Made by a program: the position numbers and the translations under genes. The notes below the pieces were generated by a model, which saw only the letters and a list, made by a program, of their open reading frames with translations, was not told the origin of the DNA and did no database searches. From the IMG/VR virus record IMGVR_UViG_3300031963_000006, positions 1 through 64,000 of that record: a stretch of DNA of 64,000 nt; one strand, written 5' to 3'. The number at the start of each line of letters is the position of its first letter. Within the stretch, counting starts at the first letter, position 1. Shown here one piece after another: positions 1-64,000 of this stretch.

Positions 1-1
1 T

Positions 2-439
2 CAAACACCTACTAATACTGCAACACAGACAAACACTCCTACTCAAACACAAACACCTAATGTAACTTCAACTCCTAACCCAACTCCAACACCTACAAAA
101 ACTCCTACAAAAACTAAAACAATGACTCCTACTGTAACTAGAACGGAGAATTATGTACCACCAACACAAACTCCAACACCAAGTAACACACCAACTAGAA
201 GCGTCACACCAACCAGAACACCAACTAAGACAAAAACACCGACTGTAACACCAACTAAGACAAAAACACCGACCGCAACAACTACTAAGACGCCAAATGT
301 GACTCCAACAAATACAAAAACACCAACTAAAACTAAGACACCAACACCAACGGCAACATCGGCGTTAGAACCACTTACAATAGTTTACACATTAACCGAC
401 CCGAATAATTTCAATTTAAAGGGTGTAATAATAAAATAA
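2..439 (+). CDS. C-terminal part of a Thr/Pro-repeat (mucin-like) putative virion protein, 5'-truncated by the window
   Basis: The frame of track ORF 122..439 is open back to base 2 ([15 protein letters not shown]...). It is TPT/TKT repeats followed by a short non-repetitive tail. Confidence 0.8.
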
Positions 440-460
440 AATAAATAAAAAACAAAAAAA

Positions 461-1333
461 ATGTCATTACTTTATACATTTAGTACGGGTTCAACTGAGG
501 TCTACTCATTACCTTCTTATAGTTCAGTAACTTCGGCTCAAACGGTTAGTCAGATTAATAATATAACTTCTGTAAACTCGGTTTATAATAGTACTTATCA
601 AAAAATATTTGCAGGACCTTCAGGTGGTAGTTCAATTACCGGTTTAACCATTTATAATTCAGGCAATACTAAAACAGTAATAAACATATCGGGAACTACT
701 TTCGGTATCGATGTTGACAATACCAATGATTTGGTTGCAATAACTAAAACAGGTCCAGGCGAAGACGTTGTTGTAGTTGTTGATGCTTCGTCAAATACCG
801 TTGTAAGTATAATTGATGTTGTTGAAAACGGTTCATACAAAGGAGGTATTGCATCAGACAATAATGGATATTGTTATGTGGTTGGTTCTTCAACCGTAAT
901 GACAAAAGTAGATATTATAAATGGAGTTACGGCGGATACAATAAATATAGGAGGAAGTGGTGAAATCAATAAAAGAGTACTTTTTGATGGTGTAAATAAT
1001 TTTATATATGTTTTGATTCCGGAATCAGGAATAAAGTCTTTTGACGCCAGCGATAATAGTCCACTTGACACACTTAGTATAACCGCAAATACAGATTTTT
1101 TTGTATTTAATCCTGATAAGGAATATATTTATCTTGGTATTGTAACAGGAGGAACTAATGATTTTACCATTACAACAATGGATAAAAATTTATCAATAAT
1201 TAGTGAAACATTCATTTATTCAGGAGCAACAACAGCTTATGACCAATCTGTTTTTGCATTTTATTCACCTGACACCCAATATTTATATGTAGGTGATGTA
1301 AACTCGGATAGTATTTTAGTGTTAACAACATAA
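461..1333 (+). CDS. YVTN-type beta-propeller repeat protein
   Basis: Repeated beta-rich blades such as GIDVDNTNDLVAIT...VVVVDASSNTVVSIIDV, YCYVVGSSTVMTKVD and FVFNPDKEYIYLG. Confidence 0.6.
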   Translation: MSLLYTFSTGSTEVYSLPSYSSVTSAQTVSQINNITSVNSVYNSTYQKIFAGPSGGSSITGLTIYNSGNTKTVINISGTTFGIDVDNTNDLVAITKTGPGEDVVVVVDASSNTVVSIIDVVENGSYKGGIASDNNGYCYVVGSSTVMTKVDIINGVTADTINIGGSGEINKRVLFDGVNNFIYVLIPESGIKSFDASDNSPLDTLSITANTDFFVFNPDKEYIYLGIVTGGTNDFTITTMDKNLSIISETFIYSGATTAYDQSVFAFYSPDTQYLYVGDVNSDSILVLTT

Positions 1334-1354
1334 AAATTAAAATAAAAAAATAAA

Positions 1355-1570
1355 ATGGCAGACATTAATCCAATATATTATTACGGTGACATAGCCGGAG
1401 CAAACGCTCCTCTATCGGCTGGAACCCCAAATGAAGTTTGTATCGCACTATGTGACCAAAGTGTGGTTACAGTTGCTCCTCCTCATCCTGTATGGACTAA
1501 CTTAGGTGGAAAAGCGGTTGTTGAGTTAAATATGGTTGCACTCGGAGGTACATTTGGTTTAAACGGATAA
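1355..1570 (+). CDS. small hypothetical protein, 71 aa
   Basis: ATG after an A-rich leader; fills the gap between co-oriented genes. Confidence 0.65.
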   Translation: MADINPIYYYGDIAGANAPLSAGTPNEVCIALCDQSVVTVAPPHPVWTNLGGKAVVELNMVALGGTFGLNG

Positions 1571-1576
1571 TTAATT

Positions 1577-2080
1577 ATGAAGAAAGTAGTAAGATTAACA
1601 GAATCAGAATTAATTAACGTTATCCAACGTATTATAAAAGAAGGTCAATCCGAAATTGATTCAATTTTGGATAAGATAAACCGTGTTGGTTTTGATGGAT
1701 TAACTCCAAAAGAACAATCATATCTCAGACATTATTCTGAAACAGGAGAATATAAAGATGATGAGGAACTTGTAACAAGGTCTCAATCATTTGACTATGA
1801 ACATAGGTTTTCAGATAACATAGGTGGAGTTGATATGACATTTAAATACGAATCAACTGAGGATACTCCTGATGAGATGATTCACAGTGGTTATTTGGAA
1901 ATTAATAACGATGAGTTCTATGGTGAAATTTATTGTGACACAGATGGAACTTACTCAACATGTAATTTTGAGGATGGTGACGGTGTAAATTTATTTGAAA
2001 AATATGAAGGTTTGGAACATGAAGTTGAGAATTTTTTAGATAACGTATGTGAAGAAATAAAAGGAAACGAAGCGGTTTAA
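1577..2080 (+). CDS. acidic phage protein with N-terminal MKKVVRLTESELINVIQRIIKE motif (putative head-packaged protein)
   Basis: The N-terminal LTE-helix-E motif is shared with several other ORFs in this window. Confidence 0.7.
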   Translation: MKKVVRLTESELINVIQRIIKEGQSEIDSILDKINRVGFDGLTPKEQSYLRHYSETGEYKDDEELVTRSQSFDYEHRFSDNIGGVDMTFKYESTEDTPDEMIHSGYLEINNDEFYGEIYCDTDGTYSTCNFEDGDGVNLFEKYEGLEHEVENFLDNVCEEIKGNEAV

Positions 2081-2081
2081 A

Positions 2082-2543
2082 ATGAAAGACAACAAACTAC
2101 AAAATCTAATTAAAAAAGTTTTAGAAGAGCAAACTTCTGATAGATACATGTTCTTTTCTAATTTAGAACAAATGAGAAGACAATGTGATATATTGTTAAG
2201 TAAAAATAGAGATGAAATTGATTCTATTTTGGACAACGGTCACGATTGGGCTCAAGACCATATTGCTGAAGCGAAGAATAATATGGACCAAGTATTTGAT
2301 TTTTTAATGAATGAAACCACCGATGAAGGTGATTTAGATGACCAATCAGATGAAGAAGAAATGGTTATGATGGAGTCAGAAATATCTGAAAAAGCAAAAA
2401 AAAATGTACCCACTAACCCTTCGTTATGGAAAAAATCATTAGATTGGGCAAGAGCTAGATATAAAGTTTGCCCAAGTGCATATTGTAATGGAGCTGCTGC
2501 GAAACATTACAAAAGTAAAGGTGGTAAGTGGAGGAGAAAATAG
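2082..2543 (+). CDS. phage protein with basic C-terminal domain (...PSAYCNGAAAKHYKSKGGKW)
   Basis: N-terminal KLQNLIKKVLEE motif, helical middle region, acidic linker and a Lys/Arg-rich tail. Confidence 0.7.
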   Translation: MKDNKLQNLIKKVLEEQTSDRYMFFSNLEQMRRQCDILLSKNRDEIDSILDNGHDWAQDHIAEAKNNMDQVFDFLMNETTDEGDLDDQSDEEEMVMMESEISEKAKKNVPTNPSLWKKSLDWARARYKVCPSAYCNGAAAKHYKSKGGKWRRK

Positions 2544-2581
2544 TCTCTTGAATTTTAACAAATTATCCTTATTATTAGATA

Positions 2582-3010
2582 ATGAATAAGAGTAAATTAA
2601 AGGATTACATCTTTATTTTTGCCATTATATTACTTTTGGCATATATTTTCTTTTTGAAAGATAATTTTAAACATGAAGTTGAGTCAACTAAGGAGGTTAA
2701 TACATCACATCAAATTAACCAATTAAGAGATTCTATTAGTATATTAAGATTATCAAATAGAGAATTATTACTTTCATTTTTACAAAGAGAACGTGATTAT
2801 CAAGATGAAACTATAATAAATTATGAGACAAATATTACAAAAGTCACTCCTTCTTTTGGTACTTATGTTGACCATGATAGGGATAAACTTTGGTCAGACC
2901 ATACGTCCCAAGAGGATAGTGTTCCAAGGGGACACTGGGATATTCTTAACCAAAAGACAGGAGGGAGAAGTATTAAAGAGATTAGCGTTGAGGGATTCTT
3001 ACAAAAGTGA
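2582..3010 (+). CDS. membrane-anchored coiled-coil protein (i-spanin-like candidate)
   Basis: N-terminal TM helix YIFIFAIILLLAYIFFL followed by a helical segment; overlaps the next ORF by 188 nt. Confidence 0.55.
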   Translation: MNKSKLKDYIFIFAIILLLAYIFFLKDNFKHEVESTKEVNTSHQINQLRDSISILRLSNRELLLSFLQRERDYQDETIINYETNITKVTPSFGTYVDHDRDKLWSDHTSQEDSVPRGHWDILNQKTGGRSIKEISVEGFLQK

Positions 3011-3350
3011 GATAGACTCAATTTTTAAATACTCAAGTGATTGTACTGATGCTCTCTTATTATCAAGAGAAGCATTTTTTGGTTTATTTGATAATTACAA
3101 AGATTTGGAGGAAGAGGCCATGAATTCTGCATTAAAAAATCAGAATTTAGAAAGTCAATTAGAGCAGGCTCAAGAAAAAATATCACAAGAACAAAAAAAG
3201 AAAGTTAGGTGGAAAAGAGCAACTGTTGGTACTAGTATTGTCGCAGTTGGAGCTGTGGCTGCGGTTGTTACAGGGGTATGGTTACCTGCTTTAGCAGTTG
3301 GTGCCGTAGTAGAATTGGGGTATATTTTAACACCTAAAAAGAATAAATAA
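2823..3350 (+). CDS. signal-peptide coiled-coil protein with C-terminal hydrophobic segment (lysis accessory/spanin-like candidate)
   Basis: Hydrophobic leader LLLLVLMLTMIGINFG-Q, heptad-like EEEAMNSALKNQNLESQLEQAQEKISQEQ, and hydrophobic C-terminus SIVAVGAVAAVVTGVWLPALAVGAVV. Confidence 0.6.
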   Translation: MRQILQKSLLLLVLMLTMIGINFGQTIRPKRIVFQGDTGIFLTKRQEGEVLKRLALRDSYKSEIDSIFKYSSDCTDALLLSREAFFGLFDNYKDLEEEAMNSALKNQNLESQLEQAQEKISQEQKKKVRWKRATVGTSIVAVGAVAAVVTGVWLPALAVGAVVELGYILTPKKNK

Positions 3351-3401
3351 TTTTTGTGGGATTAGAGTTTTGTCGTATATTTGTACCACAAAACACCTAA
3401 T

Positions 3402-3824
3402 ATGTTAAAAAAGTTAATAATCCGCTACAAGTTATTCCTTAGAAAAATTAATAAATTTACTTCTATGGAATCTGAGTTATCAAAAGTTAACACAAGTCAA
3501 TGTACCTTTATTTGTCGTAAATTAATTCATGACAAAAATTCAGAATTGTTGATTGCTCCAATCTCTGAAAAAATGTACATTAAAAATCAAGAATTAGGTA
3601 TATTCATAACTAAAGACGGACATGAGGTAACAATTACTAACCATACGTATAGTTATTTTATTAAACTCAGCCCAAATCAATCTGAAAAACTAAATAATTT
3701 CTTTTTTAAAGAAATGGAAATTAGGGCTAAGATTATGGAACGTGAGCTTGAGGGTCAAATTAAACACTCTTTAGATAAGATATTCACAACTATAAGTTCA
3801 TACGAATCAGAGACCGTTGTTTAA
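3402..3824 (+). CDS. hypothetical protein
   Basis: Track ORF starts at TTG 3381; the in-frame ATG at 3402 is preferred. Its end overlaps the convergent minus-strand gene by 18 nt. Confidence 0.65.
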   Translation: MLKKLIIRYKLFLRKINKFTSMESELSKVNTSQCTFICRKLIHDKNSELLIAPISEKMYIKNQELGIFITKDGHEVTITNHTYSYFIKLSPNQSEKLNNFFFKEMEIRAKIMERELEGQIKHSLDKIFTTISSYESETVV

Positions 3825-4526
3825 AACTGTGTCGATAAGTCTCTTTATTTGACTCTCAGTAAGTTTAATCTGTTCGTTTTGTTTTTTTGGTTTGTATGAA
3901 ACCATAGTTGGTGAATTACCCGTTCCTGATTTTGGGTTACTTTTTTCAGCTCTTCTTTTTTGTTGGCAGGCGGCTCTTTTTTGAGCGTCTGTCATTTTGG
4001 AGGCAACACCTGCTGCTCTACATTTAGGATAACCTTTTGAATCCGCCTCAGGTCTACCACAAGGAGGATGACCACCACCTTCTTTTTTTCTACATATATT
4101 AACCCATGGACCTTTTGGTTGTTTACTTCCCTTAGGTTTCTTTTTAGTACCAAACCAAACACCTAAATCCTCTAATACAGTACTTTCAGTAATCTCAATC
4201 CATTCATTAAGTTTACCAGGTGTTGGATTGATTATATCACCGTCATCGTCACTAATTGTTGGATGATTTTTTTTATAGTTCGATATTTTATTGGATTTTT
4301 TTTCCATTTTTTTAATCTTTTTTTTAGGTTCGTCCATGTGTCCGTCTAAACTATCGTAGTTTAATTCGGCATTATTATATTTTGATACTTGAATTGAAAA
4401 TGGAGATAATTGATTTTTATCAAATTTTTTTAATCCTGGTTGTATAGGAAGACTATAAGAACCTCTACTACCATTTTCAGAAGTGGCTTCGGTTAGGTAT
4501 TGTATAATTTTATTTTTTAAATCCAT
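3807..4526 (-). CDS. basic Cys-containing phage protein (WF...W..IC...PCGR...YPKCR domain) with LTE motifs
   Basis: Track ORF 3807..4532 (TTG); ATG at 4526 preferred. Lys-rich, with C-terminal IKLTESQIKRLIDTVL. Confidence 0.7.
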   Translation of the reverse strand: MDLKNKIIQYLTEATSENGSRGSYSLPIQPGLKKFDKNQLSPFSIQVSKYNNAELNYDSLDGHMDEPKKKIKKMEKKSNKISNYKKNHPTISDDDGDIINPTPGKLNEWIEITESTVLEDLGVWFGTKKKPKGSKQPKGPWVNICRKKEGGGHPPCGRPEADSKGYPKCRAAGVASKMTDAQKRAACQQKRRAEKSNPKSGTGNSPTMVSYKPKKQNEQIKLTESQIKRLIDTVLNNGL

Positions 4527-4555
4527 TAACAAAGTCTTTTTTATTGACTATAATT

Positions 4556-4564
4556 ATAAATATC
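4556..4564 (-). promoter_or_regulatory. GATATTTAT motif (putative late promoter) upstream of 3807..4526
   Basis: Plus strand ATAAATATC at 4556-4564. The same motif precedes many putative structural genes. Confidence 0.45.
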
Positions 4565-4577
4565 TAATTACGGTAAA

Positions 4578-4817
4578 ATGGAAAATATCGAAAACAAAGA
4601 ATTCGGCAAATTATTTAACTCAGTTTCATTAATAAGTGAAGAACATTTGGAGTTAATATTAACAACAATGTCTCAAAAAGAATCGATTTATTTATTGGTG
4701 CAAGCTGTTAAGCACGCTCATCATTTGGGTACTTATTCTATCGGAGAAACTGAGGTAATATCTAAAGCAATCAGAGTTATCTCTAAAATAACCGATGATG
4801 AACCAAATAATATTTAA
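4578..4817 (+). CDS. hypothetical protein, 79 aa
   Basis: ATG with A-rich leader; fills the gap between minus-strand genes. Confidence 0.6.
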   Translation: MENIENKEFGKLFNSVSLISEEHLELILTTMSQKESIYLLVQAVKHAHHLGTYSIGETEVISKAIRVISKITDDEPNNI

Positions 4818-4819
4818 AT

Positions 4820-5488
4820 TTAAGCAGTAGTTGTATTAGTTGTCTGAGTACTACCTGTTACCGGTGTTGTTTGTTTCGCGGGAAACGCACTACAACCTTC
4901 AAATACAGACTCGTCTCTAACAATAAATCCGTCAGTTATACATCTTCTTAAAGCGTTACATAAATCTTGACTTGCAACACCTTCTTTAAACGGATTTAGA
5001 GGAGTTACCGCTCTACCAATTGTCCTACACATTTCTTTAGTTAATTTGGCCTGAGTCTTTGCCCTTTCCGCTTCCATTTTGGCTTGAGTTATTGCTAAAT
5101 CCGCCAGTTCTTTTGTTTTAATATCAGCAGTTAATTGAGCTAAAGTTGAGGCGATTTTTAACTCAGGTTTTGGTGCTTCAGGTGATGAGAGTTGAGTAAC
5201 TTCTTTACTTTTAATCGGAGCCAAATTAGCCGCGGCATCCTTCATTTGTTTTCTATTTTCAATTTCACCAATAGCTTGAGTAATAGCCGAATAAGTCATT
5301 TTACCAAATTTATTATCAGCACCAGTTTTACCTAACATATCACCATAACCCAATTTAACTAATTTGTTTTGAATATCTTGTAATGTTACTGGTTTTTCGG
5401 CCGCTTGTTCTAAAACAATATTTTTTTGAGAGTATAAACTCACTATTTCATTTTTATCTTCTTCTGTTAAAATAAATCTTTTGTTCAT
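4820..5488 (-). CDS. peptidoglycan-binding (PG_binding_1-like) domain protein
   Basis: LQDIQNKLVKLGY...ADNKFGKMTYSAI matches the PGBD pattern; N-terminal FILTEEDKNEI...VLEQ motif. Confidence 0.65.
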   Translation of the reverse strand: MNKRFILTEEDKNEIVSLYSQKNIVLEQAAEKPVTLQDIQNKLVKLGYGDMLGKTGADNKFGKMTYSAITQAIGEIENRKQMKDAAANLAPIKSKEVTQLSSPEAPKPELKIASTLAQLTADIKTKELADLAITQAKMEAERAKTQAKLTKEMCRTIGRAVTPLNPFKEGVASQDLCNALRRCITDGFIVRDESVFEGCSAFPAKQTTPVTGSTQTTNTTTA

Positions 5489-5498
5489 TTTTTTTATA

Positions 5499-6371
5499 TT
5501 ATTGAGAGAGTTTATCCATTATCGCCTTTAACGTTTTTGGTCCTAAAATTCCATCATCTTTAACTCCTACCTTAGTTTGTAAATCTTTAATTCTTGTAAC
5601 ATTTGGATTTTCTTGGCCACCACTAACTACTGGTTCTGGTTTAGGTTGGACGGTTTGTAAAAATATTTTATCCTGACAACTCCAACTAGATTTTGTACCA
5701 TCAGGAGATACTTTAGTACCGTCATTATAATACCAATAATCACCAACAACATAAGCTACTTTTTCCTTATTATTACCATAATAGACTACCTCAGCTAACG
5801 GGTATTCGGTTATACAAGGATAATTTTCCTTGAATTTTTTTAATTCTGAATTTTGTTTATAAATTACATCTTCTGAAGACTTTTTAGTAGTCTTCCAAGA
5901 GTCCCATGTTCTCACAATTTCGCCGTCACGACCCCTCACTGAAATCCATTCGTTGAAAACTTTTACAGTTGTCAACCACTCTTGAATTTGAGTTTTTAAC
6001 GAATTACTTTGATTAAATTTTCCTCTGAATTCTCTACCATCAGACATTTTTATTGTTATTGTTTTTTGGTCGGTAGACCAACTTCCGGTAACAATTTTAT
6101 TTTTATAATCATTTTCAACTTTAAAATCAATATAACCATTTGGGCACACATTACAAATTAAATTATCATATTGTGGACCGTCAAAAATCATAATTTCAAC
6201 ACATCGATTTTCGAGAATTTCTTTTTTTCCTAAACCTATAGAATCAGCTACTTTAAAAGCGTCCCCTTCCGAGGTTTGTTCATTAATTAAATAATGGTTT
6301 TTTGTTGCCGATTCATGAAGACCGAGTATTCTATTTTTCTCTTCTTCAGTTAATACAAATAAATTTTTCAT
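5499..6371 (-). CDS. protein with C-terminal peptidoglycan-binding (PG_binding_1-like) domain
   Basis: C-terminal IKDLQTKVGVKDDGILGPKTLKAI. Start at ATG 6371 (MKNLFVLTEEEKNRILGLHE) preferred over track start 6407. Confidence 0.7.
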   Translation of the reverse strand: MKNLFVLTEEEKNRILGLHESATKNHYLINEQTSEGDAFKVADSIGLGKKEILENRCVEIMIFDGPQYDNLICNVCPNGYIDFKVENDYKNKIVTGSWSTDQKTITIKMSDGREFRGKFNQSNSLKTQIQEWLTTVKVFNEWISVRGRDGEIVRTWDSWKTTKKSSEDVIYKQNSELKKFKENYPCITEYPLAEVVYYGNNKEKVAYVVGDYWYYNDGTKVSPDGTKSSWSCQDKIFLQTVQPKPEPVVSGGQENPNVTRIKDLQTKVGVKDDGILGPKTLKAIMDKLSQ

Positions 6372-6386
6372 GAAAAATATTTTATT

Positions 6387-6395
6387 ATAAATATC
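6387..6395 (-). promoter_or_regulatory. GATATTTAT motif upstream of 5499..6371
   Basis: Plus strand ATAAATATC at 6387-6395, 15 nt before the ATG. Confidence 0.45.
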
Positions 6396-7857
6396 ATAAA
6401 TCCTCAAAATATTTCAAATTGACTATTTGAAATTTTATGGTTCTTTTATATGTATTTATTTCCCCACTACTTTCAACTTTCATATCGATATAATATTCAT
6501 TTGGTATTTTATCACGAGTATCAAATATGAAATAATATTCGTTTGGGGTTCTATTTAATTTTGTCCAATCCTGTACTTGAACTTCTGTTTGACCTTCTCT
6601 AACATATACTCTATAAAAAGCGTCAACATTAGGTAATAGTTTTTGAGTGGTATAGGCTTGTTTTATTATAACACCTACTTTTCTAATATCGGTGTTATAA
6701 ATCTTTTCATCTTGTTTTAATCCATAGAAATCAAATCCGTATAATTTAGGGTCTTGAGATTTTGGTCCGATTTGGATTGATTTTTTCATCGGATACACCG
6801 AAAAAGTGTTGGTTACATCACCAATATCAAATCCATTTAAAATTAGATTTGTCCATTTGTCAGTAAACATACATGGAGTTTTATATCCCGCCAAAGGAGG
6901 TAATGTGATTTCGTAAACACCCTTGGTTCTTCTACATGAAGTTAAACCTGTTAATCCGACAATACCTCTCCCATAAGCGTCCAAAATTGACACAGTTGGA
7001 TTCACATCCAAATTTATTGGGTTTCCATTATCGAATAGATAAAGGTATAGTTTATTAACTTTACCTAACACAAATTCATTCCTATCGTCTTCGATTAAAT
7101 CATCATATGTTGTTTCCAAAAATGGTTCGTAAAAAGTTTGGGTGTGTCTTGTAAAAAATTGAGTTTCGTAAGCTTCAGTTAATCCTGCTAAATTCTCAAT
7201 TTCAGGTACATATGCAATTCCCCATCCTGAAACACCACTCAACGAACCATTTAAAATTGAATTAATTTCATTGGTCATATCAAAACTAATGTTTTCATTA
7301 CCAAATTGAAAATGTTGTGTGTCAATAATGGTTAAACCACTGTAATTAACAAACCCCTGATTTTTGTTATTATAAAGTCCTGGTTCAGACCATAAATCAA
7401 TAGTAGTTCTTTGATACCAATTAGTAGGTCTTACTGAGTAAGATTCGTCAAATTCACTAAATTCGTAAACCAAATCCCCGTAATCATATCCAACACCCTC
7501 ATCCCAAATTTGGTTTGTTGGTATTCTAAATAATATTAAATCAAATGACGTTGCTCTTTTTCTGTTTTGTGATGTGTTTTGGTTTAATAAGTCATCACCA
7601 CCAAAAAAACCTGTGTTTGTCATTCTTAAAACATGTCTAACACTATCATTACAATCTAATGTAATGGTCCCATAGTCGACTTTTTCCGTTAATAAAGAAA
7701 GGTCTAAATCGAAAATGAAACGACTAAATCCTTCAGGATATTGACTAATGGTGGTTGACCCATAAAATAGTTCTGTAACAGGATTTCTTCCCGTGTTTAC
7801 ATAACTTCTATATATGATGGTGTCGTTTTTACTGAAATAAGAGTTATTTATTGACAT
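6394..7857 (-). CDS. putative structural (baseplate/tail-associated) protein
   Basis: 487 aa, beta-rich, with a C-terminal Ig-like segment; adjacent to the gp5-like gene. Confidence 0.55.
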   Translation of the reverse strand: MSINNSYFSKNDTIIYRSYVNTGRNPVTELFYGSTTISQYPEGFSRFIFDLDLSLLTEKVDYGTITLDCNDSVRHVLRMTNTGFFGGDDLLNQNTSQNRKRATSFDLILFRIPTNQIWDEGVGYDYGDLVYEFSEFDESYSVRPTNWYQRTTIDLWSEPGLYNNKNQGFVNYSGLTIIDTQHFQFGNENISFDMTNEINSILNGSLSGVSGWGIAYVPEIENLAGLTEAYETQFFTRHTQTFYEPFLETTYDDLIEDDRNEFVLGKVNKLYLYLFDNGNPINLDVNPTVSILDAYGRGIVGLTGLTSCRRTKGVYEITLPPLAGYKTPCMFTDKWTNLILNGFDIGDVTNTFSVYPMKKSIQIGPKSQDPKLYGFDFYGLKQDEKIYNTDIRKVGVIIKQAYTTQKLLPNVDAFYRVYVREGQTEVQVQDWTKLNRTPNEYYFIFDTRDKIPNEYYIDMKVESSGEINTYKRTIKFQIVNLKYFEDL

Positions 7858-7872
7858 TAAAATGTTTTATCA

Positions 7873-7881
7873 ATAAATATC
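7873..7881 (-). promoter_or_regulatory. GATATTTAT motif upstream of 6394..7857
   Basis: Plus strand ATAAATATC at 7873-7881. Confidence 0.45.
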
Positions 7882-9493
7882 AATTGATTCTGATTTCTTG
7901 ATTCAGAATAGTATTTTCAGCGTCGGCAAGTAATTGGTCTATTTCTAAAGTTGTCTGACCGTTACCTGATGAAACAGGAACTGGAGGACTTGGAGCAACT
8001 GGATGAACGTGACCTTTAACAAATTCAAATATCTTTCTAAGTAGTTTGATTAATTCATCACCTCTAACTGTTGGGTATGTTTTTTCTTGAATTCCGCCAG
8101 GTTTAGTGAATTCAATATCAGGTATACCGTATATTGTATTTGTTAAATCAATTCTTCCCTTAGGACCTGTAATATTGTGAGATAATAAATATAATTTTTG
8201 CCCGCCTAATACGGAATAAGTAACCGGACTAGAAAAAACATCAATTTTAGTATCTTGTCTCCTGTTAGTTTTAGTAGAAGGTCCTATTGTAGGTATATTA
8301 TTTGTGTTATTAGAAACTACAAAACAACCGGTTTGAAAATTGTTTGATTTGACCTTTATACCTTTTTGTAATTTGAAATAATTAACACTTTCTTGAACGT
8401 CACTTGGGTCGACATGTTCTGATAATGTTAGACCTTCTTGATATGTAATTTTAGATGGTGAAACTGCAAATGGAAACCTATCGGCATCTTGGAAATTAGA
8501 CCTACTATTCACAACACTATCATTATATAATACAGTACCATCAAATACACTATCGATAAATGTATTAAATGTATAAATTACTTCCTCAATTGTTTTATTT
8601 GAAAATCTAATACCCTCTATTTCATTTCCGTAATCGGTCCCCGAAGTTAAAGTACTAATTGACCCCAATTTAAAATTATCAGTGGTCGCACTTGTAGTCT
8701 CTAACATTCTATGGAGTGTTATACTACCTGAAAAATTATTGGCCGAGTTTCCTAATACACCACTATCAATATTCCAAATTATAATTCTTTTTAATTTAGT
8801 TATAACTTTACTAACATCAAAGTTGGTTTCAGTTTCTCCTTGGACCGTGGACGATAAAAAATTAGATAATTGCAAAAAAGCCCTACTAGTTTTTGATTTA
8901 GGATAATCTTGGGGAGTTAAATCACTAGTTACTGTTTTACCCGCCCTTATTAGAACTTCTTCAGGTTTAACAATAACATCGGCACTACCTCTACCTAACA
9001 GAGCGTTATCACCCGGCTCGGGAAATATTCCAGAACTAACATCATCGTTATATACATTAAAATTATCTTTTAAATTTATACCTAATTTATATCTATCACC
9101 AGCCGATAAAATAGATTCAGATGACGGTCTCGTTTCAAAATCAGAATTCATCGGGGACGAGAAAGGCCCTTGGATATAGAACTGATTACCAAACAAAAAC
9201 TTTTTATTTTGATAAATTATATGGACATATTCCCCTTCATCAGGGACTTGACTTATATAAAAAGGTAATAAAGGTAGAAATACAAAAATATCATTCTCAC
9301 CCCACCAAAATTCTGGTTTTAAATCCCTTTCATCATCACGTAAATATGTTTTGTTAACAGATTTCAACATCTCAGAAACATACTCACTATAAATAGGTTT
9401 CGCTCTAACCCTACCTAACATTTTAGGGTCATATCTACTTATTACTTCACCAGGAAATATTATTTGATGTTCATTATTTTTATTTATGTTCAT
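7880..9493 (-). CDS. baseplate hub / central spike protein (T4 gp5/VgrG-like OB fold)
   Basis: N-terminal GEVISRYDPKMLGRVR matches the gp5 OB motif G.V....DP...GR.R. C-terminal PTVRGDELIKLL...GHVHP resembles a spike tip with an HxH motif. Confidence 0.7.
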   Translation of the reverse strand: MNINKNNEHQIIFPGEVISRYDPKMLGRVRAKPIYSEYVSEMLKSVNKTYLRDDERDLKPEFWWGENDIFVFLPLLPFYISQVPDEGEYVHIIYQNKKFLFGNQFYIQGPFSSPMNSDFETRPSSESILSAGDRYKLGINLKDNFNVYNDDVSSGIFPEPGDNALLGRGSADVIVKPEEVLIRAGKTVTSDLTPQDYPKSKTSRAFLQLSNFLSSTVQGETETNFDVSKVITKLKRIIIWNIDSGVLGNSANNFSGSITLHRMLETTSATTDNFKLGSISTLTSGTDYGNEIEGIRFSNKTIEEVIYTFNTFIDSVFDGTVLYNDSVVNSRSNFQDADRFPFAVSPSKITYQEGLTLSEHVDPSDVQESVNYFKLQKGIKVKSNNFQTGCFVVSNNTNNIPTIGPSTKTNRRQDTKIDVFSSPVTYSVLGGQKLYLLSHNITGPKGRIDLTNTIYGIPDIEFTKPGGIQEKTYPTVRGDELIKLLRKIFEFVKGHVHPVAPSPPVPVSSGNGQTTLEIDQLLADAENTILNQEIRIN

Positions 9494-9705
9494 TTTGTTT
9501 TGGTTCTATCTTGATATTCTGATAAAAGTTTGTTGTATAAAACTTCTAATTTATCTAAATGATTAGTTAAATCAATAATTCTTTCTTTAGTAAAATTAAA
9601 GTCTTTTTGAATAAAATCCATCGCAAAAGTTAAATCCTTATTTGACGATGATTTATATTCTTTTATTATCCTACTAGTTTTTTCCGAATCTTTTATATCA
9701 ATCAT
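9490..9705 (-). CDS. small coiled-coil protein
   Basis: 71 aa, helical; 4-nt overlap with the next gene suggests translational coupling. Confidence 0.7.
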   Translation of the reverse strand: MIDIKDSEKTSRIIKEYKSSSNKDLTFAMDFIQKDFNFTKERIIDLTNHLDKLEVLYNKLLSEYQDRTKTK

Positions 9706-9707
9706 AG

Positions 9708-11621
9708 TTATATTTTTTTACCAAATGCGGATGATGGAACAGTTAATCCGGCCGGAGTTATTGCCAAAGAACCTATTGCTATTTGAACTTTACCATTTTC
9801 TGCCTCCTCAACTGACATGGCTTTCATTTGACCCAACATACTTAAAACGGTTAGATTAGGACTACCATCAGGCATGGGACCAGTGGGTATCCCTAACTTT
9901 TGTAACTCCTCTATAGTTCCGATAAAGGCTCTTGTTGCCGAATAACCATCCAAAAGTCTACTAGCAAGTGCTAATGGTAAAGGAATTTCCCCACCCCATC
10001 CGGTTGTTGCTATTTGTAATAAACTAAGTAATTCATCAACAACACTTTTACATTCTCTCCAATCCCTAATAAATTGAGCGACTACTATTAATAATTGAAT
10101 CAATTTCAAAATCATTATAATTCTTTTATCCGCCTTTTCTTTGGCTAAATCCAAAATAATTTGTTGAATTAAATTTTTAATATCTTTTTTAATTATATTA
10201 AATAATTCTTTCACAAAAATGGCACCTACCTTTGAAATAAAATCGATTGCTCTACTTTTAAATTCTCTTAAAAAGTCCATCAGACTATTAATTTTATCAT
10301 CAATATTATTACCTATTGATTTTAACATTATCATGATTGGGAGTAATATTTTTGGTACCATCATCCCTGAAACTAATCCTTGAGATATTAGTTGAATAAA
10401 ATTAAGATTAACAGACGCTTGAATATCTCCCCTCAATCCAATTTTTGTCCATTCAGGGTTATTAATTAAAGAATCGGTAATATTACTGGAAGCCTCTACT
10501 AAATCATCATCAGGTATGAAATTTAATTGGTCTAATGAATCAATAATAGATGAAGCGTCCACTGGAAGTTTTACCTCAGTACAATCCAAATACTCAACAA
10601 CTCCCTTTTTAACATTTTCAACCTCTTGTTCAATAGTCCTTAAATCTAAGTCAGTAAATTCAAAAAAAGATTCATCAATATTATCTAACTCACCTATTTT
10701 CGCAATTCCGCTAACATCAATCTGTTGTTTATTATCAAAACATAACCCCAAAATCCTTTGTAATATTTTCTCGAATTTTTTTTGGTCAGTTACTTCAACA
10801 ATACCGATATCGGCTTTAATACTTACGGCACCACTTAGTGAATTCATAATTTGAGCCATAGTTACATTAAAGTCAAAAATTTTAATAGACTGATAATAAT
10901 CAACCATAAATTCTTTAACTTTATTTATTGATAGATTTCTATCCTGTAAACTAACTTTAAAATATGGACCCGTCTCACCTATGGCATTAGTCTCAACATA
11001 TTGAATATCAAATAAATCCTGGCCAGATGACCCTTTATAATATGTACCATAGTCACCAAAATATGAAGACGAGCTTTGGATTCTATTCCAAAGTTCACGA
11101 TTCATAGAAAATGGATATAACTGAGGAGCACTTGCCGGCTCTCTTTCATATAAAATTTTACCAGGTTTTTCTAATGGACTATAATTAAGTAAGATTTTAC
11201 CAATGTCGACTGATTTAACCTTTATGTATATATCTTGAGGTGTGTATTCTTGGTCTTGGTTACATCCAACCATATTAAAACTCTCTTCCAAAAGTAACTC
11301 TTTGATTTGAGGTTCACAATTTTTTAAAGTCCTAATTAATTGTTTTTTTAAATAATTAATTGTGTTTGACCCATATGGTGACGACAAATTATTTATGTCT
11401 AAGAGTTGAGAAAATTGGTTTTTTACTTCTCTTTGATATCGGTTAACTTGTTTTTTTACATCATTTAAAGAAGTTGTGACATCTGACTTATTTTGTTCAA
11501 AACTATCTCCTACCTTTTTTGTTAACTTATCATAATCACCCTTTAATGAGTTATACGATTTATTAGCCTTGATTTTATCTTGAACCTTTTTATAGTCAAC
11601 ACTTACATCAACTGACGCCAT
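9708..11621 (-). CDS. large hypothetical protein, putative structural
   Basis: 637 aa ORF with helical N- and C-terminal regions, co-oriented with the gp5-like gene. Confidence 0.7.
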   Translation of the reverse strand: MASVDVSVDYKKVQDKIKANKSYNSLKGDYDKLTKKVGDSFEQNKSDVTTSLNDVKKQVNRYQREVKNQFSQLLDINNLSSPYGSNTINYLKKQLIRTLKNCEPQIKELLLEESFNMVGCNQDQEYTPQDIYIKVKSVDIGKILLNYSPLEKPGKILYEREPASAPQLYPFSMNRELWNRIQSSSSYFGDYGTYYKGSSGQDLFDIQYVETNAIGETGPYFKVSLQDRNLSINKVKEFMVDYYQSIKIFDFNVTMAQIMNSLSGAVSIKADIGIVEVTDQKKFEKILQRILGLCFDNKQQIDVSGIAKIGELDNIDESFFEFTDLDLRTIEQEVENVKKGVVEYLDCTEVKLPVDASSIIDSLDQLNFIPDDDLVEASSNITDSLINNPEWTKIGLRGDIQASVNLNFIQLISQGLVSGMMVPKILLPIMIMLKSIGNNIDDKINSLMDFLREFKSRAIDFISKVGAIFVKELFNIIKKDIKNLIQQIILDLAKEKADKRIIMILKLIQLLIVVAQFIRDWRECKSVVDELLSLLQIATTGWGGEIPLPLALASRLLDGYSATRAFIGTIEELQKLGIPTGPMPDGSPNLTVLSMLGQMKAMSVEEAENGKVQIAIGSLAITPAGLTVPSSAFGKKI

Positions 11622-11626
11622 AATTA

Positions 11627-12001
11627 TTATTTTTTCATTTTATATGATTCATCCATTTTGGATAAATCTTTCTCCATTAGACTTTGAATTACTTCATCAT
11701 CAACATTTAAGTCAGACAGTGTAAATGATTCTTTAGACGAATTACTTTTTTCCCAAATACTAGATTGGAGTTTTGATAAACTTAATTTTTTCTCAACACA
11801 ATCATTTATGATTTTTTGTTGTTCTTTGATGATAGGACCAAGAACTGTCATGTCCTCGGTCTCTTTCATTAACGAAAGCATTTTGTTTTGAATCCTAATT
11901 GCGGTATTTCTTTGTTCAACTAATTCATTGTAGATTTCCTGCATAAGAGCAAGTATCGACTCTTGAGTTAGATTAATTTCTTTTTTTTGTGGTCTGGCCA
12001 T
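11627..12001 (-). CDS. coiled-coil hypothetical protein
   Basis: 124 aa with heptad-like helices. Confidence 0.7.
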   Translation of the reverse strand: MARPQKKEINLTQESILALMQEIYNELVEQRNTAIRIQNKMLSLMKETEDMTVLGPIIKEQQKIINDCVEKKLSLSKLQSSIWEKSNSSKESFTLSDLNVDDEVIQSLMEKDLSKMDESYKMKK

Positions 12002-12005
12002 AATA

Positions 12006-12014
12006 ATAAATATC
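12006..12014 (-). promoter_or_regulatory. GATATTTAT motif upstream of 11627..12001
   Basis: Plus strand ATAAATATC at 12006-12014, only 4 nt before the ATG. Confidence 0.35.
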
Positions 12015-12026
12015 TAAACGCATTTT

Positions 12027-12779
12027 TTATTTTAACATACCTTGGACCAACCCATAATAGATAACTTTATATTTTTTCATAGAGCTTCTAATTTCTTTAG
12101 TACTCAAATTAGTCATTTCTCTCAGAGATAATAAAATAATATTTTTATTAAACTTATTATTTGAAGTCCCTATAAATATGTCATCATAATTTTGAAAAAT
12201 TTCATATAAAGCCTGTCCTAGTTTTAACTCATTTTCGTTTAATGTATCATCCTCCATTAATAACTCTATTTGAATTATAAAATTTTTAATAATTGATTCA
12301 GAATCTAGTGAATCGTTATCAATACTGTATGAAAAATCCGGATTATTTTCCAAATCAGTTGAGATGTCTTCATAAGATATTTTTCTGTTCATATCTTTTT
12401 GGTCTTTTATAATTTGACCCATAAGATAATTTTTACAGATTGTACCAAAATACGAATAAGCCTTCTTTTCTTTAGCCGGCTTAAACTTATCTATTTTGGT
12501 CATTAAAAACGAGTGAGTGTCTATATGAATTTCGTTAAAATCCATATCTTTTCTATATAGCTTATATCTTCTTATTATAGAAGATATCATCTTATCTAAA
12601 GGTTTTCTTAGGTAGTCGTTGTATATTTTGTTTTTTTCTTCAAAAGTACTGGCCGATAAGAATCTTATAACGGCCATTTCTTCTCTTACATCGAAATAAT
12701 TTGCTTGTTTTGGTTTTCTTCCTTTCTTCTTTAACTCAACATTTGTATCACCACTTCCGTTGAATTCTTCAATCATCAA
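12027..12779 (-). CDS. phage RNA polymerase sigma factor (T4 gp55-like late sigma)
   Basis: NYF...AV...N.IYN..L...L.KM.SSII.RY...FLMTKIDKF....KKAYSYFGTICKNYL resembles sigma region 2 and the gp55 NPFAYFT motif. Confidence 0.65.
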   Translation of the reverse strand: MMIEEFNGSGDTNVELKKKGRKPKQANYFDVREEMAVIRFLSASTFEEKNKIYNDYLRKPLDKMISSIIRRYKLYRKDMDFNEIHIDTHSFLMTKIDKFKPAKEKKAYSYFGTICKNYLMGQIIKDQKDMNRKISYEDISTDLENNPDFSYSIDNDSLDSESIIKNFIIQIELLMEDDTLNENELKLGQALYEIFQNYDDIFIGTSNNKFNKNIILLSLREMTNLSTKEIRSSMKKYKVIYYGLVQGMLK

Positions 12780-13579
12780 TTATTGTTTGACTCGTATTTT
12801 ATGGCTCTGTCATTAATAAAGAAATATTCTTTTTTTGCCGATTCAATCCAAAACTTAACTTCATCTTCAACCAAACTTGTCTCACCATTCTTATAGTTCC
12901 AAAATATTGAACCAGTTCTAAAATTGGTATGTTTGTATCCTATTTTAGGAATTGTCATTATTCTAACAGAATTGTATGTCATTCTTAAAAAGAATTCATA
13001 CCCAAATGTTAGTTTAAACGATGATTTCATTAACCCATAGTCGATGAACGCACTTTTACGAATCACCATTCCCGATGTTTGAAAATTTTGGAATTGATGT
13101 AGAGTTTCGTTACTTAGATAACCAATTTCTGATGTCATATTGAGAGCAAAAGTAGCTTCATTGGTAAATCCAACAAATAATCCCTTTTCATCCGTGTCAA
13201 TCACCACAGGTAAAAATGCATCAACATCTTTATAAATTTCTGAATATTTTTTTACATTTTTAAACCATATAGTTGAATATTCATCATCAAATTCAAAAAG
13301 AGATATCCATTCAGACGATGAAGCTCTTACTCCATAGTTAATTTGTTTTGCATAATTTGGTTCATCCGTCCATTTATGTTTTACAACATTTAAATCACCA
13401 AAATCAAAAGAATTCAAAAATTCAACTAGAGATGTTTCATCAGAATGAACAATTACTAATTCATTTATTCGAACTTTTTGAGTTTTGATAGATTCAATAC
13501 ATTTATTGAAATACTCTTCAAACCAAGGAGCCGAAGAAGATTTTATTGGTAAAATTACCGATACATTAAATTTTTCCAT
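12776..13579 (-). CDS. GT2-family glycosyltransferase
   Basis: VSVILPI...CIESIKTQ...ELVIV N-terminus, NYGV..S..EWISLFEFDDEY (DxD-like), and GYEFFLR. Confidence 0.8.
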   Translation of the reverse strand: MEKFNVSVILPIKSSSAPWFEEYFNKCIESIKTQKVRINELVIVHSDETSLVEFLNSFDFGDLNVVKHKWTDEPNYAKQINYGVRASSSEWISLFEFDDEYSTIWFKNVKKYSEIYKDVDAFLPVVIDTDEKGLFVGFTNEATFALNMTSEIGYLSNETLHQFQNFQTSGMVIRKSAFIDYGLMKSSFKLTFGYEFFLRMTYNSVRIMTIPKIGYKHTNFRTGSIFWNYKNGETSLVEDEVKFWIESAKKEYFFINDRAIKYESNNN

Positions 13580-13589
13580 ATTTTTAAAA

Positions 13590-14651
13590 TTATTCTACTG
13601 AAACTAATTTATTTAATTGTTCTTCAAACGAGGTTAATCTTGTATTAATGTAACCTTCAAATAATGAAACTGACTTTTCTTCAAAATATTCTTTCGTTGG
13701 TAGATTTTCTACAGCCTTTAACATCTCTTCATATAATGAATCATTAACATTATCCTCGAGCCAATTTTGTAAGAAATCTGCAACAAAATCCACCATTTGA
13801 ATTTTATTATTAACCCACAAACCATTATCAGAATTCATCCATTGTGGGACCATATTAGGAGTAAGTCCTAAAACAGGTACCCCACACTTCATAGATTCAA
13901 GAGGGAAAGTTCCATAAGAACTAGTTTCATCAATCCAAACGGATAAGAAACAATCTTGAAAAACACTTGCAAATTCTTTTTCAGATAATCCTCTCATATC
14001 TTTGAATGTAACCCATCTATATTGTGGAAACTTTACATAAAAATTCTTAATTAAATTAATACTGTCTCTTTGTTCTCTTGAATGAATTGCGATAATTGGC
14101 TTAGGAGGAAACTGTTGTTTCTCAAAATTATTTGAGATATATGGAGGTAATACATCATATGAAACGTTTCTCATAACGTTTTCTAAATATTCTTTTTGAG
14201 TATCTGAAGTCGTTATACACTTGTAAAATCCAAGTTGATTCCAATTTTCTCCGGGTTGGAGAGTTTCTAAAACATGGTCGTAAGCCTGAGATAATACAAT
14301 TTTACCACAAGGTAATTTTGTTATTTGACTCATAACAAAACCAAATAGTTCAGGAACAATTATAAAATCTTCAGGAGATACCTCCAAATTTTGACCTTCA
14401 ATTGATTTATGAGGTAATTTTTCATCATATTCAGAACCCAACCAACCTGAGACTCCTGTGTAGTCCGTTTTTTCATGAAGCATAACTGGGTTGTATCCCG
14501 AATTTAAAAGAGACATTGCAAATCTGTAAATGTAAGCAACTGATGCCTTAGCATTCCCCTTTGTGTCTTGAACAATAAAGTATATTCTTGATTTTTTATT
14601 CTTTATGTTCTCAATTGATTTTTCTAATTTTGAAATCTGTTCTTGTGTCAT
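13590..14651 (-). CDS. GT-B (GT4-like) glycosyltransferase
   Basis: C-terminal ETSSYGTFPLESMKCGVPV matches the GT4 E.FG...LEAM..G.PV motif. Confidence 0.7.
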   Translation of the reverse strand: MTQEQISKLEKSIENIKNKKSRIYFIVQDTKGNAKASVAYIYRFAMSLLNSGYNPVMLHEKTDYTGVSGWLGSEYDEKLPHKSIEGQNLEVSPEDFIIVPELFGFVMSQITKLPCGKIVLSQAYDHVLETLQPGENWNQLGFYKCITTSDTQKEYLENVMRNVSYDVLPPYISNNFEKQQFPPKPIIAIHSREQRDSINLIKNFYVKFPQYRWVTFKDMRGLSEKEFASVFQDCFLSVWIDETSSYGTFPLESMKCGVPVLGLTPNMVPQWMNSDNGLWVNNKIQMVDFVADFLQNWLEDNVNDSLYEEMLKAVENLPTKEYFEEKSVSLFEGYINTRLTSFEEQLNKLVSVE

Positions 14652-14652
14652 A

Positions 14653-14913
14653 TCAATATTTGTTTAATAATCCTTTATTTAATAATGTATTAAATGATAA
14701 TTTGAATGGAATTGATAGGTCAGAACTCTTTGGTCCCAATGTCTCATCAACTTCATCTTTTTCAGTTAATAATATCTCAGTCATTAACTTAACCATTTCG
14801 TACCTAACTACACTTATATGATTTTCTGAAGTACCAGTATCATTTGGTATACTTATGTAATTATCAATTTCATCTAAATCTAGATAATAGTTTTCATTTA
14901 GTACTTTTAACAT
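14653..14913 (-). CDS. hypothetical protein, 86 aa
   Basis: Tightly packed in the minus-strand run. Confidence 0.7.
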   Translation of the reverse strand: MLKVLNENYYLDLDEIDNYISIPNDTGTSENHISVVRYEMVKLMTEILLTEKDEVDETLGPKSSDLSIPFKLSFNTLLNKGLLNKY

Positions 14914-15509
14914 TCTGTTATTTGTTTTAATGTTTTTTCGAATTCTTTTATAGAGCGTATCATATATAAGGAGTCGATGTTTTTATTATATTCGGTTTCG
15001 AATTTTATAACTATCTTTTCTTTAGGACACTCTAATAATAAAGAAGGGTTTGATGTAAGTAAAACATCAACCTCGCTCCACATTGAGCTCATAGTAATAT
15101 TACTGTAAAATTTAATTTTCTCAACTAAACATCCAAATTTTGATAGAAAAAATAGAGTTGCCGGTTTTGATTTACTAATTTCATCGGAAACTATTAGTAA
15201 TTCGTGGTTATCCCTTAAATTAATATAAATCTCATTTAAATCATTAAACGTGTTATATTCTGATGATTGAGCGTGACCAAAAATTTCCATTGGAAATTCC
15301 TCATATAAAAAAGAATACATTTCATCATCATCTCTAAAACTAAAATGTTTTTTAATTTCCAAATCTTCGACAGGATAAGTTATTTCATATTTAAAATCAT
15401 TTTCATATTCAATACCTTCTGTCTTATCAATCATAAATTTTTGATAAGTCTGTTCTATTTTGTCCAAAGTATTTCTTAAAACTCCGTTTACCTCAATACC
15501 AATTCTCAT
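14907..15509 (-). CDS. HAD-superfamily 5'(3')-nucleotidase-like protein with degenerate motif I
   Basis: MRIGIEVNGVLRN in place of the canonical I.ID.DGVL; K..FL and DVLL motifs are present later. Confidence 0.55.
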   Translation of the reverse strand: MRIGIEVNGVLRNTLDKIEQTYQKFMIDKTEGIEYENDFKYEITYPVEDLEIKKHFSFRDDDEMYSFLYEEFPMEIFGHAQSSEYNTFNDLNEIYINLRDNHELLIVSDEISKSKPATLFFLSKFGCLVEKIKFYSNITMSSMWSEVDVLLTSNPSLLLECPKEKIVIKFETEYNKNIDSLYMIRSIKEFEKTLKQITEC

Positions 15510-16228
15510 TATTCGTATCTTTTTAGAATTTTACTAATTAATGGATTTCTAACAACATCTTTGTTATCGAATTCAAATACACCAACATCAGACAAATCTT
15601 TAAATTTTTCTATAGCGTCCCAAAGCCCCGAGTGTCTTTTATCTTTATATCTATCAGTTTGTTCTAAATCACCTGAAATAAAAAACTTACTATTGAAACC
15701 TATTCTAGTTAATAGTAGTTTCATCTGATTTGGGGTTGAATTCTGAGCCTCTTCGAAAATAAGAATTGAGTTGTCTATATTCATACCTCTCATATAGGCT
15801 AAAGCGAATACCTCAATTACATCTATTTGTTTTAATTTTTCACGAGCCTCCTTACCAATAATTTTATTCATTAGATAGTAAGATGGGAAAATGTAAGGGT
15901 CTAATTTTTCTTCAACATTACCAGGTAGAGAGCCAAGTTTTTCTTCGGCCTCAACTGCGGGTCTTACAATTATGATTTTTTCATATGGGGTTAATGGGTC
16001 TGATAATAAATCCAAAGCCGCTTTCATTGCGATATAACTTTTACCAACACCTGCGGGACCAGAACAAATTGTAATTTGATTATTTATTAATAAATCGTAA
16101 TATTTTTTTTGATTTTCAGATAAAAATTTTTCCTTTGATTTTTTCTTTATTATTTCAGTGATTTGGTCTTTCCTACTCACATTTTTCTTCGGTTCTTCTT
16201 GAACTGAAATAGGTTTTTTTCTTGTCAT
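15509..16228 (-). CDS. phoH: PhoH-like ATPase
   Basis: Walker A GPAGVGKS, IIIVRPAVE, LGSLPG..EEK.DPY, AYMRG, EEAQN, GDLEQ.D and VVR.PL, all PhoH signatures. Confidence 0.95.
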   Translation of the reverse strand: MTRKKPISVQEEPKKNVSRKDQITEIIKKKSKEKFLSENQKKYYDLLINNQITICSGPAGVGKSYIAMKAALDLLSDPLTPYEKIIIVRPAVEAEEKLGSLPGNVEEKLDPYIFPSYYLMNKIIGKEAREKLKQIDVIEVFALAYMRGMNIDNSILIFEEAQNSTPNQMKLLLTRIGFNSKFFISGDLEQTDRYKDKRHSGLWDAIEKFKDLSDVGVFEFDNKDVVRNPLISKILKRYE

Positions 16229-17202
16229 ATATTAATTTTAAAATAATTCATCCAATAGTCAATCATCTCGTCTAACATAGATTCGAATGTGTAATCATGT
16301 AACCATCCTGTAGATTTAATAAGTTTAGAACTATCTCCTTTTAAGTCATGTAATTCTTCAGGTCTCAAAAATTTTTCATCTTGTTTTACGTATTTTACCC
16401 AATCTAATTCTAGTTTACCAAAAACATATTCACATAATTCTCTAACTGAATGAGATACACCTGTTGCACACACAAAATCGTCAGGTTTATCTAACTGTAG
16501 AATTTCCCACATTGCCTTAACATAATCTTTAGCATGACCCCAATCCCGGGTGGCTTCCAAATTGCCTAATCTTAATTCATTTGATAGACCTAATTTAATT
16601 TTAACCGCTTCTTTACATACTTTATTTGTTACAAAGTTAGTTCCTCTTCTTGGTGATTCATGATTAAACAAAATACCGTTTGAGATAAACATTCCATAAG
16701 AATTACGATAATTCCTACAAATATTATAACTAAAAACTTTAGCACATCCATATGGTGAAACGGGATTCATCGGTGTGGTTTCCCTTTGAAATCCGTCAGA
16801 ATCAATAGAATTACCAAACATTTCAGATGAAGATGCTTGATATATTTTAGTATCAGGTTTAATTAGTTTAACGGTCTCCAATAAATTTAAAGTCCCTAAT
16901 CCGGTTACATTTGCGGTATATATTGGTTGGTCAAATGAAATTCTAACGTGAGATTGTGCGGCTAAATTGTATATCTCATCCGGCATTATTTTTTGGATGA
17001 CCCCAACTAAAGAAGACATATCAGTCAAATCTGCGTATTCTAGCGTTATTTTATTATAGACATTATTTAATCTAGCAGTTTGATTTTCCGCAACGGAATT
17101 CCTTTTTAAAATTCCATATACATCATAACCTTTTTCTATTAAAAATTCGGCCAAGTATGAACCATCTTGACCATTTATACCTGTAATTAATGCTTTTTTC
17201 AT
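16225..17202 (-). CDS. gmd: GDP-mannose 4,6-dehydratase
   Basis: KALITGINGQDGSYLAEFL, EIYNLAAQSHV, YQASSSEMFG, SPYGCAK, NHESPRRG..FVT.K and RDWGHAKDYV. Confidence 0.96.
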   Translation of the reverse strand: MKKALITGINGQDGSYLAEFLIEKGYDVYGILKRNSVAENQTARLNNVYNKITLEYADLTDMSSLVGVIQKIMPDEIYNLAAQSHVRISFDQPIYTANVTGLGTLNLLETVKLIKPDTKIYQASSSEMFGNSIDSDGFQRETTPMNPVSPYGCAKVFSYNICRNYRNSYGMFISNGILFNHESPRRGTNFVTNKVCKEAVKIKLGLSNELRLGNLEATRDWGHAKDYVKAMWEILQLDKPDDFVCATGVSHSVRELCEYVFGKLELDWVKYVKQDEKFLRPEELHDLKGDSSKLIKSTGWLHDYTFESMLDEMIDYWMNYFKINI

Positions 17203-18353
17203 AAATTTTTATTAACTATTTGAATTACTTTATTAATTTCATCATAAGTCATTTGATGATTATTTGGAATATATATACCAAGTTCGTGTACCAATTTTGA
17301 GTTAGGCAAATTTTGTTTACCGTATCTTTCATACCAAAATGGATGCTCGTTAATCGAACCACAAATTAAGGGCCGACATTCAATATTATTTTTGATTAAC
17401 TCTTCAGTTAATGATTTGATATTTTTAGTTATAATGGGAAATGAAAAATTTGATATAAATGAATTTTCAGGAGGGGAAATGCTCCAAAAAGTATTTTTAA
17501 TTTCATTTTTATATCTTTCATAATTTTTATTTCTATTAGTTACAATAATATCTAATTTGTCTAATTGACCTAACCCGATAAAGGCTTGTAAATCTGTTGC
17601 TCTTAAATTAAACCCTGGATAATAAAAAGTATAAAGTGACCTAAAATCATCAATATCATACTTTTTTCTTAAAGATTCTTGTTTTTCTTTAGGTAAGTCT
17701 CTGTCCCATCCGTGTGAACGTATTGATAATAAGATATGATATAAATCTTCATCATCAGTAGATATCATACCTCCCTCAATAGTTGATATATGATGTCCAA
17801 AATAAAATGAAAAAGTTGATAGGTCCCCAAAAGTACCCAATAATTTATCTTCATATTTTGAGCCCATTGATTCACAAGTATCCTCAATTAACAAAATATT
17901 ATTTTCTTCACATAATTTAATAATCTCATTCATATGATTTGGAAAACCTAAGACATGAACCAAAATAATTGCTGATGGACTATCATTTTTAATGATATTT
18001 TTTAGATGGTCAATGTCAAGTCCTAAATTATTCATGTCACATTCACACATTATTGGTTCCATACCTAATTGAATTGCTGGCGTGACGGTCGTGACCCAAG
18101 AAACCGCAGGAACCACTATTTTTTTATTCTTTAATCTACCTGATAATATTAAAGAATATATTGCAGCTAAATTAGCTGACGAACCAGAGTTAACAAATAC
18201 TGAATATTTAACCCCTAACCATTTAGACCATTTTTTTTCAAACTCCTCAGTTAATTTTCCCTTAGTTAATCTTGGATTTGTCTCTAACCAATAGATTAAT
18301 TTTTTTATGTCGTCAAAATTGATAGTATCTTTTACTAATGTAATTTTTTCCAT
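17199..18353 (-). CDS. colD: DegT/DnrJ-fold PLP enzyme, ColD-like GDP-4-keto-6-deoxy-D-mannose 3-dehydratase
   Basis: FVNSGSSANL, LIEDTCES and SFYFGHHISTIEGG (His where aminotransferases have the Schiff-base Lys), plus RSHGW and GFNLRATDLQA. It lacks the Cys-rich Fe-S loop of RfbH/E1. Confidence 0.75.
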   Translation of the reverse strand: MEKITLVKDTINFDDIKKLIYWLETNPRLTKGKLTEEFEKKWSKWLGVKYSVFVNSGSSANLAAIYSLILSGRLKNKKIVVPAVSWVTTVTPAIQLGMEPIMCECDMNNLGLDIDHLKNIIKNDSPSAIILVHVLGFPNHMNEIIKLCEENNILLIEDTCESMGSKYEDKLLGTFGDLSTFSFYFGHHISTIEGGMISTDDEDLYHILLSIRSHGWDRDLPKEKQESLRKKYDIDDFRSLYTFYYPGFNLRATDLQAFIGLGQLDKLDIIVTNRNKNYERYKNEIKNTFWSISPPENSFISNFSFPIITKNIKSLTEELIKNNIECRPLICGSINEHPFWYERYGKQNLPNSKLVHELGIYIPNNHQMTYDEINKVIQIVNKNL

Positions 18354-18354
18354 A

Positions 18355-19281
18355 TTATTTTCTTATATTTTTATAATTTTCCTGAAACCATTTAACTGTT
18401 TTTTCTATACCATCTGATAAATCCGTAAATTCAAAATTTTCCGGTACATTAGATATTGCTGGCTTACGATATTGACCCATTGGTTTAGTATTATCGAAAA
18501 TTATGTTATTAAAATCTATATCTAATTTATTACATATTATTTTAGCAATTTCTAATATAGAATGTTCTTGTTTATTAATTGCCATAAATGGTTCATCACT
18601 TTTCCAATTATCGAGTGACCACATTATTAGCCTTGCCAAATCTTCCGAATATATTACTTGACGTAAAGGACTACCATCTCCCCATATTACCATTTTTTCA
18701 GAGTTTTGTTTAGATAAATGAGCCCTATGTATCATAGCTGGAATCATGTGACCATCATCTAAATGAAAATTATCATTTATTCCATAAACATTTGTAGGGA
18801 CAACAGATACCCAATTAGCGTTTAATACTTTTTTAATAATATTTGTCTGATAACCAGATAATCTTTTCGCATATGAATACCCATGATTTGAAAAGTGAGG
18901 AGGTCCTTGGTCAATTTGATTAGGGGTCAACGGAAATGTTATGTTTTTATCAGGAAAAATACACGTTGATAATAAATTAACAAAATTAGGTATTTCATTT
19001 TTAAAACATGACTCAATAATATTATTATTGATAATAAAGTTATCAATAAAAAAACCTTTATTATTTTTCATATTGGCTTGAACTCCTCCGACCTTAGCCG
19101 CACAATGTATTACAGTGTCAATATTATTATGTTTAACATGATATGTTATATAATCAATTGTTTTTTTATTATCTAGAAGATTTATATCTTCTTTTGTGTG
19201 ATAGATTTGATTATCACCTAATATTTTTTTTAAAGCAGACCCTACCAATCCGTTAGAACCTGTCACTAAAATTTTATTCAT
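18355..19281 (-). CDS. GDP-L-fucose synthase / ColC-like epimerase-reductase (extended SDR)
   Basis: ILVTGSNGLVGSA, HCAAKVGG, STCIFP (catalytic Cys), GYSYAKR (YxxxK), PTNVYG..DNF...GHMIP (catalytic His) and WGDGSPLR. Confidence 0.9.
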   Translation of the reverse strand: MNKILVTGSNGLVGSALKKILGDNQIYHTKEDINLLDNKKTIDYITYHVKHNNIDTVIHCAAKVGGVQANMKNNKGFFIDNFIINNNIIESCFKNEIPNFVNLLSTCIFPDKNITFPLTPNQIDQGPPHFSNHGYSYAKRLSGYQTNIIKKVLNANWVSVVPTNVYGINDNFHLDDGHMIPAMIHRAHLSKQNSEKMVIWGDGSPLRQVIYSEDLARLIMWSLDNWKSDEPFMAINKQEHSILEIAKIICNKLDIDFNNIIFDNTKPMGQYRKPAISNVPENFEFTDLSDGIEKTVKWFQENYKNIRK

Positions 19282-20063
19282 AATTTAATCCAATTTTCGC
19301 ATCCTATTTCTGAAGTATCTAAAAACTGAACTCCAAACCAGTTAGATGGATATATTACTTTTTTATTATCATTATTATTTAACCAAGCTCCCCACCAACT
19401 AAAACTTGAGTTCGCAATTATATTATTCTTACACATTGACATTAGATATAAATCTTGATAGTCTATGTTTCCATTAATAAACGTTTTATTTTTAATAAAC
19501 CCTAAATTTTCTTTACACCAATCAATGTCGTCAGAAAAAATTAAGTAGTCCAAATCCTCACCAATTTTTGACACGGATTCTTTATAATAGTTTATAGTTT
19601 GTACCGGGTGAAAATGAGATTTTTGAACATAATTACCACGTCTAACATGTAGTGAACAAGTGTTTCCAGATAGAACATCTGAATATTTCATAGTAATAAA
19701 TTCATATGTTTCAGAGTCAATCTCAAATAAATTTAAAATATCTTGTCTTAAATTTTTAAAATATTTTTCATTTTGATAATAACCTTTTAATTTTAGATTA
19801 TTTTTAGGGTTTGGTATTTCAGAATATTGTATGGGTTGAATCGGTTCATGAGACGAATAGTTTGAGTACTCTGAAACAAATTTTATTTTTCTAAATATAT
19901 TATTATAGTATAAATCAATTGGGCTATGAATTATAGATATATCCGAAATATCAACAACCATTTCTCTATTATCTCTAATTGATGTGTAATATGAAGCCGC
20001 TATTTGAAATATGTAGTTTCCTAACCCCCCTTTTAATTGAGGAGACACCAATAATTTTTCCAT
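19278..20063 (-). CDS. GT11 alpha-1,2-fucosyl/colitosyltransferase
   Basis: GGLGNYIFQIA, LKGYYQNEKYF, SLHVRRGNY, YLIFSDDIDWCKENL and MCKNNIIANSSFSWWGAWL. Confidence 0.92.
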   Translation of the reverse strand: MEKLLVSPQLKGGLGNYIFQIAASYYTSIRDNREMVVDISDISIIHSPIDLYYNNIFRKIKFVSEYSNYSSHEPIQPIQYSEIPNPKNNLKLKGYYQNEKYFKNLRQDILNLFEIDSETYEFITMKYSDVLSGNTCSLHVRRGNYVQKSHFHPVQTINYYKESVSKIGEDLDYLIFSDDIDWCKENLGFIKNKTFINGNIDYQDLYLMSMCKNNIIANSSFSWWGAWLNNNDNKKVIYPSNWFGVQFLDTSEIGCENWIKL

Positions 20064-20065
20064 AA

Positions 20066-20407
20066 TTAAAATCCCTTATAATATTTAACAGAATCTTCAA
20101 TCAATGATTTATTAGTTAATATAGAATTCTCAATCATACGGTTTACCGCTTGTACATATTTAGGTCTTTTAACTTTAAAACAAATATCAATTTTACGTTT
20201 TAAATCGGCAATTTCCGAATCATTTTCCGCAACACTGATAGAGTCCTCAAGATACCACATGCGACAATGTAAAATAGCCAATTTTTCAATCACCTCTCCT
20301 ATATTGTCAGTTTCAATTAAATCATCAGGAATGGTAACATTTTTACTATTAGTTAGTATCTGATTTACTTTATTTTTAATAATTTCTTCAATTCTCTCTC
20401 CAATCAT
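20066..20407 (-). CDS. DUF4254-like helical protein (sugar-cluster associated)
   Basis: IGEVIEKLAILHCRMWYLED...LKRKID resembles the DUF4254 core. Confidence 0.5.
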   Translation of the reverse strand: MIGERIEEIIKNKVNQILTNSKNVTIPDDLIETDNIGEVIEKLAILHCRMWYLEDSISVAENDSEIADLKRKIDICFKVKRPKYVQAVNRMIENSILTNKSLIEDSVKYYKGF

Positions 20408-20408
20408 T

Positions 20409-21071
20409 TTAATATATTGTTATAAATTTATTTTTACCTTGGCTATTCAATGATTCGTTGTAACCTCTGATATATTGGTGATAATAAAATGAAGGTTTTT
20501 CAAAAACATAAGAATTAATCAAACACTTAATACTTGATTCCATTATGTGTACCTCCTTTGAATTTTCAATTATTTTAAGAATATCAAAAATTCCAAATTC
20601 AATTGGATTTTCAATTATTTTTAAATCGGTTCTAATTTTATTTTTATCCACTTTACCGTGAACAAAAATGTATTCTTCATTGTTTGGATTAACATAATTA
20701 AAGGCGTCGTCTTCTTTATTAGGGTCTCTTAAAAATAAAAATTTAGAAAAACGATATTCAAATGGCATTTCTGATATTTTATAAAATGCCTCATCAAACT
20801 TTGTCATCGGGAATTTCATTAATTTATCAAATCCAATCTTAATTACGTCATATTGAATATTATTTTCAATAATATATCTGTTAACTTCCCAGTCTTCACC
20901 GACAGGTAATACTTTAATATCTTCGTCATCTCGGTACATATATTTGACATTTTCATAGTTATGTGGTTTACAAAAAACTATCACTTTACCATAAATTTCT
21001 TTATAATGTCTGACCATACCATTACATATTATATGGTCACCTAATCCTAAATGGTGATAAATATATTTCAT
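20409..21071 (-). CDS. putative glycosyltransferase (GT-B-like, HHLGLGD motif)
   Basis: YHHLGLGDHIICNG start (compare the GT9-type xGDxx motif) and a late HIMESS motif; sits inside the sugar cluster. Confidence 0.45.
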   Translation of the reverse strand: MKYIYHHLGLGDHIICNGMVRHYKEIYGKVIVFCKPHNYENVKYMYRDDEDIKVLPVGEDWEVNRYIIENNIQYDVIKIGFDKLMKFPMTKFDEAFYKISEMPFEYRFSKFLFLRDPNKEDDAFNYVNPNNEEYIFVHGKVDKNKIRTDLKIIENPIEFGIFDILKIIENSKEVHIMESSIKCLINSYVFEKPSFYYHQYIRGYNESLNSQGKNKFITIY

Positions 21072-21694
21072 TGTGCCCTGCTAAATAAATTATTCATGTC
21101 ATTTATAGTTTTTATATAATGAAAAGTAATATAATTTGAAGTATCGTCAACAGGGATATTATAAAAACTAGGTGGTTGAGAATTAAAAAAATTATAGTCA
21201 ATTGATTTTATACCTAATTCTCTTAATAATAAACCTAGTGTAACATCTGAATAACCTGTGTTTAAAATTTTTAAGTGTCTAGTTATTTTGTGTAATAATT
21301 CTGTGTGTATTAGATATCCCGCCCCTCCTGAACAATAATTAAGACTTTTATCAACAGACCAAGTACCATTAAGAACTGAGCCGTGAACTGAATCTTTATC
21401 CAAAAGGTCCACAAAATTTTCTAATTTTTTAGTATTAACAAATGTATCATCATCACAAAAGAAAAACCATTCATAATCTTTTACATTATTTGAGACATAA
21501 TGTAAAACATTAATATGTTTATCTTCATTTGAATGATAATCTTTTCTATCCGATACCTTAATTATGTTTTTTTCAGTATCTTCGTGGTCAGAATAGAACA
21601 AACAATTAACATCTTTACCCCAAGTTTTTTTAACATTAAAATATCTATCAGGATTCATAGACCCATGTAATAATACATATAATATCTTTTTCAT
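21068..21694 (-). CDS. Fringe/GT31-like glycosyltransferase (beta-1,3-Gal/GlcNAc transferase type)
   Basis: WFFFCDDDTFVN, YCSGGAGYLI, SDVTLGLLL and ITFHYI are Fringe/C1GalT-type motifs. No TM helix. Confidence 0.8.
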   Translation of the reverse strand: MKKILYVLLHGSMNPDRYFNVKKTWGKDVNCLFYSDHEDTEKNIIKVSDRKDYHSNEDKHINVLHYVSNNVKDYEWFFFCDDDTFVNTKKLENFVDLLDKDSVHGSVLNGTWSVDKSLNYCSGGAGYLIHTELLHKITRHLKILNTGYSDVTLGLLLRELGIKSIDYNFFNSQPPSFYNIPVDDTSNYITFHYIKTINDMNNLFSRAQ

Positions 21695-22350
21695 ATTACC
21701 GACAAATAATCTTGACCGACAGGTTTATCAAACTCATCAATTCTATCCCCAATAAATCTACCCATTTCTCTTTTAATCGGAAAAGGTTTTTTTTCAAAAA
21801 ATTCATCATGGGTAATTTTATCATTTTCAAATAAAGAAAAAACAGTTTTTAGAAAAGTTTGGTCTGAACCGTATGATAAATTTTTATTTTTTACAAAATC
21901 GTTTATCATATCAGTTATAGATATAAAACCTTTTTTAATTCCCCACATTCCCCCTAAAATACCTAATCTATCACTCCCGAAAGGAATTCCATGGGCAGGA
22001 TGGTCTCTCATAACATGTAAAGATTTTCCACTATTAATCCATTCATCAACCGCCATTTTTTCTCTAACAGTTATTCTTGAATCGGCATCTCTAAAAACAC
22101 AATATTCTGAGTCAGGTAAGTCTATTGCAAAAAATCTCCAAAACATCCCATAAAGTTTTTTTTCGGTTACATCGATTGTTAAAACTCCCAAATCGTTTAA
22201 TTTATTTATAGTTTCTTTTGGTACTGTATTATCATAATAAACGACCATTTGCCAATCTGAATATATGGTTTTCCATAATTCGGCATTTCTAATTGCCCCA
22301 ACATTATATATGGGTTTATCCCCCCATAAACTAAAACTCAAATATTTCAT
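21691..22350 (-). CDS. putative GT-A glycosyltransferase
   Basis: SFSLWG start, MFWRFFAID, VFRDADSR (DxD), HVMRDHPAH and ILGGMWG. Confidence 0.55.
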   Translation of the reverse strand: MKYLSFSLWGDKPIYNVGAIRNAELWKTIYSDWQMVVYYDNTVPKETINKLNDLGVLTIDVTEKKLYGMFWRFFAIDLPDSEYCVFRDADSRITVREKMAVDEWINSGKSLHVMRDHPAHGIPFGSDRLGILGGMWGIKKGFISITDMINDFVKNKNLSYGSDQTFLKTVFSLFENDKITHDEFFEKKPFPIKREMGRFIGDRIDEFDKPVGQDYLSVI

Positions 22351-23765
22351 TAATTCTCAACTAATTCTTTTATATTTTTATCAAAATCAACATAATGGTC
22401 TTGAGTTCCATGTGAATTCATTTGATAATGCTTTATTAACCCTTGAGTAATAAACGGATTATGTTTGTACATTAAACAATAAAAAGTTGTAGACCTTTCG
22501 TGTCCGTGACCTGCTGTTTTAGAGTGTTTAATTAATTCCGACAGAGGTTCAAACCACTTCATATAATCATTAAAAAATGATACTTTCATAGTACAATTAC
22601 TAGTGGTAGACCAAACCAACTTAGGGTTTTGTCTCATATAAAACCTAATTGTTTTTTCAAGGTCGACTTTATAAACCTGTTTGATTGCTCCAAATAATTC
22701 CTCAACCCAATTTTTATTATCTATAAAATGATAATTCGAACAAGGGAATGGTATGTAACCAATCATATTTTGATTTTCATACATAAATTTATCTATGATT
22801 TGTTCTAAATTTTTATTTAAAATAACATCATACTCAAATAGATTTACATATGGAGTTTTTATTAGGTTGTTTTTCCACAACGCATACCATCCTGTGTATG
22901 CATTTATATTTGGATACTCCTCTAAATTATATGGTAAATTACGAGCAATAATAATATTTGAATTATCCTCTATTTTATCAACAGGTCTATTACCTAAAAA
23001 GACATATCTATATTTTTTTAAATTACTAAATTTACCTGATTTTTCGTAATCAATTATAATATCTTGGTCGTGACAAAATATGAAAGTTTCACAAACATTA
23101 TTGTTAGTAATATCTAAAGGTAAATTATTTTTAAATTTTTCTGAGAAAAATATTCGATTATTTTCCCATGTATCATTTGTCATACCAACAGATAAGTGAG
23201 TAACCCTAACATCTGTAACAATTCCTATTTTAACACCATCTAAATAATTTGGAACACAAAACGACAAATCGTAAAAATGGAATCCATCGAATTCCTCATC
23301 AAATTTGTGTTTGATTTTTGTTTTATCCAAAACCATAAATAATCCATCAATCAATACAACCTCTTCAACATTACTAATTGCTTTTGAATAAGTACTAGTC
23401 CATTTTTTTCCTTCATGTTTATGGTTTACAATACCATACATTGTTTGAGATACTTCCCACCATTTACCTGATTCAGGTAAGTATTTAGAACCCGCGAGAC
23501 CAATTACACCAAATTCAGGACTCTTATTAAAATGTTTTATTATTTTTTTACCCCAATTATCCGTATCAAATTCTAAATCATCGTGACACAACACTACAAT
23601 GTCATGTTGTGATTTTTCTAAAATTTCATTATAAGTTTTAGGTAGGGATTTTTCACCATTATTAACAACTTCAATAATTTCAACATTTTTCAATCCACAA
23701 GATTTTTTCAATATTTCAACATATTGTGGATTTGAGTTTCTTGTACTATATCCTATTGTAATCAT
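22350..23765 (-). CDS. two-domain glycosyltransferase (N-terminal GT2-like; second GT-like domain)
   Basis: SLPKTYNEILEKS..DIVVLCHDDL and FDEEFDGFHFYDLSFC in the first domain; YTGWYALWKN...YVNLFEYD in the second. Confidence 0.7.
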   Translation of the reverse strand: MITIGYSTRNSNPQYVEILKKSCGLKNVEIIEVVNNGEKSLPKTYNEILEKSQHDIVVLCHDDLEFDTDNWGKKIIKHFNKSPEFGVIGLAGSKYLPESGKWWEVSQTMYGIVNHKHEGKKWTSTYSKAISNVEEVVLIDGLFMVLDKTKIKHKFDEEFDGFHFYDLSFCVPNYLDGVKIGIVTDVRVTHLSVGMTNDTWENNRIFFSEKFKNNLPLDITNNNVCETFIFCHDQDIIIDYEKSGKFSNLKKYRYVFLGNRPVDKIEDNSNIIIARNLPYNLEEYPNINAYTGWYALWKNNLIKTPYVNLFEYDVILNKNLEQIIDKFMYENQNMIGYIPFPCSNYHFIDNKNWVEELFGAIKQVYKVDLEKTIRFYMRQNPKLVWSTTSNCTMKVSFFNDYMKWFEPLSELIKHSKTAGHGHERSTTFYCLMYKHNPFITQGLIKHYQMNSHGTQDHYVDFDKNIKELVEN

Positions 23766-24358
23766 ATCCCTGTACTCCCAAAACCGTTATTACCTCTATC
23801 CTTGTTTATTTCTTCTTTGGTTTCTTGTAAATTGACCCATTTTCCGTTAACGACTGGACACAAAACTGCTTGACCTATTTTTGTATCTTTATTTATTGTG
23901 TACGCATAACTATTTGTATTGAAAATAATAACTTGTATCTCACCGGTATATCCATTATCAACAGTTCCAGGGGAATTCATAACAAATAAACCTTGGTTTA
24001 TCGCCAAACCACTTTTAGACCTAACTTGTATTTCATACCCATCTTTAATATCGAATGATAAACCCGTTCTAACTAAACCCCTACCCAAAGGTTGAATAGT
24101 TGTGTCCTCCGTTGCGTATAAATCAAATCCAGAATCGGATGGATAGTTGTAAAAAGGGTCCTTTGCCTCAGGGCGTAACTTCTTATAATTTAAAGTTATC
24201 TTTGGGGTATAATTCAAGATATCATTTTCAAGTTCCTTAACATCAACCCCCGTAACTTTTAAAATCTCATCATAATCAAAATCATAACTGTTATCGGAAA
24301 GTAATTCTTTAATTTTTTCCGATTCTTCTTTTGACATTCCAAAAAAGTCTAAACTCAT
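23762..24358 (-). CDS. dut: trimeric dUTPase with acidic N-terminal extension
   Basis: SGFDL, RSKSGLA, GTVDNGYTGEI, KIGQAV and RGNNGFGSTG (motifs 1-5). Confidence 0.95.
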   Translation of the reverse strand: MSLDFFGMSKEESEKIKELLSDNSYDFDYDEILKVTGVDVKELENDILNYTPKITLNYKKLRPEAKDPFYNYPSDSGFDLYATEDTTIQPLGRGLVRTGLSFDIKDGYEIQVRSKSGLAINQGLFVMNSPGTVDNGYTGEIQVIIFNTNSYAYTINKDTKIGQAVLCPVVNGKWVNLQETKEEINKDRGNNGFGSTGI

Positions 24359-25083
24359 TTTAATTCTTTTAATTTTTTTATTATATCAATCAAAACTTGA
24401 ACATCACGTTCACAATATTCACTTATTTCTTTTAATTTTCTATCAATCCAATATGAATCATGAACCATATCTCCTGTTATCTCACCTTCTTTTGATGTTG
24501 GTATGTCCATACAAGAACAAAGCAAATCTAATGACCCTATTGAACTATACGCCCCATATTGCCAAATTTCCTTGGTATCGATTGCCTTAATCTCCCAAGG
24601 CTTTGTGTCATATGAAGGTAGAATTGATGGGGGCATTAGACCATTGATAATCATACGTTTGGCTAACATGGGTATATCAAAATTTTTAAGATTATGACCA
24701 CATAAGTGAAAATCCAATTTACCACATCTGTCCAATAATTTTTGAACATCCTTTAGTAACTCTAACTCATCGTCACCTGAAAATGTTTGCATTTTCGTTT
24801 CACCCTTGTCTGTAACAAATGCAACACTAACACAAACAATCTTTGAAAATTCTGGAACTAACGCGGCTCTTTTTGCAAATATTTTATCTCGTTTTTTTTC
24901 CTCCTGTTCTATATTACTTACCGTATTATCATCTTCAGGAAATCTTTTTAAAAACCAATCATAGTAATTTATAAATTGAGTTGCCACTTTAGGATTTAAT
25001 GCCTGACATGTAGTGAAATCAGGACATCCCCCAACCGTTTCAATATCAATGAATAATATTTTGGTGATAGGGATTTTTATCAT
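24355..25083 (-). CDS. stand-alone DnaQ/PolB-like 3'-5' exonuclease
   Basis: FIDIET (ExoI), GHNLKNFDIPML (ExoII) and EYCERDV (ExoIII). Confidence 0.85.
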   Translation of the reverse strand: MIKIPITKILFIDIETVGGCPDFTTCQALNPKVATQFINYYDWFLKRFPEDDNTVSNIEQEEKKRDKIFAKRAALVPEFSKIVCVSVAFVTDKGETKMQTFSGDDELELLKDVQKLLDRCGKLDFHLCGHNLKNFDIPMLAKRMIINGLMPPSILPSYDTKPWEIKAIDTKEIWQYGAYSSIGSLDLLCSCMDIPTSKEGEITGDMVHDSYWIDRKLKEISEYCERDVQVLIDIIKKLKELK

Positions 25084-26300
25084 TGTACCAAAGTTTTATA
25101 CCATTCAGCTCTATTTTTTGTAACGTTTCTCAAATCATAAGTGTCCTTTACAGTTTCATAAAGTCGTTCACCCATGTCGGTAATCATACTTGGATTTTGA
25201 ATGAGTTTCTTAATGTACTTAGACCAATCACTATGATTTTTATGTTCATCAACAAGTAAAGCGTTTCCATCAACAAAGTTACCATTTTTCAAACAATGTT
25301 TCAAATCTATGGTATATGGTCCAATCTCAGAAGCAATAAGTGCCTTTTTATAAAAACCCGCTTCGATAACCTTAAGTTGAGATTTCATTCTATTAAAGAT
25401 ATGGTTTTTGATTGGGGCCAACGAAATGTCCAACTTAGAGTAGTTCATTGCGTATGTAGTTACAGGTTTTGTCCAAACTCTACGATATGGTAAACTAGTT
25501 TCATTTGGGAATTCAACATCTTTAAATTCCATCAAAAATTTCTTATACTCGTCACCAACAATTTCGTACTTGTTTGTGAAAATTTCTTCATATCTAACCC
25601 AAACAGTTTCGTGAGGAAGAATATCTCTACGTTTTTCTTCTCCTGTTTTTGGATTAATTTCGGTCATTGTACCACGAGTATCAAACCCACAAATAACATA
25701 CTGAACTTTATCATTTATTTCTTTCCCATTTTTCTCAACCATTCCATCCAATAACATTAAATCATGGAGGTGTGAGGAACCACCTAGCCATCCTACTCTA
25801 ATTCTTTCGGATTCTAATGTTGGTTGTCTGAATTGAGGTTCACTTGGGTCAATGGCATTTGGGAAAATAATAACATTTTTGTTTATTTTCTTGATTTCAT
25901 CGGCAAAAATTGTTGTTGTGGTTGTTACGTAACTAGCCTCACGTAGATTGGCAACAATCTTTTCGTTCAATTTATGATTAACAATTAACTGATGAATTGG
26001 ATGTTCCTTTGTAGGTAACCAATAATCGTCAATATCCACAACAACGATAATACCTAATGATTTAAGTTGTCGGATGAGTTGGGGTACAATATCGTAGTTT
26101 TGTCCTATACTTCTGTGAGCGTGAACTATTTGGTATTGTTTCCAATAATTTACATCGTTTATTCTTGGTTCATAATCTATATCAACATGAAAATCATCAG
26201 GATATAGATTTTGTAACATGACATGAGGGTCCAATGACCTAAATTTACCAACACCTGTTCTATCCGATGGTAGAACTAAAACATTAATTTTTTCTTTCAT
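25080..26300 (-). CDS. GT-B (GT4-like) glycosyltransferase
   Basis: VVVDIDDYW, VTTTT..FA, PNAID, GWLGGSSHLHD and DISLAPI....FNRMKSQLKVIEAG. ATG at 26300 (MKEKINVL) preferred over track start 26348. Confidence 0.8.
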   Translation of the reverse strand: MKEKINVLVLPSDRTGVGKFRSLDPHVMLQNLYPDDFHVDIDYEPRINDVNYWKQYQIVHAHRSIGQNYDIVPQLIRQLKSLGIIVVVDIDDYWLPTKEHPIHQLIVNHKLNEKIVANLREASYVTTTTTIFADEIKKINKNVIIFPNAIDPSEPQFRQPTLESERIRVGWLGGSSHLHDLMLLDGMVEKNGKEINDKVQYVICGFDTRGTMTEINPKTGEEKRRDILPHETVWVRYEEIFTNKYEIVGDEYKKFLMEFKDVEFPNETSLPYRRVWTKPVTTYAMNYSKLDISLAPIKNHIFNRMKSQLKVIEAGFYKKALIASEIGPYTIDLKHCLKNGNFVDGNALLVDEHKNHSDWSKYIKKLIQNPSMITDMGERLYETVKDTYDLRNVTKNRAEWYKTLVQ

Positions 26301-26353
26301 AATTAAAAATAATAATGAAAGTATACGACGAAAATTACATTTTATCAACTATG

Positions 26354-26360
26354 ATAAATA
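26354..26360 (-). promoter_or_regulatory. TATTTAT motif just after the terminator, upstream of the sugar/DNA-metabolism run
   Basis: Plus strand ATAAATA at 26354-26360. Confidence 0.3.
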
Positions 26361-26386
26361 AAAAAACCCCCACATTTGTGAGGGTT
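26360..26386 (-). terminator. intrinsic (rho-independent) terminator
   Basis: Minus strand AACCCTCAC-AAAT-GTGGGGGTT forms a stem with one G-U pair, followed by a T-run; just downstream of the 26392..26979 stop. Confidence 0.7.
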
Positions 26387-26391
26387 AAAGA

Positions 26392-26979
26392 TTACTGTAT
26401 TTTTTTCACTTTCGTGACTTTTCCTTCGAATATATGTTTCCCTACTTTAAATGAAAATACATCGTTAGTTTTCGAAACAGATTCCGTTATCATACCATTT
26501 TCAGATAATACTTCTTGAACAACTTCTTTAAGTAGACTTCTAAGATTTTGATTATCAAGGATATTTTCTCTATGAGAGGTTGTTTCTTTAACCACGCCTT
26601 TACCTTGATATCCGTTCCCGTCTGAACCTAAACTCATAAGACGAGCCGCTTTATCAACAAGTTCGTTTGATAATGTTGGTCCGCCCATGTTGTTTGGTTG
26701 AGAAATTGGATGTTCAATCATTAATTTTTTAATTTCATCGGGCAATTTTGATGATAAAATCTTATCTTGTGTTACGGGTTGTTGTGGTTTTGGCTGGTAT
26801 GTACTTTCTTGTACTAAATCCTGTGGTAAGTTATATTTGGCCGATGGGGCGTCATATGATTCTACCATCGGAGTGTTAACGTCAGGTAAAGCGTCCGCTC
26901 TACGTGGGATTGTATTGTGTTTTTCCATTATCTTTTTGGAAATCATCAATTTTTGTATTAAGTCGTTCTCGTTTGTCAT
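26392..26979 (-). CDS. hypothetical protein, putative head-associated
   Basis: 195 aa; C-terminal LRSLLKEVVQEVLSE..MITES motif. Confidence 0.7.
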   Translation of the reverse strand: MTNENDLIQKLMISKKIMEKHNTIPRRADALPDVNTPMVESYDAPSAKYNLPQDLVQESTYQPKPQQPVTQDKILSSKLPDEIKKLMIEHPISQPNNMGGPTLSNELVDKAARLMSLGSDGNGYQGKGVVKETTSHRENILDNQNLRSLLKEVVQEVLSENGMITESVSKTNDVFSFKVGKHIFEGKVTKVKKIQ

Positions 26980-26988
26980 AATTTAAAC

Positions 26989-27390
26989 TTATTGGGTAAA
27001 TTCACTATTATCAAATATTGCGTTAACAATGACTCTTACCATACTTTTATCCCCATTTGGATTGTAGTTTGGCCTAGGGGTGTTGAACTTTTCGTTTGTA
27101 GGTTTGAAGGATAGAATTTTATCAACTCTAAACAATCTCCAACCAGGTAAGGGTTGTTCTCCTTTATATGCGGTATGTGAAGCTCCTTGATAATCCCAAG
27201 CTCTTAATACGGGGTTATCTGCTTTACTATAACCAAAACAAACAGGTTCAATCTCTCTAAGACCTCTACCACCTGGTTCATCACCATCGTAGTAAATAAC
27301 AATCTTATTTCTTTTTTTAATAGCATCAACAATAGAGTCAATTGACGCTATTTCTAAAATAAGAGACTTTGTAACGTTGTAAAGTTTCAT
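26989..27390 (-). CDS. stand-alone WYL-domain protein
   Basis: IVDAIKKRNKIVIYY...LREIEPVCFG...VLRAWD...WRLFRVDKI is the WYL SH3-like signature. Confidence 0.8.
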   Translation of the reverse strand: MKLYNVTKSLILEIASIDSIVDAIKKRNKIVIYYDGDEPGGRGLREIEPVCFGYSKADNPVLRAWDYQGASHTAYKGEQPLPGWRLFRVDKILSFKPTNEKFNTPRPNYNPNGDKSMVRVIVNAIFDNSEFTQ

Positions 27391-27683
27391 TACGCCGATG
27401 GAGTCGTGTATGGATTATTCGGTTGATATTCATTAACCTTTATTTCTGCTTTCCTTTCAACTATATCTTGAATTGCACCTGCTTGTTGATTATAAACATC
27501 TAAGAATATACCAGTTCCTTTACCTTGTTCATCACCATCAGCTAAAGCGTCAGGATTTACAGATGAATATTCATATTGTTTATTGAAATCATTTTTGGTT
27601 AATAATTTTTTTCTTTCAATGTCTGCAATTGACGACAACTCATTACTCGGTTGGTCAAAACTAAGTGGTTCTACGTTTGGCAT
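27390..27683 (-). CDS. hypothetical protein, 97 aa
   Basis: Stop/start coupled with the WYL gene; contains acidic DALADGDEQGKG. Confidence 0.7.
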   Translation of the reverse strand: MPNVEPLSFDQPSNELSSIADIERKKLLTKNDFNKQYEYSSVNPDALADGDEQGKGTGIFLDVYNQQAGAIQDIVERKAEIKVNEYQPNNPYTTPSA

Positions 27684-27687
27684 ATTA

Positions 27688-28158
27688 TTAAATTATTTTT
27701 TTTATTAAATCGTTTATTCTTTTTAGACTTTCAGTAACTTCCAAATCATAAAATTCAACATTTGACTTATGACTTTTACTAGACCTATTTGCACTGTCCA
27801 ATCCATCTTTCTCATGTGTTTGTATATATTGATTAGGTAAAACTTCAGATTTAACTTTTTTTCCCAAATCAACATCAGTTCTCATTGAGCCTAAGGTTCT
27901 ATTTACCCATTCTTTAACATAATGACCTCCATTTAATATAAATGGTAAATCATTCTCACGACCATTAAAATTATCAAAGAAGTTTTTCATTCTTTTTAAT
28001 TGTTGGTATGTAACTTCTTTTGAATCTCTTAATTCAATATTCCTACGATATCCTTCGGTTGTTTCATCAGCACCTTCAGCCGCCCCGTAACATTGTTCGA
28101 GATAACCAACCACATCCTCAGGTAGAGGTACTTTATGTCCGTATAAATCCTTATTCAT
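27688..28158 (-). CDS. hypothetical phage protein
   Basis: 156 aa with LKRMKNFFD...LNGG core and C-terminal VTESLKRINDLIKKII. Confidence 0.7.
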   Translation of the reverse strand: MNKDLYGHKVPLPEDVVGYLEQCYGAAEGADETTEGYRRNIELRDSKEVTYQQLKRMKNFFDNFNGRENDLPFILNGGHYVKEWVNRTLGSMRTDVDLGKKVKSEVLPNQYIQTHEKDGLDSANRSSKSHKSNVEFYDLEVTESLKRINDLIKKII

Positions 28159-28984
28159 TGTTCTTTAACGCCTTCATTAATTGTGTTAAACTAATTCCTT
28201 CTTTTTCAGCAAGTTTTTTAATTGATTTTAAATTATTCATTAATAATTTGCTAAGTGTTGAGTCTTTACCAACAACATCTGACTCATCTTTTGATTTTTT
28301 GGTGATGATATCCTCAACCATTTTAACCATTTTTTGTTTTTGGATTTCTGTCAGAGTATCTTTCTCAACGATTCTTTGTTTTAATTTACCGTTCTTCTTT
28401 TTTACGTTTTTAATTTTACCAAATTGTTTAGTTCTTTCAACCGCATTGTCCACTCCCATATCTTTTAGAGTTTTAACACTGTCTTTGAAATCTTTATCTT
28501 TAGTTTCTTCATATCCAAACGCATCCTCCATATTAACTTCAGAAACAACATTATCATCTTTTTCCTCACTTTCACCCCAATACACACGGTAACCTCTTGT
28601 TACAGGGTCGTTTGTTACCCTTGACATTGCAATGGTTTGGTCTGTAGTTTTTTTAGGGTGTAATGTCATATCTAATGGCGGAATCTTGGAACCCAACATT
28701 GTTCCGTCCGCATCAATAATCTCATCAATCTCACCATCTTCTTCAATCGAATTTAAAGCGTTATCGACATTTTTCTTACTCAATTTTTGTTTTGAGTTTA
28801 AAATTTTCTCGATAGTTTTTTTCAACTTATTTTCGTGTTTTTTATTGAACACTTTTTTTTCATCTTTTTTTCGTGATTCTGTCAAAGTTTCTGCAATTGT
28901 ATAATATAAAGAAATTGTCTCTCCTCTATCTTTCAAGAAGAAATAACGACCATTACTAAAATATTCGGTATTGTAATTAATCAT
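28151..28984 (-). CDS. Lys/Glu-rich hypothetical phage protein
   Basis: 277 aa; 8-nt overlap with the next gene. Confidence 0.7.
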   Translation of the reverse strand: MINYNTEYFSNGRYFFLKDRGETISLYYTIAETLTESRKKDEKKVFNKKHENKLKKTIEKILNSKQKLSKKNVDNALNSIEEDGEIDEIIDADGTMLGSKIPPLDMTLHPKKTTDQTIAMSRVTNDPVTRGYRVYWGESEEKDDNVVSEVNMEDAFGYEETKDKDFKDSVKTLKDMGVDNAVERTKQFGKIKNVKKKNGKLKQRIVEKDTLTEIQKQKMVKMVEDIITKKSKDESDVVGKDSTLSKLLMNNLKSIKKLAEKEGISLTQLMKALKNNE

Positions 28985-28995
28985 ATCTTTTTACA

Positions 28996-29022
28996 ATAAA
29001 TACTTCGTTACAATGTATTTAT
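28996..29022. promoter_or_regulatory. back-to-back GTATTTAT motifs (putative divergent late promoters)
   Basis: ATAAATAC (28996-29003), an 11-nt spacer, then GTATTTAT (29015-29022). Each ends 11-12 nt before its divergent ATG (28984 minus, 29035 plus). Confidence 0.55.
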
Positions 29023-29034
29023 CAATAAAAAAGA

Positions 29035-32000
29035 ATGGCGGGTCAGAATATTAATCAATACGTTTACCCAAATTTAAATCCGAAGTTAGCGTTAGAGAGT
29101 TATGATATGTCCTTAACCTCAGATGAGAAAGGATTTAATATGGAGGTGATATTTTCTCCGTATTTGATTGCTCAAACATATGGTAACAGACTTCCATTCT
29201 ATTTCGATATTAATAGTTCAATAACTAACCAAAAATTTACATTAAATTATAAAGAATATAACAGAAATAATATTTTTGTTTCTGAAAATTATTATAACAT
29301 AAATAATGAGGATTTAACTTGTTATTCGGCTCAGACATCTTGTGATATTGGGTTAACGGGTATCGACAATGGACTCGTTACGGGAATGACAGGATATTCG
29401 ATTACATTTACAAAGGGTTTATTCTCAGACGGATTAAAATTTGAGAGATTATATTTTGATAGGAGATTAAAGTTATTTCAAGTAACCGCCAATACCAACT
29501 CACCAAATATTAGATTTTCAGGATTTCCAAATACTGTTTTATATGAAGTTGTAAGTAAATACGGTCAAACCGAAGGATTATATCACGAATTATATGGTGG
29601 TTTTTATCAAGGTTTTTATCGTTTATTTGGGTATGATTATGATATTTTTCCTGAAAGAGTAAACAAGGGTTGGACAGTTGAATTATTATTAAGGCCAAGA
29701 TTAATAAGTGAATATTTTCCAGGACCAGGTGAAACTACATTAAATTTATTATATCCCGAAAATGCTAATACATTTTTCTATTTGGGAACAAGAGCTGAAA
29801 ATAAATTTTACCACCACGCTGACGGAACTCCAAATTGTTTTACAGGATATACTAGATTTACTTCACCATTGACGGGAATATCGACTTGTGCTTGTTGTAA
29901 CAGAACCGTAACAAATAGTAGGTGTATATATGTTTATCCACCACGTTCTAAAGACGGAGTTCATGATACTCATGTTAATTATGGATGTGATAAGTGCGGT
30001 TCGGATAAAATGGTACAGGCAACGTGTGGATGTGGTTGTGATAAAATAGCGTGTGCCACATGTGGGTGGGAATGTCAAATTCATGAATGCGCGGTTATTG
30101 TCGAAGTTACTCCAACTCCCACCCCAACACCAACCGCAACTTTAAGTAACTGTATATTACCTCCAGTTTGTACACCGACATGTAATTCATGTTCAAATTG
30201 TACTGATTGTGTTGATTGTGTTTATACAGGATTTTCGTCAATTGAAAATACTTGTGAGGTTGACCCAAAAATGGATGTGTTATCAAACAACATTTCATTT
30301 AGACTTTGTGGAGACCCTAAAAATCCGGGTATTGGAATAAGAGCAATTAAATTCACAGGTGGATGTGAAACAACGGGTTCTTGTGAAACTTCAGGAATTA
30401 CATACACCACAGGTTATACAGTACTAGATTATTGTACTCCGCCAATTTATGAATACTGTGAAAGTATTAATTATCCGTTCATTGAACAAGAACACTGGTT
30501 CCAACTCGATGCGGTTTGGGAAAGATATACATGGTTAGATACATGTGATTTATGGTATAGAGGTGGATTAGGAGATATTACAAAAAAAGTATATTTAGAA
30601 TCACTGGCAAATAATACAGTTTCTTTAATTGATACGTCATATACAAGGATGGACCCAAAGTCCACTTTGGAAATTGATATTGTAAGTTTAAACGAAAAGT
30701 GGTTACTCGAAGAAAATTTTAGAAAAGGTAGATTGAAAATCTATATTAACGGTAAACTGTTTTATACCATTGAGGATTTTGAAGAGATAATTCCTAGAGC
30801 CCTTAATACCGATAAGGAAAAACAGGTCGGAGTTCCGTTTAACGTATCATGGGGTGGTGGAACACAAGGATTGAGGGAAAATTTAACATTTAACCCTAAG
30901 CCCGCTTGTGACATTGTATTTGGTGTTGAGATTGGTTTGTTATTAATAGGGTTGATTAGTCCAGGTTCTATAAACGCACAATACACATTAACAACTGGTT
31001 TACCTTACAAGGACGAAATACAGGTGAATTTTAGAAATATCCTTAATAAAAAAGATGGTGGTCACTATGAAATTGATAGTAAAGTGATTATACCACCTTT
31101 TGGAATTTCCGGTGTTACATACGAAACATTAAATGAGAATTTTGATGATTTGGATGGAACCGGATATTATCTAAATGTTGAAGTATTTCCAAAAACAATT
31201 ATATCAAATTTTGAGGTGGATTCTAATATAATATTCCTATCACCAACCCCAACACCAACTCCACCAGTCACCCCAACAATAACACCATCGCAAACTGAAA
31301 CCCCTCAACCAACACCTACTCAGACCGAGACACCTCAACCAACACCTACAAATACCGAAACTCCTACACCAACACCAACCCCAACATTTACCCCAACTCC
31401 TGAACAAACAATAACTGATGCGATAATAACTAGTGAAATTGAATATATTTCAGTTGATGGATTATTCTATTTAAAATTTGTTGACCCCGAACAAGCAATA
31501 AACGATGCAATAATTGTTAATGGAAATGAATATATATCTGTTGGAGAAAACTTATATCTAAGTTTTGTTGACCCGATTATTACCACCCCAACACCTACTC
31601 CAACTAACACCAATACACCTACTCCAACTCCGACTTCTACTATAACTCAAACACCTACTCCTACACCTACAATATCGGTTATTTGTGATACATTTACATT
31701 TACAGGTAATAATGCCACTATAACTGTAAACAGTGCAATTAAAACATCAAACGGTGGATGGGATGGCTCTGCATACTCGGTAGAATCTTATACTTCTCCT
31801 GTATCAGTATCATTCCAAGTTTCAAGTAGTAATTTATATTTGATGGGAGGATTTTCATATAATCCAAACGCAAATCCTGGTGACACATATGTGGACATTT
31901 CTTATGGACTTTATATCCAACCTAACTTCTTGGAAATATATGAAAATGGAACTCAGGTTACAGTTCCAGGTGAGATGACAAATACAACGTCAGATGTGTG

Positions 32001-32493
32001 GAAAGTAGATTATAATGGAACGGATGTGAAATATTATAAAAACGGCGGTTTAATTTATACATCATCTAATGCGGTCACACAACCATTACATATTTATTTC
32101 CCTCTTTTAACTTTTAATGAAGGTGTTACTAATGTTTGTGTTATTGGGGACCCATTACCGTCACCTACACCAACACAGACTAACACTCAAACTCAAACTC
32201 CAACTACAACAATAACACCAACCCCAACAAAAACACCAAATTGTGTTCGTCAAATAGTTGTTCCGACATTATGGAATGGAGCAACTAGTATAAACAGCAA
32301 TACACTTCAACTAACTCAGACTTCAGAAACTTTACAAATACAAGTGAATGATGTTATAACAGATAATATTGGGGCGACAAGTTTTGTTGGAATTGTATCT
32401 TCAGACGGAACTTATACATACGTATTTACAGGACCTGGTGGTGGGGTCGCATTTGATTGTGATTTCCCATTAACATTTTCAGGAACTTGTTAA
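29035..32493 (+). CDS. large modular virion protein: incomplete LamG/ConA-like domain with Cys-rich insert, Thr/Pro linkers, C-terminal beta domains
   Basis: GWTVELLLRP, WFQLDAVW and LKIYINGKL are LamG-like strands. Many CxxC clusters at about 29880-30460; TPTP tracts at about 31240-31410, 31580-31675 and 32155-32240. Confidence 0.75.
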   Translation: MAGQNINQYVYPNLNPKLALESYDMSLTSDEKGFNMEVIFSPYLIAQTYGNRLPFYFDINSSITNQKFTLNYKEYNRNNIFVSENYYNINNEDLTCYSAQTSCDIGLTGIDNGLVTGMTGYSITFTKGLFSDGLKFERLYFDRRLKLFQVTANTNSPNIRFSGFPNTVLYEVVSKYGQTEGLYHELYGGFYQGFYRLFGYDYDIFPERVNKGWTVELLLRPRLISEYFPGPGETTLNLLYPENANTFFYLGTRAENKFYHHADGTPNCFTGYTRFTSPLTGISTCACCNRTVTNSRCIYVYPPRSKDGVHDTHVNYGCDKCGSDKMVQATCGCGCDKIACATCGWECQIHECAVIVEVTPTPTPTPTATLSNCILPPVCTPTCNSCSNCTDCVDCVYTGFSSIENTCEVDPKMDVLSNNISFRLCGDPKNPGIGIRAIKFTGGCETTGSCETSGITYTTGYTVLDYCTPPIYEYCESINYPFIEQEHWFQLDAVWERYTWLDTCDLWYRGGLGDITKKVYLESLANNTVSLIDTSYTRMDPKSTLEIDIVSLNEKWLLEENFRKGRLKIYINGKLFYTIEDFEEIIPRALNTDKEKQVGVPFNVSWGGGTQGLRENLTFNPKPACDIVFGVEIGLLLIGLISPGSINAQYTLTTGLPYKDEIQVNFRNILNKKDGGHYEIDSKVIIPPFGISGVTYETLNENFDDLDGTGYYLNVEVFPKTIISNFEVDSNIIFLSPTPTPTPPVTPTITPSQTETPQPTPTQTETPQPTPTNTETPTPTPTPTFTPTPEQTITDAIITSEIEYISVDGLFYLKFVDPEQAINDAIIVNGNEYISVGENLYLSFVDPIITTPTPTPTNTNTPTPTPTSTITQTPTPTPTISVICDTFTFTGNNATITVNSAIKTSNGGWDGSAYSVESYTSPVSVSFQVSSSNLYLMGGFSYNPNANPGDTYVDISYGLYIQPNFLEIYENGTQVTVPGEMTNTTSDVWKVDYNGTDVKYYKNGGLIYTSSNAVTQPLHIYFPLLTFNEGVTNVCVIGDPLPSPTPTQTNTQTQTPTTTITPTPTKTPNCVRQIVVPTLWNGATSINSNTLQLTQTSETLQIQVNDVITDNIGATSFVGIVSSDGTYTYVFTGPGGGVAFDCDFPLTFSGTC

Positions 32494-32512
32494 AACAACA
32501 TAATAAACTAAT

Positions 32513-32521
32513 GATATTTAT
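32513..32521 (+). promoter_or_regulatory. GATATTTAT motif upstream of 32534
   Basis: GATATTTAT ends 12 nt before the ATG. Confidence 0.45.
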
Positions 32522-32533
32522 AAAATAAAAAAC

Positions 32534-35080
32534 ATGTCACTAACAGGAAAAACCATAGGTCAATTAACCTTATTAGGAACTCCAACTGCGGATACTTTAA
32601 TTCCGGTTGAATATAATGATGCAACGTATCATATTGAGTTCTCATCAATAACTTCTAATTCAACAGTTGAGGTAACTTACTCTGAACTTGTTGATAAAAT
32701 TACTGGTGAGACATTAAACACGGGAAGTTATTATATTATAACCGACTTTAGAACTTGTTATGACCAGCCAGATTATAATAATGTAAAAGACCCAATTACT
32801 ACGGGAATATATAAAAGTGCCGATACCGTATCGCCTATTGTTGTGTTTGCAACATCTGCAAATACAATATCTATAGATGCGTTCCAACCTGAGTTTCCTT
32901 TTGATAAAATAAAATACGATTATAGTTTTAACGCAACTGAGCATACTGCAGGACCTGCATTTGGTAGAATTACAGAAAGAATTGATAATTTTAATAATAG
33001 AACGGACTATGACCACAGAACTATATTATTTAAGAGATATCGTGGATATTCATATAATGAAAACAGTCCACTGGCAGGACTTGTCGGTATAAGTGGTATA
33101 ACAGGAACCACAGGAATATTATATGGTAATACAGGTACAACATTTAACTCAAACTTATTTGTAGGAGATTATATTGCGGTAAGAAATTTAAATCCTTATC
33201 TTTTCGAGATTATTTCAGTTGAGGGTGATTCTCTTGCCACAATATCAGGCGTTACTATAAGTGAAACAACCGATTCTCCTTACTATACCGCATTCGATGA
33301 TGGTATAATGAGTTATTATCAACCAAATGTAAGAGCAAATGAAGTTTTTGAATATACAACATTTGGAGATGCATTGGTGGATAGTTCTGTAGTAAATAAC
33401 TATATCGGTGACCAAGCCAATCTATATTTAGAAGATGGTACTGGGGAGTTTTTATTAGCAAATAATGTGTTTATAAGTGGTTCATTCCTTAATAACAGAA
33501 TTGGAAATGGTTCTTATAATAACACATTTAATGATGACTGTGACAGTAATCAAATTGGAGACAGATTTTATAATAACTCAACAAATGATGATTTTGATGG
33601 TAATATAATCGGAGATTTTTTCAGTAACAATTATATCACGGCTAATTTTAACAATAATAGAATTGGTAGTGATTTTGATTTTAATATTTTAATCGGAGGG
33701 TCTTTTTACCGAAACAATATTGGAAATGACTTTGCTAGTAATGTTTGGACTAATGGTGATTTCCAAAATAATGAGATAGGAAACCAATTTAATGATAATA
33801 ATATCTATGATGATTTTTATAATAATGATATTGGTAATGGATATAATAATAATGAAAGTTATTCAGAATTTTATCGTAATTTAATTGGGAACGGATATAA
33901 TAGTAACACCGTATATTCAGATTTCTATGAAAATAATATTGGACACGTTTTTGTAGATAATACCATTGGAACCAATTTAACTATTGGGACATACGATTTT
34001 TACAGAAACATAATTGGTAGTGGATTTAACAATAACGAAATTACAAATGATTTCTATGAAAATGAAATTGGTTATGGTTTTAATGATAACACAATTAGGT
34101 CATCATTTAGTTACAATGACATTTTAAATAATTTTTATGAGAACACTATATATTCGGTTTTTGAAAAAAATAAAATAATGAATGATTTCAATACTTGTAC
34201 TATAGGTAACTCTGAGGATATCGGGGATAATGACTTCATAAGTAACGATATAATGAATAATTTTAAAGGTAACGATATTCTAAATGATTTTGAGAATAAC
34301 ACAATTAAGACCGATTTTAAGGGAAACGAGATTTTTGCGGATTTTAGCAATAATAACGTTGGATTTGCATGTGCGGTTAACGTTTTTAGTGGAGATGTGA
34401 CAAATAATATTTTTGGTGATTTTTTCACTCTGAATACTTGTGAAGGACAGTTTAGATACAACACTATTGGAATTGGTTTTTTTAGTAATGACATAGGTGA
34501 TAGTTTTGGAGTAGGAGGAGGAAACTATAGAGGTAATAGAATTGGAAATAATTTTAGTAATAATACTATTGGTGAATATTTTTACAGTAACATAATTGAA
34601 GAAAATTTTGAGAATAATACGGTAGGTTACTATTTTCAGTCCAATGATATAAAAGTTAATTATTTAAATAATATTGATTTTACAACACTTCAAGGAAACG
34701 TATTGACAATTTCTAACACAACTCCAAGCGGGGCAACAGATTCAACTTTTTCTGTAACGCAAACGACTACAACAGGTCACGGAATAGGTGCGGAATTCGA
34801 GGTAATTGTTTCGGGTAATATTGTAACTACTGTAACAATATTGTCTGCAGGAACTGAATATTTAATTGGTGACCAAATTACTGTAAGTGCGGTTCAGTTC
34901 GACGGAGCAGAGGATTTAGTAATAACAGTCGATTCTGTTTCAGATGAACCGCTTGTGTATACAACAGCAAATTGTACAATTCAAACTTCAAGAGACGGAT
35001 TTAATTTAATTACAACTTTAGACTGGAATACAGTTTCTTGGTATATTTCAGATGCAATAAACGGACCATATAATCCATAA
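32534..35080 (+). CDS. Asn-rich right-handed beta-helix protein (tailspike/fibre-like)
   Basis: Many imperfect F..N.IG..F..N repeats at about 33450-34680; N-terminal anchor-like KTIGQLTLL motif; C-terminal G.GAEFEV...TILSAGTEY..GD module. Confidence 0.75.
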   Translation: MSLTGKTIGQLTLLGTPTADTLIPVEYNDATYHIEFSSITSNSTVEVTYSELVDKITGETLNTGSYYIITDFRTCYDQPDYNNVKDPITTGIYKSADTVSPIVVFATSANTISIDAFQPEFPFDKIKYDYSFNATEHTAGPAFGRITERIDNFNNRTDYDHRTILFKRYRGYSYNENSPLAGLVGISGITGTTGILYGNTGTTFNSNLFVGDYIAVRNLNPYLFEIISVEGDSLATISGVTISETTDSPYYTAFDDGIMSYYQPNVRANEVFEYTTFGDALVDSSVVNNYIGDQANLYLEDGTGEFLLANNVFISGSFLNNRIGNGSYNNTFNDDCDSNQIGDRFYNNSTNDDFDGNIIGDFFSNNYITANFNNNRIGSDFDFNILIGGSFYRNNIGNDFASNVWTNGDFQNNEIGNQFNDNNIYDDFYNNDIGNGYNNNESYSEFYRNLIGNGYNSNTVYSDFYENNIGHVFVDNTIGTNLTIGTYDFYRNIIGSGFNNNEITNDFYENEIGYGFNDNTIRSSFSYNDILNNFYENTIYSVFEKNKIMNDFNTCTIGNSEDIGDNDFISNDIMNNFKGNDILNDFENNTIKTDFKGNEIFADFSNNNVGFACAVNVFSGDVTNNIFGDFFTLNTCEGQFRYNTIGIGFFSNDIGDSFGVGGGNYRGNRIGNNFSNNTIGEYFYSNIIEENFENNTVGYYFQSNDIKVNYLNNIDFTTLQGNVLTISNTTPSGATDSTFSVTQTTTTGHGIGAEFEVIVSGNIVTTVTILSAGTEYLIGDQITVSAVQFDGAEDLVITVDSVSDEPLVYTTANCTIQTSRDGFNLITTLDWNTVSWYISDAINGPYNP

Positions 35081-35084
35081 TAAT

Positions 35085-35333
35085 ATGAGAATTAATATTT
35101 TAACAGAAAATGATAAAGTAGAACAAGTAAGAGAAGCTTGGGTTACTAAAAACGTAATGAAAATTCCAGTATCTCCAACAGGAGAAGAACCAGCAACACA
35201 TTGGTTTTGTTCAATGGCTGGAGAGGAATCCAAAATGATGGAGATTTACAATAAAAAGAATTTATCTATAATGGAATTAGAAATAGGTCCAAAAGAGTTT
35301 CTTAACAAATGGGGTCTGAAGATTATAAAATAA
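35085..35333 (+). CDS. small hypothetical protein, 82 aa
   Basis: Starts 4 nt after the beta-helix gene stop. Confidence 0.65.
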   Translation: MRINILTENDKVEQVREAWVTKNVMKIPVSPTGEEPATHWFCSMAGEESKMMEIYNKKNLSIMELEIGPKEFLNKWGLKIIK

Positions 35334-35938
35334 TTAAAAATTTTATAAGTCATAAAGAAGTTAATGACATATTAAAATGGATTGATACTTTAAATAATCA
35401 AGAATTTAAAGCAAATCACCATTTAGCAGAACTTTCAAAAACCCTTAATGGTAATTCATATATTTTTGATATCTCTCAAACAGAATATACAAATTATATA
35501 ACAAATTTTCAGTCGGTGGGTGAGGTCAAAAAAGACCCCGTCCCAGACTTTATTATTAATATAATAGATAGAATTTCTGAAACAATTAACTTACCAAAAG
35601 AACATATGTTCTTACAGGCGGTTGATATGAATAAGGGTGGAAAAATTGACCCACATTATGACGCATCAATACAAGGGTATATCAATTACAAATGTAATGT
35701 TAGTGTTTTATCTGAAGATTATAATCTATATGTTGATAAAACATATGTCCCTGTTGAGCAGAGAGACCTTTATTGTTTTGAGGCATCTCTTTATAAACAT
35801 TGGACAAATGAATTTAACTCAAGGAGAGTTTTTTTAAGTTTTGGTTTTATTGTCCCATATAATGTCACGGGTCGAAATGAAAATGACCCAAGAGTTAGAT
35901 TAAGTCAAAGAATACAAAAGTATTTCCAACAACTTTAA
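35309..35938 (+). CDS. 2OG-Fe(II) dioxygenase (prolyl-hydroxylase-like fold)
   Basis: GGKIDPHYD (HxD), CNVSV, distal YKHW, and RRVFLSFG (2OG-binding R-x-S type). Confidence 0.8.
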   Translation: MGSEDYKIIKNFISHKEVNDILKWIDTLNNQEFKANHHLAELSKTLNGNSYIFDISQTEYTNYITNFQSVGEVKKDPVPDFIINIIDRISETINLPKEHMFLQAVDMNKGGKIDPHYDASIQGYINYKCNVSVLSEDYNLYVDKTYVPVEQRDLYCFEASLYKHWTNEFNSRRVFLSFGFIVPYNVTGRNENDPRVRLSQRIQKYFQQL

Positions 35939-35945
35939 TATTTAT
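35939..35945 (+). promoter_or_regulatory. TATTTAT motif upstream of 35962/36079
   Basis: Lies immediately after the oxygenase stop codon. Confidence 0.35.
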
Positions 35946-36078
35946 ACAATAAAGTTGTTTGATGAAAGATTTGACCTTTAAAAGTCCGTTCAATTATAAA
36001 AAAAATTCTATATTTTTTAACAATAAACGAAATCTCGAATTTACAAAAAATTCGTTAATAAATAATTCGTAAAATTGG

Positions 36079-39000
36079 ATGGCCGTTAAAGTTAAAATAG
36101 GTAGTAATAATTATAGTGGTCAAACCGCAAATATAGTATTTTATCCTGAAACGGGTGGTACTATAAATGTAGGTCAACAAATTATACCATATGATTATGT
36201 AACAGATTATTATTTTGGTACATATGAACTTATCTTTAATGCCGACCAATATACATGTAACTTTACAATATCATCCTCTAATCCATTTCCTGTTTACATA
36301 GAACCAACACCTGGTCCTAAAACGTACATATTGGATGGTACCTACAAACAGGACCCTGAAAATTTACCAACCAATGATTTAACTGGCACGTCATTTAATG
36401 GATTAGAAACAAATATACTTTTAGAAAAATATTTTGCAGGAACTTTTGATGGGGGAATATCTCAATTCAGAATGTACGTTGAGCCGTTATCGGCCCCAGA
36501 AGTGAAACATAATTTCAAGTTACTGAAGGACAGGTTTAACATGTTTAATCCTGATTGTCCTGATTGTTTGTTACCTGAATGTGAAATTACAGGGATTACT
36601 TATCAGTTGGCAACACCTGAACCTACAAGTACAAGGACTCCGACTCCAACAAATACCAAAACTCCAAGACCAACTCAAAATCCGACAAGTACACCAACCA
36701 ATACAAATAATCCAACTCAAACACCGGCCAGCACGTCATGTCCGATTGATACACCTAATGTAACCCCAACAAATACAAAAACACCAACCGTAACCAAAAC
36801 TAACATACCAACAAAAACACCTACAGTTACTCAGACAAAAACACCTGACATTACTCAAACACCAACTAAAACATCAACTCCGACTAAAACACAAACAAGA
36901 ACTAATACCTCTACCCCAACACCAACAAATATTGGTACAACAATTTATTCATCACAAACAAATTGTGATTTAACAAACAATATTACAATTGACGGCCCTT
37001 CGATTTATTATTATGAAATAGACTTAGGAAGTGATGTTGGTTTTGTTAATCTAACGTTTAATGCAACTAATATCCCTGATAGATTTAGAGTCGAATGGGA
37101 TGGTAATGTGGTTATAGATACAGGATTTAGAGGAAATCCATTATATAACACTCAATTAAATAATTTGGGTTATCCTAGTGTGTCAGGGGTTGGTAGCGGT
37201 TTTATAACATTTAATAAAACAGCACCTTCACCAACTACTGTGGTATTAATAGTCGAGTCACCGATTCAAGGGGCAATATATAGTTTTAATTTATCATGTC
37301 CTACACCTTATGTTACAACAACTCCAACAAATACTCCGACAAAAACTGAAACTCCGACTAATACTCCGACAAAAACTGAAACAAAAACTCCTACAGTTAC
37401 TAAAACTGAAACACCAACCCCTACCATTACTAAAACAGAAACCCCAACTGTTACTAAAACACCAACTGTTACTAAAACAGAAACAAGAACTCAAACCCCA
37501 ACGAAAACAGAAACACCAACGGTTACTAAGACACCAACCGTTACTAAGACGGAAACCAAAACACAAACTCCTACAAAGACACAGACGCCAACTTACACCT
37601 CAACCCCAACATCAACATATTATTCTCCAGTGAACTTATTCTTCAGCGGTTGTTGTAATCCATATTATATTTATAGAATTTTCAATGTGCCACTTGTTGT
37701 TTCTGAAACGATAGTTGACGGACAAACATATCTAATTCAAGGTGTCGGATTCTCAGGTTGTGGAACGTATTTCGAATCATTATCATCGGCCGACTTCTCA
37801 TATTCTTATATTAGTTTCTCATCAGAAACTGATTGTGAAACTTGTACAATTGGAAGTCCATGTCCTACTCCAACTCCTACCGTCACCTCAAGTAAAACTC
37901 CAACTAAAACCCCAACCACGACAAAAACACCAACACAAACTCCAACTCCAACAAAAACGGAAACTCCGACTCCGACACAAACAAAAACACCTACTAAGAC
38001 AAATACCAAAACTCCAACAGAAACACCAACTAATACTCCAACAAATACAAATACACCGACTGAAACAGTCACACCTACAGTCACTAAAACTCCAACTAAA
38101 ACAAGTACATCTACACCTACGGTCACTAAAACACAAACTCCAACAAAAACTGGAACACCAACAAATACAAAAACTCCAACTTCAACCAAAACTAATACCC
38201 CTACTAACACACCAACAAAAACTAGTACTAAAACACCAACTTCAACTCAAACTAACACCCCAACAGTTACTCAGACACCAACCACAACACCTACAAACAG
38301 TATCACACCTTCAGTAACTAAAACTAACACACCAACAAGAAGTGTTACCCCAACAGTTACTAAAACAAATACTCCTACACAGACTTATCCTAGTGGACCT
38401 GTGGTTAGTGAATGTTCTGTATTATATAATGACAGTACCCTTGTTTATTCGTACACACCACAAACTAATACAAGTGTGTTACTTCCCGTTACGGGGGCTC
38501 AAAGTGGTAATGATATTGCCCACACTACTTCAAAATTATGGATTAATCCTTCAACAAGTCAAACCATAGATGAATGGAATATATCTTTAAATCCGTTTAT
38601 TGCGGTTTATAATCAATCGATTGTATTACCTCACCCTATTGGTAATGGTTTGGCAGCGATTGATAACACAAGATTAATTTCAAGCAACATATCGGTAAAT
38701 CCTAATACAATTGTTGAATTATTAATTGTTGGAGGAAACTTTGTGTCAACACCTAAAATTACACTTCCTGATGGTAGAATCGTCTCAGGTGATTTATTAT
38801 TAACTACAAATAATAAGTTACTTGTAACAACAACTAATGGTGTAAATACCTTCTTGACTCAATATAATTATGACAACGGACAACCTGAAGTTGAAATTAC
38901 TCTAATAATTCCATTACCATGGGGTATGTTTAGTGATAATGGTAATTTATACATAATGAATGGTCAAACTCCTGGTGGAGTTTATAGGATTAACTTAGAT

Positions 39001-39372
39001 TTCCCATATAATCAAACATTTATTATTAATGCCGGAAGACGGATATCTGGAGCGTCCCAACTACCACAATGTGTTGATGTTAACATCAATCCATCCGGTC
39101 AAACATCTACACAAACCCCAACACCAACTGTTACCCCAACTATAACACCAACGTTGACTGTATACCCCCAACCTTTTGCAATATTCATAGAATGTTGTGA
39201 ACCATTTAGAAAGATAAGGGTATTCAATGTTCCCGCATTAGTATTAGCCGGACTAATATCTGACAATGTATACTATGTTGAAGCTATTGGTTTCTCAGGA
39301 TGTGCGACATATTCGCCATTCTTGACAACTTATGACTTCACTTATGAATATTTAAATATAACAACTCCATAA
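36079..39372 (+). CDS. modular Thr/Pro-repeat virion protein (LamG C-terminal strands, beta-sandwich, propeller-like domain, two CC...C modules)
   Basis: AGTFDGGISQFRMYVEPL; DTGFRG module; long TPTKT tracts; CCNPY and CCEPF modules. Confidence 0.8.
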   Translation: MAVKVKIGSNNYSGQTANIVFYPETGGTINVGQQIIPYDYVTDYYFGTYELIFNADQYTCNFTISSSNPFPVYIEPTPGPKTYILDGTYKQDPENLPTNDLTGTSFNGLETNILLEKYFAGTFDGGISQFRMYVEPLSAPEVKHNFKLLKDRFNMFNPDCPDCLLPECEITGITYQLATPEPTSTRTPTPTNTKTPRPTQNPTSTPTNTNNPTQTPASTSCPIDTPNVTPTNTKTPTVTKTNIPTKTPTVTQTKTPDITQTPTKTSTPTKTQTRTNTSTPTPTNIGTTIYSSQTNCDLTNNITIDGPSIYYYEIDLGSDVGFVNLTFNATNIPDRFRVEWDGNVVIDTGFRGNPLYNTQLNNLGYPSVSGVGSGFITFNKTAPSPTTVVLIVESPIQGAIYSFNLSCPTPYVTTTPTNTPTKTETPTNTPTKTETKTPTVTKTETPTPTITKTETPTVTKTPTVTKTETRTQTPTKTETPTVTKTPTVTKTETKTQTPTKTQTPTYTSTPTSTYYSPVNLFFSGCCNPYYIYRIFNVPLVVSETIVDGQTYLIQGVGFSGCGTYFESLSSADFSYSYISFSSETDCETCTIGSPCPTPTPTVTSSKTPTKTPTTTKTPTQTPTPTKTETPTPTQTKTPTKTNTKTPTETPTNTPTNTNTPTETVTPTVTKTPTKTSTSTPTVTKTQTPTKTGTPTNTKTPTSTKTNTPTNTPTKTSTKTPTSTQTNTPTVTQTPTTTPTNSITPSVTKTNTPTRSVTPTVTKTNTPTQTYPSGPVVSECSVLYNDSTLVYSYTPQTNTSVLLPVTGAQSGNDIAHTTSKLWINPSTSQTIDEWNISLNPFIAVYNQSIVLPHPIGNGLAAIDNTRLISSNISVNPNTIVELLIVGGNFVSTPKITLPDGRIVSGDLLLTTNNKLLVTTTNGVNTFLTQYNYDNGQPEVEITLIIPLPWGMFSDNGNLYIMNGQTPGGVYRINLDFPYNQTFIINAGRRISGASQLPQCVDVNINPSGQTSTQTPTPTVTPTITPTLTVYPQPFAIFIECCEPFRKIRVFNVPALVLAGLISDNVYYVEAIGFSGCATYSPFLTTYDFTYEYLNITTP

Positions 39373-39377
39373 TATTA

Positions 39378-41156
39378 ATGTTTAAAAGTGTAAATATATT
39401 AAAATCAGTTAGCCCCGAAGGAGTTTTTCAATTAAATAAAACTTCATTTGATGACATTTTAAAAAATTCACATTCTAAAATTACATTACAGTTACCGATT
39501 GGAAATGAACTTCATAACTTAGAATTAAACAAATCAGAATTATTTGGGTCTAATTTTTATAGAACTTATAGCTCATCTCAAATCTCACAAAGAAATTTGG
39601 GGTCTCACTATAAAGGTAAATTAAGTGGATTTGAAAATTCATCGGTTGCTGTTTCATTCACTGAATTGGGGGTTGTAGGTTTAATTTTGGATGGTGAAAA
39701 TCAATATGAAATTTCCCCATTTGGTACTGATTCATATAAAGTTTTACCAGTCGAGGGTGTACATGAATTTGAATGTGGGGCCGGTCTTTCCCCGGACTAC
39801 GACGAGGAAAAAAAGAACTCGTTAGAAAACAATCTCAGGTTAAGTTCCAATGGGGATATTTTAATGAAATCCCCAACCGCAACAACAAGATGTCTTAATG
39901 TTTATTGGGAGGCGGATACGGACATATATGACACGCTAGGAGTAAACTCAGAATCATATTTAGCATCACTATTTAACGCGGTACAATTATTATTTTCTAA
40001 TGATGGTATACAAATTTATTTATCTGATTTATTCGTAAATTCAGGAACTTCATTTTACTATCCAACCATTCCATATAATCAAATTGGTACTTTGGATATG
40101 TTATATGAATTTGAGGTGGTTAGACCGACATTTAATGGGGATGCCGCGCAACTTTTTTCATTTAACAAAGGGTATGGTGGAGGAGTTGCTTGGGTTGATG
40201 CGTTATGCGCAAGGCCATACGCTTTTTGTTGGATAACATCGTCATTCCAACAACCAATGACATATAGTTGGACCGTGGCGGCTACAACACATGAACATGG
40301 ACACACGTTCGGTTCACCACACACATTTTCTTGTAGCTGGAATACGAATAATTTTCAACCTGGAGACAATCCCCGAGGTTGCTCAAGAATTGATAGTTGT
40401 AGAATTGAATGTACCGCAATTTTGAGCTCTGGTTGCACTGTGGCTCAACAAAATCCAGGATATGGAACTTGTAGTATAACATCTTCATCAAATTGTGGAG
40501 CATGTTGCGCTCCCAATTATTGTTGTGGAGTCCCTGGAAGTCCGGCTCAAGGTGGAACAATTATGAGTTATTGTCACCAAGTTTCGGTAGGTACTAATCT
40601 GAACTTAGGTTTCGGACCACAACCTAGACAAAGAATGCTCGATGCAATCAATAGCCTACCTTCAACTTGTATAGAATGTTTGGGCCCACCACCTGAAGAA
40701 ACTCTAACACCAACACCAACTCTCACTAAAACACCCACCCCGACACCATCAATAGGTACCAGTCCTAATCCTACCCCAACTCAAACTATAACACCTACTA
40801 AAACAATAACTAACACACCAACTTTAACTAAAACTCCAACACAAACTAAAACACCAACAATAACTAAAACTTTAACACCTAGTATAACCCCAACAATAAC
40901 CAGCACACAAGTCAATAATAATTGTCAGTATTGTTTGAGTTTACATCCATGTACAGTTAATAGGTTTTTTTGGCAATGTTGTGAGCCGTATGATAGTTTT
41001 AGAGTTTATCTAATACCTTTTGATGTTTCAGAGACTCTAGTAAATGGAAATACATATTATGTAGAAGCCGTTGGTTTTTCAGGATGTGCCGTGTATGATG
41101 TAACATTAACAAATGCGGATTTTTCATATGAATATATAAACATTATAACTCCTTAA
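39378..41156 (+). CDS. reprolysin-like (M12B) zinc metalloprotease with prodomain, Thr/Pro stalk and C-terminal CC module
   Basis: HEHGHTFGSPH at 40290-40322, Met-turn GTIMSYC, GGVAWVDALC, and prodomain HYKGKLSG...VAVS and FECG. Confidence 0.88.
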   Translation: MFKSVNILKSVSPEGVFQLNKTSFDDILKNSHSKITLQLPIGNELHNLELNKSELFGSNFYRTYSSSQISQRNLGSHYKGKLSGFENSSVAVSFTELGVVGLILDGENQYEISPFGTDSYKVLPVEGVHEFECGAGLSPDYDEEKKNSLENNLRLSSNGDILMKSPTATTRCLNVYWEADTDIYDTLGVNSESYLASLFNAVQLLFSNDGIQIYLSDLFVNSGTSFYYPTIPYNQIGTLDMLYEFEVVRPTFNGDAAQLFSFNKGYGGGVAWVDALCARPYAFCWITSSFQQPMTYSWTVAATTHEHGHTFGSPHTFSCSWNTNNFQPGDNPRGCSRIDSCRIECTAILSSGCTVAQQNPGYGTCSITSSSNCGACCAPNYCCGVPGSPAQGGTIMSYCHQVSVGTNLNLGFGPQPRQRMLDAINSLPSTCIECLGPPPEETLTPTPTLTKTPTPTPSIGTSPNPTPTQTITPTKTITNTPTLTKTPTQTKTPTITKTLTPSITPTITSTQVNNNCQYCLSLHPCTVNRFFWQCCEPYDSFRVYLIPFDVSETLVNGNTYYVEAVGFSGCAVYDVTLTNADFSYEYINIITP

Positions 41157-41172
41157 AAAGTATATATAAAAT

Positions 41173-43191
41173 ATGAAACATTTAAGTCTACATAAAAGTT
41201 TTACAAATGATGGTGTTTTTGAATTAAATTTAAATACAATAACCTCACTTAAAACTCAAACTAATGAAAGAATTTATCTGTCTTTACCTATAGATGGGAT
41301 TGAAAAACAAGTTGAAATATATAGAACAAATATTGGGTCCGATGATTTTAAAGTTGTAAATGAATTAGGTCAAATTTTATCGTATGATTCAGGAATTCAC
41401 TACGGTGGTCGGGTCATTGGCTCTGAAAAATCATTTGTTGCATTATCTTTTAGTGATGACGGAATTATCGGAATAGTTCAAGATAATACTAAAGAGTATG
41501 GGTTTACCAAAATAGATGAAAATTTTCATAGACTTCATGAAACGATTAATGATAACGAAGGGTTTGAATGTGGATGTGAATTACTATCACATAATAATAA
41601 TTTACAGGAATTAAAATTATCCCCAAAAACTTTAACGTTACCATATGCTTCTAAATGTATTAATATACGATGGGAAGCGGATTATGATGTGATACAACAA
41701 TTTGGTGGAACGGGTCCGGCCATAACATGGTTGACCGCACTTTTTAATGCACAAAAACAACTTTATGCTAATGATAATATTCAGGTTAATTTAGCCTTAT
41801 TATTCTTATGGGAAAATGGTCCTTCAGGTTTTGTTGTGGGAACAACAGATGTTATACTAGATGCCTATGTAAATTATAGAAATGCAAATGGTGGCATTGC
41901 CGAGAATTGTGGTATGCTACTGAGTTTTGGAACTTCTCCAACAAGCAATTCAGGTGCGGGTATCGCATATGTGGGGGCTCTTTGTGGTCCCAACAAATAT
42001 GGTTATACACAATTAAAAAGAGGAGATTCTACAGGAACTCCTAGTTCTACTGTATATAGTAGAAGTGTTAAAGTAGTTACTCACGAGCAAGGTCACTTAT
42101 TAGGTTCAAGACATACTTTTAGATGTAATTGGAATACCGCTTGGGTATATGGAGATACTACTTTTGGTGCTGAGGCCATTGACGGGACTTCCACGGTAGA
42201 GGTACCTCCAGGAGTTCCTGCGTGTGCTCAACTACCAATACCACCCGGATTTCAAGGAACTATAATGAGTTATGGAGACAGTGCAGGAACCGCTCCGATA
42301 AATTTCGCATTAGGGTTTGGTCCAATACCTAGACAAAGAATGTATGACTTCATTAATAACAATTTTGCGTGTTTAACATGTCAGGCGGTTCCATTTGAAA
42401 CCCCAACACCAACTCCAACAACAATTACTCAAACTCCAACACCAACTCCAACCAAAACACCAACACAAACCCCCACAAAAACTCCAACTAAAACAAATAC
42501 ACCAACTGTAACTCCAACCAAAACATCTACTCCAACACCAACTAAAACTATAAACGCAACACCTGACCCCACTCAAACTCCAACTATAACTAAAACAGTA
42601 ACAAATACAAATACTCAAACCACCACCGTAACACCCACCAATTGTTGTAGTAGATTTACATTAACTTCAGGAGTAAACGACACTGGAGGTAGTACATTTA
42701 ATGTAATTTCATGTAATGGAATCCCGCAAACAACGACTGTACCTCAAGGAACTTCAATAGATATTAATTGCGCATCCACAGTAACATTAACTTCAGGAAC
42801 AGGAACATTTGTAAGATATCCTGGTTGTGTTTGCACAAGTCCAACCCCAACTAAAACTAACACCCCTACAGTAACCCCAACTACCACGATAAATCAAAGT
42901 CCTCAACCGACCCCTACACCAACAGCAACACCAACGGCTACACCTCTTAGGGGAGATTGTGCTTATTGTATAAGTATTTATCCTTGTTCCGTTAGTAAAT
43001 ATTTTACCAGTTGTTGTGAACCATTTGAAAACATTAGAATATTTTTAATACCAGCAAATGTCGCCGACACATTAATAGATGGTGAATCATACTATGTTGA
43101 GGCTGAAGGTTTTTCTAATTGTGCTATTTATAATGAAAGTATAACAACCGCTCAGAATTCGTATAAATATATAAGTATAACCCCTAATTGA
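41173..43191 (+). CDS. reprolysin-like (M12B) zinc metalloprotease paralog 2
   Basis: [11 protein letters not shown] at 42082-42114, [16 protein letters not shown], prodomain HYGGRVIG and FECG; Thr/Pro stalk; CCEPF C-terminus. Confidence 0.88.
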
Positions 43192-43202
43192 TGATTTAGT
43201 AT

Positions 43203-46200
43203 ATGAAACAATTGAATTTACTCAGAAATATTAATTTAGATAATTCATTTGAAATTGATGTGTCGGAATTAAGGACTGTATCATCACAGAAATTTGATAC
43301 AATGACTATGTCAATTCCGTTAGGGGGTATTAATAAAAACGTTATTCTAAAAAAAGTTAATATATTTTCTGAGAATTTTACGGTCACTACATCTGATGGA
43401 GAAAATATCGAATGGGATTTGGGTGAACATTATAGAGGAGAAATCGAAGGAGAAGAAAATTCTTTTTGTTCTTTAAGTTTCACAAATAATGAAATATATG
43501 GACATATCGTAACGACTGGCTCAACATATGATATAAATTTTGTCTCAGGCTCAACATACAGAACATCAAGTGTAAATGAAGAAAATCCTATAAATTTTAC
43601 ATGTCATCATGAACCTAAAGAAGGTCAAACATATTCAAATCCATATAACCCTTCTTTAAATACAAAAAAAAACACCGGTCTTAAAACATTAAATCCTTAT
43701 GTTGCAGACCAGGCAACTAAATTGGTAAAAATAGATTGGGTAGTTGATTATGACATACGACTTTTGAAAGGTGCAAATACAGTTTCGTATATAACTTCAA
43801 TTTTTAATGCAACAAAAACTTTATATGAAAACGACGGGATTTTTGTCGTACTTAATTTTTTACACATTTTTACCACATCATATTCACCGTATAGAACAAC
43901 ACCTCTCACGGTACCTATCAATGACGGGTGCGGGTATGGTTCCTGTTCTATGGTTTTATTGTTGTTTAATTTCAGATATAGTTTAGGTAACGGAATTTAT
44001 CCCGCAGGAACTAGCGCGGCTAATTTTTCCGGTGATTTAAAACATTTGTTAACCGCTACTTTTCCAACAACCTCTTTCTCAAATCCTGCTAATAAAATAC
44101 AAGGACTGGCCGATGGTATACAGGTTTTGTGTAACCCAATATCTTCTGATTATACCGTAGTAATTGATGGTCAAGAATATTTGGCGACAAGTACTAATTC
44201 ACCAGTATGTTTCAGTCAAATTGATGTAAATGCAACCGCTAACTCAACAACATATTCATCTACAGTACAAGTAATTACACACGAACAAGGTCATTTAATG
44301 GGTTCAAATCATACCCACGGATGTTACTGGAACACAACCAATTTTGTACCCGGAGGTAACCCAATTGGTTGTAACAGAATTGATAGTTGTGTTACTTTTG
44401 AAACTTATACTTTTTTAGGTTGTCCATCATCAGTTCAAACTGTTTTTGAAATTGTAAATGGTGTGTGTCCTTTTCCGGGCACCCCACCCAACAGTGGTGG
44501 TACCATAATGAGTTATTGTGGTTTAGTCGGAGGAGGAAGTCAACTTTTTACAAACGGATTCGGCCCCCAACCACAACAAAGAATTGTAAATTTCATTAAT
44601 TCATTATCTTGTTTACAGTCGCTAGACACCACACCAACCCCAACTCCTACTTTAACCTTAACCCCGACCAAAACCCCGACATCTACTCCGACTAAGACAA
44701 TCAATGCCACCCCAAACCCAACTCAAACTTCTACAATAACAAAAACATCAACTGTAACTCCCACTAAATCTGTAGGAGTTAGCCCAAACCCAACCACCAC
44801 ACCGACAATAACTCCAACAAATACCGTTACAAGAACTAAAACTAAAACACCAATTTCAACAAATACCACAACACCAACAATAACTCCCACTAATGGTGAT
44901 GATTGTAAAAACTGTACAGACCAACACCCATGTATAACACAAACTCCGACAGTAACTCCAACTCAGCCATGTGATACCGTGATATCACAACCATCAACAA
45001 GTCCATTATTTAATATTGGTTTATCTAAATATAATAACTCAGGGTATACTAACATTGGAACCAGATTTTACTCATACGGATTTCAATTAGGAGGAAGTGG
45101 TTCGACATATTATTTTTCAAACACAAATGATGTATGGAAAAGTACCGACAGTACAAATGGTCCCTTAAACAGAAGTGGTATTTGGTCATTATCTACATTT
45201 CCGTCTAATACTTGGTTGGGATTTTCTTTTTGTATTGATGTTGTTGATTTTGCTAATTTTTATTACGTTGGTTTTGGTGCGGATAATGCCTTTAGATTGA
45301 CTATAGATGGTATCGAAACTATTAACACACTGTTGGGTGGTTATAACAATAGTACTTTGACATTTAGTAATTGGCATGTATATCAGATTCCACTATACCC
45401 TGGTCATCACGTATTGAACGTTTATGGTCTAAATCTATCACAAACAACATCAGGTGTTTTTGGATGTGAAATTTATCAAAATACACTTGATGAATTAACA
45501 GGAGCAACCTCACCCAATAACTTAAACATTATTTTTTCGACTAGCTCTTATTCCGAATCAAATGCCGAAATAATACAATCATCAACTGGTTTACAATTGA
45601 ATAGTGGATATACTTGTCCTTCTGGTTTTGTTTATGAATCGTGTACGGGTGATTGTGTAAGATTCATATCATGTCCACAACCAACTTTGACTCCAACCAC
45701 AACAAACACACCAACTAAAACTAACACAATAAATTTTGTAGGTGTTACACCCACTAAGACACCTACCCCAACTAAATGTTGTTCAACATATATACTTTCA
45801 TCAAGTCCTTCAGATGTTACAGGTTCAACATTTACAATAGTACGATGCGTTGGTAATTTGTTTTTAACTCTACCAGTACCTGTTGGACAATCTCAAACTA
45901 TAACATGTTCATATAATGCAACTTTAATAAATGGATTAGGTTCGATAACACAATTACCTGGTTGTGATTGTAACACGGTTACCCCAACACCAACCCCAAC
46001 CACTATAGAAGATTTGGGCCCCTGCTTCAATCGTTGGATACCAACCTATACGTTCCCTTTTAACCAAAATCAACAAACTGTATTTACCGGTTTTACACAA
46101 GGAATTTTTGTTGAGATGGTACTTTCTGGTTCGGTTGAAATTGCAACCTACAACGGTAATCCTCCAAGTTGTGACGTTATTAGAAGTTTTAATCCTTATA

Positions 46201-49200
46201 CTTTAACCGCATTAAAGCAAGTTTATGCGGGTGGAATTGGGCAAAGTATTTTTAAACAACCAACAGCCCAAAGTGCTTTTGTTATAACATTTAATTTTGG
46301 TCAACCAATTAACGAAGTTACATTAGTTATAGGAGGTTCTGGAACATACGATTTCGGAGGTGGCAACGAAGTTTTTATAATAACAACAAATACTGAAATT
46401 CCAACAATTACATCAAGTATAAATTGTTATACCACAATTAATAACAACCAAATTCTTTCAGGTGCAAATATAGTACCACCACCTGTAGGTTCAGGTACCG
46501 GAGGTGGGTTATTCACTATAAATTGTATTACGGATTATACAACTTTAGTAATATCTGGTGCCGGTGGGTATGATGGGTCTGAAATTTCTATTTGTGAAAT
46601 TTATGTACCAGGTACAACTAGAACCCCAACCCCAACCATCACACGTACAAAAACACCAACTATAACTCCAACCACATCTTTTGGTTTTGTCCCAACTTCT
46701 ACACCCACTATAACACAAACAAAAACCAACACAAATACTTCGACACAAACAAAAACCAACACCCCGACAAAAACACAGACTAAAACACCCGGTTTACCAC
46801 AAAGTCCGACTCCAACACCAACTAATTGTTGTTCTAATTTTCAAATATCACTATTACAAGGATTTAATAGTGCGATTTACAATGTCAGCTCATGTCAAGG
46901 ACAATCAGGAACTTTTACATACACAGGTTTATCCTTTATAACAATAGAATGTGCAACAAACGTTACAAATGTAAGCGGAGCGTCTATTGTTAGGTTACCA
47001 GGATGTGGATGCCCAACACCAACCCCTACTCCAACACTAACTCCAACACCTGTTACACAATGTTCTAATTTAGTTTGGCCTGACCCAACAATAGTTGTGA
47101 ATGGAATAACAATAACTGTTAATAGAACAGGAAATACTTATTTATTAATACAACCACCATCAAATGACAGACCAATTTGTGGTACTGGAATATCAATACA
47201 ATATCCATCGTTATCTTTGGGTAGTGGGTTAAATGGGATAGGTGTTACAGGTCCTCCATCCTTTTTCTCAAATTGGACAGTTAGTTTAACTTTTAGTCAA
47301 CCAATTACAAGTATAACAATCGCATTAAGAGGTGCCGGATGTACATGTCAGTATTCACCAAATGACCCTGAAAATTTCCTATTTACCACAAATACAGGTA
47401 TACCAACAATCAACCCTATCTTAATTTGTAATGGGGTTGTTACAGGTAATGAAATTATATTACACAGTACGGCGCCAATTTGGGAAGGTGGGGTTACTGG
47501 TGACGGAATTTTTGAAATTAAGAACTGTTTAGGGTTTACAAATTTAACAATTACAGGGGACGGAGGTTATTTAGGAACTGCAATAGGAATTTGTGACACA
47601 TCAATTAACCCAAATCAATGTATTACTCCAACACCAACTCAAACAAAAACACCAACTCAAACAAAAACACCTACTGTTACACCAACTTCAGGAGGGGAAA
47701 TTAATCCTTGTCCGTCAATTTTATTACTCCAAAGACAAGAATCTTTTGGTGAATTTTATGTATCATTTTATGACTTTGATTTGAACACCACATATACTTT
47801 GGATGTGCCAAACATAGATGATTTTGTACAAGATATTGCATATACTTTCGATAAACTTTGGACAGTAAAGCCGGCAATTGCCCCTTTTGACCCAAATCCT
47901 GTTGTTGGTTTCAGAGAATGGAATATAACATGGAACCCTTTTGTTGCTACCTATAATAGAGATATACTATATCCTGGTCCGTATATTCCTGGTGATAATG
48001 TAATTTTTGGATTGGGTTTATTTGCAATTAATAATACTACTTTGATAAGCTCATCGGGTTATGATAGTTTTCCAGAGAGAATTATTGAAGTTGATATATC
48101 AACAAATCAAACGGTAATTACCCAAAAAATGGCTCTCCCATCTATGACACAAGCGAGTGGAGACATTTATCTAAGGTCGGATAATTTATTATTTGTTGGT
48201 ACCAAAAATTTCAGTACCGGAGTTTTAGGAGTCAATGTGTATAATTACCTATCAACGTCGAATACTCCCGTATATTCAATTTCGATTCCAATAGGTACTC
48301 CAGGTACGCCTTTCGGAAGCTCGATAGCGGCAATATTTGAATGGGATAATGAGATGTACGTTATGAGAACTCAATCCAATCCAGATAAAACGGAAACTTA
48401 TAGGTTAAATTTAACCCCTCCTGGTAGTGCCGAATATGTAGGTGTATTTAGTAATCTATTCAACGTATTCGGAGGTTCAAGTATAGTTAATTGCCCTACC
48501 CCAACCCCAACTCCTACACTAACATCAACCCCAACAAAAACTACTACCCCAACTCCAACACCAACTAGAACCTTACTAAGTAGTTTATGTTCCGGTCGAT
48601 TTATTGCTCCAACAACATATAACGGTGTTAATGTTACATTCGCATCAACTGGGGACATACAGACTATTTTATCTCCATCGGCGTTATTACCATCTTGTGG
48701 CCAAATGAATTGGAATGGTATACCGGCCTATCTTTGCGGGGCCTCAAGTAATTCTACTTCGACTCCTACAAGTAGTTTTTCACTAACATTTAATTTTAGT
48801 TTATCTGTTAATAACGTATCAATAGTTCTAAACGGTGCTGGATGGGGAGGAAATGAAAATTTTGTATTCACTACTGACACAGGTATCCCAACAATTTCAA
48901 GTACATTTAATTGTTATTCAACAATAATTGGAAACCAAATTATTTCAGGGGCTGGAGCTCCATCAACTCCACCTAATGGGCCTACAGGAGGCGCCGGTGT
49001 TTTCATAATAAATAATACAAACCCATATACATCACTCACAATAACAGGTGCGGGAGGTTATGACGGAACCTATTTAAATATTTGTGATTTTAATGTAGAA
49101 CAAATCACTCAAACCCCAACCCCAACTAAAACTCAAACACCAACTGTGAGTCAAACAGTAACACCTACTAAAACACAAACTCAAACTAACACTACGACTG

Positions 49201-50120
49201 TTACACCAACTAAGACAAACACTATGACACCTACGAGTTCAATTGGTGCAACACCACCTAGTACACAAACCCCTACATCAACATCAACACCAACAGTTAC
49301 CCAAACACAAACAAACACCAAAACAAATACCGTAACACAAACCAAGACTCCAACACAAACCATCGGGATTACCCCTTCAAATACTCAAACTACGACTCCT
49401 ACAGTAACTAATACAAATACAAATACTAAAACTCAAACTCCTACTAAAACTAAAACACCTACTCAAACCTCAACACCAACAACAACTTTACCAAAAACTC
49501 CTGACCAAACATTAACACCAACAACCACTCCAACTGTAACTAAAACCAAAACTCAAACACCATCTAATACAACAACTCAAACTCAGACTCCATCATCATC
49601 TGGACCTTGCCGAGCCCCTCAAGTTTTGTCAACAATCAGAACTGCCACTAGAATTTATAATGGATGCACTTGTATTGACCCAATTACAAGAGGGTGTAAT
49701 GAAACCTTCGGGAATTGTAGCAACTGTCCGGTCGGAAGTACTCAAGGGTGTTCACCTAATTGTGCTTGTTTTTCAAATTTAATAAACATCGGAACAGTTG
49801 GGAATGATTATAACGATAACGCAGGTTGTTCGTGGTATTCGGATTTTATGAATTTTACTAATAGGGCGGTACTACCTGTTGAAATTAAAGTAGAGGGTAA
49901 TATTACTAACTGGACTCAATTACAAGTCGGGATGAGAGTCTATCCAGGTAATCAATCACCTAACAACCCATGTGGTCAGGCGGCAGTTCGTAATTATTGG
50001 GTTAGTTCAAATTCGTTATTAAATTATTATAGCGATTTAGAAGGTCCTCCGGTAATTGTTCGAGTTCAAACAATCAATGGAATTAATCAAATAACATCAA
50101 TTTGGCAATGCACGGGTTAA
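43203..50120 (+). CDS. giant (2305 aa) M12B metalloprotease with PA14-like, repeated beta-sandwich, propeller-like and Cys-rich modules on Thr/Pro linkers
   Basis: HEQGHLMGSNH at 44280-44312, GTIMSYC, prodomain HYRGEIEG and FTCH; multiple TPT tracts. Confidence 0.85.
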   Translation: MKQLNLLRNINLDNSFEIDVSELRTVSSQKFDTMTMSIPLGGINKNVILKKVNIFSENFTVTTSDGENIEWDLGEHYRGEIEGEENSFCSLSFTNNEIYGHIVTTGSTYDINFVSGSTYRTSSVNEENPINFTCHHEPKEGQTYSNPYNPSLNTKKNTGLKTLNPYVADQATKLVKIDWVVDYDIRLLKGANTVSYITSIFNATKTLYENDGIFVVLNFLHIFTTSYSPYRTTPLTVPINDGCGYGSCSMVLLLFNFRYSLGNGIYPAGTSAANFSGDLKHLLTATFPTTSFSNPANKIQGLADGIQVLCNPISSDYTVVIDGQEYLATSTNSPVCFSQIDVNATANSTTYSSTVQVITHEQGHLMGSNHTHGCYWNTTNFVPGGNPIGCNRIDSCVTFETYTFLGCPSSVQTVFEIVNGVCPFPGTPPNSGGTIMSYCGLVGGGSQLFTNGFGPQPQQRIVNFINSLSCLQSLDTTPTPTPTLTLTPTKTPTSTPTKTINATPNPTQTSTITKTSTVTPTKSVGVSPNPTTTPTITPTNTVTRTKTKTPISTNTTTPTITPTNGDDCKNCTDQHPCITQTPTVTPTQPCDTVISQPSTSPLFNIGLSKYNNSGYTNIGTRFYSYGFQLGGSGSTYYFSNTNDVWKSTDSTNGPLNRSGIWSLSTFPSNTWLGFSFCIDVVDFANFYYVGFGADNAFRLTIDGIETINTLLGGYNNSTLTFSNWHVYQIPLYPGHHVLNVYGLNLSQTTSGVFGCEIYQNTLDELTGATSPNNLNIIFSTSSYSESNAEIIQSSTGLQLNSGYTCPSGFVYESCTGDCVRFISCPQPTLTPTTTNTPTKTNTINFVGVTPTKTPTPTKCCSTYILSSSPSDVTGSTFTIVRCVGNLFLTLPVPVGQSQTITCSYNATLINGLGSITQLPGCDCNTVTPTPTPTTIEDLGPCFNRWIPTYTFPFNQNQQTVFTGFTQGIFVEMVLSGSVEIATYNGNPPSCDVIRSFNPYTLTALKQVYAGGIGQSIFKQPTAQSAFVITFNFGQPINEVTLVIGGSGTYDFGGGNEVFIITTNTEIPTITSSINCYTTINNNQILSGANIVPPPVGSGTGGGLFTINCITDYTTLVISGAGGYDGSEISICEIYVPGTTRTPTPTITRTKTPTITPTTSFGFVPTSTPTITQTKTNTNTSTQTKTNTPTKTQTKTPGLPQSPTPTPTNCCSNFQISLLQGFNSAIYNVSSCQGQSGTFTYTGLSFITIECATNVTNVSGASIVRLPGCGCPTPTPTPTLTPTPVTQCSNLVWPDPTIVVNGITITVNRTGNTYLLIQPPSNDRPICGTGISIQYPSLSLGSGLNGIGVTGPPSFFSNWTVSLTFSQPITSITIALRGAGCTCQYSPNDPENFLFTTNTGIPTINPILICNGVVTGNEIILHSTAPIWEGGVTGDGIFEIKNCLGFTNLTITGDGGYLGTAIGICDTSINPNQCITPTPTQTKTPTQTKTPTVTPTSGGEINPCPSILLLQRQESFGEFYVSFYDFDLNTTYTLDVPNIDDFVQDIAYTFDKLWTVKPAIAPFDPNPVVGFREWNITWNPFVATYNRDILYPGPYIPGDNVIFGLGLFAINNTTLISSSGYDSFPERIIEVDISTNQTVITQKMALPSMTQASGDIYLRSDNLLFVGTKNFSTGVLGVNVYNYLSTSNTPVYSISIPIGTPGTPFGSSIAAIFEWDNEMYVMRTQSNPDKTETYRLNLTPPGSAEYVGVFSNLFNVFGGSSIVNCPTPTPTPTLTSTPTKTTTPTPTPTRTLLSSLCSGRFIAPTTYNGVNVTFASTGDIQTILSPSALLPSCGQMNWNGIPAYLCGASSNSTSTPTSSFSLTFNFSLSVNNVSIVLNGAGWGGNENFVFTTDTGIPTISSTFNCYSTIIGNQIISGAGAPSTPPNGPTGGAGVFIINNTNPYTSLTITGAGGYDGTYLNICDFNVEQITQTPTPTKTQTPTVSQTVTPTKTQTQTNTTTVTPTKTNTMTPTSSIGATPPSTQTPTSTSTPTVTQTQTNTKTNTVTQTKTPTQTIGITPSNTQTTTPTVTNTNTNTKTQTPTKTKTPTQTSTPTTTLPKTPDQTLTPTTTPTVTKTKTQTPSNTTTQTQTPSSSGPCRAPQVLSTIRTATRIYNGCTCIDPITRGCNETFGNCSNCPVGSTQGCSPNCACFSNLINIGTVGNDYNDNAGCSWYSDFMNFTNRAVLPVEIKVEGNITNWTQLQVGMRVYPGNQSPNNPCGQAAVRNYWVSSNSLLNYYSDLEGPPVIVRVQTINGINQITSIWQCTG

Positions 50121-50176
50121 ATGTTATTTTGTATCGTAGGTAATAAAAACTTCTTTTATTTAAATTAAATCTTATC

Positions 50177-50183
50177 TATTTAT
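50177..50183 (+). promoter_or_regulatory. TATTTAT motif upstream of 50213
   Basis: CTATTTATA ends about 29 nt before the ATG; the spacing and AAGGATGTCC start context match those at 59093. Confidence 0.4.
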
Positions 50184-50212
50184 ATTTAAAAGTATAAGAT
50201 TAATTATTAAGG

Positions 50213-53200
50213 ATGTCCCAATCAATTGTTATAGAGTATATAAATTTTAGTGGAGAGACTGCGGTAATTTTATTCACCCCATTTGGTGAAACCGATGTTA
50301 TTAATTTAGGTACCGTTATACTACCGTATGACTTTAATCCTTCATTATTAACACCCCCAAAAGATATTTATGGTTCATATAATGTTATAACTTCAGGAGG
50401 AAGTTGTTCAAATATAGTTACAATTTTACCGACCACACCAAACCAAACACGAACACCATCAAGGACCCCAACACAAACAAAAACTCAAACAATTACCCCG
50501 TCAAATACCGAAACCCCTACCGGTACCCCATGTCCGACTAAAACATCAACTCCGACTAATACCCAAACGCCAACCTTACAGCCAACTGAAACTCCAACAT
50601 CAACTTTATGTCCTACTAAAACCCCAACTGAAACTCCTAAAAGTACATTAACACCTACTAAAACGCCAACTCAAACTAAAACTCAAACGTCTACCCCAAC
50701 CAATACACCAACTAATACCAAAACACCGACCAAAACAAGTACCGAAACTCCGACTAATACTCCTACTAAAACAGAAACTCCAACCCAAACTAAAACCGAA
50801 ACACCTACAAAAACCCCTACAAAAACAAATACTCAAACACCCACTAATACTCCAACTAACACCGGAACTCCAACTCCAACTAACACCGGAACTCCAACTC
50901 AAACTAAAACGAGTACCCAGACTAATACAAGTACGCCAACTAAAACCGAAACCCCGACCCAAACTAAAACACCAACCATAACCCCAACCCAAACTAAAAC
51001 CCAAACCACGACTCCAACACAAACAAAAACCCCTACCCAAACAAAAACAGGTACTCCAACACAAACAAAAACAGGTACTCCAACAAAAACTAATACACCA
51101 ACTCAAACAGTTACACGTACAGTAACAAAAACATCATCCCAAACCCCAACTCCAACAACAACACCTCCAGGTGAGTATACAGGTACTAACGTTTGTGACC
51201 AATACATAGTAGTTTCAGATGGCTATAGAGGGACTCGTCAATTCCAAGTTGATATCGGTTCTCAGATTGGGTCATTAAATATATTTTTTAATGCCGGTAA
51301 TGTTCCTGATAGATTTTACTTCTATTACGATGGCGTATTAGAAAGAGATACAGGATTTAGAGGTGACCCGTCATTTAACCCTCAACTGAATTCCGCCGGT
51401 TATCCTTCTGTGAATGGTGCGGGAACCGGTTCTTTTGTGTTTAACAAATCCACATCTTCCCCAACAACCATTGAAGTTATCGTTTTTTCCCCATTCGAGC
51501 CTGTTGATTTTAACTTATATATCTCATGTCCTATACCTGAACCAAGTCAAACTCCGACTAAAACTCAAACACCTACTAGTACTCAAACTAAAACACCGAC
51601 AAAATCAATAACTCCAACAAAAACTTCAACTCCAACTATAAATCCATCACAAACCCCAACAAAAACCCAAACTCAAACTAAAACACCCACAAAGACATCA
51701 ACCACTACACAAACTCCTACAAAAACTTCAACACCTACACAAACACCAACATCGACGCCTCCATTTGAATTTAGTGGTACCGCAGTGTGTGACCAAAAAT
51801 TCTTTGGTTCTCCTTCAGATTATGGAACATTGTATTACACAATAGATGTTGGAAGTGAGATAGGACCTATAATTTTAAATGTAAATTCCAATTTAACCCC
51901 TGTTTGGTTTAGATTATATTGGAATTCAACATTAGTTATTGACACAGGATTTATAGGAAATCCATTGTATAATACCGAATTGAACAATTTAGGTTATCCT
52001 GATGTATCCGATACTGGTTTAGTTTCAATTTCATTTGATAAAACATTATCATCACCAACTGAAGTTATATTAGAAATAGTTGTTCCAATTTTAGGGGCGT
52101 CATGGAATGCTCTAGTTGAATGTCCGTCAGTCACTCCAACACCAACTCCAACAATGACCCAAACTAAAACCCCAACAATAACTTCAACTAATACTCCAAC
52201 AAATACCAATACTCCAACTCAAACTAAATCACAAACCCCAACAAATACAAATACACCAACTGTTACTAAAACGGTTAGGGCTACTTTAACCCCAACTCAA
52301 ACCCAAACTTCAACCATGACTCAAACTAGAACTCAAACAAAAACTCCAACAAATACTATAAGTCAAACCCCAACTCAAACCCAAACTCAAACCCCAACTA
52401 ACACTCAAACCCCAACTAACACTCAAACGGATACACCAAGGTCAACTAGAACCCCAACCGCAACTCCAACTGACCCGCCTCCAACTCCCCCATCGACAAA
52501 TACTCCAACGCAAACAAAAACAAATACTACAACTAATACCTCCACACCGTCTCAAACTGCAACACAGACTAAAACTCCTACTCAAACTACAACCCAAACT
52601 AAAACATCTACTCAGACCCCAACCCAAACTAAAACATCTACTCAGACCCCAACACCAACAAGAACTCCAGATGTATCTCCTCCATCAACACCTAGTCCAA
52701 CACCAACAAATACAGGAACTCAAACAAGTACCCCAACAAATACTCAGACTCAAACTCAAACTCCAACAAATACTCAGACTCAAACTCAAACTCCTACAAA
52801 TACGCAAACTCAAACTAATACTCCTACAAATACGCAAACTCAAACTAATACTCAGACTCCGACTAAGAGTCAGACACCAACTAACACCTCAACTAAGACA
52901 CAAACACCAACTCCGACCCAAACTTCACCAACTGCCGTTCCTTGTGCCTCTGAATGTATGATATTATTTAATACATCAACTGATTTATATGTTTATGATT
53001 TTACTGCCGATACATCAACTCAGATAACACCGGCAAACTTATTTGAAAGTGATGATATTGCTCACTATTGGAATCCAATTACAAATGATGGTAGACTTTG
53101 GATATACGGTAATCAAGGTTCGGGTAATCAATACTTTAGAGAATTTAGAATAACATCAATATGTCCATTTACTTTTGACCCTGATTATGGAGGTACAGGA

Positions 53201-55510
53201 ATTAATTATAGAAATATTCCATTCCCTGTTGGTATGCCGAGTCCTTTAGGGAATGGTTTAACCTACTTAGAAACTACCGGAGGTCAACACGTTTTAATTG
53301 GAAGTTTAACTCTAATAACCCCTAATAAGATGGTTAAGTTTTTTATAAACTCAACCGCTTTACCATATACCTCATCTTATACCGAGCTATTTGAAATATC
53401 TTCAGCGGTATTAACACCTGACATTGTTTATGGTGATGTTATTGTGACTAATAATTTGGCTGCGGGAGGACAAAAAATAGTATTTACAAAATATGACCCA
53501 TCACTTCCAGGTACTTCGTACCTAACACAATATGATTATAATGGTTTATTTTATGAATTTGACACTAATCCTATAGGACAAAATTCTCCACCATTAGCAA
53601 CTAACAATATAAATCAACCTCAAGGGTTATTCCAATGGGAGGGGTTAAATTATGTAATACAAAGTAATACCGGTGATGTTTATAACGTTAATGGTAATAT
53701 TCCATATGATAGAACTTTAGTTGGAAATGTCGGACAAATTAATGTTAGAGGTGCTTCTCAGACAATTAATTGTTTGGGTAATAATTTAAGTGGAGGGACT
53801 CCTTATTTTAGATATTCGAATAGAACCGATTTTGCCCCAATAAATAATGAATATGTACAAAGTCTTATACTGGTTAACGGTATTAAAGAATTTGATGTTG
53901 ATTTTGGCGATGGTACTATTATTAATTACAACACTACTTTAACGGATGTTACACAAACTCACGTTTATTCACCGTTAGCTCAAGTATATACCGCCACAAC
54001 ATATGGATTTAAATTAAATGGTAGTAATAACCCAAATATTATTAGTGTTGCTTCAGATATATCTATTAGATTTAGAAATATTTCAGAATTGTTAGCAGGT
54101 GACGATGACCCATATACTTTTGGTTCTTTCCCTGGAATGCTGGGCCTAAGATTTGAAAATTGTAGTTTTGCTAATTTGAACTCAGTTGAGACCTCTCCAT
54201 ATTTTACAACCATTCAATTTGACGGACATGATAACCAATTATTAGAACTTAATACTTTTAATTTAGGTTCTAAAACTAAGTTGGAACAAATTTTTATGGC
54301 TAATTGTGATATGACAGGATTTTCTCATGATTTAACATCAACTTTATTAAATCAAGGAGCGTCTGCCTTTAATTTTTTAAACAATCCACTCCTATCTGAG
54401 GTCAATATTGAATTACCAACAACAATATTAACATATTTTGGATTAAGAACTTCAAACAATATTTCCTCATTACAATCAATTAATAGTTTAAATGGTTTTG
54501 AAAATCTAACAGGATTAACCAAGATAGATGTTCAAGGTAATATTTTAACAGGGTGGACATATAATTTACCTGAAAATTTAATTGAATTTGATATTTCTGA
54601 TAATGCAAGACCTATTCTATTTGCACCAAATCAGTATGGTATAAGAGAATTAAATATTGATTTAACAAATAACGATAAATTAGAAATTTTAAATGTTTCT
54701 AGAAATAGACTTACGGCAATTACTGACACAATTATAAACTGTATAGTTTTGGATGAATTATATTTGGAAATAAATCAATTAACTACTATACCTGATTTAC
54801 CAAATTCAATTACTAGATTAGAATTACAATATAATTCTTTAGTAACTTCGTTTACATCTTACTTACCAAATAATTTACAGGTTTTCTATGGTTATAATAA
54901 TTCAAATATAACAGATTGGACTATACCTTTAACAAATACTCAGTTAACCACGTTCTATGTTTATAGTTGTAATATTTCAGGACCTTGGGATACCCAATTC
55001 CCAAGTACTATAAGAAATATTAGATTAGATGGGAATGATATTACATCGATTAATATAAACTTAGTGAATGGTGCAACCACACTTATAATGTCAGATAATA
55101 CCACATTAACACAGATGACTAATTTATCATCCAATTCTACTATCCAAACTTTAGAATTAAATAATTGTGGTTTCACAAGCTTCTCTAATTTGTTTTCAAC
55201 AAGTTTACCTTCAACTTTAAGGGTATTTAAATTTGATGAAAATCCAATAATTGGTTCGACATGGCCCACAAATGCCTTTTTGAACGCTAATATTAATAAC
55301 GTAGTTATGAGACGTTGTGGTTTAGATACGACATCAGTGAACAGAATCATAAACGACATTGCGGCAACAACTACCGCCACCAACGGTACTCTTAATTTGA
55401 GTAACCTAGGAGTTACTAATGGAACCCCTAATTCACCAAGAGATTCGGGTAGTGATGATGCATTAGCCATTTTACAAGCCGCCAATTGGACGGTTACAAC
55501 CGCACCTTAA
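50213..55510 (+). CDS. giant Thr/Pro-repeat protein with beta-sandwich modules, propeller-like domain, PKD-like domain and leucine-rich repeats
   Basis: Three long TPT tracts; two DTGF modules; FDVDFGDG (PKD-like); LRRs such as [14 protein letters not shown] and [28 protein letters not shown]. Confidence 0.82.
50852..50899 (+). repeat. perfect 24-bp tandem duplication
   Basis: CCAACTAACACCGGAACTCCAACT x2, in frame (PTNTGTPT). Confidence 0.85.
52591..52650 (+). repeat. perfect 30-bp tandem duplication
   Basis: AACCCAAACTAAAACATCTACTCAGACCCC x2. Confidence 0.85.
52741..52853 (+). repeat. 30-bp tandem repeat, about 4 imperfect copies
   Basis: TACTCAGACTCAAACTCAAACTCC(A/T)ACAAA x2, then TACGCAAACTCAAACTAATACTC... 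x2. Confidence 0.85.
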
Positions 55511-55523
55511 AAAATATAGAAGA

Positions 55524-56735
55524 ATGCAAAAGGTGGAAATAACTGATTTATGTGGAACCCCTCCTTATGTTGCTAAGGTGTGTGATTACACATACAATTA
55601 TTGTTATCCTGAAATAAGTGGTATAACAGATGTTCCTTTTTATATTGATATACCTGAAGAATTACAGGGGTCTTTTAGGGTAATAATACAATTAACAGAC
55701 ACTTCAGGATGCACCGAATTTAGATATATTGATTCAATAACTCCAACACCAACTGTAACCTTAACTCCATCTCCAACATCCACACCAACTTCAGAATGTA
55801 GATGTATCGTGTTTACTAACACATCGGCAGGAGACATTGATATCGGTTACACACAATGTGATGGTACCCCTTTTTATGGGTTATGTCCTGGCGATAACTT
55901 ATTGTATGCGTGCGGCTCGAATCCGTATGTAACAAATGATAAAGCGTATTTTAATATCTATGGTGATTGTATTAATAATTCTTGTTTTGACCCCCCGCTT
56001 CCATTTCCATTTGAGTCAACCCCTACAGTTACTCCAACACTAACTGTAACTCCGTCATATACCCCTTCGGTAACATTAACAAAAACTCCAACAGGAACAA
56101 TTACAAGTCCAACACCAACAAAAACTCAAACTAAAACACCTAGAATAACCACAACACCAACTGCCGCACCATTTGTTGCGTATTTATTCATTGAACCAAA
56201 TACAGGGTCAACCGAAATAGGTGAATGGATGTACACAGTAAACGGTCAAAATTTCTTTGGATTTAGTAACGGTAGTCAACCAACTCAAAACCAATCGGAT
56301 TTTAATAATGAATTAAATATATATGTTGATTTTTCAGGATGGACCGCAGGGACATTCCCTTCAGTAATAACACAAACAATTCCTAGAGTTTCAGGTGGAG
56401 TTGATGCATTTGGTAATTCTATAGTTGCTAATAACTTCACAACGGCTGTAGTATCAGCAAATACATTGAATGGTAGTGGATGGTTCGTTTGGATGATACC
56501 AACCGGAGCAACAAATGGTCTGTACCAATCTCAGATAGATTACAGTTTATCAAGTCCAAATCTTTTGACTCCATTATTTATGGAGTCAACAATTTATAGT
56601 TACACATTCTATTATACAGGCTCAACCATACCAAATACGACTTATCGAGTTTATACCACATTCCCAGGCGTAGATTTTAATTTATCAAACGCAGGAACGA
56701 ATATTTATTTTAGAGGTAACTCATTAAGTTCATAA
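55524..56735 (+). CDS. putative virion protein with Cys module and Thr/Pro linkers
   Basis: 403 aa; CRC...C...C module, TPTVT tracts and a beta-rich C-terminal domain. Confidence 0.75.
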   Translation: MQKVEITDLCGTPPYVAKVCDYTYNYCYPEISGITDVPFYIDIPEELQGSFRVIIQLTDTSGCTEFRYIDSITPTPTVTLTPSPTSTPTSECRCIVFTNTSAGDIDIGYTQCDGTPFYGLCPGDNLLYACGSNPYVTNDKAYFNIYGDCINNSCFDPPLPFPFESTPTVTPTLTVTPSYTPSVTLTKTPTGTITSPTPTKTQTKTPRITTTPTAAPFVAYLFIEPNTGSTEIGEWMYTVNGQNFFGFSNGSQPTQNQSDFNNELNIYVDFSGWTAGTFPSVITQTIPRVSGGVDAFGNSIVANNFTTAVVSANTLNGSGWFVWMIPTGATNGLYQSQIDYSLSSPNLLTPLFMESTIYSYTFYYTGSTIPNTTYRVYTTFPGVDFNLSNAGTNIYFRGNSLSS

Positions 56736-56736
56736 T

Positions 56737-58242
56737 ATGGCCGAACCCTTTAAACTTCCAATATCTCCCGAACAACTAAACGGAATTCAATCAGTATCGA
56801 GAACTGAGGTTTTTGGTACAAACTATTCTGTATTAGGTATTGGTGGTTATATGGAGGTATATAACATTTCGGATTTAACATTTGAAATACCTTCAGGTGT
56901 AACTGGTACAATAAGTCTGAGTTCCAATACAATACCAATTAATTTTATAAAAGGTAGTGGGTCCGCATATTCTCCTGATATTCTTGTTATGGGTTCTGAC
57001 AATCTATCTTCAGGTAGAAGAAGATTGGGTATGTTGGCCTACGTATATGAGACTGACCAAATCTACCAATATCGTATAGATAATTATGATACTCTATGGG
57101 CGGCGGCAACAGGTGCCACAGGAGTTGGTGGTGATACAGTTGTTATGTCCGATTTTGGCACAACCGTAAAGAATAACTCCGTTGCCGGTCAAAACTTTAT
57201 AAACGCGTGGACAGCAAATACCATAGAGGATGTAAGTGGTGAGACTAGTGTTACTGCCGTTTGGAAAAAACTAACAACAGGTGGTGGAGGAGGTTCAGGA
57301 ATTACTGGAGGAACATATTACCCAAACACATTAACTTTAGATTTAGAATCCACAGGTGGAACAATATCGATTGGTAATGTAACAGGTCTTTATATCTCTG
57401 CGGGAACTTATTCGTCAGGAACTTCTACTTTGGATTTATATAATTCGACAGGAGGAACAATATCAGTAACTGGTATAACGGCTGGTTCAGGAGGGGCAAC
57501 AGGACTAACTCCAAGTGATTATGTTGTACAAGGTAAGTTAAATGCAAACCAATCAATCTCGGCAAATACAGATGTAATTATACAGTTTGTAGATGACTTT
57601 GACCCACAGAATTGGTGGAACGCATCTACGTATCAACTCACCCCTACAATTGCGGGATACTATAATATTTTTGTTGGGGTATGGCTTGATAATCCGGGTG
57701 TAACAAATAATCAAGCAAATATTCAGGTTAGAAAAAATGGTAATTCATTTGTAATTGTACAAAATCCATTAAACAATGTAACGGGTCAAGCATTCGAGGC
57801 CAGTAAAATTGTCTATTTGAATGGCACGACAGATTATATCGAATTTACAATCTTTCAAGGCTCAACAGGAAGTGTCAATATATTACAAGGAACTGCAAAT
57901 GGTTCGGGAACTTGGTTTTCCGCATCATTAATTGTCGGTGGAAACTCGGCGTTCACTGGAGGGGGAACAACAAACTACATTTCAAAATGGACAAGTTCTT
58001 CTAGTTTAGGAAACAGTCAAATTTTTGATAACGGAACTTCTGTAGGTTTTGGGACATCCTCACCTAGTTCTAGTTCAATAGTTGATTTGACATCATCATC
58101 TAAAGGGTTTTTACCTCCAAGAATGACGGAAGCTCAACGAAACGCGATATCAAGTCCAACAATTGGATTAATGGTATATCAAACCAATGGAAGTGATGGA
58201 GTGTATGTTTATAAAGCTTCGGGTTGGGTTCAGATGATATAA
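56737..58242 (+). CDS. fibre-like protein with C1q/TNF-like domain and Bacteroidota-type C-terminal module
   Basis: FDPQNWWNASTYQLTPTIAGYY...GTTDYIE...WFSASLI (C1q-like); C-terminal VGFGT..P....DLTS..KGFLPPRMT..QR.AI. Confidence 0.7.
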   Translation: MAEPFKLPISPEQLNGIQSVSRTEVFGTNYSVLGIGGYMEVYNISDLTFEIPSGVTGTISLSSNTIPINFIKGSGSAYSPDILVMGSDNLSSGRRRLGMLAYVYETDQIYQYRIDNYDTLWAAATGATGVGGDTVVMSDFGTTVKNNSVAGQNFINAWTANTIEDVSGETSVTAVWKKLTTGGGGGSGITGGTYYPNTLTLDLESTGGTISIGNVTGLYISAGTYSSGTSTLDLYNSTGGTISVTGITAGSGGATGLTPSDYVVQGKLNANQSISANTDVIIQFVDDFDPQNWWNASTYQLTPTIAGYYNIFVGVWLDNPGVTNNQANIQVRKNGNSFVIVQNPLNNVTGQAFEASKIVYLNGTTDYIEFTIFQGSTGSVNILQGTANGSGTWFSASLIVGGNSAFTGGGTTNYISKWTSSSSLGNSQIFDNGTSVGFGTSSPSSSSIVDLTSSSKGFLPPRMTEAQRNAISSPTIGLMVYQTNGSDGVYVYKASGWVQMI

Positions 58243-58704
58243 TTATTTACCCATCAACCTATTGAGAATATCCTGTTTTGTAAGTTCAACTTTTCTTTTA
58301 GTTTGAACTGTTTTTGTTTCAACCACTTTTGGCTTTACAGGTTCTTCTTTTTGTTCGGCAACAATCACATTAACTTTTGGTTTGTCCTCGACTTGCTCAG
58401 CAACAACAACATTAACTTTCTTGTTTGTCTTAACACTAAAGTCAGAAGCCCATGGCTCAAAATACACATCATCGGCAATAACTTCCAATCTCATATTACC
58501 TTTTGTACCTTCAGGTAAAAAGTGCTTTGTTTTAGGAATATTAACTTCACAAATACCGGTATTTTCTATTGAACCATTAAACATGTAGGACATTTCATCG
58601 GTTTCAATAACCAATCTAACTTTAGATTTAGATAATGAAGTACCTTCAATTTCAATATTACAATTGAATTTGTTTGCTTTATCTGTATATAAATTGTATG
58701 CCAT
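58243..58704 (-). CDS. hypothetical beta-sandwich protein (possibly BppU-N/Ig-like) with basic tail
   Basis: 153 aa; alternating beta strands; its stop abuts the convergent gene's stop with no gap. Confidence 0.6.
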   Translation of the reverse strand: MAYNLYTDKANKFNCNIEIEGTSLSKSKVRLVIETDEMSYMFNGSIENTGICEVNIPKTKHFLPEGTKGNMRLEVIADDVYFEPWASDFSVKTNKKVNVVVAEQVEDKPKVNVIVAEQKEEPVKPKVVETKTVQTKRKVELTKQDILNRLMGK

Positions 58705-58709
58705 ATCTC

Positions 58710-58716
58710 ATAAATA
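58710..58716 (-). promoter_or_regulatory. TATTTAT motif upstream of 58243..58704
   Basis: Plus strand ATAAATA at 58710-58716. Confidence 0.3.
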
Positions 58717-58721
58717 TATCG

Positions 58722-59054
58722 TTAATCTATATTTTTCACATTGACATTTATAAATCTTTGTTCTTTCATTAACACCTCAACATCTTTTAATCTTATTTTT
58801 ACTTGTTTGTTTTTCCCTTTTGACATTTTTTTCTCAATAACAATTTCATCCACCTCAAGTCTCAAAAATAGATTAATTAAAACTTCTTTTTCTTCTTTAT
58901 CTAATTCTTTAAGTTTGGCCCTAAATCTCCTTATGGATTGCATACCACCGGCTCCTTGAACCAATTTTTCAATAACGCAACCTTCTTTCCAAGTGAAAGG
59001 TGTTTCATTCCAAGGAAATGGTGTATCATCCCATGCGTAACAAACGAGTGCCAT
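58722..59054 (-). CDS. hypothetical protein (N-terminal W..T...W repeats)
   Basis: ATG at 59054 (MALVCYAWDDTPFPWNETPFTW) preferred because track start 59159 overlaps the divergent gene. Confidence 0.65.
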   Translation of the reverse strand: MALVCYAWDDTPFPWNETPFTWKEGCVIEKLVQGAGGMQSIRRFRAKLKELDKEEKEVLINLFLRLEVDEIVIEKKMSKGKNKQVKIRLKDVEVLMKEQRFINVNVKNID

Positions 59055-59056
59055 AC

Positions 59057-59063
59057 TATTTAT
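59057..59063 (+). promoter_or_regulatory. TATTTAT motif upstream of 59093
   Basis: CTATTTATA ends about 29 nt before the ATG. Confidence 0.4.
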
Positions 59064-59092
59064 AAGTAGTATATTTTTAATAAAATTAAAGG

Positions 59093-59818
59093 ATGTCCGA
59101 TATATCAAATCAATTAATAAAGGATTCATACAATTATGTTCTTCAGTCTGACTTATCAAGCGGTACGGTATATCGTATAGGTGGAAGTATACCTGTTAAT
59201 CCAAAATTTTTATCAGGATTAACAATTAATGGTGATTTTATATATTCAAATGGAACGGAACAAAATGGTTATGCTCTTTTAACTGACGGAACAGGATATG
59301 CTTATTGGGGGCCTGTATCATCAGCAACACCTTCTTCAGGTGTAACATTTATTGCGGTAGGAACAGGATTATCGGCGGACTCAACAACAGGAGCTGTCAC
59401 AATAATTAATACTGCTCCTGACCAAACAGTTACAATTACAGGTGGAACCAATATTCAAATTACGGGAACATATCCTGATTTCGGTGTAAACTTTACTGGT
59501 TCAACAACAGGAGGAACCGTTAGTGGAGATTACCTTCCATTAAGCGGGGGAACCGTAACAGGAGGAACAATATTCCAAAGCGGATTAACGGCAAATACAT
59601 TTTATTCATCAGGTCAAGTTGGTATTGGAACGGCAAGTCCAAATGCTAAGGCAATAATAGAAATTGCATCAACAACCCAAGGTGTTTTATTTCCAAGAAT
59701 GACAAAAGTAGAAAGGGATGCAATTACTTCTCCACCAATTGGACTTATACTTTTTGTGACTGATGATAATGAAGGTTTGTATATTTATAAAACAAGTGGA
59801 TGGGTTCAAATAATTTAA
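59093..59818 (+). CDS. Gly/Thr-rich fibre-like protein with Bacteroidota-type C-terminal module
   Basis: C-terminal VGIGTASP..KAIIEIASTTQGVLFPRMT..ERDAI...GWVQII is paralogous to the end of 56737..58242. Confidence 0.75.
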   Translation: MSDISNQLIKDSYNYVLQSDLSSGTVYRIGGSIPVNPKFLSGLTINGDFIYSNGTEQNGYALLTDGTGYAYWGPVSSATPSSGVTFIAVGTGLSADSTTGAVTIINTAPDQTVTITGGTNIQITGTYPDFGVNFTGSTTGGTVSGDYLPLSGGTVTGGTIFQSGLTANTFYSSGQVGIGTASPNAKAIIEIASTTQGVLFPRMTKVERDAITSPPIGLILFVTDDNEGLYIYKTSGWVQII

Positions 59819-59821
59819 GAA

Positions 59822-62668
59822 ATGGCAAATAACGGAATATTTTATAGTTCGGGTAATAGTTTAAATTTTACAACAAGTGGAACAACTTGGCTTTCATTGA
59901 ACAGTCAAGGATTACTTTCAGGTTTAAATTTGTCAATGTCGGCAGTTACGGCTAATACCGTATCACAAGTTAATTATATTGATTTTACAACAGGGTCAAC
60001 AAATCCACTACAAACAGGAGGTAGAATATTTTTTGATAATGTATCAAAGGCGCTTTCTTATTATGATGTTGATAATAGTTTACTCCCAATTGCAATGGGA
60101 CAACAACTATACGCAAGAGTTTACAACGGTACAGGAGTTCAAATTGATAAGGGTAAAGTAGTTACAATTACAGGAACAACAAATGGATTACCAAGTATAA
60201 TATTGGCAGTTAATAATCACGCATTGGGTACACCAAGGCCAATTGGCGTTGCCGCTGAGAACATATCAAATGGAGGTACTGGGTTAGTTTTAAATAATGG
60301 TATTTTAAGTGGAATAACACTTAACACATTTGCAAACGGAGACATTCTATACCTTTCTGATACAACACCTGGTGGATATGTTAACTCCACAGCATCACTA
60401 GCATTTAGTGCTAGAACAAATGAAATCGGATATGTTCTACAAACGGGTTCTACAACGGGTAAGATTTATATTAATATTAATAATGAAGATAGTAACCTTA
60501 CACTAACCGATATTGAAAGAAATATCTTGGAAGGTAATGTCATTTCAAGTGGAGTATATGAATATACGGGAATGACTCAAGGAACAGGGGCAACTATTAA
60601 TGTTGCAATGGCAAGGGGATGGATAGTTAGAAATACATATGGATTTGCAACGCTACCTGATGTTGATAACATTTACTATACAGGTGGAACAAACATTCCT
60701 TTAACTAATCTTGCAACAGATGACGCAACATTTATTTTAATTAATAGTGCATCAACATTAGTTCAACAAACAACATTTCCAACACCCCAAGAAAGAAGAG
60801 AAAATATATTCTTAGGTAAAGTAGTTCACCCAAGTAGAATTTCAATTACATCAATTAACCAAACGGTTGACTTTGATGTGTCACCAATGGCCGCACTTCG
60901 AGACCTTTGGACTCCATTGAAATTGATTAATCAGGGTGTTTTAGTATCCCCAACAGGGACTGGAATGACGATTAATACATCATCGGGTGCATTGTGGGGT
61001 AATGGTATTGGATGGGTAACAAATCAACAAAATCCAGATAGTGTTACCATTTCCGGCGCATCACCAACCACATTCCAGTATAGAACACAATTAGGTCCAT
61101 TAACAGGTGGTAGTGTTACAACAGGAAATACAACAACAATAGACCCTGGTTACTATGATTTAAATGGAGTTGTTACTGCGGTAGGAGGGGGTTCAAACTC
61201 ATCAACAAATCAAAGAGTTTATTTATTTCCAACTGGTCTTGTCAGAATCCAATTGGGTCAAAAAGTATATGGAACACTTGCCGAGGCGGTTGCTGGTTCA
61301 CAAACTGAGACGTTTGTCGAATATTCTCTTAATAGAGAGAATGGTATATTAATAGGAATACTTTCACTTAACAAAAACGCATCTGTTGGTAATGGAGGTC
61401 TAGTAAACACTAACTATGCGGTGTTTAACTCAGTTTCAAAATTTGGTGAAGTATTAGGAGGAACTGGAGGTTTATCAACAACAACTCTCCAACAGGCTTA
61501 TGATAACTCCACTGAACCTGAAATTTTAATTAACTCAACATTAGATGGTTTAAGTATTAGAAATGGAACGGGTGGTGCCGATAATGTCACAAGTTTATTA
61601 CAAGGACAGAATACTGCCGGAACTACAACTTCATTTATTAGAGCTGACGGAGTATTTTCAGGAACATCAATATTTGGGACGGGTTTAACCGCTAATACAA
61701 TATCGGCATCGACATATTATAACCTTCCAGGTAGTTCATCCGCAAATTGCTTCACAGATTTTTTTGTAACTAATATAAGTGGATGTTCTCCTGTCAATAT
61801 GTTGTCACCACTTAATGTTCAAGATGGTTTATCTGTTACAGGGACTTCAACATTTACAAGTCAGGCTAATTTTACAGGAGGATTATCCGCAAATACATTT
61901 TCTGCGGGGACATATCAGAATTTACCTTCGTTTAATTCGGTACAAATTAACGGCACAACTCAGTTCTCAGGTAATACAAATAACTTTATTAATTTCAGTG
62001 GTATTAATATTACCATAACATCTGCGGCAACTAATACACTTGTATTTAGTGCGGGAACAGGTGGAGCCGGTGCCGTTAGTTCAGTTACTGCAGGCTCAGG
62101 ATTATCAGGTAATTCAACAACAGGGGCAATTACATTAATTAATACTCAAGTTCAAGGAATAACAGGAATTACCGCTGGTTCAGGTATTTCGGTTAGTACC
62201 ACCGATAATGTAACCACAATAACAAATGGAGTACAAGTTGCAATGCTGACATCCGACCAAACCAGTCTTACAACAACACTTGCGGACATTACTGATTTAT
62301 CTTTTGCGGTTGTTAGTGGGAGTATCTATAGATTTAGGTTTGTATTTCATTATGAGGCCTTTAATACCTCAACAGGTAGTAGATGGACTATTAATGGCCC
62401 TACCACCAGCATTCTGTCATATAGGTCAATGTATACTTTAGGTGTTGGAACACAAACATTAAACCCAGCCATAAATACTTATGATACACCAGCGACAGCA
62501 AACGCATCATCAACCGCAACCGCAGGAAATATTGCGATAGTTGAAGGTGTTATAAAACCTTCGGCCAATGGGACTGTTGTTGCAAGATTTGCTTCAGAGT
62601 TTCCGATTGCCGGTGCTTTTATTAGAGCAAAAGAAGGGTCATATGTTGAATATCAAAAAATTTCATAA
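59822..62668 (+). CDS. large Gly/Thr-rich tail-fibre/appendage-like protein
   Basis: 948 aa; N-terminal VYN.TG..I.KG.VV...PIGVAAE.I..G..G...LYLS module; C-terminal TNF/BclA-like beta domain (TTLADITDLSFAV...YRFRF). Confidence 0.7.
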   Translation: MANNGIFYSSGNSLNFTTSGTTWLSLNSQGLLSGLNLSMSAVTANTVSQVNYIDFTTGSTNPLQTGGRIFFDNVSKALSYYDVDNSLLPIAMGQQLYARVYNGTGVQIDKGKVVTITGTTNGLPSIILAVNNHALGTPRPIGVAAENISNGGTGLVLNNGILSGITLNTFANGDILYLSDTTPGGYVNSTASLAFSARTNEIGYVLQTGSTTGKIYININNEDSNLTLTDIERNILEGNVISSGVYEYTGMTQGTGATINVAMARGWIVRNTYGFATLPDVDNIYYTGGTNIPLTNLATDDATFILINSASTLVQQTTFPTPQERRENIFLGKVVHPSRISITSINQTVDFDVSPMAALRDLWTPLKLINQGVLVSPTGTGMTINTSSGALWGNGIGWVTNQQNPDSVTISGASPTTFQYRTQLGPLTGGSVTTGNTTTIDPGYYDLNGVVTAVGGGSNSSTNQRVYLFPTGLVRIQLGQKVYGTLAEAVAGSQTETFVEYSLNRENGILIGILSLNKNASVGNGGLVNTNYAVFNSVSKFGEVLGGTGGLSTTTLQQAYDNSTEPEILINSTLDGLSIRNGTGGADNVTSLLQGQNTAGTTTSFIRADGVFSGTSIFGTGLTANTISASTYYNLPGSSSANCFTDFFVTNISGCSPVNMLSPLNVQDGLSVTGTSTFTSQANFTGGLSANTFSAGTYQNLPSFNSVQINGTTQFSGNTNNFINFSGINITITSAATNTLVFSAGTGGAGAVSSVTAGSGLSGNSTTGAITLINTQVQGITGITAGSGISVSTTDNVTTITNGVQVAMLTSDQTSLTTTLADITDLSFAVVSGSIYRFRFVFHYEAFNTSTGSRWTINGPTTSILSYRSMYTLGVGTQTLNPAINTYDTPATANASSTATAGNIAIVEGVIKPSANGTVVARFASEFPIAGAFIRAKEGSYVEYQKIS

Positions 62669-62670
62669 GT

Positions 62671-62871
62671 ATGAAAAAATATATAATATACAATTATGTC
62701 GGGAATGGATTTTGGGGCGGGGAATCTCGAGGATTCCAAGAAGGATTTGTTTATAACGATAAAGTAGAAATATTCGAATCTAAAATTGATGCCGAAAATG
62801 AAATAACTAGCAACATCATATCTAATTATCAAGGAGTATTTGAGGTAATAGAGGTTTTCAGAAATATATAA
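62671..62871 (+). CDS. small hypothetical protein, 66 aa
   Basis: Starts 2 nt after the previous stop. Confidence 0.6.
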   Translation: MKKYIIYNYVGNGFWGGESRGFQEGFVYNDKVEIFESKIDAENEITSNIISNYQGVFEVIEVFRNI

Positions 62872-62944
62872 TCAATTTCAAAGATTTATTATTTCCTATT
62901 TAATATTCATATTTAAATTTTATTAAAAAATATAAGATTTAATT

Positions 62945-64000
62945 ATGAACAGAATATTCGTACAAATCGCAAGTTACAGAGACCCTGAGCTCGTCCCAAC
63001 AATTAAAAGTATGTTGGAAAATGCAAAAAAACCAAAAAATTTAAGATTCGGTATTGCTCGTCAATTTCACCCTGAGGACGGTTTTGATGACCTTTCAGAA
63101 TGGAAAAAAGATAAAAGATTTAGAGTTTTAGATATTCCTCATATGGATTCTGAAGGAGTTTGTTGGGCAAGAAATTTAACTCAACAATTGTACGAAGGTG
63201 AAGAATATACAATGCAAATCGATTCACATATGAGGTTTGAAAAGGATTGGGATGTTGAGTTTATTTCAATGATTAAACAACTTCAAAAAGATGGTTACCC
63301 AAAACCATTATTGACAGGTTACGTTTCATCTTTTGACCCTGATAATGACCCACAAGGTCGCGTTAGAGAACCATGGAGAATGGTATTTGACCGTTTTATT
63401 CCTGAAGGGGCAGTATTCTTTTTACCAGAATCAATTCCTGGATGGCAGATGATGACAAAACCAATTCCGGCTCGTTTCTATTCGGCTCACTTCTGTTTTA
63501 CACTAGGAGCGTTTAGTGAAGAAGTTCAACATGACCCTGATTTTTATTTCCACGGAGAAGAGATTTCGATAGCCGCAAGAGCGTATACCTGGGGTTATGA
63601 TTTATTCCACCCTCATAAAGTTCTTGTATGGCATGAATATACTCGTAAAGGTAGAGTTAAACAGTGGGATGATGTTAGAGATTGGGGTAAGAAAAATGAC
63701 TACTGTCACAAAAAGAATCGCTCATTGTTTGGAATGGATGATGAAGGAGAGATGGACCATGGTAAATATGGATTTGGTCCAATCAGAAGTTTAAGAGATT
63801 ATGAAAAATATTCAGGTTTGTTATTCTCAAAAAGAGCAGTACAACAATACACTTTAGATAAAGAATATCCACCAAATCCATATAACTACGCAAGTGAAGA
63901 AGAATGGATGAACGATTTTGCGGCAATATTCAAGCACTGTATTGATGTTGGTTATTCTCAAGTACCTGAAACTGACTATGAATTTTGGGTAGTTGCTTTC
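62945..64000 (+). CDS. GT60-family alpha-N-acetylglucosaminyltransferase (Skp1 hydroxyproline / mucin Thr GlcNAc-transferase-like), 3'-truncated
   Basis: Not in the ORF track because it has no stop in the window. Manual translation of 352 open codons: MNRIFVQIASYRDPEL...GVCWAR...MQIDSHMRF..DWD...FYFHGEEISIAARAYTWGYDLFHP...GFGPIRSLRDYEKYSG. Confidence 0.85.
   Translation, partial: MNRIFVQIASYRDPELVPTIKSMLENAKKPKNLRFGIARQFHPEDGFDDLSEWKKDKRFRVLDIPHMDSEGVCWARNLTQQLYEGEEYTMQIDSHMRFEKDWDVEFISMIKQLQKDGYPKPLLTGYVSSFDPDNDPQGRVREPWRMVFDRFIPEGAVFFLPESIPGWQMMTKPIPARFYSAHFCFTLGAFSEEVQHDPDFYFHGEEISIAARAYTWGYDLFHPHKVLVWHEYTRKGRVKQWDDVRDWGKKNDYCHKKNRSLFGMDDEGEMDHGKYGFGPIRSLRDYEKYSGLLFSKRAVQQYTLDKEYPPNPYNYASEEEWMNDFAAIFKHCIDVGYSQVPETDYEFWVVAF

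What the first reader, a model, noticed from the sequence alone, without database searches (positions are those of the whole stretch)
16225..20063. Apparently complete GDP-L-colitose pathway plus colitosyl/fucosyltransferase in a phage
Seen: gmd, then a DegT-fold enzyme with SFYFGHHISTIEGG (His in the usual Lys position, no Fe-S Cys loop), then an Fcl/ColC-like reductase, then GT11, tightly packed with overlaps or 1-nt gaps. Known: ColD uses His instead of Lys and makes the 3-deoxy intermediate; ColC is an Fcl homolog; E. coli O55 uses a GT11-type colitosyltransferase. Inference: the product is the rare 3,6-dideoxyhexose colitose rather than perosamine or only fucose, which is unusual for a virus.
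Basis: partly seen in the sequence, partly recalled or inferred. Interest (0 to 1): 0.75.

Follow-up and report, generated by a model that had tools for sequence, protein, structure and literature searches.

The report
Phage-borne GDP-colitose sugar pathway cassette
A 321-kb freshwater jumbo phage carries four tightly packed genes that most likely turn the host's GDP-mannose into the rare sugar GDP-L-colitose and attach it to a glycan. The cassette is real, but it is common among environmental phages, where it has been annotated only in generic terms.

Summary
Window 16225-20063 (minus strand) holds four intact genes that overlap by 4 nt or sit 1 nt apart: a GT11 transferase, an Fcl-family reductase, a DegT-fold enzyme and Gmd.

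- **DegT enzyme:** it is a ColD-type 3-dehydratase. It has His where aminotransferases have Lys and lacks the E1 Fe-S cysteine loop. Its best solved relative is E. coli ColD. In a careful tree it groups with E. coli O55/O111 ColD, and a bona fide E1/RfbH falls outside that clade.
- **Reductase:** it keeps every Fcl catalytic residue but is not an orthologue of E. coli ColC. Reductases that sit beside ColD genes are polyphyletic, so sequence alone cannot tell ColC from Fcl.
- **Why I assign ColC function:** it is the only Fcl-like gene in this complete genome. A complete relative carries one non-orthologous reductase beside the same ColD-Gmd pair.
- **GT11:** it is 32% identical to the O55 colitosyltransferase WbgN. 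WbgN also accepts GDP-fucose, so the donor sugar remains open.
- **"Unusual for a virus" is overstated:** cultured Synechococcus phages of the ACG-2014f group carry the same four genes, and more than 575 IMG/VR stretches encode ColD-type enzymes.

The phage encodes no Wzx, Wzy or ManC, so the acceptor is unknown. I rate this a new member of a known kind, of moderate interest.

The parts
19278..20063 (-). GT11 glycosyltransferase (261 aa). It is a putative alpha-1,2 colitosyl/fucosyltransferase and the first gene of the four-gene run.
   Evidence: Pfam Glyco_transf_11 scores 98.7 bits against a cut-off of 23.9, and it matches PHROG 2644 'glycosyltransferase' at 2.9e-55. It is 32% identical over its full length (E 1e-39) to the E. 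coli O55:H7 GT11 protein annotated as alpha-1,2-fucosyltransferase, taken here to be WbgN. The HVRRGNY motif aligns with HIRRGDY. dN/dS against relatives is 0.21-0.31.
18355..19281 (-). Fcl-family SDR (short-chain dehydrogenase) epimerase/reductase (308 aa). I infer it is the GDP-L-colitose synthase, i.e. has ColC function.
   Evidence: It matches Pfam Epimerase at 2.7e-37. On NCBIfam Fcl (NF047922) it scores 186 bits, below the cut-off of 500. The best solved relative is human GDP-fucose synthase at 1.9e-65, against 1.6e-38 for E. coli Fcl. Ser105, Cys107, Tyr135, Lys139 and His178 are all conserved. It is the only Fcl-like gene in the complete genome. In 13 distinct related viral loci its orthologue lies upstream of ColD, directly adjacent in about half of them and separated by up to about 2 kb in the others. 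dN/dS is 0.07-0.10.
17199..18353 (-). ColD-type PLP/PMP-dependent GDP-4-keto-6-deoxy-D-mannose 3-dehydratase (384 aa).
   Evidence: The best solved relative is E. coli ColD (2gms) at 4.8e-74, against 8.4e-47 for E1 and 2.3e-32 for perosamine synthase. His187 aligns with ColD His188, and there is no E1 Cys loop. The RfbH model scores 233 bits against a cut-off of 423, whereas a true RfbH scores 736 bits. In the careful tree it lies inside the clade with E. coli O55/O111 ColD (support 99/98), with E1 outside. dN/dS is 0.07-0.13.
16225..17202 (-). GDP-mannose 4,6-dehydratase, Gmd (325 aa).
   Evidence: Pfam GDP_Man_Dehyd matches over its full length at 387 bits. TIGR01472 gmd scores 384 bits, just under the equivalog cut-off of 415. 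Solved GMDs from plants, humans and bacteria match at 1e-87 to 1e-95. The gene overlaps ColD by 4 nt. dN/dS is 0.06-0.09.
15509..16228 (-). PhoH-like ATPase, the next gene downstream. It overlaps Gmd by 4 nt and is a conserved neighbour, not part of the sugar pathway.
   Evidence: Pfam PhoH matches at 4.2e-63. It lies next to Gmd in most related viral loci.
20066..23765 (-). Upstream part of the glycosylation island. It holds a conserved 113-aa ORF, a 220-aa ORF, a Fringe-like GT (21068-21694), a 219-aa ORF and a GT2_5-family GT (22350-23765).
   Evidence: Pfam Fringe matches at 1.9e-12 and Glyco_tranf_2_5 at 9e-32. The other three ORFs have no Pfam or PHROG hit. Several of these genes are syntenic in relatives.
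12776..14651 (-). Downstream part of the island: a GT2 glycosyltransferase (12776-13579) and a 353-aa ORF of unknown function.
   Evidence: Pfam Glycos_transf_2 matches at 1.1e-6. The 353-aa ORF has no hit.
25080..26348 (-). A further phage-type glycosyltransferase (422 aa) at the upstream edge of the island.
   Evidence: It matches PHROG 7162 'glycosyltransferase' at 1.1e-40.

Best explanation
This is a phage-borne auxiliary sugar cassette in a freshwater jumbo myovirus-like phage. It starts from the host's GDP-mannose.

1. Gmd makes GDP-4-keto-6-deoxy-D-mannose.
2. The ColD-type enzyme removes the 3-hydroxyl. It uses PMP, with His187 as the acid/base, and glutamate regenerates the PMP. It needs no Fe-S cluster and no partner reductase.
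3. The single Fcl-family reductase epimerises C5 and reduces C4 with NADPH, giving GDP-L-colitose (3-deoxy-L-fucose).
4. The GT11 enzyme then transfers colitose, and possibly fucose, to a galactoside-like acceptor. That acceptor is part of a glycan built by the six or more neighbouring glycosyltransferases.

**Shown:** gene presence and integrity; ColD-type identity from residues and phylogeny; conservation under purifying selection; one reductase per genome.

**Inferred:** that the reductase accepts the 3-deoxy substrate; which donor the GT11 uses; what the acceptor is. The phage encodes no flippase, polymerase or initiating transferase. The glycan must therefore be built either on host lipid-linked or LPS intermediates or on soluble (virion) proteins.
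For: - **ColD identity:** (details in parts and Membership tests).
- **Gmd:**
- **Gene order:** reductase then ColD, overlapping or adjacent, as in E. coli O55 and O111.
- **One reductase per genome:** this complete genome has exactly one Fcl-like gene. In each of the 45 related viral loci there is at most one Fcl-like reductase next to the conserved ColD-Gmd pair. It is either the window's type, upstream of ColD, or a type only 40-46% identical, downstream of ColD. A 100%-complete relative of 308 kb that carries the second type also has exactly one. This non-orthologous displacement implies that both types serve ColD.
- **Chemistry:** if an Fcl enzyme applies its normal steps to the 3-deoxy intermediate, the product is colitose (established chemistry; PMC8987622). 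Related GDP-sugar C4-reductases do accept 3-deoxy substrates (PMC10680097).
- **Selection:** dN/dS is 0.06-0.13 for Gmd, ColD and the reductase.
- **GT11:** it resembles WbgN, whose natural donor is GDP-colitose.
- **Expression (weak):** exact-match short contigs covering ColD, the reductase and GT11 occur in two lake metatranscriptomes.
Against: - The reductase is not an orthologue of characterised ColC. It lies in the other deep clade of the family and is closest to eukaryote-type GDP-fucose synthase.
- It scores below the curated Fcl cut-off, and no curated ColC model was among the NCBIfam matches.
- A related phage-like contig pairs a similar reductase with Gmd but without ColD. That is a plain fucose module.
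- ColD Ser187 is Gly in the window enzyme.
- GT11 enzymes, WbgN included, accept GDP-fucose.
- There is no biochemical data. The RNA evidence could be DNA carry-over, as the tool itself warns.
Confidence: 0.65

Rival explanations
1. Mixed output. The single reductase is a promiscuous Fcl that competes with ColD for GDP-4-keto-6-deoxymannose. The cassette then makes both GDP-L-fucose and GDP-L-colitose, and the GT11 transfers whichever is present. This is a variant of the best explanation rather than its opposite.
For: - The reductase is closest to bona fide GDP-fucose synthases.
- Characterised E. coli Fcl clusters at 65% identity with reductases that sit beside ColD in other bacteria.
- WbgN tolerates both donors.
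- Similar viral reductases occur with Gmd alone.
Against: ColD is strongly conserved and overlaps Gmd, which points to selection for flux into the 3-deoxy branch. Nothing tested here excludes a mixture.
Confidence: 0.2
2. Fucose only. The reductase and GT11 form a GDP-fucose / fucosyltransferase module. The ColD product is then either a dead end or is used by an unidentified enzyme.
For: The reductase is of the GFUS (eukaryote-type GDP-fucose synthase) kind. GT11 is classically a fucosyltransferase family. GT11 and the window-type reductase co-occur in several relatives.
Against: - The genome has no other candidate 4-reductase for the ColD product.
- The window-type reductase occurs next to ColD without GT11 in six relatives.
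- In other relatives a different reductase type takes the place next to the same ColD-Gmd pair.
- ColD is under strong purifying selection.
Confidence: 0.07
3. A different 3,6-dideoxy sugar. One version is a GDP-3,6-dideoxyheptose made from host GDP-heptose, as in Campylobacter jejuni HS:5. The other is a D-configured 3,6-dideoxyhexose, made if the reductase does not epimerise C5.
For: C. jejuni uses a ColD-like dehydratase that depends on PLP and glutamate, acting downstream of a Gmd-like heptose 4,6-dehydratase (PMC10680097). The window Gmd scores just under the gmd equivalog cut-off.
Against: - The Gmd matches solved GDP-mannose dehydratases at about 1e-95.
- The phage has no sugar-nucleotidyltransferase of its own.
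- The reductase keeps the Cys/His epimerisation pair.
- C. jejuni uses separate epimerase and reductase proteins, which are not seen here.
Confidence: 0.05
4. The DegT enzyme is an aminotransferase that makes GDP-perosamine or another 4-amino sugar.
For: It has the DegT fold, and PHROG and GenBank annotate relatives as 'aminotransferase'.
Against: The catalytic Lys is replaced by His. Converting ColD into an aminotransferase took the S187N/H188K double mutant, whose chain is in the PDB list. Perosamine synthase is a much weaker match at 2.3e-32. The enzyme sits inside the dehydratase clade.
Confidence: 0.02

Closest known systems
E. coli O55 / O111 (and Yersinia pseudotuberculosis) GDP-L-colitose pathway: Gmd, ColD (WbdK), ColC (WbdJ) and the colitosyltransferase WbgN
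   Same: - The same enzyme families are present.
- The colC-colD gene order is the same, with overlapping genes.
- ColD has the same catalytic His and lacks an Fe-S cluster.
- The transferase is GT11 and 32% identical.
   Different: - The cassette is carried by a phage.
- ColD is only 37-40% identical to the E. coli enzyme, and Ser187 is Gly.
- The reductase is not orthologous to ColC. It belongs to the other deep clade of the family, the eukaryote-like GFUS type.
- The phage has no ManB, ManC, Wzx or Wzy.
Glycan gene cluster of Synechococcus phage ACG-2014f (Atlauavirus), genes gp223-gp226, and the S-CAM7 '3-dehydrase'
   Same: The same four families are packed tightly in a T4-like phage: Gmd, an Fcl-like reductase, a ColD-type DegT enzyme with the HH motif, and GT11. 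More glycosyltransferases lie beside them.
   Different: - Gene order differs: Gmd comes first and GT11 last.
- ColD is 37.5% identical.
- Its reductase falls in the bacterial Fcl/ColC clade, not the window's clade.
- These are marine cyanophages of about 40% GC.
- The genes are annotated only as epimerase, aminotransferase or glycosyltransferase, or as a CDP-sugar dehydrase.
E1 (RfbH/DdhC), the CDP-6-deoxy-L-threo-D-glycero-4-hexulose 3-dehydrase of the abequose / tyvelose / paratose pathways
   Same: It has the same fold, the same His-for-Lys substitution and the same C3 deoxygenation chemistry up to the enamine intermediate (PMC8987622).
   Different: E1 has a four-Cys [2Fe-2S] site, needs the reductase E3 and acts on CDP-sugars. 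The window enzyme lacks those Cys residues, scores 233 bits against a cut-off of 423 on the RfbH model, and falls outside E1 in the tree.
GDP-L-fucose synthase (Fcl/WcaG; GFUS/TSTA3), including the Gmd plus GMER pair of chloroviruses (the chlorovirus example is from my own knowledge)
   Same: The reductase shares the full catalytic set and is most similar to human GFUS. A virus-encoded Gmd plus Fcl pair is an established precedent.
   Different: Here a ColD gene sits between Gmd and the reductase, and it is conserved across the lineage. That diverts the 4-keto intermediate to the 3-deoxy branch.

Membership tests
ColD (GDP-4-keto-6-deoxy-D-mannose 3-dehydratase) | DegT / aspartate-aminotransferase fold with a catalytic His in place of the Schiff-base Lys | tested here: met
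   Pfam DegT matches at 9.5e-73. His187 aligns with ColD His188, the position identified by the H188N and H188K mutant chains. The HH pair is invariant in alignment A1.
ColD (GDP-4-keto-6-deoxy-D-mannose 3-dehydratase) | No [2Fe-2S] cysteine motif, so the enzyme is self-sufficient (unlike E1 and SpnQ) | tested here: met
   The E1 loop DCYCAPGCDNTC aligns with a Cys-free stretch of the window protein. The rule comes from PMC8987622.
ColD (GDP-4-keto-6-deoxy-D-mannose 3-dehydratase) | Groups with characterised ColD and excludes E1 | tested here: met
   In the careful LG+C20 tree, a clade of 37 rows holding E. coli O55/O111 ColD and the window enzyme has support 99/98. The RfbH equivalog is its sister.
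ColD (GDP-4-keto-6-deoxy-D-mannose 3-dehydratase) | GDP-sugar context, with an adjacent Gmd, and conserved GDP-binding arginines | tested here: met
   Gmd overlaps the gene by 4 nt. Gmd lies within the fetched locus in 23 of the 25 rows of the window's viral clade. Arg218 and Arg327 align with ColD Arg219 and Arg331 and are invariant. The role of these arginines is recalled from the ColD structure papers, not tested here.
ColD (GDP-4-keto-6-deoxy-D-mannose 3-dehydratase) | Ser187 next to the catalytic His | tested here: not met
   The window has Gly186 at this position. The phage relatives and ACG-2014f also have Gly, and the scan pattern was [GS]HH. Gly is small like Ser, so this is probably tolerated, but that has not been tested.
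ColD (GDP-4-keto-6-deoxy-D-mannose 3-dehydratase) | Catalytic activity: 3-deoxygenation with PMP and glutamate | not testable with these tools
   This needs an enzyme assay.
E1 / RfbH (CDP-sugar 3-dehydrase) | Curated NCBIfam equivalog score and the Fe-S cysteines | tested here: not met
   The window enzyme scores 233 bits against a cut-off of 423. A true RfbH in a Fonsibacter genome scores 736 bits, while ColD-like proteins score 175-227 bits. The Cys loop is absent.
GDP-perosamine synthase / sugar aminotransferases | Catalytic Lys that forms the internal aldimine | tested here: not met
   His occupies that position. Perosamine synthase matches only at 2.3e-32.
ColC (GDP-L-colitose synthase) | Fcl-family SDR with the Ser/Tyr/Lys triad plus the Cys/His epimerisation pair | tested here: met
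   Ser105, Cys107, Tyr135, Lys139 and His178 are conserved alongside E. coli ColC and Fcl. The feature is shared with Fcl, so it does not discriminate between the two.
ColC (GDP-L-colitose synthase) | Orthology with biochemically characterised ColC | tested here: not met
   The window reductase lies in the other deep clade (split supported 100/97). E. coli ColC and E. coli Fcl share a clade, so ColC is not a sequence-defined family.
ColC (GDP-L-colitose synthase) | Genomic coupling to ColD, and being the only available 4-reductase | tested here: met
   The gene lies 1 nt upstream of ColD. It is the only Fcl-like gene in the complete genome. Relatives each have at most one reductase, of either type, per locus, and one per complete genome.
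ColC (GDP-L-colitose synthase) | Turnover of GDP-4-keto-3,6-dideoxy-D-mannose to GDP-L-colitose | not testable with these tools
   This needs an enzyme assay.
Fcl (GDP-L-fucose synthase, NCBIfam NF047922 equivalog) | Score above the curated cut-off | tested here: not met
   It scores 186 bits against a cut-off of 500. It nevertheless matches solved GDP-fucose synthases at up to 1.9e-65.
[quoted passage not shown] | Full-length match to the family model and to solved enzymes | tested here: inconclusive
   Pfam GDP_Man_Dehyd matches at 387 bits over positions 1-332 of 332, and solved GMDs match at about 1e-95. TIGR01472 scores 384 bits, just below its equivalog cut-off of 415.
GT11 (alpha-1,2-fucosyl/colitosyltransferases) | Pfam GT11 above the cut-off, plus the HxRRGxY donor motif | tested here: met
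   It scores 98.7 bits against a cut-off of 23.9. HVRRGNY aligns with HIRRGDY of the O55 enzyme.
GT11 (alpha-1,2-fucosyl/colitosyltransferases) | Donor specificity for GDP-colitose | not testable with these tools
   WbgN uses GDP-colitose naturally and tolerates GDP-fucose (PMC12723683). Sequence cannot decide this.

The most novel reading that the evidence does not exclude
The colitose cassette and its six or more neighbouring glycosyltransferases form a phage-autonomous cytoplasmic glycosylation system. It would decorate the jumbo phage's own virion proteins with a glycan that contains a 3,6-dideoxyhexose, much as giant viruses of eukaryotes glycosylate their capsids and fibrils, rather than remodelling host LPS.

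A linked biochemical novelty is that ordinary Fcl-type enzymes act as colitose synthases whenever a ColD is present. 'ColC' would then be a role recruited many times, not a family.
Probability: 0.25. Interest if true: 0.75.

Novelty: new member of a known kind. Interest (0 to 1): 0.45.

Why it matters
- **Biology.** Colitose is known as a bacterial O-antigen and capsule sugar. I found no paper that describes a virus-encoded pathway for it or for any other 3,6-dideoxyhexose. If the prediction holds, phages carry and spread the ability to make an antigenically dominant rare sugar. They may use it to change the infected cell's surface, which would affect superinfection exclusion and grazing or lectin recognition, or to coat their own particles.
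- **Annotation.** The cassette recurs in cultured cyanophages and in hundreds of uncultivated phage contigs, so a better annotation would apply widely. These genes are now labelled 'aminotransferase', 'epimerase' or 'RfbH/CDP-...-3-dehydrase'.
- **Enzymology.** Reductases that partner ColD are polyphyletic, and characterised Fcl nests among them. This gives a testable prediction: Fcl enzymes in general accept the 3-deoxy intermediate. That would also simplify enzymatic synthesis of GDP-colitose.

Tried and rejected
- **Near-identical GenBank phage:** a megablast of the region found nothing. A neighbouring 537-aa ORF has no phage match at protein level. There is no close cultured relative.
- **Giant eukaryotic virus:** I considered this because of the genome size, the low GC and the human-like reductase. 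I rejected it: there is no NCLDV capsid hit, the terminase is T4-like, PhoH is present and the genes overlap.
- **Deciding ColC versus Fcl by phylogeny:** this failed. There is no ColC clade, and the catalytic residues are identical in both.
- **Names for the nearest reductase clusters:** uninformative. All are metagenomic and carry at most a generic or automatic label such as 'GDP-L-fucose synthase'. Their contexts were mixed: one ColD-linked, one Gmd-only, one too short to tell.
- **Membrane machinery (Wzx, Wzy, WaaL, WecA):** a hydropathy scan of all ORFs of 100 aa or more found no real gene with 8 or more hydrophobic segments.
- **ManC:** absent.
- **Island ORFs of 113, 220, 219, 353 and 200 aa:** no Pfam or PHROG hit.
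- **PDB match for GT11:** none.
- **Wu et al. 2016 on WbgN:** the paper is not held, so I took WbgN's properties from PMC12723683.
- **Metatranscriptomes:** only five or six short contigs per run, and DNA carry-over cannot be excluded.

Full report
**1. Observation**

One search shows four intact minus-strand ORFs exactly at the stated limits. In order of transcription they are:

| Gene | Coordinates | Length |
|---|---|---|
| GT11 | 20063..19278 | 261 aa |
| SDR (short-chain dehydrogenase) reductase | 19281..18355 | 308 aa |
| DegT-fold enzyme | 18353..17199 | 384 aa |
| Gmd | 17202..16225 | 325 aa |

The junctions are a 4-nt overlap, a 1-nt gap and a 4-nt overlap. A further 4-nt overlap leads into a PhoH gene. 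Pfam assigns all four with E-values from 1e-28 to 1e-116.

The window is bases 133-64132 of an IMG/VR virus record of 321,403 bp. The record has a 259-bp direct terminal repeat, is rated 100% complete and has 32.7% GC. It has a T4-like large terminase and no NCLDV (giant-virus) capsid hit. Its nearest terminases are an uncultured huge phage at 29% identity and Flavobacterium phages at 26%. So it is a jumbo tailed phage with no close cultured relative. The same sequence occurs in many lake and freshwater metagenomes.

**2. The DegT enzyme is a ColD-type 3-dehydratase**

- **Solved structures.** The best match is E. coli O55 ColD (2gms, 4.8e-74, 253 bits). E1 is well behind (3bcx, 8.4e-47, 163 bits), and GDP-perosamine synthase further still (2.3e-32).
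- **Catalytic residue.** The alignment puts the first His of FYFGHHIST on ColD His188. The H188N, H188K and S187N/H188K mutant chains in the PDB list make that position unambiguous.
- **No Fe-S site.** The cysteine-rich loop of E1 aligns with a stretch that has no cysteine. A review states that E1 and SpnQ carry a four-Cys [2Fe-2S] site that ColD lacks, and that ColD regenerates PMP with glutamate alone (PMC8987622).
- **RfbH model.** The curated NCBIfam RfbH model gives 233 bits against a cut-off of 423. In a Fonsibacter genome the same model gives 736 bits to a true RfbH and 210 bits to that genome's ColD-like gene, so the model separates the two classes.
- **Tree.** I added that RfbH to a careful LG+C20 tree. 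A 3-dehydratase clade (support 100/99) splits into E1 and a ColD clade (99/98). The ColD clade holds E. coli O55 and O111 ColD and the window enzyme.
- **GDP-binding arginines.** The two arginines I recall as GDP-binding in ColD (Arg219, Arg331) are invariant.
- **One departure.** ColD Ser187 is Gly here, and also in the other phage enzymes.

**3. Gmd and GT11**

Gmd matches solved GDP-mannose 4,6-dehydratases at about 1e-95. It falls just under the TIGR01472 equivalog cut-off, 384 bits against 415.

I fetched the O-antigen locus of E. coli O55:H7 CB9615. It carries colC and colD in the same overlapping order as the window. It also carries a GT11 protein annotated as alpha-1,2-fucosyltransferase, which I take to be WbgN. 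Pfam confirms that protein is GT11. The phage GT11 is 32% identical to it over the full length (E 1e-39) and shares the HxRRGxY motif. [quoted passage not shown] Homology therefore cannot fix the donor.

**4. The reductase is the weak link**

It has the whole Fcl catalytic set: Ser105, Cys107, Tyr135, Lys139 and His178. Its identities are:

| Compared with | Identity | Score or E-value |
|---|---|---|
| E. coli O55 ColC | 36% | 150 bits |
| E. coli Fcl | 32% | 136 bits |
| Human GDP-fucose synthase | closest solved relative | 1.9e-65 |

I built two trees: a 187-row tree that included the 150 nearest 50%-cluster representatives, and a careful 35-row tree. They show two deep clades, split with support 100/97.

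- One clade holds E. coli Fcl, both E. coli ColCs and the ACG-2014f reductase.
- The other clade holds the window reductase.
- Characterised E. coli Fcl groups (support 100/99, 65% identity) with reductases that sit beside ColD in Nocardioides and a Rhodobacteraceae genome.

Reductases that partner ColD are thus polyphyletic.

**5. What context adds**

A scan of IMG/VR with the ColD protein found 45 related loci at 41-100% identity, most of them 73-100%. In nearly all of them ColD and Gmd stay together at 73-88% identity. Each locus has at most one Fcl-like reductase.

- **Window type:** 68-100% identical and upstream of ColD; 13 distinct sequences. It is directly adjacent in about half of them and separated by up to about 2 kb in the others, and six loci have it without GT11.
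- **Second type:** only 40-46% identical and downstream of ColD.

The window's complete genome has exactly one Fcl-like gene. So does a 100%-complete 308-kb relative that carries the second type. This is non-orthologous displacement at a fixed functional slot. Whichever reductase is present must process what ColD makes.

If an Fcl enzyme applies its usual C5 epimerisation and C4 reduction to the 3-deoxy ketone, the product is L-colitose, which is 3-deoxy-L-fucose. Work on C. jejuni shows that related GDP-sugar C4-reductases accept 3-deoxy substrates (PMC10680097).

Pairwise dN/dS is 0.06-0.13 for Gmd, ColD and the reductase, and 0.2-0.3 for GT11. dS is near saturation, so these values are approximate.

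Short exact-match contigs covering ColD, the reductase and GT11 occur in two lake metatranscriptomes. The tool warns that DNA may be present in such libraries.

**6. Surroundings and mechanism**

The four genes sit in a leftward-transcribed island, about 12.8-26.3 kb in the window.

- **Recognisable glycosyltransferases:** at least four more, namely GT2, Fringe-like, GT2_5 and PHROG 7162.
- **Other ORFs:** several conserved ORFs with no family hit.
- **Interspersed genes:** PhoH, a dUTPase and a PolB-like exonuclease.
- **Missing from the genome:** there is no sugar-nucleotidyltransferase and no polytopic membrane protein. That means no ManC, Wzx, Wzy, WaaL or WecA.

The pathway therefore starts from host GDP-mannose. 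The glycan must be assembled either on host lipid-linked or LPS intermediates or on soluble proteins. I cannot tell these apart. Surface remodelling is the conventional reading for phage 'LPS genes' (my own knowledge), and virion glycosylation is the more novel one.

**7. How unusual is it?**

- **Cultured cyanophages.** About 50 GenBank records of Synechococcus phage ACG-2014f carry Gmd, an Fcl-like reductase, a ColD-type enzyme with the HH motif and a GT11 in a row. They are annotated as 'nucleotide-sugar epimerase', 'aminotransferase' and 'glycosyltransferase'.
- **Other GenBank phages.** S-CAM7 carries a homologue annotated as a CDP-sugar 3-dehydrase, and a 642-kb uncultured phage has one too.
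- **IMG/VR.** Among 79 loci examined (78 of the best 80 plus one fetched in the earlier search), 39 have Gmd and a reductase within 5 kb, and 20 of those also have a GT11.
- **Bacterial relatives.** These include an Acidobacteria MAG (metagenome-assembled genome) with ColD 59% and Gmd 74% identical, Fonsibacter, Pelagibacterales and others.
- **Literature.** Searches for colitose with phage or virus, and for 3-dehydratase with phage, found no description of a virus-encoded colitose pathway.

**8. Verdict**

- **ColD-type dehydratase next to Gmd:** well supported (about 0.85).
- **GDP-L-colitose as a product:** probable (about 0.65, possibly alongside GDP-fucose).
- **Colitosyl transfer by the GT11:** plausible but untested.

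This is a new, phage-borne member of a known bacterial pathway. It is widespread and under-annotated rather than singular, and its interest is moderate. It yields two clean testable predictions: phages make colitose, and Fcl-type enzymes in general can serve as colitose synthases.

Noticed in passing
related loci L020-L039 and L048-L052 compared with L014-L019, L031, L040 and L042-L047; window 18355-19281: Relatives that share the same ColD-Gmd pair carry one of two non-orthologous Fcl-like reductases, 40-46% identical to each other, at different positions: upstream or downstream of ColD. No locus has both. This is a clean case of non-orthologous gene displacement inside a phage sugar cassette.
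   Followed up: yes
L148 (G003:C1:1031504-1032793) and L065 (G003:C1:1043295-1044416): A 'Candidatus Fonsibacter' (freshwater SAR11) genome holds a bona fide E1/RfbH (736 bits) and a ColD-type dehydratase with Gmd and a reductase, about 11 kb apart. That suggests two different 3,6-dideoxyhexose routes in a streamlined genome of about 1.2 Mb.
   Followed up: partly
L059 (Acidobacteria MAG, contig LNDP01000015.1), 7980-11990: A bacterial contig of 53% GC encodes a Gmd 74% identical and a ColD 59% identical to those of this 33%-GC phage. These are much closer than other bacterial homologues, which points to fairly recent exchange between phage and bacterium.
   Followed up: partly
window 39378-41156 (+): A 592-aa ORF has a reprolysin-like (M12B) zinc metallopeptidase domain (Pfam Reprolysin_5, 7.8e-13). 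It lies within a run of very large plus-strand ORFs that are probably virion proteins.
   Followed up: no
window 43203-50120 and 50213-55510 (+): Two giant ORFs of 2305 and 1765 aa lie back to back. I did not scan them against any family library. The ORFs of 1152, 848 and 1097 aa just upstream have no Pfam hit.
   Followed up: no
window 20066-20407 (-): A 113-aa ORF with no family hit is 71-77% identical across most relatives and usually lies within about 1 kb upstream of ColD or of the reductase-ColD pair. It may be an unrecognised component or regulator of the glycan genes.
   Followed up: partly
L140-L142 (contexts of P0128): Another phage-like contig, with a Thy1-like gene, a GH108 lysozyme and a nucleotide kinase, carries a related reductase directly followed by Gmd and has no ColD. 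This is a plain GDP-fucose module in a different phage.
   Followed up: partly
L143-L145 (contexts of P0278; Tara and other marine assemblies): Marine virus-like contigs show dUTPase, reductase, DegT (393 aa) and Gmd in a row, followed by a methyltransferase. The colC-colD-gmd order also exists in marine lineages, with a different downstream tailoring gene.
   Followed up: no
window 59822-62668 (+): A 948-aa ORF matches phage tail-fibre PHROGs (about 1e-14). This is the only recognisable structural gene in the window.
   Followed up: no

Follow-up and report, generated by a model that had tools for sequence, protein, structure and literature searches.

Strand-deficient β-sandwiches that are completed by another polypeptide are known from chaperone-usher pili, where the process is called donor-strand complementation. 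The missing strand is the edge strand of an Ig-like fold and is supplied by the next subunit of identical type, building a polymer. Phage genes may also be divided. The "genes in pieces" of T4-like phages include nrdA of Aeh1, split by mobE, and the T4 topoisomerase 39/60, split by mobA (PMC2988022). In Aeromonas phage 25, gene 43 is present as 43A and 43B, whose products co-purify; the polypeptides encoded by such pieces must reassemble, and split NrdA is reported to be fully active (PMC2988022). These splits affect enzymes; a free-standing homing endonuclease gene is linked to them, or an untranslated spacer in the case of phage 44RR (PMC2988022). A published account of phage fibres, in its available part, describes a single fibre protein of one phage that corresponds to two proteins in its relatives. 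The second of these is attached via the first, and both carry receptor-recognition domains.

The locus described here belongs to an uncultured freshwater phage of 321 kb, whose tail-fibre gene cluster is headed by a split lectin-fold gene pair. It lies in a window of 64,000 nt, the whole stretch of DNA that was analyzed. A conserved lectin-fold protein of ~716 aa, here called the core, is encoded by two genes with 5.4 kb between them, ORF A (P0001) and ORF B (P0002) (Table 1). Their origin as halves of one ancestral protein is supported far beyond chance. We estimate at roughly 0.72 the probability that they arose by natural fission of a core protein of the tail-fibre/adhesin cluster and reassemble non-covalently after translation. 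The putative tail-fibre/adhesin role in the virion is drawn from two sources, the neighbouring genes, including a tail-fibre PHROG match at 59822-62668, and fold matches to tailspikes and carbohydrate-binding modules. Tblastn of each half against 50,697 deposited phage genomes gave no match, so there is no cultured relative within that set. Searches of A, B, the three intervening genes and the contiguous core against Pfam, PHROGs and NCBIfam returned no informative family, and the sole matches were low-complexity PHROGs on the Pro/Thr linkers. Promoter and terminator scans stayed at or below chance level. An RNA run (X20) gave only short pieces of the locus (31575-31756 and 32595-33179) and is uninformative on transcription, starts and junctions.

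Table 1. Features of the split locus, in window coordinates.
Feature	Position	Strand	Description
ORF A (P0001)	29035-32493	+	1152 aa; core residues 1-620
A_N	29035..30894	+	ORF A residues 1-620; first ~86% of the ~716-aa core
A_C1	30895..31269	+	~125-aa module after the break on the A side, every split lineage
Rest of ORF A	31270..32493	+	Pro/Thr linkers, repeats, a further domain, terminal 84-aa domain
Tandem repeats	31399-31572		two repeats of 29 aa in ORF A
Terminal domain	32239-32490		84-aa domain closing ORF A
g848	32534..35080	+	848 aa; 9/18-residue Asn/Gly-rich repeats; conserved in the phage group
g82	35085..35333	+	82-aa ORF that always accompanies g209
g209	35309..35938	+	conserved, 209 aa; found at 95 related viral loci
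ORF B (P0002)	36079-39372	+	1097 aa; last ~100 core residues at positions 80-180
B_N	36079..36315	+	~65-aa N-terminal module and Pro-rich linker
B_mid	36316..36618	+	ORF B residues 80-180; last ~100 residues of the core
Final β-strand	36454-36480		GISQFRMYV, within B_mid
B_C	36619..39372	+	variable arm: long Pro/Thr/Lys linkers and several globular domains

The initial annotation of this DNA had proposed that one ancestral gene was split here, with a LamG domain divided between two ORFs, and had suggested checking homologs for contiguity. The proposal holds up, each ORF encoding a complementary share of one LamG/concanavalin-like sandwich. In 77 of 80 related viral loci, the sequences matching P0001 1-620 and P0002 ~83-178 are adjacent, in one frame and in one ORF, so the halves are not always separate genes. 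The gap between the two parts in contiguous loci is 1-25 nt, or 208 nt in two of them. Among more than 1798 database relatives, the best 120 cover 100% of the 716-aa core in a single ORF, and distant relatives of 450-600 aa are also contiguous. About 200 viral contigs match A_N over residues 1-620, similarity ending at 617-620. A profile built from contiguous relatives covers only residues 1-620 of P0001, and B_mid corresponds to its positions 621-714. At the break, P0001 reads ...RLKIYINGKL...FNVSWGGGTQGLRENLTFN and then PKPACDIV... (P621 at nt 30895), and P0002 reads ...EPTPG and then PKTYILDGTYKQDP...NILLEKYFAGTFDGGISQFRMYVEPLSAPEV... (P80 at nt 36316). The contiguous core gene is, by this comparison, shown to be the ancestral state. 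Most related phages have a single ~716-aa core chain, usually followed by a variable C-terminal arm.

The fold was assessed on a contiguous relative, L078, rather than on the window's own proteins. Its AlphaFold2 model, built with 107 sequences, has a mean pLDDT of 86.3 and a pTM of 0.86 and supersedes an earlier run with 33 close sequences (pLDDT 43.7). The model contains one concanavalin/LamG-like jelly roll from about residue 50 to 700, with the last strand at 663-671, so the break is predicted to cut a single domain. Within the window, A_N would form most of this jelly roll with large inserts, one of them Cys-rich and Pro/Thr-containing at about 285-420; B_mid would contribute the final strand, a helix and an NPDCPDC motif. 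VIA-align comparisons with concanavalin-like jelly rolls gave Z scores of 12-14.7 over ~190-236 residues, spanning model positions ~24-52 to 685-705 (9vyh_q: Z 14.7, rmsd 6.0, 236 aligned; 5hon_B: Z 14.4, rmsd 3.0, 195 aligned). Pentraxin-domain matches, including PAPP-A, reached Z of about 10 with the same model, and laminin-G and neurexin LNS matches near Z 10 came from the first, low-confidence model. Foldseek matches against the PDB were weak (best E 0.015) because the inserts break up the sandwich. According to the model, the core is a two-sheet jelly roll of the concanavalin A-like lectin/glucanase superfamily. The LamG-type Pfam models PF13385, PF02210 and PF00054 gave no match at E up to 0.1 in P0001, P0002, the L078 core or the P0003 core, and NCBIfam gave no LamG-type match; an Atlas feature lead of 0.93 points to PF13385 clusters.

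The genome is a metagenome assembly, and the Pro/Thr linker repeats yield many spurious contig joints, which would favour reading the arrangement as an assembly chimera or a dying pseudogene. However, the same arrangement occurs in three IMG/VR contigs, one of them a distinct, 97%-identical genome. As to the assembly, which the initial annotation had suggested checking, the stretch is present in 19 DNA runs from 17 studies, and contigs from independent runs (X9, X14) show 0 differences across the two junctions. The split exists as real DNA in many independent samples. Each ORF is long and intact (dN/dS 0.03-0.08), and at least five further diverged split lineages exist. A chimera or pseudogene is refuted for practical purposes. 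On the protein tree, the split is old, widespread and scattered: at least six state changes are forced by the starred branches, and an AU test rejects a single split clade (delta lnL 1235, p 5e-80). DNA identity between the split L284 and the unsplit L346 is 85% before the junction and 67.6% beyond it.

The split is always accompanied by the same two flanking modules, A_C1 and B_N. The A_C1 motif, PKPxCDI..GV.I...PGSI..Y.L, is supported by an alignment of six diverged A-type proteins, and phmmer matches lie right after the junction in P0129, P0130, P0138, P0153, P0187 and P0273. A paralogue of A_C1 lies within a 704-aa ORF of the same genome. Several other large genes of the cluster begin with B_N-like modules; tblastn places them at downstream gene starts in relatives (L010 12857, 14864 and 16689; L016 15017). 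B_N also matches a 1634-aa ORF of its own genome and overlaps matches of the g1765 N-terminus. Both modules are under purifying selection, with dN/dS of 0.072 for A_C1 and 0.083 for B_N. In unsplit relatives the terminal domain of ORF A closes the gene preceding the g848 homologue; tblastn with A_C2 309-392 finds matches just upstream of g848 homologues in L236, L223 and L144, and identity is 96-99% in L005, L281 and L277.

The break lies in a surface loop that is hypervariable and immediately precedes the last strand. Here L007 and L008 carry a 63-aa in-frame insert, and P0174, P0179, P0173, P0230, P0249, P0255 and P0262 carry nested inserts (110-290 aa) of unrelated sequence; short relatives lack the loop. 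The nested inserts were considered as unsplit cassette intermediates and discarded, since they are neither A_C1 nor B_N. The peptides quoted in the initial annotation are present, and CCTAA does occur at 30895 and 36316, 5421 nt apart (3 x 1807), each time opening a Pro codon in the same frame. Its reading as a meaningful junction did not survive comparison, because the pentamer encodes Pro-Lys linker codons and neither match nor frame is conserved. Junction frames agree in only four of eight distinct split architectures, the junctions of the 97%-identical split relative L005 are out of frame, and the right-hand Pro-Lys is absent from several other split lineages. The match is a chance one, a possibility that the annotation had itself raised; the pentamer has 130 occurrences in the window against 140.7 expected from shuffles. 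Junctions of this age are not placeable to a single nucleotide.

Features of known mobile elements were sought around the insert. Beyond CCTAA, a repeat search found no terminal repeats; there were no terminal inverted repeats and no transposase match (Pfam, PHROG), and other split lineages lack the CCTAA pair. No Pfam or PHROG match to an HNH, GIY-YIG or LAGLIDADG homing endonuclease was found in the C-terminal part of A, g848, g82 or g209. Cassettes of the type with adjacent halves measure 844-1936 nt, without room for an endonuclease gene, and the smallest (844 nt) consists of just A_C1, a stop, about 80 nt and B_N. The genes between the halves, taken in the initial annotation for a β-helix, an 82-aa ORF and an oxygenase, had been proposed there as the cassette that caused the split, a view that fails because A and B are split and adjacent in L284-L291 and L276 and the trio lies 12-26 kb downstream in unsplit relatives. 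Homologues of g848 with 42-85% identity are found at that distance from the unsplit core gene in other contigs, and g82 matches by tblastn (49-95% identity) lie directly upstream of g209 homologues. The position of g848-g82-g209 in this genome would thus reflect a second, later relocation of a conserved gene block. g848 has no Pfam, PHROG or NCBIfam match; by eye, its repeats look solenoid-like. g209 is possibly a 2OG-Fe(II) oxygenase, a lead taken from an Atlas feature match to PF13640 clusters (0.94, 175 shared features), and has no Pfam or NCBIfam match. A 211-aa ORF after the core gene of L016 is no homologue of g209, and a synteny idea based on it was dropped.

How the halves might work as one protein was framed in the initial annotation as complementation in trans or as rejoining by recombination or splicing. 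Rejoining to one chain could proceed by RNA splicing or trans-splicing, ribosomal bypass, DNA rearrangement during infection, or protein trans-splicing with A_C1 and B_N as a split intein. The shared frame of the two CCTAA sites in this genome would suit it, as would an invariant Cys after the break on the A side (PxC-D) that superficially resembles the first residue of an intein. Several observations nevertheless make rejoining very improbable. The frame is shared in only half of the architectures and not in L005, and the intervening sequence codes for conserved proteins and modules under purifying selection. A search with all 4227 Rfam families (E up to 1, 28900-39500) gave no match, hence no group I/II intron ribozyme by Rfam at the borders of the intervening sequence, into which both reading frames continue. 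In four runs of independent metagenomes, there is no contig that links 30895 directly to 36316. At the protein level, Pfam finds no Hint/intein domain in A or B, and A runs 530 residues past the break. B_N ends in a Pro-rich linker (...EPTPGPK before TY here, ...TATTVEY in other lineages), without His-Asn followed by Cys, Ser or Thr. Modules like A_C1 and B_N also sit in other proteins, away from any break.

Non-covalent reassembly in trans is the most likely outcome and the best supported, by prediction, selection and co-occurrence. Both halves are under strong purifying selection, with dN/dS against L005 of 0.033 for A_N and 0.041 for B_mid (dS 0.45-1.15). B_mid keeps 24 of the 24 residues invariant in contiguous proteins, and all 11 split B proteins retain 23-24 of them. 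A_N and B_mid each occur exactly once in the genome, and wherever sequence upstream of a B-type gene is available, it contains an A-type gene. The heterodimer prediction that had been suggested as a check (P0001:1-625 with P0002:70-180) scored 0.91 in three runs, with 0.00 for the best control. Of 80 solved complexes 58 attained that mark, as did 2 of 110 mismatched pairs; these counts apply here only roughly, since our own alignments were used. At least 88% of contacts are common to the runs, which have a partner pLDDT of at least 79 and predict an interface of about 410 contacts. The tightest of these connect P0002 126-133 with P0001 57-59, 183-186 and 213-220, so that the B_mid strand would sit between two A strands, pairing with 57-59 and 213-220. 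The complex prediction yields contact pairs, and strand order is otherwise taken from secondary-structure output and fold alignments. Since the complex alignments were cut from contiguous relatives, the prediction largely replays intramolecular contacts; it indicates that the window's own sequences are still compatible and is not proof of binding.

The halves might alternatively have ceased to cooperate. A_N would then function or decay with an incomplete sandwich, B would be an ordinary fibre protein anchored by B_N, and B_mid would be kept for a role of its own, for instance as an arm base with the NPDCPDC motif. B might attach in the manner of the several genes that are headed by B_N-like modules and lack B_mid, and chain A is predicted with a pLDDT of 66-69 even with unrelated control partners, compared to 76-80 with B. 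This explanation is unlikely, however. A segment of ~100 residues with one or two strands, a helix and long loops would hardly fold alone, and it has kept the family-invariant residues across at least five diverged lineages and has a low dN/dS. The strict co-occurrence of A-type and B-type genes, one each, and the extensive predicted interface with the B strand within A's sheet also argue for cooperation.

If the halves do reassemble, A would keep core residues 1-620 followed by its own arm beginning with A_C1, and B would open with B_N, continue with the last ~100 core residues and end in a second arm. After translation, the B segment would wrap onto A, and GISQFRMYV would insert between A's N-terminal strand and strand 213-220. 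The sandwich would be rebuilt non-covalently, and one core would thereby display two arms. The split form would have spread, or been lost, repeatedly through recombination at the loop. As a tentative extension, the unit A_C1-stop-start-B_N could be an exchangeable, endonuclease-free "branching joint" that enters and leaves one surface loop of a conserved lectin-fold core by recombination and each time converts a one-armed into a two-armed fibre base through donation of an inner strand. In this view, A_C1 and B_N may clamp the two chains.

Few cases are on record of gene fission that cuts a single folded domain and is then maintained under selection in many lineages. The locus offers a natural test of how far a β-sandwich can be divided and still assemble, and it suggests a route by which a conserved fibre-base protein may acquire another variable arm while needing no new attachment site. 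In a large group of uncultured freshwater jumbo phages, it also singles out one loop as a hot spot of domain insertion and recombination. The locus is a caution for annotation, since both ORFs and more than a dozen similar ones in public data would pass as hypothetical proteins unrelated to each other. To protein engineering, the pair offers a candidate natural self-assembling split tag. Strand donation, if true, would be a natural example of a single domain working as two pieces; the branching joint, if true, would give phages a new means of varying their receptor-binding arms and would amount to a natural docking system based on a split domain.

Compared with Laminin_G_3/concanavalin A-like domains (PF13385 and relatives, sialidase CBMs, phage tailspikes), the core is modelled with the same two-sheet jelly-roll fold and, by eye, has a last-strand motif of the same kind, but its sandwich is stretched over 650 residues with large inserts. 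The likeness to the lectin-like subdomain of clostridial neurotoxin binding domains is at the fold level only (9-15% identity). As in the T4-like genes in pieces, two coding regions replace a gene that related phages carry uncut, and both pieces are kept, with reassembly predicted in the present case. Unlike those genes, the target is a structural lectin-fold protein and not an enzyme, the searches gave no endonuclease, and a single β-sandwich is cut through. In addition, both pieces have gained modules, and split lineages are dispersed across the tree. The published fibre case resembles the two-arm outcome proposed here; its proteins are unrelated to these, and a cut through one folded domain with strand donation is not described in the available part of that account. 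Like donor-strand complementation in chaperone-usher pili, to which there is no homology, the predicted arrangement has a sandwich lacking a strand completed by another chain. Unlike in pili, that strand would be an inner strand of a jelly roll, supplied by a dedicated partner that was once part of the same chain.

The two ORFs of the window that carry the sandwich pieces, ORF A (protein P0001) and ORF B (P0002), are, judged by their homologues, halves of one gene. Similarity between P0001 residues 1-640 and viral contigs, found in ~200 contigs, breaks off at residue 617-620, and for P0002 residues 1-180 it begins in most contigs only at residue 80-89. Both pieces lie in the same frame of a single ORF, 1-25 nt apart, in 77 of 80 loci (tblastn). 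The ancestral single gene postulated by the initial annotation is thus upheld, alignment of homologues placing the halves contiguously in relatives rather than always in separate genes; the peptides it quoted occur exactly in ORF A and ORF B. At loci L007 and L008 the gap is 208 nt, from an in-frame insert at the break site. This insert of ~63 aa (RACSVWNYSIGDV..., 11861-12067 in both) sits exactly at the window's split loop and leaves the ORF contiguous. Many contiguous ORFs (716-781 aa) terminate directly past the second piece, which defines a conserved core of ~716 aa and, beyond it, a variable arm, often a papain-like peptidase. A word search returned >1798 relatives of the core, and the 120 listed each cover ~100% of the 716 aa. 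Among the 80 loci, the window-type split occurs only in L004 and L006, identical to the window, and L005, whose A_N (ORF A residues 1-620) is 97% identical. The window's genome has one A_N, one B_mid (ORF B residues 80-180) and no contiguous copy.

Coordinates of the split gene, its modules and the surrounding genes (window positions unless another locus is named)
Feature	Position	Strand	Remarks
ORF A (P0001)	29035-32493	plus	1152 aa
ORF B (P0002)	36079-39372	plus	1097 aa
C-terminal 84-aa domain of A	32239-32490; L005 13262-13513; L281 10931-11182; L277 6617-6868; L236 9701-9952		
B_N-type module	36079-36270; 50213-50425; G000:C1:147334-147642 (-); L010 12857, 14864, 16689		~65 aa
Reprolysin-like (M12B) zinc metallopeptidase domains	39378-41156; 41173-43191; 43203-50120		three consecutive large proteins; Pfam E 1e-6 to 8e-13
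Tail-fibre PHROG match	59822-62668		
Long operon with glycosyltransferases	12000-26350	minus	adjoins fibre cluster
Glyco_tranf_2_5	22350-23765	minus	within glycosyltransferase operon
PHROG glycosyltransferase	25080-26348	minus	within glycosyltransferase operon

The split is neither unique nor recent. The A-type proteins P0129, P0130, P0138, P0153, P0187 and P0273 have a core that ends at the window's break and continues into the same module as in ORF A, the ~125-aa A_C1; they are 41-57% identical to P0001 (P0273, a fragment, is outside this comparison). The B-type proteins P0240 and P0251 are 59-63% identical to P0002 1-177, and a junction-spanning alignment search yielded further split genomes, L281-L291. 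ORF B directly follows ORF A in L284-L291 and L276, the smallest cassette between the A and B parts being 844 nt (L291), whereas three genes, g848, g82 and g209, separate them in the window, L005, L281, L282, L283 and L277. In unsplit relatives, the three genes are conserved 12-26 kb downstream of the core gene, preceded immediately by a gene whose last 84 residues match those of ORF A. The cassette of beta-helix, 82-aa ORF and oxygenase genes, to which the splitting had been attributed, is therefore a second event, and the block would be a later arrival between the halves. The split proper consists of A_C1 and a stop codon, ~80 nt, and a start codon followed by B_N, the N-terminal module of ORF B.

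In a phylogeny built from 88 A_N sequences, 13 rows are split and occupy at least six separate positions beside unsplit sisters (L276 with L096, L284 with L346, L277 with P0149, and the window and L005 with L045), and a single split clade is rejected (AU test, delta lnL 1235, p 5e-80). It is implausible that this pair of modules originated independently at a single site. Split L284 and unsplit L346 share 85% of their DNA sequence up to the junction but 67.6% past it, which indicates a recombination breakpoint at the loop. We infer repeated exchange, or loss through in-frame deletion; the changes may have run in either direction.

A first model of the core, based on 33 closely related sequences, reached a pLDDT of only 43.7. 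With a 107-sequence alignment built after exhaustive profile search, the contiguous L078 protein was modelled at a mean pLDDT of 86.3 and pTM of 0.86, with loop 605-650 at confidence >92, a last strand at 663-671 and a helix at 677-687. Against 48,161 PDB representatives (VIA-align), this model matches concanavalin-like jelly rolls at Z 12-14.7, including a cyanopodophage tailspike, carbohydrate-binding modules of arabinanase and sialidases, and the lectin-like subdomain of clostridial toxin binding domains; the toxin matches, with identities of 9-15%, indicate similarity of fold only. Pentraxin-type domains score near Z 10, as did laminin-G and neurexin LNS domains with the first, low-confidence model. 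Since the jelly-roll alignments span the core from about residue 24-52 to 685-705, the whole core is modelled as a single sandwich with large inserts, its last strand lying past the break. The earlier LamG label holds for the fold; no Pfam LamG model matches, and the Atlas feature neighbours of the core are Laminin_G_3 clusters. The sandwich carries an inserted segment (window 29890-30290, P0001 ~285-420) that is rich in Cys, with numerous CxxC-like pairs and a Pro/Thr run inside it. Model confidence is low in this segment alone (L078 316-396), and many distant relatives have a shorter version that lacks profile positions 355-399. In an hmmsearch survey of 150 representatives with the core profile, the loop between positions ~617-620 and 648-650 varied widely, being absent from short distant relatives and carrying unrelated nested inserts of 110-290 aa in P0174, P0179, P0173, P0230, P0249, P0255 and P0262. 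The break site is thus a hot spot.

The initial annotation had also pointed to an in-frame CCTAA shared by the two sides. The two copies, one at P621 of A (30895) and the other 5421 nt downstream at P80 of B (36316), are confirmed, but have no evident meaning as a junction. The 5-mer occurs 130 times in the window (140.7 expected, roughly chance level); the genome is A+T-rich, and each of the two sites is a Pro-rich linker between modules. Pro-Lys is found in most lineages on the A side (CCTAA or CCAAA) but only in the window, L005 and L284 on the B side, and the junctions share a frame in four of eight distinct split architectures, L005 being out of frame. The match is therefore coincidental, or at most a relic that is beyond proof. 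Rejoining by recombination or splicing, raised alongside it, is not supported: an Rfam scan of 28900-39500 (E up to 1) gave no match, A and B matched no intein or Hint domain, and none of the contig joints listed, all within Pro/Thr repeats with sides of 20-36 nt, links 30895 to 36316. The sequence between the halves is coding and conserved. The stretch is present in 19 DNA runs from 17 studies, and contigs from the independent runs X9 and X14 bridge both junctions with 0 differences. The only RNA run, lake metatranscriptome X20, gave short pieces; its contigs identical to window 31575-31756 (ORF A) and 32595-33179 (g848) may represent expression or carried-over DNA.

Complementation in trans fares better. 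Relative to L005, dN/dS is 0.033 for A_N, 0.072 for A_C1, 0.083 for B_N and 0.041 for B_mid (dS 0.45-1.15). Of the 24 residues that are invariant past the break in 33 contiguous proteins, each of the 11 split B proteins retains 23-24. B_mid occurs exactly once per genome slice, and an A-type gene precedes every B-type gene having upstream sequence. Two-chain prediction of P0001 1-625 with P0002 70-180 scored 0.91 in three runs (best control 0.00), a mark attained by 58 of 80 solved complexes and 2 of 110 mismatched pairs, counts that are rough, with custom alignments used. The runs agreed in at least 88% of contacts, with partner pLDDT of at least 79. P0002 126-133 (GISQFRMY), closest to P0001 57-59, 183-186 and 213-220, is predicted to lie between two A strands. 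Because the alignments were cut from contiguous relatives, the prediction indicates compatibility, not binding. Most likely, the halves would reassemble by donation of a B strand into the A sandwich.

The modules at the break recur elsewhere. A_C1-like domains occur within other proteins, and B_N-like domains form the N-termini of several neighbouring genes and also lie within some C-terminal arms. The B_N type heads several large cluster genes in the window and relatives, lies past the core (~721-805) in contiguous P0081, P0059, P0066, P0068 and P0025, and is probably a common anchor or adaptor domain. Between genomes that share only 41-60% identity in A_N, the C-terminal 84-aa domain of ORF A reaches 96-99% (dS 0.13 against L005, elsewhere 0.45-1.15); it seems to be a module, moving with g848, that was exchanged recently or is under exceptional constraint. 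ORF A also has two tandem 87-nt (29-aa) repeats, 74% identical, at 31399-31572, flanked by Pro/Thr linkers. In the block, g209 (35309-35938) always follows g82, with stop and start overlapping. By eye, it has an HxD...H...R pattern, and its Atlas features match 2OG-Fe(II) oxygenase clusters (0.94); neither Pfam nor NCBIfam gave a match.

The source virus record (321,403 bp, direct terminal repeats, G+C ~32%; the window is its bases 133-64132) carries, from 29 kb of the window on, a succession of very large plus-strand genes with abundant Pro/Thr linkers. Based on these genes, the three metallopeptidase domains and the tail-fibre match, we read the region as a putative fibre/adhesin cluster. 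Peptidase "payloads" are unusual for proteins of a fibre cluster; many contiguous core relatives end in a papain-like C1 peptidase instead of M12B. Possible targets of modification by the neighbouring glycosyltransferase operon are virion proteins or the host surface. Deposited phage genomes searched with the A and B halves gave no match to either.

The fission of this conserved lectin-fold fibre-cluster protein inside one domain is real, ancient and recurrent. Its nearest known parallels are the "genes in pieces" of T4-like phages (PMC2988022) and, in phage DT57C, the branched LtfA/LtfB fibres (PMC4728585). The present case is set apart by the lack of an endonuclease, by the cut through a beta-sandwich and by the modules gained on both pieces.

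What the first reader, a model, noticed from the sequence alone, without database searches (positions are those of the whole stretch)
37651..43191. Shared ~60-aa CC...GFS.C module ends three adjacent proteins: a dockerin-like anchor?
Seen: CC(E/N)P(F/Y)..(I/F/Y)R(V/I)(F/Y).(V/I)P......L/I..G/D..Y.(V/I)...GFS.C..Y......Y.Y(I/L) at about 37651-37830 (internal), 39193-39372, 40977-41156 and 43012-43191. In three genes it is the extreme C-terminus. In the two smaller proteases it is preceded by CxxCxxxxPC, and a similar motif occurs near 44905. Inference: a common docking module attaches different catalytic or binding heads, via Thr/Pro linkers, to one virion site, like cellulosome architecture.
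Basis: partly seen in the sequence, partly recalled or inferred. Interest (0 to 1): 0.65.

Follow-up and report, generated by a model that had tools for sequence, protein, structure and literature searches.

The report
Shuffled cysteine-stapled module in jumbo-phage proteins
The repeated ~65-residue "CC...GFSGC" segment is a real, unnamed small beta-barrel domain shuffled among giant Thr/Pro-linked proteins of a freshwater jumbo phage, and it looks more like an accessory binding module than a dockerin-type virion anchor.

Summary
Four copies lie in the window and two more elsewhere in the 321-kb genome. They form one domain family (HMM E-values 1e-32 to 1e-36).

The genome is a complete T4-like jumbo myovirus from lakes. 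Its host is very probably a Bacteroidota, because the phage encodes two genuine T9SS cargo proteins.

No Pfam, NCBIfam or PDB family matches the module. A profile search of 1.84 billion proteins found about 29 true members. All are unnamed Thr/Pro-linked mosaic proteins on phage-like contigs.

AlphaFold models (pLDDT 83-84) give a five-stranded barrel. It resembles OB folds only weakly (Z at most 5.1).

The anchor reading is not supported:
- In the wider family the module is mostly internal and forms tandem arrays of up to four.
- A Cx2Cx5C "clasp" lies either behind or in front of it.
- The window's C-terminal copies belong to two separate clades.
- Most of this phage's Thr/Pro-linked proteins lack the module, including the third protease paralogue.
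- The genome has no cohesin or dockerin, and the fold is all-beta.

My best reading, at moderate-to-low confidence, is an accessory targeting or adhesion module comparable to a CBM or an ADAM ancillary domain. It is a new domain family in a known kind of modular architecture.

The parts
36079..39372 (+). 1097-aa mosaic protein. Order: N-terminal ~62-aa module 'A', Thr/Pro linkers, a 'DRF..WDG' domain, module copy 1 with clasp, a 179-aa linker, a beta-propeller-like domain, then module copy 2 at the C-terminus. No signal peptide.
37618..37824 (+). Module copy 1 (internal), residues 514-582 of the 1097-aa protein.
   Evidence: modelled (pLDDT 84)
37834..37863 (+). C-x2-C-x5-C clasp directly behind copy 1, followed by Thr/Pro linker. 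Modelled as a short helix.
39163..39369 (+). Module copy 2. It is the extreme C-terminus of the 1097-aa protein, has no clasp and contains only 3 Cys.
39378..41156 (+). 592-aa Reprolysin-like (M12) zinc metalloprotease (HExxH at HEHGH), then a 73-aa Thr/Pro linker, clasp and module.
40923..40952 (+). C-x2-C-x5-C clasp in front of copy 3.
40953..41153 (+). Module copy 3, extreme C-terminus of the 592-aa protease.
   Evidence: (model pLDDT 83)
41173..43191 (+). 672-aa Reprolysin-like metalloprotease (HEQGH), then linker, a 'CCS.F...PGCxC' module, linker, clasp and module.
42643..42834 (+). A second, unrelated shuffled Cys module ('CCSRF...PGCVC', 64 aa). It recurs at 45777-45971 in the 2305-aa protein and in relatives P0002-4 and P0009-12.
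42958..42987 (+). C-x2-C-x5-C clasp in front of copy 4.
42988..43188 (+). Module copy 4, extreme C-terminus of the 672-aa protease.
43203..50120 (+). 2305-aa third protease paralogue. It has the same propeptide-like region and catalytic head, many other modules, and no copy of the module.
44904..44933 (+). Orphan clasp (C-x2-C-x3-HPC) flanked by Thr/Pro linker on both sides.

Best explanation
The repeat is an autonomous domain of about 65 residues. It is a five-stranded, OB-like beta-barrel with three conserved cysteines: a CC pair after strand 1 and the Cys of GFSGC. It is usually capped by a separate C-x2-C-x5-C clasp that can sit either directly behind the barrel (internal copies) or directly in front of it (protease copies).

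It is one of at least six modules that recombination shuffles among roughly a dozen giant 'beads-on-a-string' proteins of a freshwater T4-like jumbo myovirus with a probable Bacteroidota host. The beads are joined by Thr/Pro linkers, which the phage's own glycosylation genes may decorate.

The most likely role is an accessory targeting or adhesion module. It would hold the attached protease, lyase or adhesin head on a polymeric ligand of the host surface or matrix, either glycan or protein. Tandem copies would add avidity. This is how carbohydrate-binding modules work in modular glycanases, and how the Cys-rich ancillary domains work behind reprolysin/ADAM catalytic domains.

Shown: the family, its limits, its fold class, its positions and copy numbers, the mosaicism and the genome context. 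Inferred: that it binds anything, and what it binds.
For: - Family and significance.
- No known family: Pfam, NCBIfam and PDB profile searches.
- Only about 29 true relatives among 1.84e9 representatives. All are Thr/Pro-linked mosaic proteins named 'hypothetical', 'surface protein' or 'LRR protein' on phage-like contigs.
- Two independent models agree on five strands (pLDDT 83 and 84, pTM 0.70). Their only PDB resemblance is to OB folds, including superantigen and AB5 toxin B-subunit OB domains (Z 3.5-5.1).
- Position and copy number behave like a CBM or adhesin repeat. The module is internal, terminal and in tandem arrays of 2-4.
- Its partners in the same polypeptides are enzymes and adhesin-type domains: Reprolysin proteases, LRR, SprB repeats, a PA14-like domain (my reading of the sequence, not a Pfam match), DUF285, and a beta-helix region in P0019 that I read as pectate-lyase-like.
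- Head and module have discordant histories.
- The carriers have no signal peptide. The same phage's genuine T9SS cargo proteins have both a signal peptide and a canonical CTD, so the module is not an export tag.
- Exact contigs of the two protease genes occur in lake RNA libraries.
Against: - No ligand, binding site or homologue of known function was found.
- The OB-like fold match is weak (Z at most 5.1, within the range the tool calls common).
- The conserved residues (Cys, Pro, aromatics) could all be structural core.
- I could not inspect model coordinates to locate exposed conserved residues.
- Whether the carrier proteins are in the virion is unknown.
- A purely structural bead or a docking role fit the position data almost as well.
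Confidence: 0.42

Rival explanations
1. Inert structural bead. The module is a compact, Cys-stapled folding unit. It only punctuates and stiffens long, probably glycosylated Thr/Pro linkers, or caps the C-terminus against proteolysis by the phage's own proteases. It has no ligand of its own.
For: The conserved positions are those expected of a core and staples (CC, C, P, aromatics). Other small Cys modules are interspersed in the same way. The clasp motif also ends unrelated domains just before linkers, for example C-x2-C-x4-C at residues 160-168 of the 1097-aa protein.
Against: Orthologous modules are kept at 65-91% identity, which is as high as or higher than the catalytic and propeller domains beside them. 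Two old paralogous C-terminal subtypes are each conserved across viruses. Tandem arrays without linkers (P0022) are more typical of avidity repeats.
Confidence: 0.25
2. Virion docking module. The C-terminal copies plug different heads into one site on the capsid or tail.
For: Three adjacent genes end with the module exactly at the stop codon, and so do 13 or more relatives. The carriers lack signal peptides, so they must either join the virion or wait for lysis. The genes lie in a co-directional block with a tail-fibre gene. The T4 Hoc protein binds the capsid through its C-terminal domain (established knowledge).
Against: Most family members carry the module internally or in tandem. The C-terminal copies are two separate clades, 39-52% identical, each tied to its own upstream domain. 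Most Thr/Pro-linked proteins of the genome and the third protease lack it. There is no cohesin or dockerin, and no partner was identified.
Confidence: 0.15
3. Metal-binding or thiol-reactive unit. The CC pair, the GFSGC Cys and the C-x2-C-x5-C clasp coordinate Zn in the reducing cytoplasm, or exchange disulfides. The clasp-less copies (3 Cys, one unpaired) and the orphan clasp at 44904-44933 could then pair in trans and cross-link two proteins.
For: The odd cysteine count in clasp-less copies. An orphan clasp sits between linkers in a neighbouring gene. The clasp works from either side of the barrel with identical spacing, C-x2-C-x5-C-x5-F-x2-CC, both in tandem arrays and in the protease copies. 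The proteins are synthesised without a signal peptide.
Against: This is pure inference from Cys counts. Disulfides versus Zn could not be distinguished, and there is no homology to known zinc ribbons or thioredoxin-like CxxC proteins.
Confidence: 0.08
4. C-terminal export or sorting signal, analogous to the T9SS C-terminal domain of the Bacteroidota host.
For: The module sits at the extreme C-terminus of secreted-type enzymes. The host very probably has a T9SS. There is a faint Pfam hit to a CHU_C-associated Ig domain (E 0.08).
Against: There is no match to Por_Secre_tail or TIGR04183-type models, and no N-terminal signal peptide. The same phage encodes two real T9SS cargos with both a signal peptide and a canonical CTD. 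Internal and tandem copies cannot be sorting tags.
Confidence: 0.03

Closest known systems
Carbohydrate-binding modules of modular glycanases (for example CBM2 behind Pro/Thr boxes in Cellulomonas enzymes; the small disulfide-bonded OB-fold CBM10 of Cellvibrio). Recalled from established knowledge.
   Same: A small, autonomous, non-catalytic beta module joined to enzymes by Pro/Thr-rich linkers. It is found at the N-terminus, C-terminus or internally, in tandem copies, and is shuffled between heads. The barrel is OB-like and Cys-stapled.
   Different: There is no sequence match to any CBM family in Pfam. No CBM structure appears among the top structural matches. The heads here are mostly proteases and adhesin domains, and no ligand is known.
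Dockerin-cohesin system of cellulosomes
   Same: A roughly 60-70-residue module shared by different catalytic heads through Pro/Thr linkers. It is often C-terminal, sometimes internal.
   Different: A dockerin is a duplicated Ca-binding helical motif, whereas this module is an all-beta barrel. Neither PF00404 nor PF00963 is in the genome. Tandem arrays occur and no scaffold partner is present.
Disintegrin-like and cysteine-rich ancillary domains of reprolysin (M12B) proteases (ADAMs, P-III snake venom metalloproteinases)
   Same: A Cys-rich, non-catalytic domain lies C-terminal to a reprolysin-type catalytic domain. In those enzymes it targets the substrate.
   Different: No detectable homology. 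Here the domain is separated from the head by long Thr/Pro linkers and also occurs in proteins without a protease.
T4 Hoc capsid-decoration protein
   Same: The phage is T4-like. Hoc is a string of small beta domains displayed on the virion, and its C-terminal domain binds the capsid.
   Different: No sequence or fold match to Hoc was found. Virion location is untested, and the module is not confined to the C-terminus.
OB-fold proteins (SSB, PriB, MCM N-domain; superantigen and AB5 toxin B-subunit OB domains)
   Same: Five-stranded barrel topology. These are the best structural matches, with Z 3.5-5.1, rmsd 2.4-3.6 A and 54-63 aligned residues.
   Different: Z is below the level the tool regards as meaningful. 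Sequence identity is 3-16%. The short helix follows strand 2 rather than strand 3. The context is extracellular and Cys-rich, so nucleic-acid binding is implausible.

Membership tests
Dockerin (type I, PF00404) | Sequence match to the duplicated about 22-residue Ca-binding (EF-hand-like) segments | tested here: not met
   No Dockerin_1 hit in the carrier proteins or in the isolated modules, even at E up to 10. None in the whole genome.
Dockerin (type I, PF00404) | Helical fold (two Ca-loop-helix motifs) | tested here: not met
   Both AlphaFold models are five-stranded beta-barrels with only a 4-residue helix.
Dockerin (type I, PF00404) | A cognate cohesin-bearing scaffold in the same genome | tested here: not met
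   PF00963 Cohesin is absent from the complete 321-kb genome. The positive controls matched. A non-homologous partner cannot be excluded.
Known carbohydrate-binding module families | Profile match to a curated CBM family | tested here: not met
   No CBM family in the Pfam scans of whole proteins or modules. The PDB profile search returned 0 hits.
Known carbohydrate-binding module families | Demonstrated binding of a glycan | not testable with these tools
   Needs recombinant protein and binding assays.
T9SS C-terminal sorting domain (PF18962 / TIGR04183) | Profile match at the extreme C-terminus | tested here: not met
   No hit in the modules. The only Por_Secre_tail matches in the genome are two other proteins, at 215483-215686 and 274739-274966.
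T9SS C-terminal sorting domain (PF18962 / TIGR04183) | N-terminal Sec signal peptide on the cargo | tested here: not met
   The N-termini of the 1097-, 592- and 672-aa proteins have no hydrophobic leader (read by eye). The phage's real T9SS cargos do have one.
OB fold | Five-stranded closed barrel with significant structural similarity to OB proteins | tested here: inconclusive
   All top VIA-align matches are OB folds, but Z is only 3.3-5.1. Foldseek found nothing in the PDB.
Reprolysin-like M12 metallopeptidase (the heads, not the module) | Pfam match above the gathering score, and an HExxH zinc motif | tested here: met
   PF13688 scores 49.5 and 44.0 bits against a cut-off of 27 for the 592- and 672-aa proteins, and 29.2 bits for the 2305-aa protein. 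HEHGH and HEQGH are present.

The most novel reading that the evidence does not exclude
The barrel and the C-x2-C-x5-C clasp are two halves of a split docking pair. Clasp-less C-terminal barrels, such as the end of the 1097-aa protein, would capture orphan clasps displayed between linkers of other giant proteins, such as 44904-44933 in the 2305-aa protease, or a site on the virion. This would assemble a glycosylated, multi-enzyme 'cellulosome-like' coat on a jumbo phage.
Probability: 0.07. Interest if true: 0.85.

Novelty: new variant of a known kind. Interest (0 to 1): 0.45.

Why it matters
The module defines an unnamed domain family that so far appears only in a clade of lake jumbo phages. 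It also points to a larger picture. These phages devote tens of kilobases to mosaic, Thr/Pro-linked proteins that are probably glycosylated. The proteins combine proteases, adhesin repeats and small Cys modules, an architecture known from cellulolytic bacteria and giant-virus fibrils but hardly studied in phages.

If the module is a binding unit, it is a handle for finding what these phages recognise or digest on Bacteroidota surfaces. If it is a docking unit, it would be a natural display system on a T4-like virion. In either case it is a compact, independently folding, shuffle-tolerant domain that could be tested by simple expression.

Tried and rejected
- **Nucleotide and protein searches of deposited phage genomes.** Searches with the region and with the 592-aa protease found no match.
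- **Pfam and NCBIfam on the isolated modules at E up to 10.** Only noise appeared: Ig_7 at 0.08, IglJ at 0.02.
- **PDB sequence-profile search.** 0 hits.
- **Foldseek against the PDB.** Nothing below E 4.
- **Language-model feature search of the ESM Atlas.** Best score 0.79, below the level the tool treats as evidence.
- **Atlas structure search.** Only unnamed Uroviricota clusters (TM 0.65-0.69), which could not be retrieved.
- **BFVD.** Two probable homologues in uncultured Caudovirales phages, one named only 'SprB repeat' (E 1.2e-3 and 1.2e-2, both prob 1.00). There is no functional annotation.
- **IMG/VR pattern scan.** Only the same virus in other samples, plus one close relative, L006.
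- **Complex prediction.** The clasp-less copy 2 against the orphan clasp segment (44850-44972) gave 'no answer' (score 0.02). This is not evidence either way.
- **Literature searches.** 'jumbo phage' + 'SprB' and 'phage' + 'reprolysin' + 'virion' found nothing relevant.
- **False positives of the big profile search.** P0017 and P0024 (bacterial Ig-like repeat proteins sharing only a 'YYV..G..GC' hairpin) and P0029, P0030 and P0033 (low-complexity repeats) were set aside after reading the sequences.
- **NCLDV capsid search in the genome.** Negative, and its controls were silent, so it is uninformative. The phage nature rests on the tail sheath, baseplate wedge and tail fibre matches.
- **Model coordinates.** They are not available to scripts. 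Disulfide pairing and surface conservation could not be examined.

Full report
**1. What the window is**

The window is bases 133-64132 of a single 321,403-bp virus record with direct terminal repeats, rated 100% complete. Its GC content is 32.7%.

The genome encodes a tail sheath (phrog_23, E 5e-57), a baseplate wedge subunit, a DnaB-like helicase, ribonucleotide reductase and a DNA polymerase. The window itself holds a tail-fibre protein at 59822-62668. The sheath is nearest to an uncultured 484-kb phage, Microcystis phage Mel-JY01 and Flavobacterium phages. Behind these come thousands of T4-like phages. It is therefore a T4-like jumbo myovirus.

The genome also encodes two proteins with an N-terminal signal peptide and a canonical T9SS sorting domain (PF18962, 49 bits each). 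One carries an apparent tandem duplication that I read as fasciclin-like. The other I read as lectin-like. Neither was scanned against Pfam. An 873-aa protein has SprB repeats. T9SS and SprB are Bacteroidota features by established knowledge, so the host is very probably a member of that phylum.

The DNA of the region occurs almost word for word in lake and freshwater metagenomes from 16 studies.

**2. The observation**

- copy 1, 37618-37824, internal;
- copy 2, 39163-39369;
- copy 3, 40953-41153;
- copy 4, 42988-43188.

Copies 2-4 end at the last or last-but-few residue before the stop codons of three adjacent genes.

The copies share 36-49% identity and 15 invariant columns. An HMM built from them scores each at E 1e-32 to 6e-36 against all six frames of the genome. 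The best chance hit is at E 0.5.

The two smaller genes are Reprolysin-like zinc metalloproteases, as is the N-terminus of the following 2305-aa gene. The CxxCxxxxPC motif in front of copies 3 and 4 and the orphan motif at 44904-44933 are also confirmed.

Two more copies lie outside the window:
- residues 248-316 of a 1634-aa LRR protein (genome 142747-147651, minus strand);
- a divergent copy at residues 101-185 of the SprB-repeat protein (genome 137038-139659), found after HMM iteration.

**3. The family**

Neither Pfam nor NCBIfam has a model for the module, and a profile search of PDB sequences found nothing.

The word-based protein search found only four relatives. All are Reprolysin-like proteases ending in the same module. 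Because the family scans left the module open and novelty rests on absence of relatives, I ran the exhaustive profile search. It found 34 proteins among 1.84 billion representatives. Reading them leaves about 29 true members. Five are repeat proteins that match only a hairpin or low-complexity sequence.

All true members are Thr/Pro-linked mosaic proteins. Their sources call them 'hypothetical', 'surface protein' or 'LRR protein'. The contigs that could be inspected look like phage: T4 RNA ligase, thymidylate synthase, a neighbouring SprB-repeat protein. BFVD holds two probable homologues from uncultured Caudovirales phages.

**4. Anatomy**

A 40-sequence alignment (A4) gives the general form. 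A linker ends in (Y/L)-P-P. Then come x4-F-x2-CC, a strand, a conserved Pro, 'YY(V/I)E', 'G(F/Y)(S/T)GC', a 'Y.Y' strand, and in most members '(Q)TDC-x2-C-x5-C' followed by the next linker.

The clasp has the same spacing wherever it occurs. In tandem arrays (P0022) the clasp of one copy is followed by x5-F-x2-CC of the next. That is exactly the arrangement in front of the window's protease copies. So the clasp can serve a barrel from either side, and the protease copies look like the second unit of a former tandem.

Copy 2 and its orthologues have no clasp and only three cysteines.

Two AlphaFold predictions were made. One was of copy 3 with its N-terminal clasp (9-sequence alignment). The other was of copy 1 with its C-terminal clasp (40 sequences). 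Both give the same five strands and a short helix after strand 2, with pLDDT 83 and 84 and pTM 0.70. The clasp is modelled less confidently, as a short helix.

Foldseek finds nothing in the PDB. The exhaustive aligner finds only OB folds, at Z 3.3-5.1. The tool itself warns that this range can reflect a common arrangement. I therefore call the module an OB-like small barrel, without claiming homology.

**5. Position, phylogeny and mosaicism**

In the representatives plus this genome there are roughly 16 C-terminal and 27 internal copies. Arrays contain two to four copies.

In a maximum-likelihood tree of the barrels (64 columns, so weakly resolved), the clasp-preceded C-terminal copies form one clade (support 92/91). 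The clasp-less C-terminal copies, apart from the long-branch P0031, form another (99/98). Both lie among internal copies. Each C-terminal type is tied to a particular upstream context: a protease-headed protein, or the beta-propeller-like domain.

Within the genome, an all-against-all comparison of linker-delimited segments shows at least six other modules shared among about twelve proteins. They include an N-terminal ~62-residue module, the propeller-like domain, a 'DRF..WDG' domain, LRR blocks and the 'CCS.F...PGCxC' module.

Head and module have different histories. Against P0003, the 592-aa protease is 98% identical in the catalytic domain and 66% in the module. Against P0002 the figures are 36% and 80%.

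**6. Interpretation**

The specific dockerin-like anchor is not supported:
- The fold is not a dockerin's, and no dockerin or cohesin exists in the genome.
- Internal and tandem copies dominate the family.
- Most Thr/Pro-linked proteins of this phage, including the third protease paralogue, lack the module.
- The three C-terminal copies are not one interchangeable unit but two old subtypes.

The module is also not a T9SS tag. The carriers have no signal peptide, whereas the phage's real T9SS cargos have both a leader and a canonical CTD.

The behaviour is that of accessory binding modules in modular extracellular enzymes and adhesins. It appears in any position and any copy number, on Pro/Thr linkers, beside proteases, probable lyases, LRR, SprB and PA14-like domains. 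That is my best reading (about 0.4). An inert structural bead (0.25) and a virion-docking role (0.15) are the main rivals.

Because the proteins are made without a leader, the cysteines may bind zinc or become oxidised only after lysis. The odd cysteine count of clasp-less copies and the orphan clasp in the neighbouring gene allow a speculative pairing in trans. The one complex prediction I could run gave no verdict and is not evidence either way.

**7. Expression**

Two lake metatranscriptome libraries contain contigs identical to parts of the two protease genes: 40567-40933 and 42233-42762. This is compatible with transcription. The tool notes that DNA carry-over is not excluded.

**8. Verdict**

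This is a real and statistically secure feature. It is a new domain family within a known kind of architecture.

Noticed in passing
window 12776-23765 (minus strand) and 62945-64000 (plus strand): A protein-glycosylation-like gene set flanks the Thr/Pro-linker genes. It comprises GDP-mannose 4,6-dehydratase (16225-17202), a DegT-type aminotransferase (17199-18353), an epimerase/reductase (18355-19281), a GT11 fucosyltransferase-like gene (19278-20063), a Fringe-like GT (21068-21694), GT2-type enzymes (12776-13579 and 22350-23765), and a PF11397 Skp1-type polypeptide GlcNAc-transferase (62945 onward, E 2e-67). The phage may O-glycosylate its own linkers, making mucin-like fibrils as giant viruses do.
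   Followed up: partly
genome 214559-215701 (L016:577-1719) and 273947-274972 (L017:709-1734): Two phage genes encode proteins with a Sec signal peptide and a canonical T9SS C-terminal sorting domain (PF18962, about 49 bits). One appears to hold two fasciclin-like repeats and the other looks lectin-like; both readings are by eye and were not scanned. These are phage-encoded cargo for the host's type IX secretion system, and a strong pointer to a Bacteroidota host.
   Followed up: partly
window 42643-42834 and 45777-45971; also relatives P0002-4 and P0009-12: A second unnamed shuffled module of about 64 residues. It starts with CC and ends in PGCxC, lies between linkers, and has no family assignment.
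   Followed up: partly
window 36079-36270 and genome 147460-147651 (minus strand); internal in P0009: A ~62-residue module (core 'FYP.TGG.(I/V)N(I/V)G...PY.Y...YGTY') forms the N-terminus of both the 1097-aa and 1634-aa proteins (54% identity). It is internal in a relative. If any shared module anchors these proteins to the virion, this N-terminal one is as good a candidate as the C-terminal one.
   Followed up: no
window 32534-35080: An 848-aa protein is built largely of Asn-rich pseudo-repeats ('N.IG..F..N' every 10-20 residues), which suggests a beta-helix or fibre. It has no Pfam or PHROG match.
   Followed up: no
window 37294-38317, both strands: Long spurious ORFs (82-191 aa) run in other frames and on the opposite strand through the Thr/Pro-linker DNA. 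They are artefacts of the ACN/CCN repeat composition. The same linker DNA attracts many 90-95% matches from other organisms in lake metagenomes.
   Followed up: partly
genome 147685-148953, minus strand (L001:7686-8954): The 422-aa protein next to the 1634-aa module carrier has a GDSGS motif and a weak NAL1_N hit (E 4e-4). It may be a trypsin-like serine protease, and so another protease in these clusters.
   Followed up: no
L006:3-1766 (IMG/VR contig 3300032227_001762): In a close relative, a Reprolysin-like protease ends not in the module but in a domain that looks like a glycoside-hydrolase catalytic core (by eye). This is a further sign that the C-terminal position of these proteases is a swap site.
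   Followed up: no
contigs carrying P0014 and P0025: In two distant relatives a 124-aa DoxX_2/MauE-like membrane protein gene lies one gene downstream of the module-bearing gene. MauE-type proteins are linked to disulfide formation. The two small ORFs I checked in this window (58243-58701 and 58722-59126) gave no counterpart.
   Followed up: partly
window 15509-16228 and 23762-24358: PhoH-like protein (E 4e-63) and dUTPase lie among the sugar-pathway genes. These are ordinary auxiliary genes of T4-like phages.
   Followed up: no

Follow-up and report, generated by a model that had tools for sequence, protein, structure and literature searches.

Three tandem genes of a freshwater jumbo phage encode zymogen-type metalloproteases of the reprolysin/ADAM kind, and we consider it rather likely that they are functional copies of a single Bacteroidota surface-protease gene, captured by the phage, duplicated, and refitted for cutting surface proteins outside the cell. 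The window analyzed is a stretch of 64,000 nucleotides (positions 1 to 64,000 of IMG/VR record IMGVR_UViG_3300031963_000006), to which all coordinates refer. The source genome is complete, 321 kb in length, DTR-bounded and T4-like, with phage marker genes for sheath, baseplate, terminase, portal and a gp23-like capsid. The phage, whose host is probably a member of the freshwater Bacteroidota, is represented in many lake metagenomes (2019-2025), and short identical contigs are present in two metatranscriptomes, a handful only, for which DNA carry-over is possible. It plausibly belongs to the 'moraphage' lineage, described as aquatic, with Bacteroidota hosts, ClpA and a T4-like core (PMC12619734). 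Bacterial contamination of the viral record was rejected, since phage core genes flank the protease genes, the contig being DTR-bounded, and since independent assemblies hold the same arrangement.

The three proteases (P1, P2 and P3), with their main features, are as follows:

39378..41156, + strand: P1, 592 aa (ORF call, Pfam, alignment, structure model)
about residues 1-136, + strand: P1 prodomain, with switch Cys133 (39774-39776) within FECG
about residues 170-435, + strand: P1 adamalysin-like catalytic domain
40290-40322, + strand: P1 zinc motif HEHGHTFGSPH, from residue 305
40554-40571, + strand: P1 Met-turn GTIMSY, Met396
40683-40880, + strand: P1 Thr/Pro linker
40926-41153, + strand: P1 Cys-rich C-terminal module
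41173..43191, + strand: P2, 672 aa (ORF call, Pfam, paralogy)
41569-41571, + strand: P2 prodomain switch Cys133, in FECG
42082-42114, + strand: P2 zinc motif of the HExxHxxGxxH type, from residue 304
42256-42273, + strand: P2 Met-turn GTIMSY, Met365
42643-42831 and 42952-43188, + strand: P2 'CCS' module and Cys-rich C-terminal module, each preceded by a linker
43203..50120, + strand: P3, 2305 aa (ORF call, Pfam, module analysis)
43602-43604, + strand: P3 prodomain switch Cys134, in FTCH
44280-44312, + strand: P3 zinc motif HEQGHLMGSNH, from residue 360
44499-44516, + strand: P3 Met-turn GTIMSY, Met436

A preliminary description of this DNA had reported three paralogs at these positions, and both the open reading frames and the mutual identity of their products (28-30% over 440-490 aa, E 1e-40 to 1e-46) confirm it. 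The intact HExxHxxGxxH and GTIMSY Met-turn that it had noted are found in all three, and its Cys-switch-like motifs (FECG, FECG, FTCH) contain a cysteine that is invariant in an alignment of 73 sequences that includes the bacterial homologs, as are His305, Glu306, His309, His315 and Met396 (P1 numbering, in which the switch residue is Cys133). Its mention of divergent active-site loops holds true of the insert that separates the third His from the Met-turn, whose length is 81, 51 and 66 residues, and whose Cys count is 11, 2 and 5, in P1, P2 and P3, respectively. In the adamalysin/reprolysin signature, HExxHxxGxxHD, an Asp directly follows the third His; P1-P3 and the bacterial homologs have Thr at this position, and the adamalysin-type Asp is absent.

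All three proteins match Pfam Reprolysin_5 (PF13688) above the curated cut-off, which settles the family assignment that had been proposed as a check, and the zymogen-type reading is further backed by structural comparisons. A family profile searched against the PDB matched snake-venom reprolysins and ADAMs (E 1.6e-13), with its pro-region matching the ADAM17 propeptide (E 0.0035); this profile was required, as a phmmer search of the PDB with P1 alone gave no useful match. The structure model of P1 aligns with zymogen ADAM17 over residues 10-443, i.e. both prodomain and catalytic domain (Z 26.5), with the catalytic domains of snake-venom metalloproteinases (Z about 20, rmsd 2.5 Å, 189 of ~200 residues aligned), and with profragilysin-3 over residues 4-427 (Z 18.6, identity about 10%). 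NCBIfam holds no model for any of the three proteases. As judged from these alignments and the model, the prodomain would be of the ADAM type, with its cysteine predicted to block the zinc.

The bacterial homologs bear both a signal peptide and, at the C-terminus, a T9SS domain, in agreement with the earlier statement that relatives of the phage proteases are normally secreted Bacteroidota enzymes. P1-P3 have neither: a Pfam search (E up to 0.01) found no T9SS sorting domain (PF18962) in them, and their C-termini are phage-specific modules. The reported absence of a signal peptide is sound as well, given that N-terminal hydrophobicity is far under that of the signal-peptide-bearing homologs, and that no such peptide is possible, because the open frames extend at most 10 codons upstream of the ATG (10 in P1, one each in P2 and P3). 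About 25 other proteins of the same phage, an S8 protease among them, do carry signal peptides. The 11 proteases that are free of signal peptides form a single clade (SH-aLRT 99), nested, in a tree that is midpoint-rooted only, among sequences of Flavobacteriales, Chitinophagales and Saprospiraceae. The P1, P2 and P3 types each have orthologs in other phage contigs, and by this sequence comparison the three types are older than the split from the related phages. Estimates of dN/dS (0.03-0.17, prodomain and catalytic domain alike) indicate that P1-P3 are under purifying selection and selectively maintained. Protease copy number (2-3) and order vary between strains, one related contig carries a double-protease fusion of 2766 aa, and in some relatives the protease is fused to a glycoside-hydrolase core domain. 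The best conserved piece is the N-terminal pro-region, which is recombination-delimited (between P0001 and P0002 it is 99% identical, vs 68% for the catalytic domain) and which in P2 has a dN/dS of 0.026.

Constraint on the prodomain as strong as that on the catalytic domain would also be expected of binding proteins, in which the metzincin domain never leaves its latent state or acts as an adhesin head for a host surface protein, much as in catalytically silent ADAMs, and in one ortholog from a related phage the Gly of the zinc motif is replaced by Asp. However, silent ADAMs lose catalytic residues, and the three His, the Glu and the Met are intact in P1-P3 and invariant across the family, leaving this explanation very unlikely.

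Thr/Pro linkers and accessory modules follow the protease in each of P1-P3, as the preliminary description had it. Linkers are 41-47% Thr and 18-24% Pro; they comprise 66 residues in P1, 126 in P2 and 417 in P3, with Thr at 41-44% and Pro at 19-24% in these stretches. Being long, low in complexity and rich in Thr/Pro, they resemble the mucin-like stalks of the preliminary description. Cys makes up 3.0-4.6% of the non-linker parts, vs 1.3% genome-wide. P1 and P2 have the Cys-rich C-terminal module in common. The modules of P3, set apart by Thr/Pro linkers, are:

44979-45668, + strand: PA14-like module
45783-45965, + strand: CCS module
46017-46601, + strand: beta-sandwich module, with two further copies downstream
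47691-48482, + strand: Kelch-like beta-propeller
between the propeller and the C-terminal module, + strand: stalk of about 160 aa
49593-50117, + strand: distinct C-terminal module

The PA14-like module appears to be of a sugar-binding type. An exhaustive profile search found the Cys-rich module in 30 proteins; in 12 of the 14 best carriers it sits at the extreme C-terminus, the place that is occupied in the bacterial parent by the surface-anchoring T9SS domain. A word-index search with this module matched its own cluster alone, and atlas look-ups with it and with the N-terminus of the neighboring fibril proteins (see below) returned only viral clusters without names. Cutting of host-surface proteins outside the cell is probable, because the export signals were lost while Thr/Pro stalks with sugar-binding-type modules were gained; S-layer, adhesins or biofilm protein as substrates would be pure conjecture. 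Proteins free of a signal peptide are first cytoplasmic, which is what one would expect of effectors that act inside the host cell, or are injected into it, and break down its cytoplasmic proteins to take over the host or to counter its defences, but the high Cys content, the Thr/Pro stalks and the PA14-like and propeller modules are extracellular hallmarks, and a Cys-switch zymogen would remain latent in the reducing cytoplasm, so that such a role is highly improbable.

The genomic neighborhood of the proteases includes:

12027..23765, - strand: sugar-nucleotide/glycosyltransferase island (GT2, GDP-mannose 4,6-dehydratase, DegT aminotransferase, epimerase, GT11, Fringe-like GT31, GT2-like), with PhoH interspersed
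32534..35080, + strand: lineage-core protein, 848 aa, the conserved left border of a variable island
36079..39372, + strand: upstream 'fibril' protein, 1097 aa, with an N-terminal module of ~60 aa, long Thr/Pro stalks and a beta-propeller-family module
50213..55510, + strand: downstream 'fibril' protein, 1765 aa, with the same N-terminal module and a beta-propeller-family module
59822..62668, + strand: tail-fibre/tailspike-like protein, 948 aa, on the right side of the block (PHROG tail fibre, E 1e-14; tailspike matches)

The protease genes lie in a strain-variable island with tail-fibre-like genes on either side. The protein at the left border is 55-84% identical across >1000 metagenomic protein clusters, and in residues 48-175 it bears a weak resemblance to a protein annotated as tail fibre in Clostridium phage phiCT453A (E 5e-7). 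The upstream fibril protein holds two copies of the Cys-rich module that terminates P1 and P2, and its stop lies 5 nt ahead of the P1 start; the downstream one includes 534 aa of Thr/Pro linker and has a weak LRR match. The gene run is tight (gaps of 5-92 nt), with no terminators found between its genes, and scans for sigma-70 promoters and terminators performed at or below chance. A promoter-like motif, ATATTTAT, is located upstream of about 60 genes; it fails to split structural from replication genes and is therefore without timing information. The glycosyltransferase island is a candidate source of stalk glycosylation, as far as its gene content can tell, but such an island occupies that place as well in a relative devoid of the protease block. 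The block is dispensable for the lineage, because a close relative lacks all of it at the corresponding position.

Display on the virion is plausible, and the proteases are about as likely to be released at lysis as free enzymes. As parts of the particle, with a stalked protease head that at adsorption would open a way through the protein coat of the host, the proteases have close to an even chance in our estimation. The genes lie between tail-fibre-like genes and in one run with the anchored fibrils, the distal modules are common to the proteases and the neighboring fibrils, the pro-region is conserved and delimited by recombination in the manner of fibre anchors, the Cys-rich module occupies the C-terminal place of the T9SS anchor, and the proteins are of giant size (2305 aa here, 2766 aa in the related double-protease fusion). 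However, P1-P3 contain no recognisable attachment domain, and tethering through the N-terminal module of the lineage, which occurs at 127 viral loci and accompanies a metzincin motif at none of the 80 best of them that were examined, is disfavoured because P1-P3 lack this module. Were the N-terminus the anchor, moreover, removal of the prodomain would free the enzyme. Nor do cultured phages offer a homolog: their records yielded no match to the DNA or to P1, and among 50,697 of them no adamalysin-like protein was found. BFVD holds no phage homolog either, its sole significant match being a giant-virus protein, and a literature search returned nothing relevant on a phage reprolysin, metzincin or virion metalloprotease.

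Absence of the fibril anchor module from the proteases would, on the other hand, be natural for free enzymes that diffuse from the lysed cell and bind neighboring cells or debris via their C-terminal modules, either stripping surface proteins ahead of the progeny or destroying receptors on debris. Their layout is that of bacterial exo-enzymes (catalytic domain, Thr/Pro linker, binding modules), and the strain-to-strain differences in copy number and order, as well as the fusion to a glycoside-hydrolase core, point the same way. We regard this as a good possibility, if somewhat short of an even chance, as the genes are inside the tail-fibre region and co-oriented with structural-looking genes, and as the size of P3 and the strong N-terminal conservation are better explained by a fibre. 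An unlikely further arrangement is a 'cellulosome-like' proteolytic brush, in which the fibrils would be fixed to the particle by their N-terminal module and P1 and P2 would dock through the common Cys-rich module, forming a coat that digests the protein coat of Bacteroidota on contact. Such a coat would be glycosylated and made up of switchable proteases and lectin-like modules, with T9SS-anchored adhesins such as SprB as targets.

Under the account that we favor, that of a captured and refitted surface protease, a T4-like jumbo phage would have acquired one Bacteroidota gene that was then duplicated within the phage lineage. The Sec signal peptide and T9SS sorting domain would have been lost, and the ADAM-type prodomain, switch cysteine and complete zinc site kept, with the gain instead of Thr/Pro stalks carrying the PA14-like domain, the Kelch-like propeller, beta-sandwiches and the lineage-specific Cys-rich terminal module. 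The proteases would be synthesized in the cytoplasm of the infected cell, along with the neighboring stalked fibril and tail-fibre-like proteins, would stay latent in it through blockage of the zinc by the prodomain cysteine, and would exit at lysis only. Outside the cell, the binding modules would keep the enzymes attached to the glycans and proteins that coat the host. Their activation there, whether through oxidation or through a cut within the poorly conserved hinge (for which serine proteases of the phage itself are possible agents), would allow them to cleave the surface proteins that shield receptors.

If true, proteolysis would join the path-clearing toolkit of phages, by way of a set of adamalysin-type zymogens that a widespread lake phage maintains under purifying selection. 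This would suit hosts whose surfaces are dominated by secreted proteins (e.g. Bacteroidota with T9SS), and with the brush-like arrangement the glycan depolymerase tailspikes would gain a first counterpart that acts by proteolysis. The proteases would also exemplify the conversion of a secreted bacterial enzyme to viral use, by dropping export signals, keeping the latency domain, and shuffling binding modules on Thr/Pro linkers. The surrounding stalked proteins, with their widespread N-terminal module and variable distal modules, are a so far unexplored candidate for what decorates the surface of large freshwater phages. The earlier proposal of a protease array in place of glycan depolymerases is not supported in view of the tailspike/tail-fibre-like gene at 59822-62668 in the same block, the relatives that fuse protease to glycoside-hydrolase core, and the PA14-like, sugar-binding-type module of P3.

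Among known systems, the T9SS 'M12 family metallo-peptidases' of Bacteroidota (Reprolysin_5 plus Por/T9SS domain PF18962) are 30-34% identical to the phage proteins over at least 95% of the prodomain and catalytic region, and have in common with them the invariant Cys, HExxHxxGSxHT, the GTIMSYC Met-turn and a GFGPQP motif. The signal peptide, the T9SS domain and about 60 residues at the N-terminus are missing from the phage proteins, which in turn have Cys-rich inserts between zinc site and Met-turn, Thr/Pro stalks and lineage-specific modules. With the ADAM17 zymogen and the snake-venom metalloproteinases (MEROPS M12B) the phage proteins share the fold, the zinc motif and the Met-turn, as well as a cysteine in the prodomain that precedes the catalytic domain, but they are only 15-22% identical, have Thr rather than Asp after the third His, lack the disintegrin and Cys-rich modules of ADAMs, and are carried by a phage, not an animal. 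Profragilysin-3 of Bacteroides fragilis likewise has a bacterial adamalysin-like catalytic domain and is kept latent by a large N-terminal prodomain; however, fragilysin is a secreted, single-module enzyme, and the inhibitory residue of its prodomain differs from a switch cysteine. The concept of a viral enzyme that clears a host surface barrier before receptor contact is shared with the tailspike and tail-fibre depolymerases, which are also encoded in the host-recognition gene region and of which the known ones cut glycans or peptidoglycan, and with baculovirus enhancin, a particle-associated metalloprotease of an M60-like family that digests the mucin barrier of its host.

Three reprolysin-like (metzincin, ADAM/adamalysin-type) protease genes lie head to tail in the window, separated by gaps of 16 and 11 nt:

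39378-41156, + strand: P1, 592 aa
41173-43191, + strand: P2, 672 aa
43203-50120, + strand: P3, 2305 aa

All three score above the curated cut-off of Pfam Reprolysin_5, and with a mutual identity of 28-30% over 440-490 residues (E 1e-40 to 1e-46) they are paralogs. P1 carries FECG with Cys133, HEHGHTFGSPH at 305 and Met396; P2 carries FECG with Cys133, the zinc motif at 304 and Met365; and P3 carries FTCH with Cys134, HEQGHLMGSNH at 360 and Met436. The preliminary description of three tandem paralogs with these motifs was borne out in every point, and so was its statement that they lack a signal peptide. Upstream of the three starts the open frames add just 10, 1 and 1 codons, and the hydrophobicity of the N-termini is far under that of signal-peptide-bearing homologs; a signal peptide is therefore excluded for all three.

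Beyond the phage lineage, the closest proteins are Bacteroidota 'M12 family metallo-peptidases', with 30-34% identity; the matches span 95% or more of residues 1-440, and the homology thus includes the N-terminal pro-region. The prodomain Cys, three His, Glu and Met are invariant in an alignment of 73 sequences. The family profile matches snake-venom reprolysins and ADAMs (best E 1.6e-13), and its pro-region matches the ADAM17 propeptide (E 0.0035). An AlphaFold2 model of P1 reached pLDDT values above 90 in the prodomain and catalytic core, with low values in the Cys-rich insert, linker and C-terminal module, and it aligned with snake-venom and ADAM catalytic domains (Z ~20, rmsd 2.5 Å) and, over residues 4-427, with profragilysin-3 (Z 18.6).

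Relatives are encoded at no fewer than 545 loci in species-representative genomes, nearly all of them Bacteroidota. In a maximum-likelihood tree of 100 rows, rooted by midpoint only, 11 proteases with linkers and without a signal peptide come out as a single clade (SH-aLRT 99) lying within the Bacteroidota sequences. Its members are P1-P3, six metagenomic clusters and two proteins encoded on L007, a syntenic viral contig. Inside it, P2 and P3 each pair with a different L007 protein (100 and 96, respectively), and P1 falls together with four of the metagenomic clusters. Gene order is P1 type then P3 type on viral contig L132, P2 type then P3 type on L145, and P3 type then P2 type on L007, and the number of accessory modules differs in each. 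The single clade and these combinations of types point to one capture, after which the gene was duplicated, kept for a long time and had its modules shuffled. Compared with strain variants, prodomain and catalytic domain alike have a Nei-Gojobori dN/dS of 0.03-0.17, which indicates purifying selection on all three genes, prodomains included. The least conserved part is the hinge between prodomain and catalytic domain (36-62% identity), which acts as a recombination breakpoint. The P3-type ortholog at L007:9989-13687 reads HEQGHAFDSPH, in which the zinc-motif Gly is replaced by Asp, while a near relative, P0022, retains Gly. A fourth phage-type lineage (proteins P0006/P0007, locus L039), also without a signal peptide, consists of a metzincin, a Thr/Pro linker and Glyco_hydro_cc (PF11790).

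Linkers total 66 residues in P1, 126 in P2 and 417 in P3, are 41-44% Thr and 19-24% Pro, and are encoded by degenerate tandem repeats. The stalks had been called mucin-like, a term that holds for their composition only; a glycosylation island adjoins the protease region, but a relative without the protease block has one as well. Metagenome contigs over window 40700-44950 show many joints and loose ends within the Thr/Pro linker DNA, consistent with either repeat-driven length variation or assembly cross-talk between linkers. Cys makes up 3.0-4.6% of the non-linker parts versus 1.3% genome-wide; a high Cys content is typical of extracellular proteins. A Cys-rich module of ~75 aa closes both P1 and P2, with two further copies in the adjoining 1097-aa protein and one in a 1634-aa protein encoded at another genomic site. 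Only 30 carriers were found in 1.84 billion representative proteins, and in 12 of the 14 best, all of this phage lineage, it sits at the extreme C-terminus. Residues 593-1760 of P3 have a predicted all-beta structure, in which the first module matches PA14-domain proteins (E 1e-9) and residues 1497-1760 match a Kelch-like six-bladed propeller (E ~2e-5, from the model).

The virus record is 321,403 bp long, with the window covering its bases 133-64132. The record's terminal repeat measures 259 bp, its G+C content is 32.7% and its genetic code is the standard one. Judged by its genes, it is a T4-like jumbo myovirus: we found a tail sheath, baseplate wedge, T4-type terminase, portal and gp23-like capsid protein, as well as a DNA polymerase, DnaB, ribonucleotide reductase and ClpA-like ATPase. 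Flavobacterium phages are among the sources of the closest cultured sheath proteins. Some 25 ORFs bear Bacteroidota-style signal peptides and one encodes an SprB-repeat protein, which, along with the Bacteroidota origin of the proteases, suggests a Bacteroidota host. Near-identical copies of the protease region turn up in many metagenomes of lakes and fresh water (2019-2025), and a few short contigs identical to it in two lake metatranscriptomes, where DNA carry-over is possible, hint at expression. Three further genes outside the window deserve mention:

genome 305969-308296 (L051:3169-5496), + strand: Peptidase_S8 subtilase, 775 aa, Bacteroidota-type signal peptide kept
genome 147685-148953 (L049:8025-9293), - strand: NAL1/trypsin-like fold protein, 422 aa, Atlas TM 0.66-0.67
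genome 271466-272134, + strand: lipoprotein-like ORF, 222 aa, with HEVGHTLGLVHC, then C-x4-C, L-M and later CxxC

The subtilase retains its signal peptide, unlike the three metzincins, and its beta-rich C-terminal tail resembles a sorting domain, though no HMM picked it up. The trypsin-like gene is flanked by two stalked-protein genes, and on viral contig L038 a homolog of its product is fused N-terminally to a metzincin (2766 aa in total). The lipoprotein-like ORF matches Reprolysin_5 weakly, and we take its HEVGHTLGLVHC and Cys pattern to resemble archaemetzincins.

The protease genes belong to a co-oriented, tightly spaced run, and an intergenic scan found no terminator-like sites between them. 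Upstream lies an 848-aa lineage-core protein (window 32534-35080, 55-84% identity in more than 1000 clusters) whose N-terminal portion has weak similarity to a protein annotated as a tail fibre, and downstream a 948-aa protein (window 59822-62668) with PHROG tail-fibre and tailspike matches. In the close relative L136, with 81-97% identity in its backbone proteins, the DNA polymerase gene directly follows the small genes behind the 848-aa gene; here ~43 kb more (window 36079 to genome ~78800) separates a 209-aa gene from it, which places the protease block within an island that varies between strains. In L136, some genes of the island are found upstream of the core 848-aa gene, and the gene pair 72245/74399 resembles a divergent copy of the pair 29167/32666. 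The genes for glycosylation are placed as follows, with PhoH and an exonuclease interspersed in the island:

window 12027-23765, - strand: sugar-nucleotide and glycosyltransferase island (GT2, GT11, Fringe-like GT31, GDP-mannose dehydratase, DegT aminotransferase, epimerase)
genome 63077-64327, + strand: further glycosyltransferase (PHROG 24687, E 9e-164)

Across the whole genome, the motif ATATTTAT stands 10-45 nt upstream of ~60 start codons (~15-fold enriched in upstream regions), before structural and replication genes alike (e.g. window 32534, window 59822, genome 87768), and may be a general promoter element of the phage.

Both large proteins flanking the proteases are headed by a ~60-aa module followed by long stalks, as is a third protein encoded outside the window:

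window 36079-36273: module of the 1097-aa protein
window 50213-50407: module of the 1765-aa protein
genome 142747-147651, - strand: third carrier
viral loci L146-L225: further copies

Copies were found at 127 viral loci, on contigs of up to 322 kb, always at the extreme N-terminus of an ORF, and behind them there is usually a Thr/Pro or Ser/Pro stalk and then variable distal parts, the layout expected of particle-attached fibrils. The module is a candidate for particle attachment in a large group of freshwater phages. LRR matches fall in genome 142747-147651 and window 50213-55510, and other large phage proteins contain host-surface-like SprB repeats, a proprotein-convertase P-domain and Laminin_G_3 (genome 137038-139659, 72245-74356 and 308376-311534). 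No metzincin motif was present at any of the best 80 of the 127 loci, and P1-P3 have distal modules in common with the fibrils but lack their N-terminal module. Tethering of the proteases to the virion, to which the tail-fibre neighbourhood, a well conserved N-terminal region and the large protein sizes point, has in our estimate close to an even chance. The missing anchor module and an exo-enzyme-like layout speak instead for release as free enzymes, to which we give only slightly lower odds.

Whatever their attachment, we consider P1-P3 to be probably latent, targeted, extracellular proteases that act on the host coat. The proposed steps behind this reading are that the bacterial parent would have been exported, its C-terminus serving as the point of surface attachment, and that the phage copies, not being exportable, would leave the cell only at lysis. 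To keep the latency domain and drop the export signals would be sensible for a protease of broad action that is synthesised in the cytoplasm, and the binding-type modules may direct it to a glycan- and protein-rich surface. The earlier contrast, of proteases in place of glycan depolymerases, fails because a tailspike-like gene is adjacent, relatives join the protease to a glycoside-hydrolase core and P3 has a PA14-like module.

No homolog was found among 50,697 cultured phage records, the sole significant match in a BFVD structure search was a giant-virus 'ulilysin', and full-text literature searches turned up no account of reprolysin-like proteins in phages or of metzincins in virions; a described phage counterpart thus came from none of these sources. 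P1-P3 would be virus-encoded barrier-degrading enzymes that work by proteolysis and under zymogen control. Both a signal peptide and PF18962, the T9SS sorting domain, are present in most Bacteroidota relatives, whereas the phage proteins have no signal peptide, and where classical adamalysins have Asp after the third His, the phage proteases have Thr. The prodomain-plus-catalytic fold of zymogen ADAM17 is matched by the P1 model over residues 10-443 (Z 26.5).
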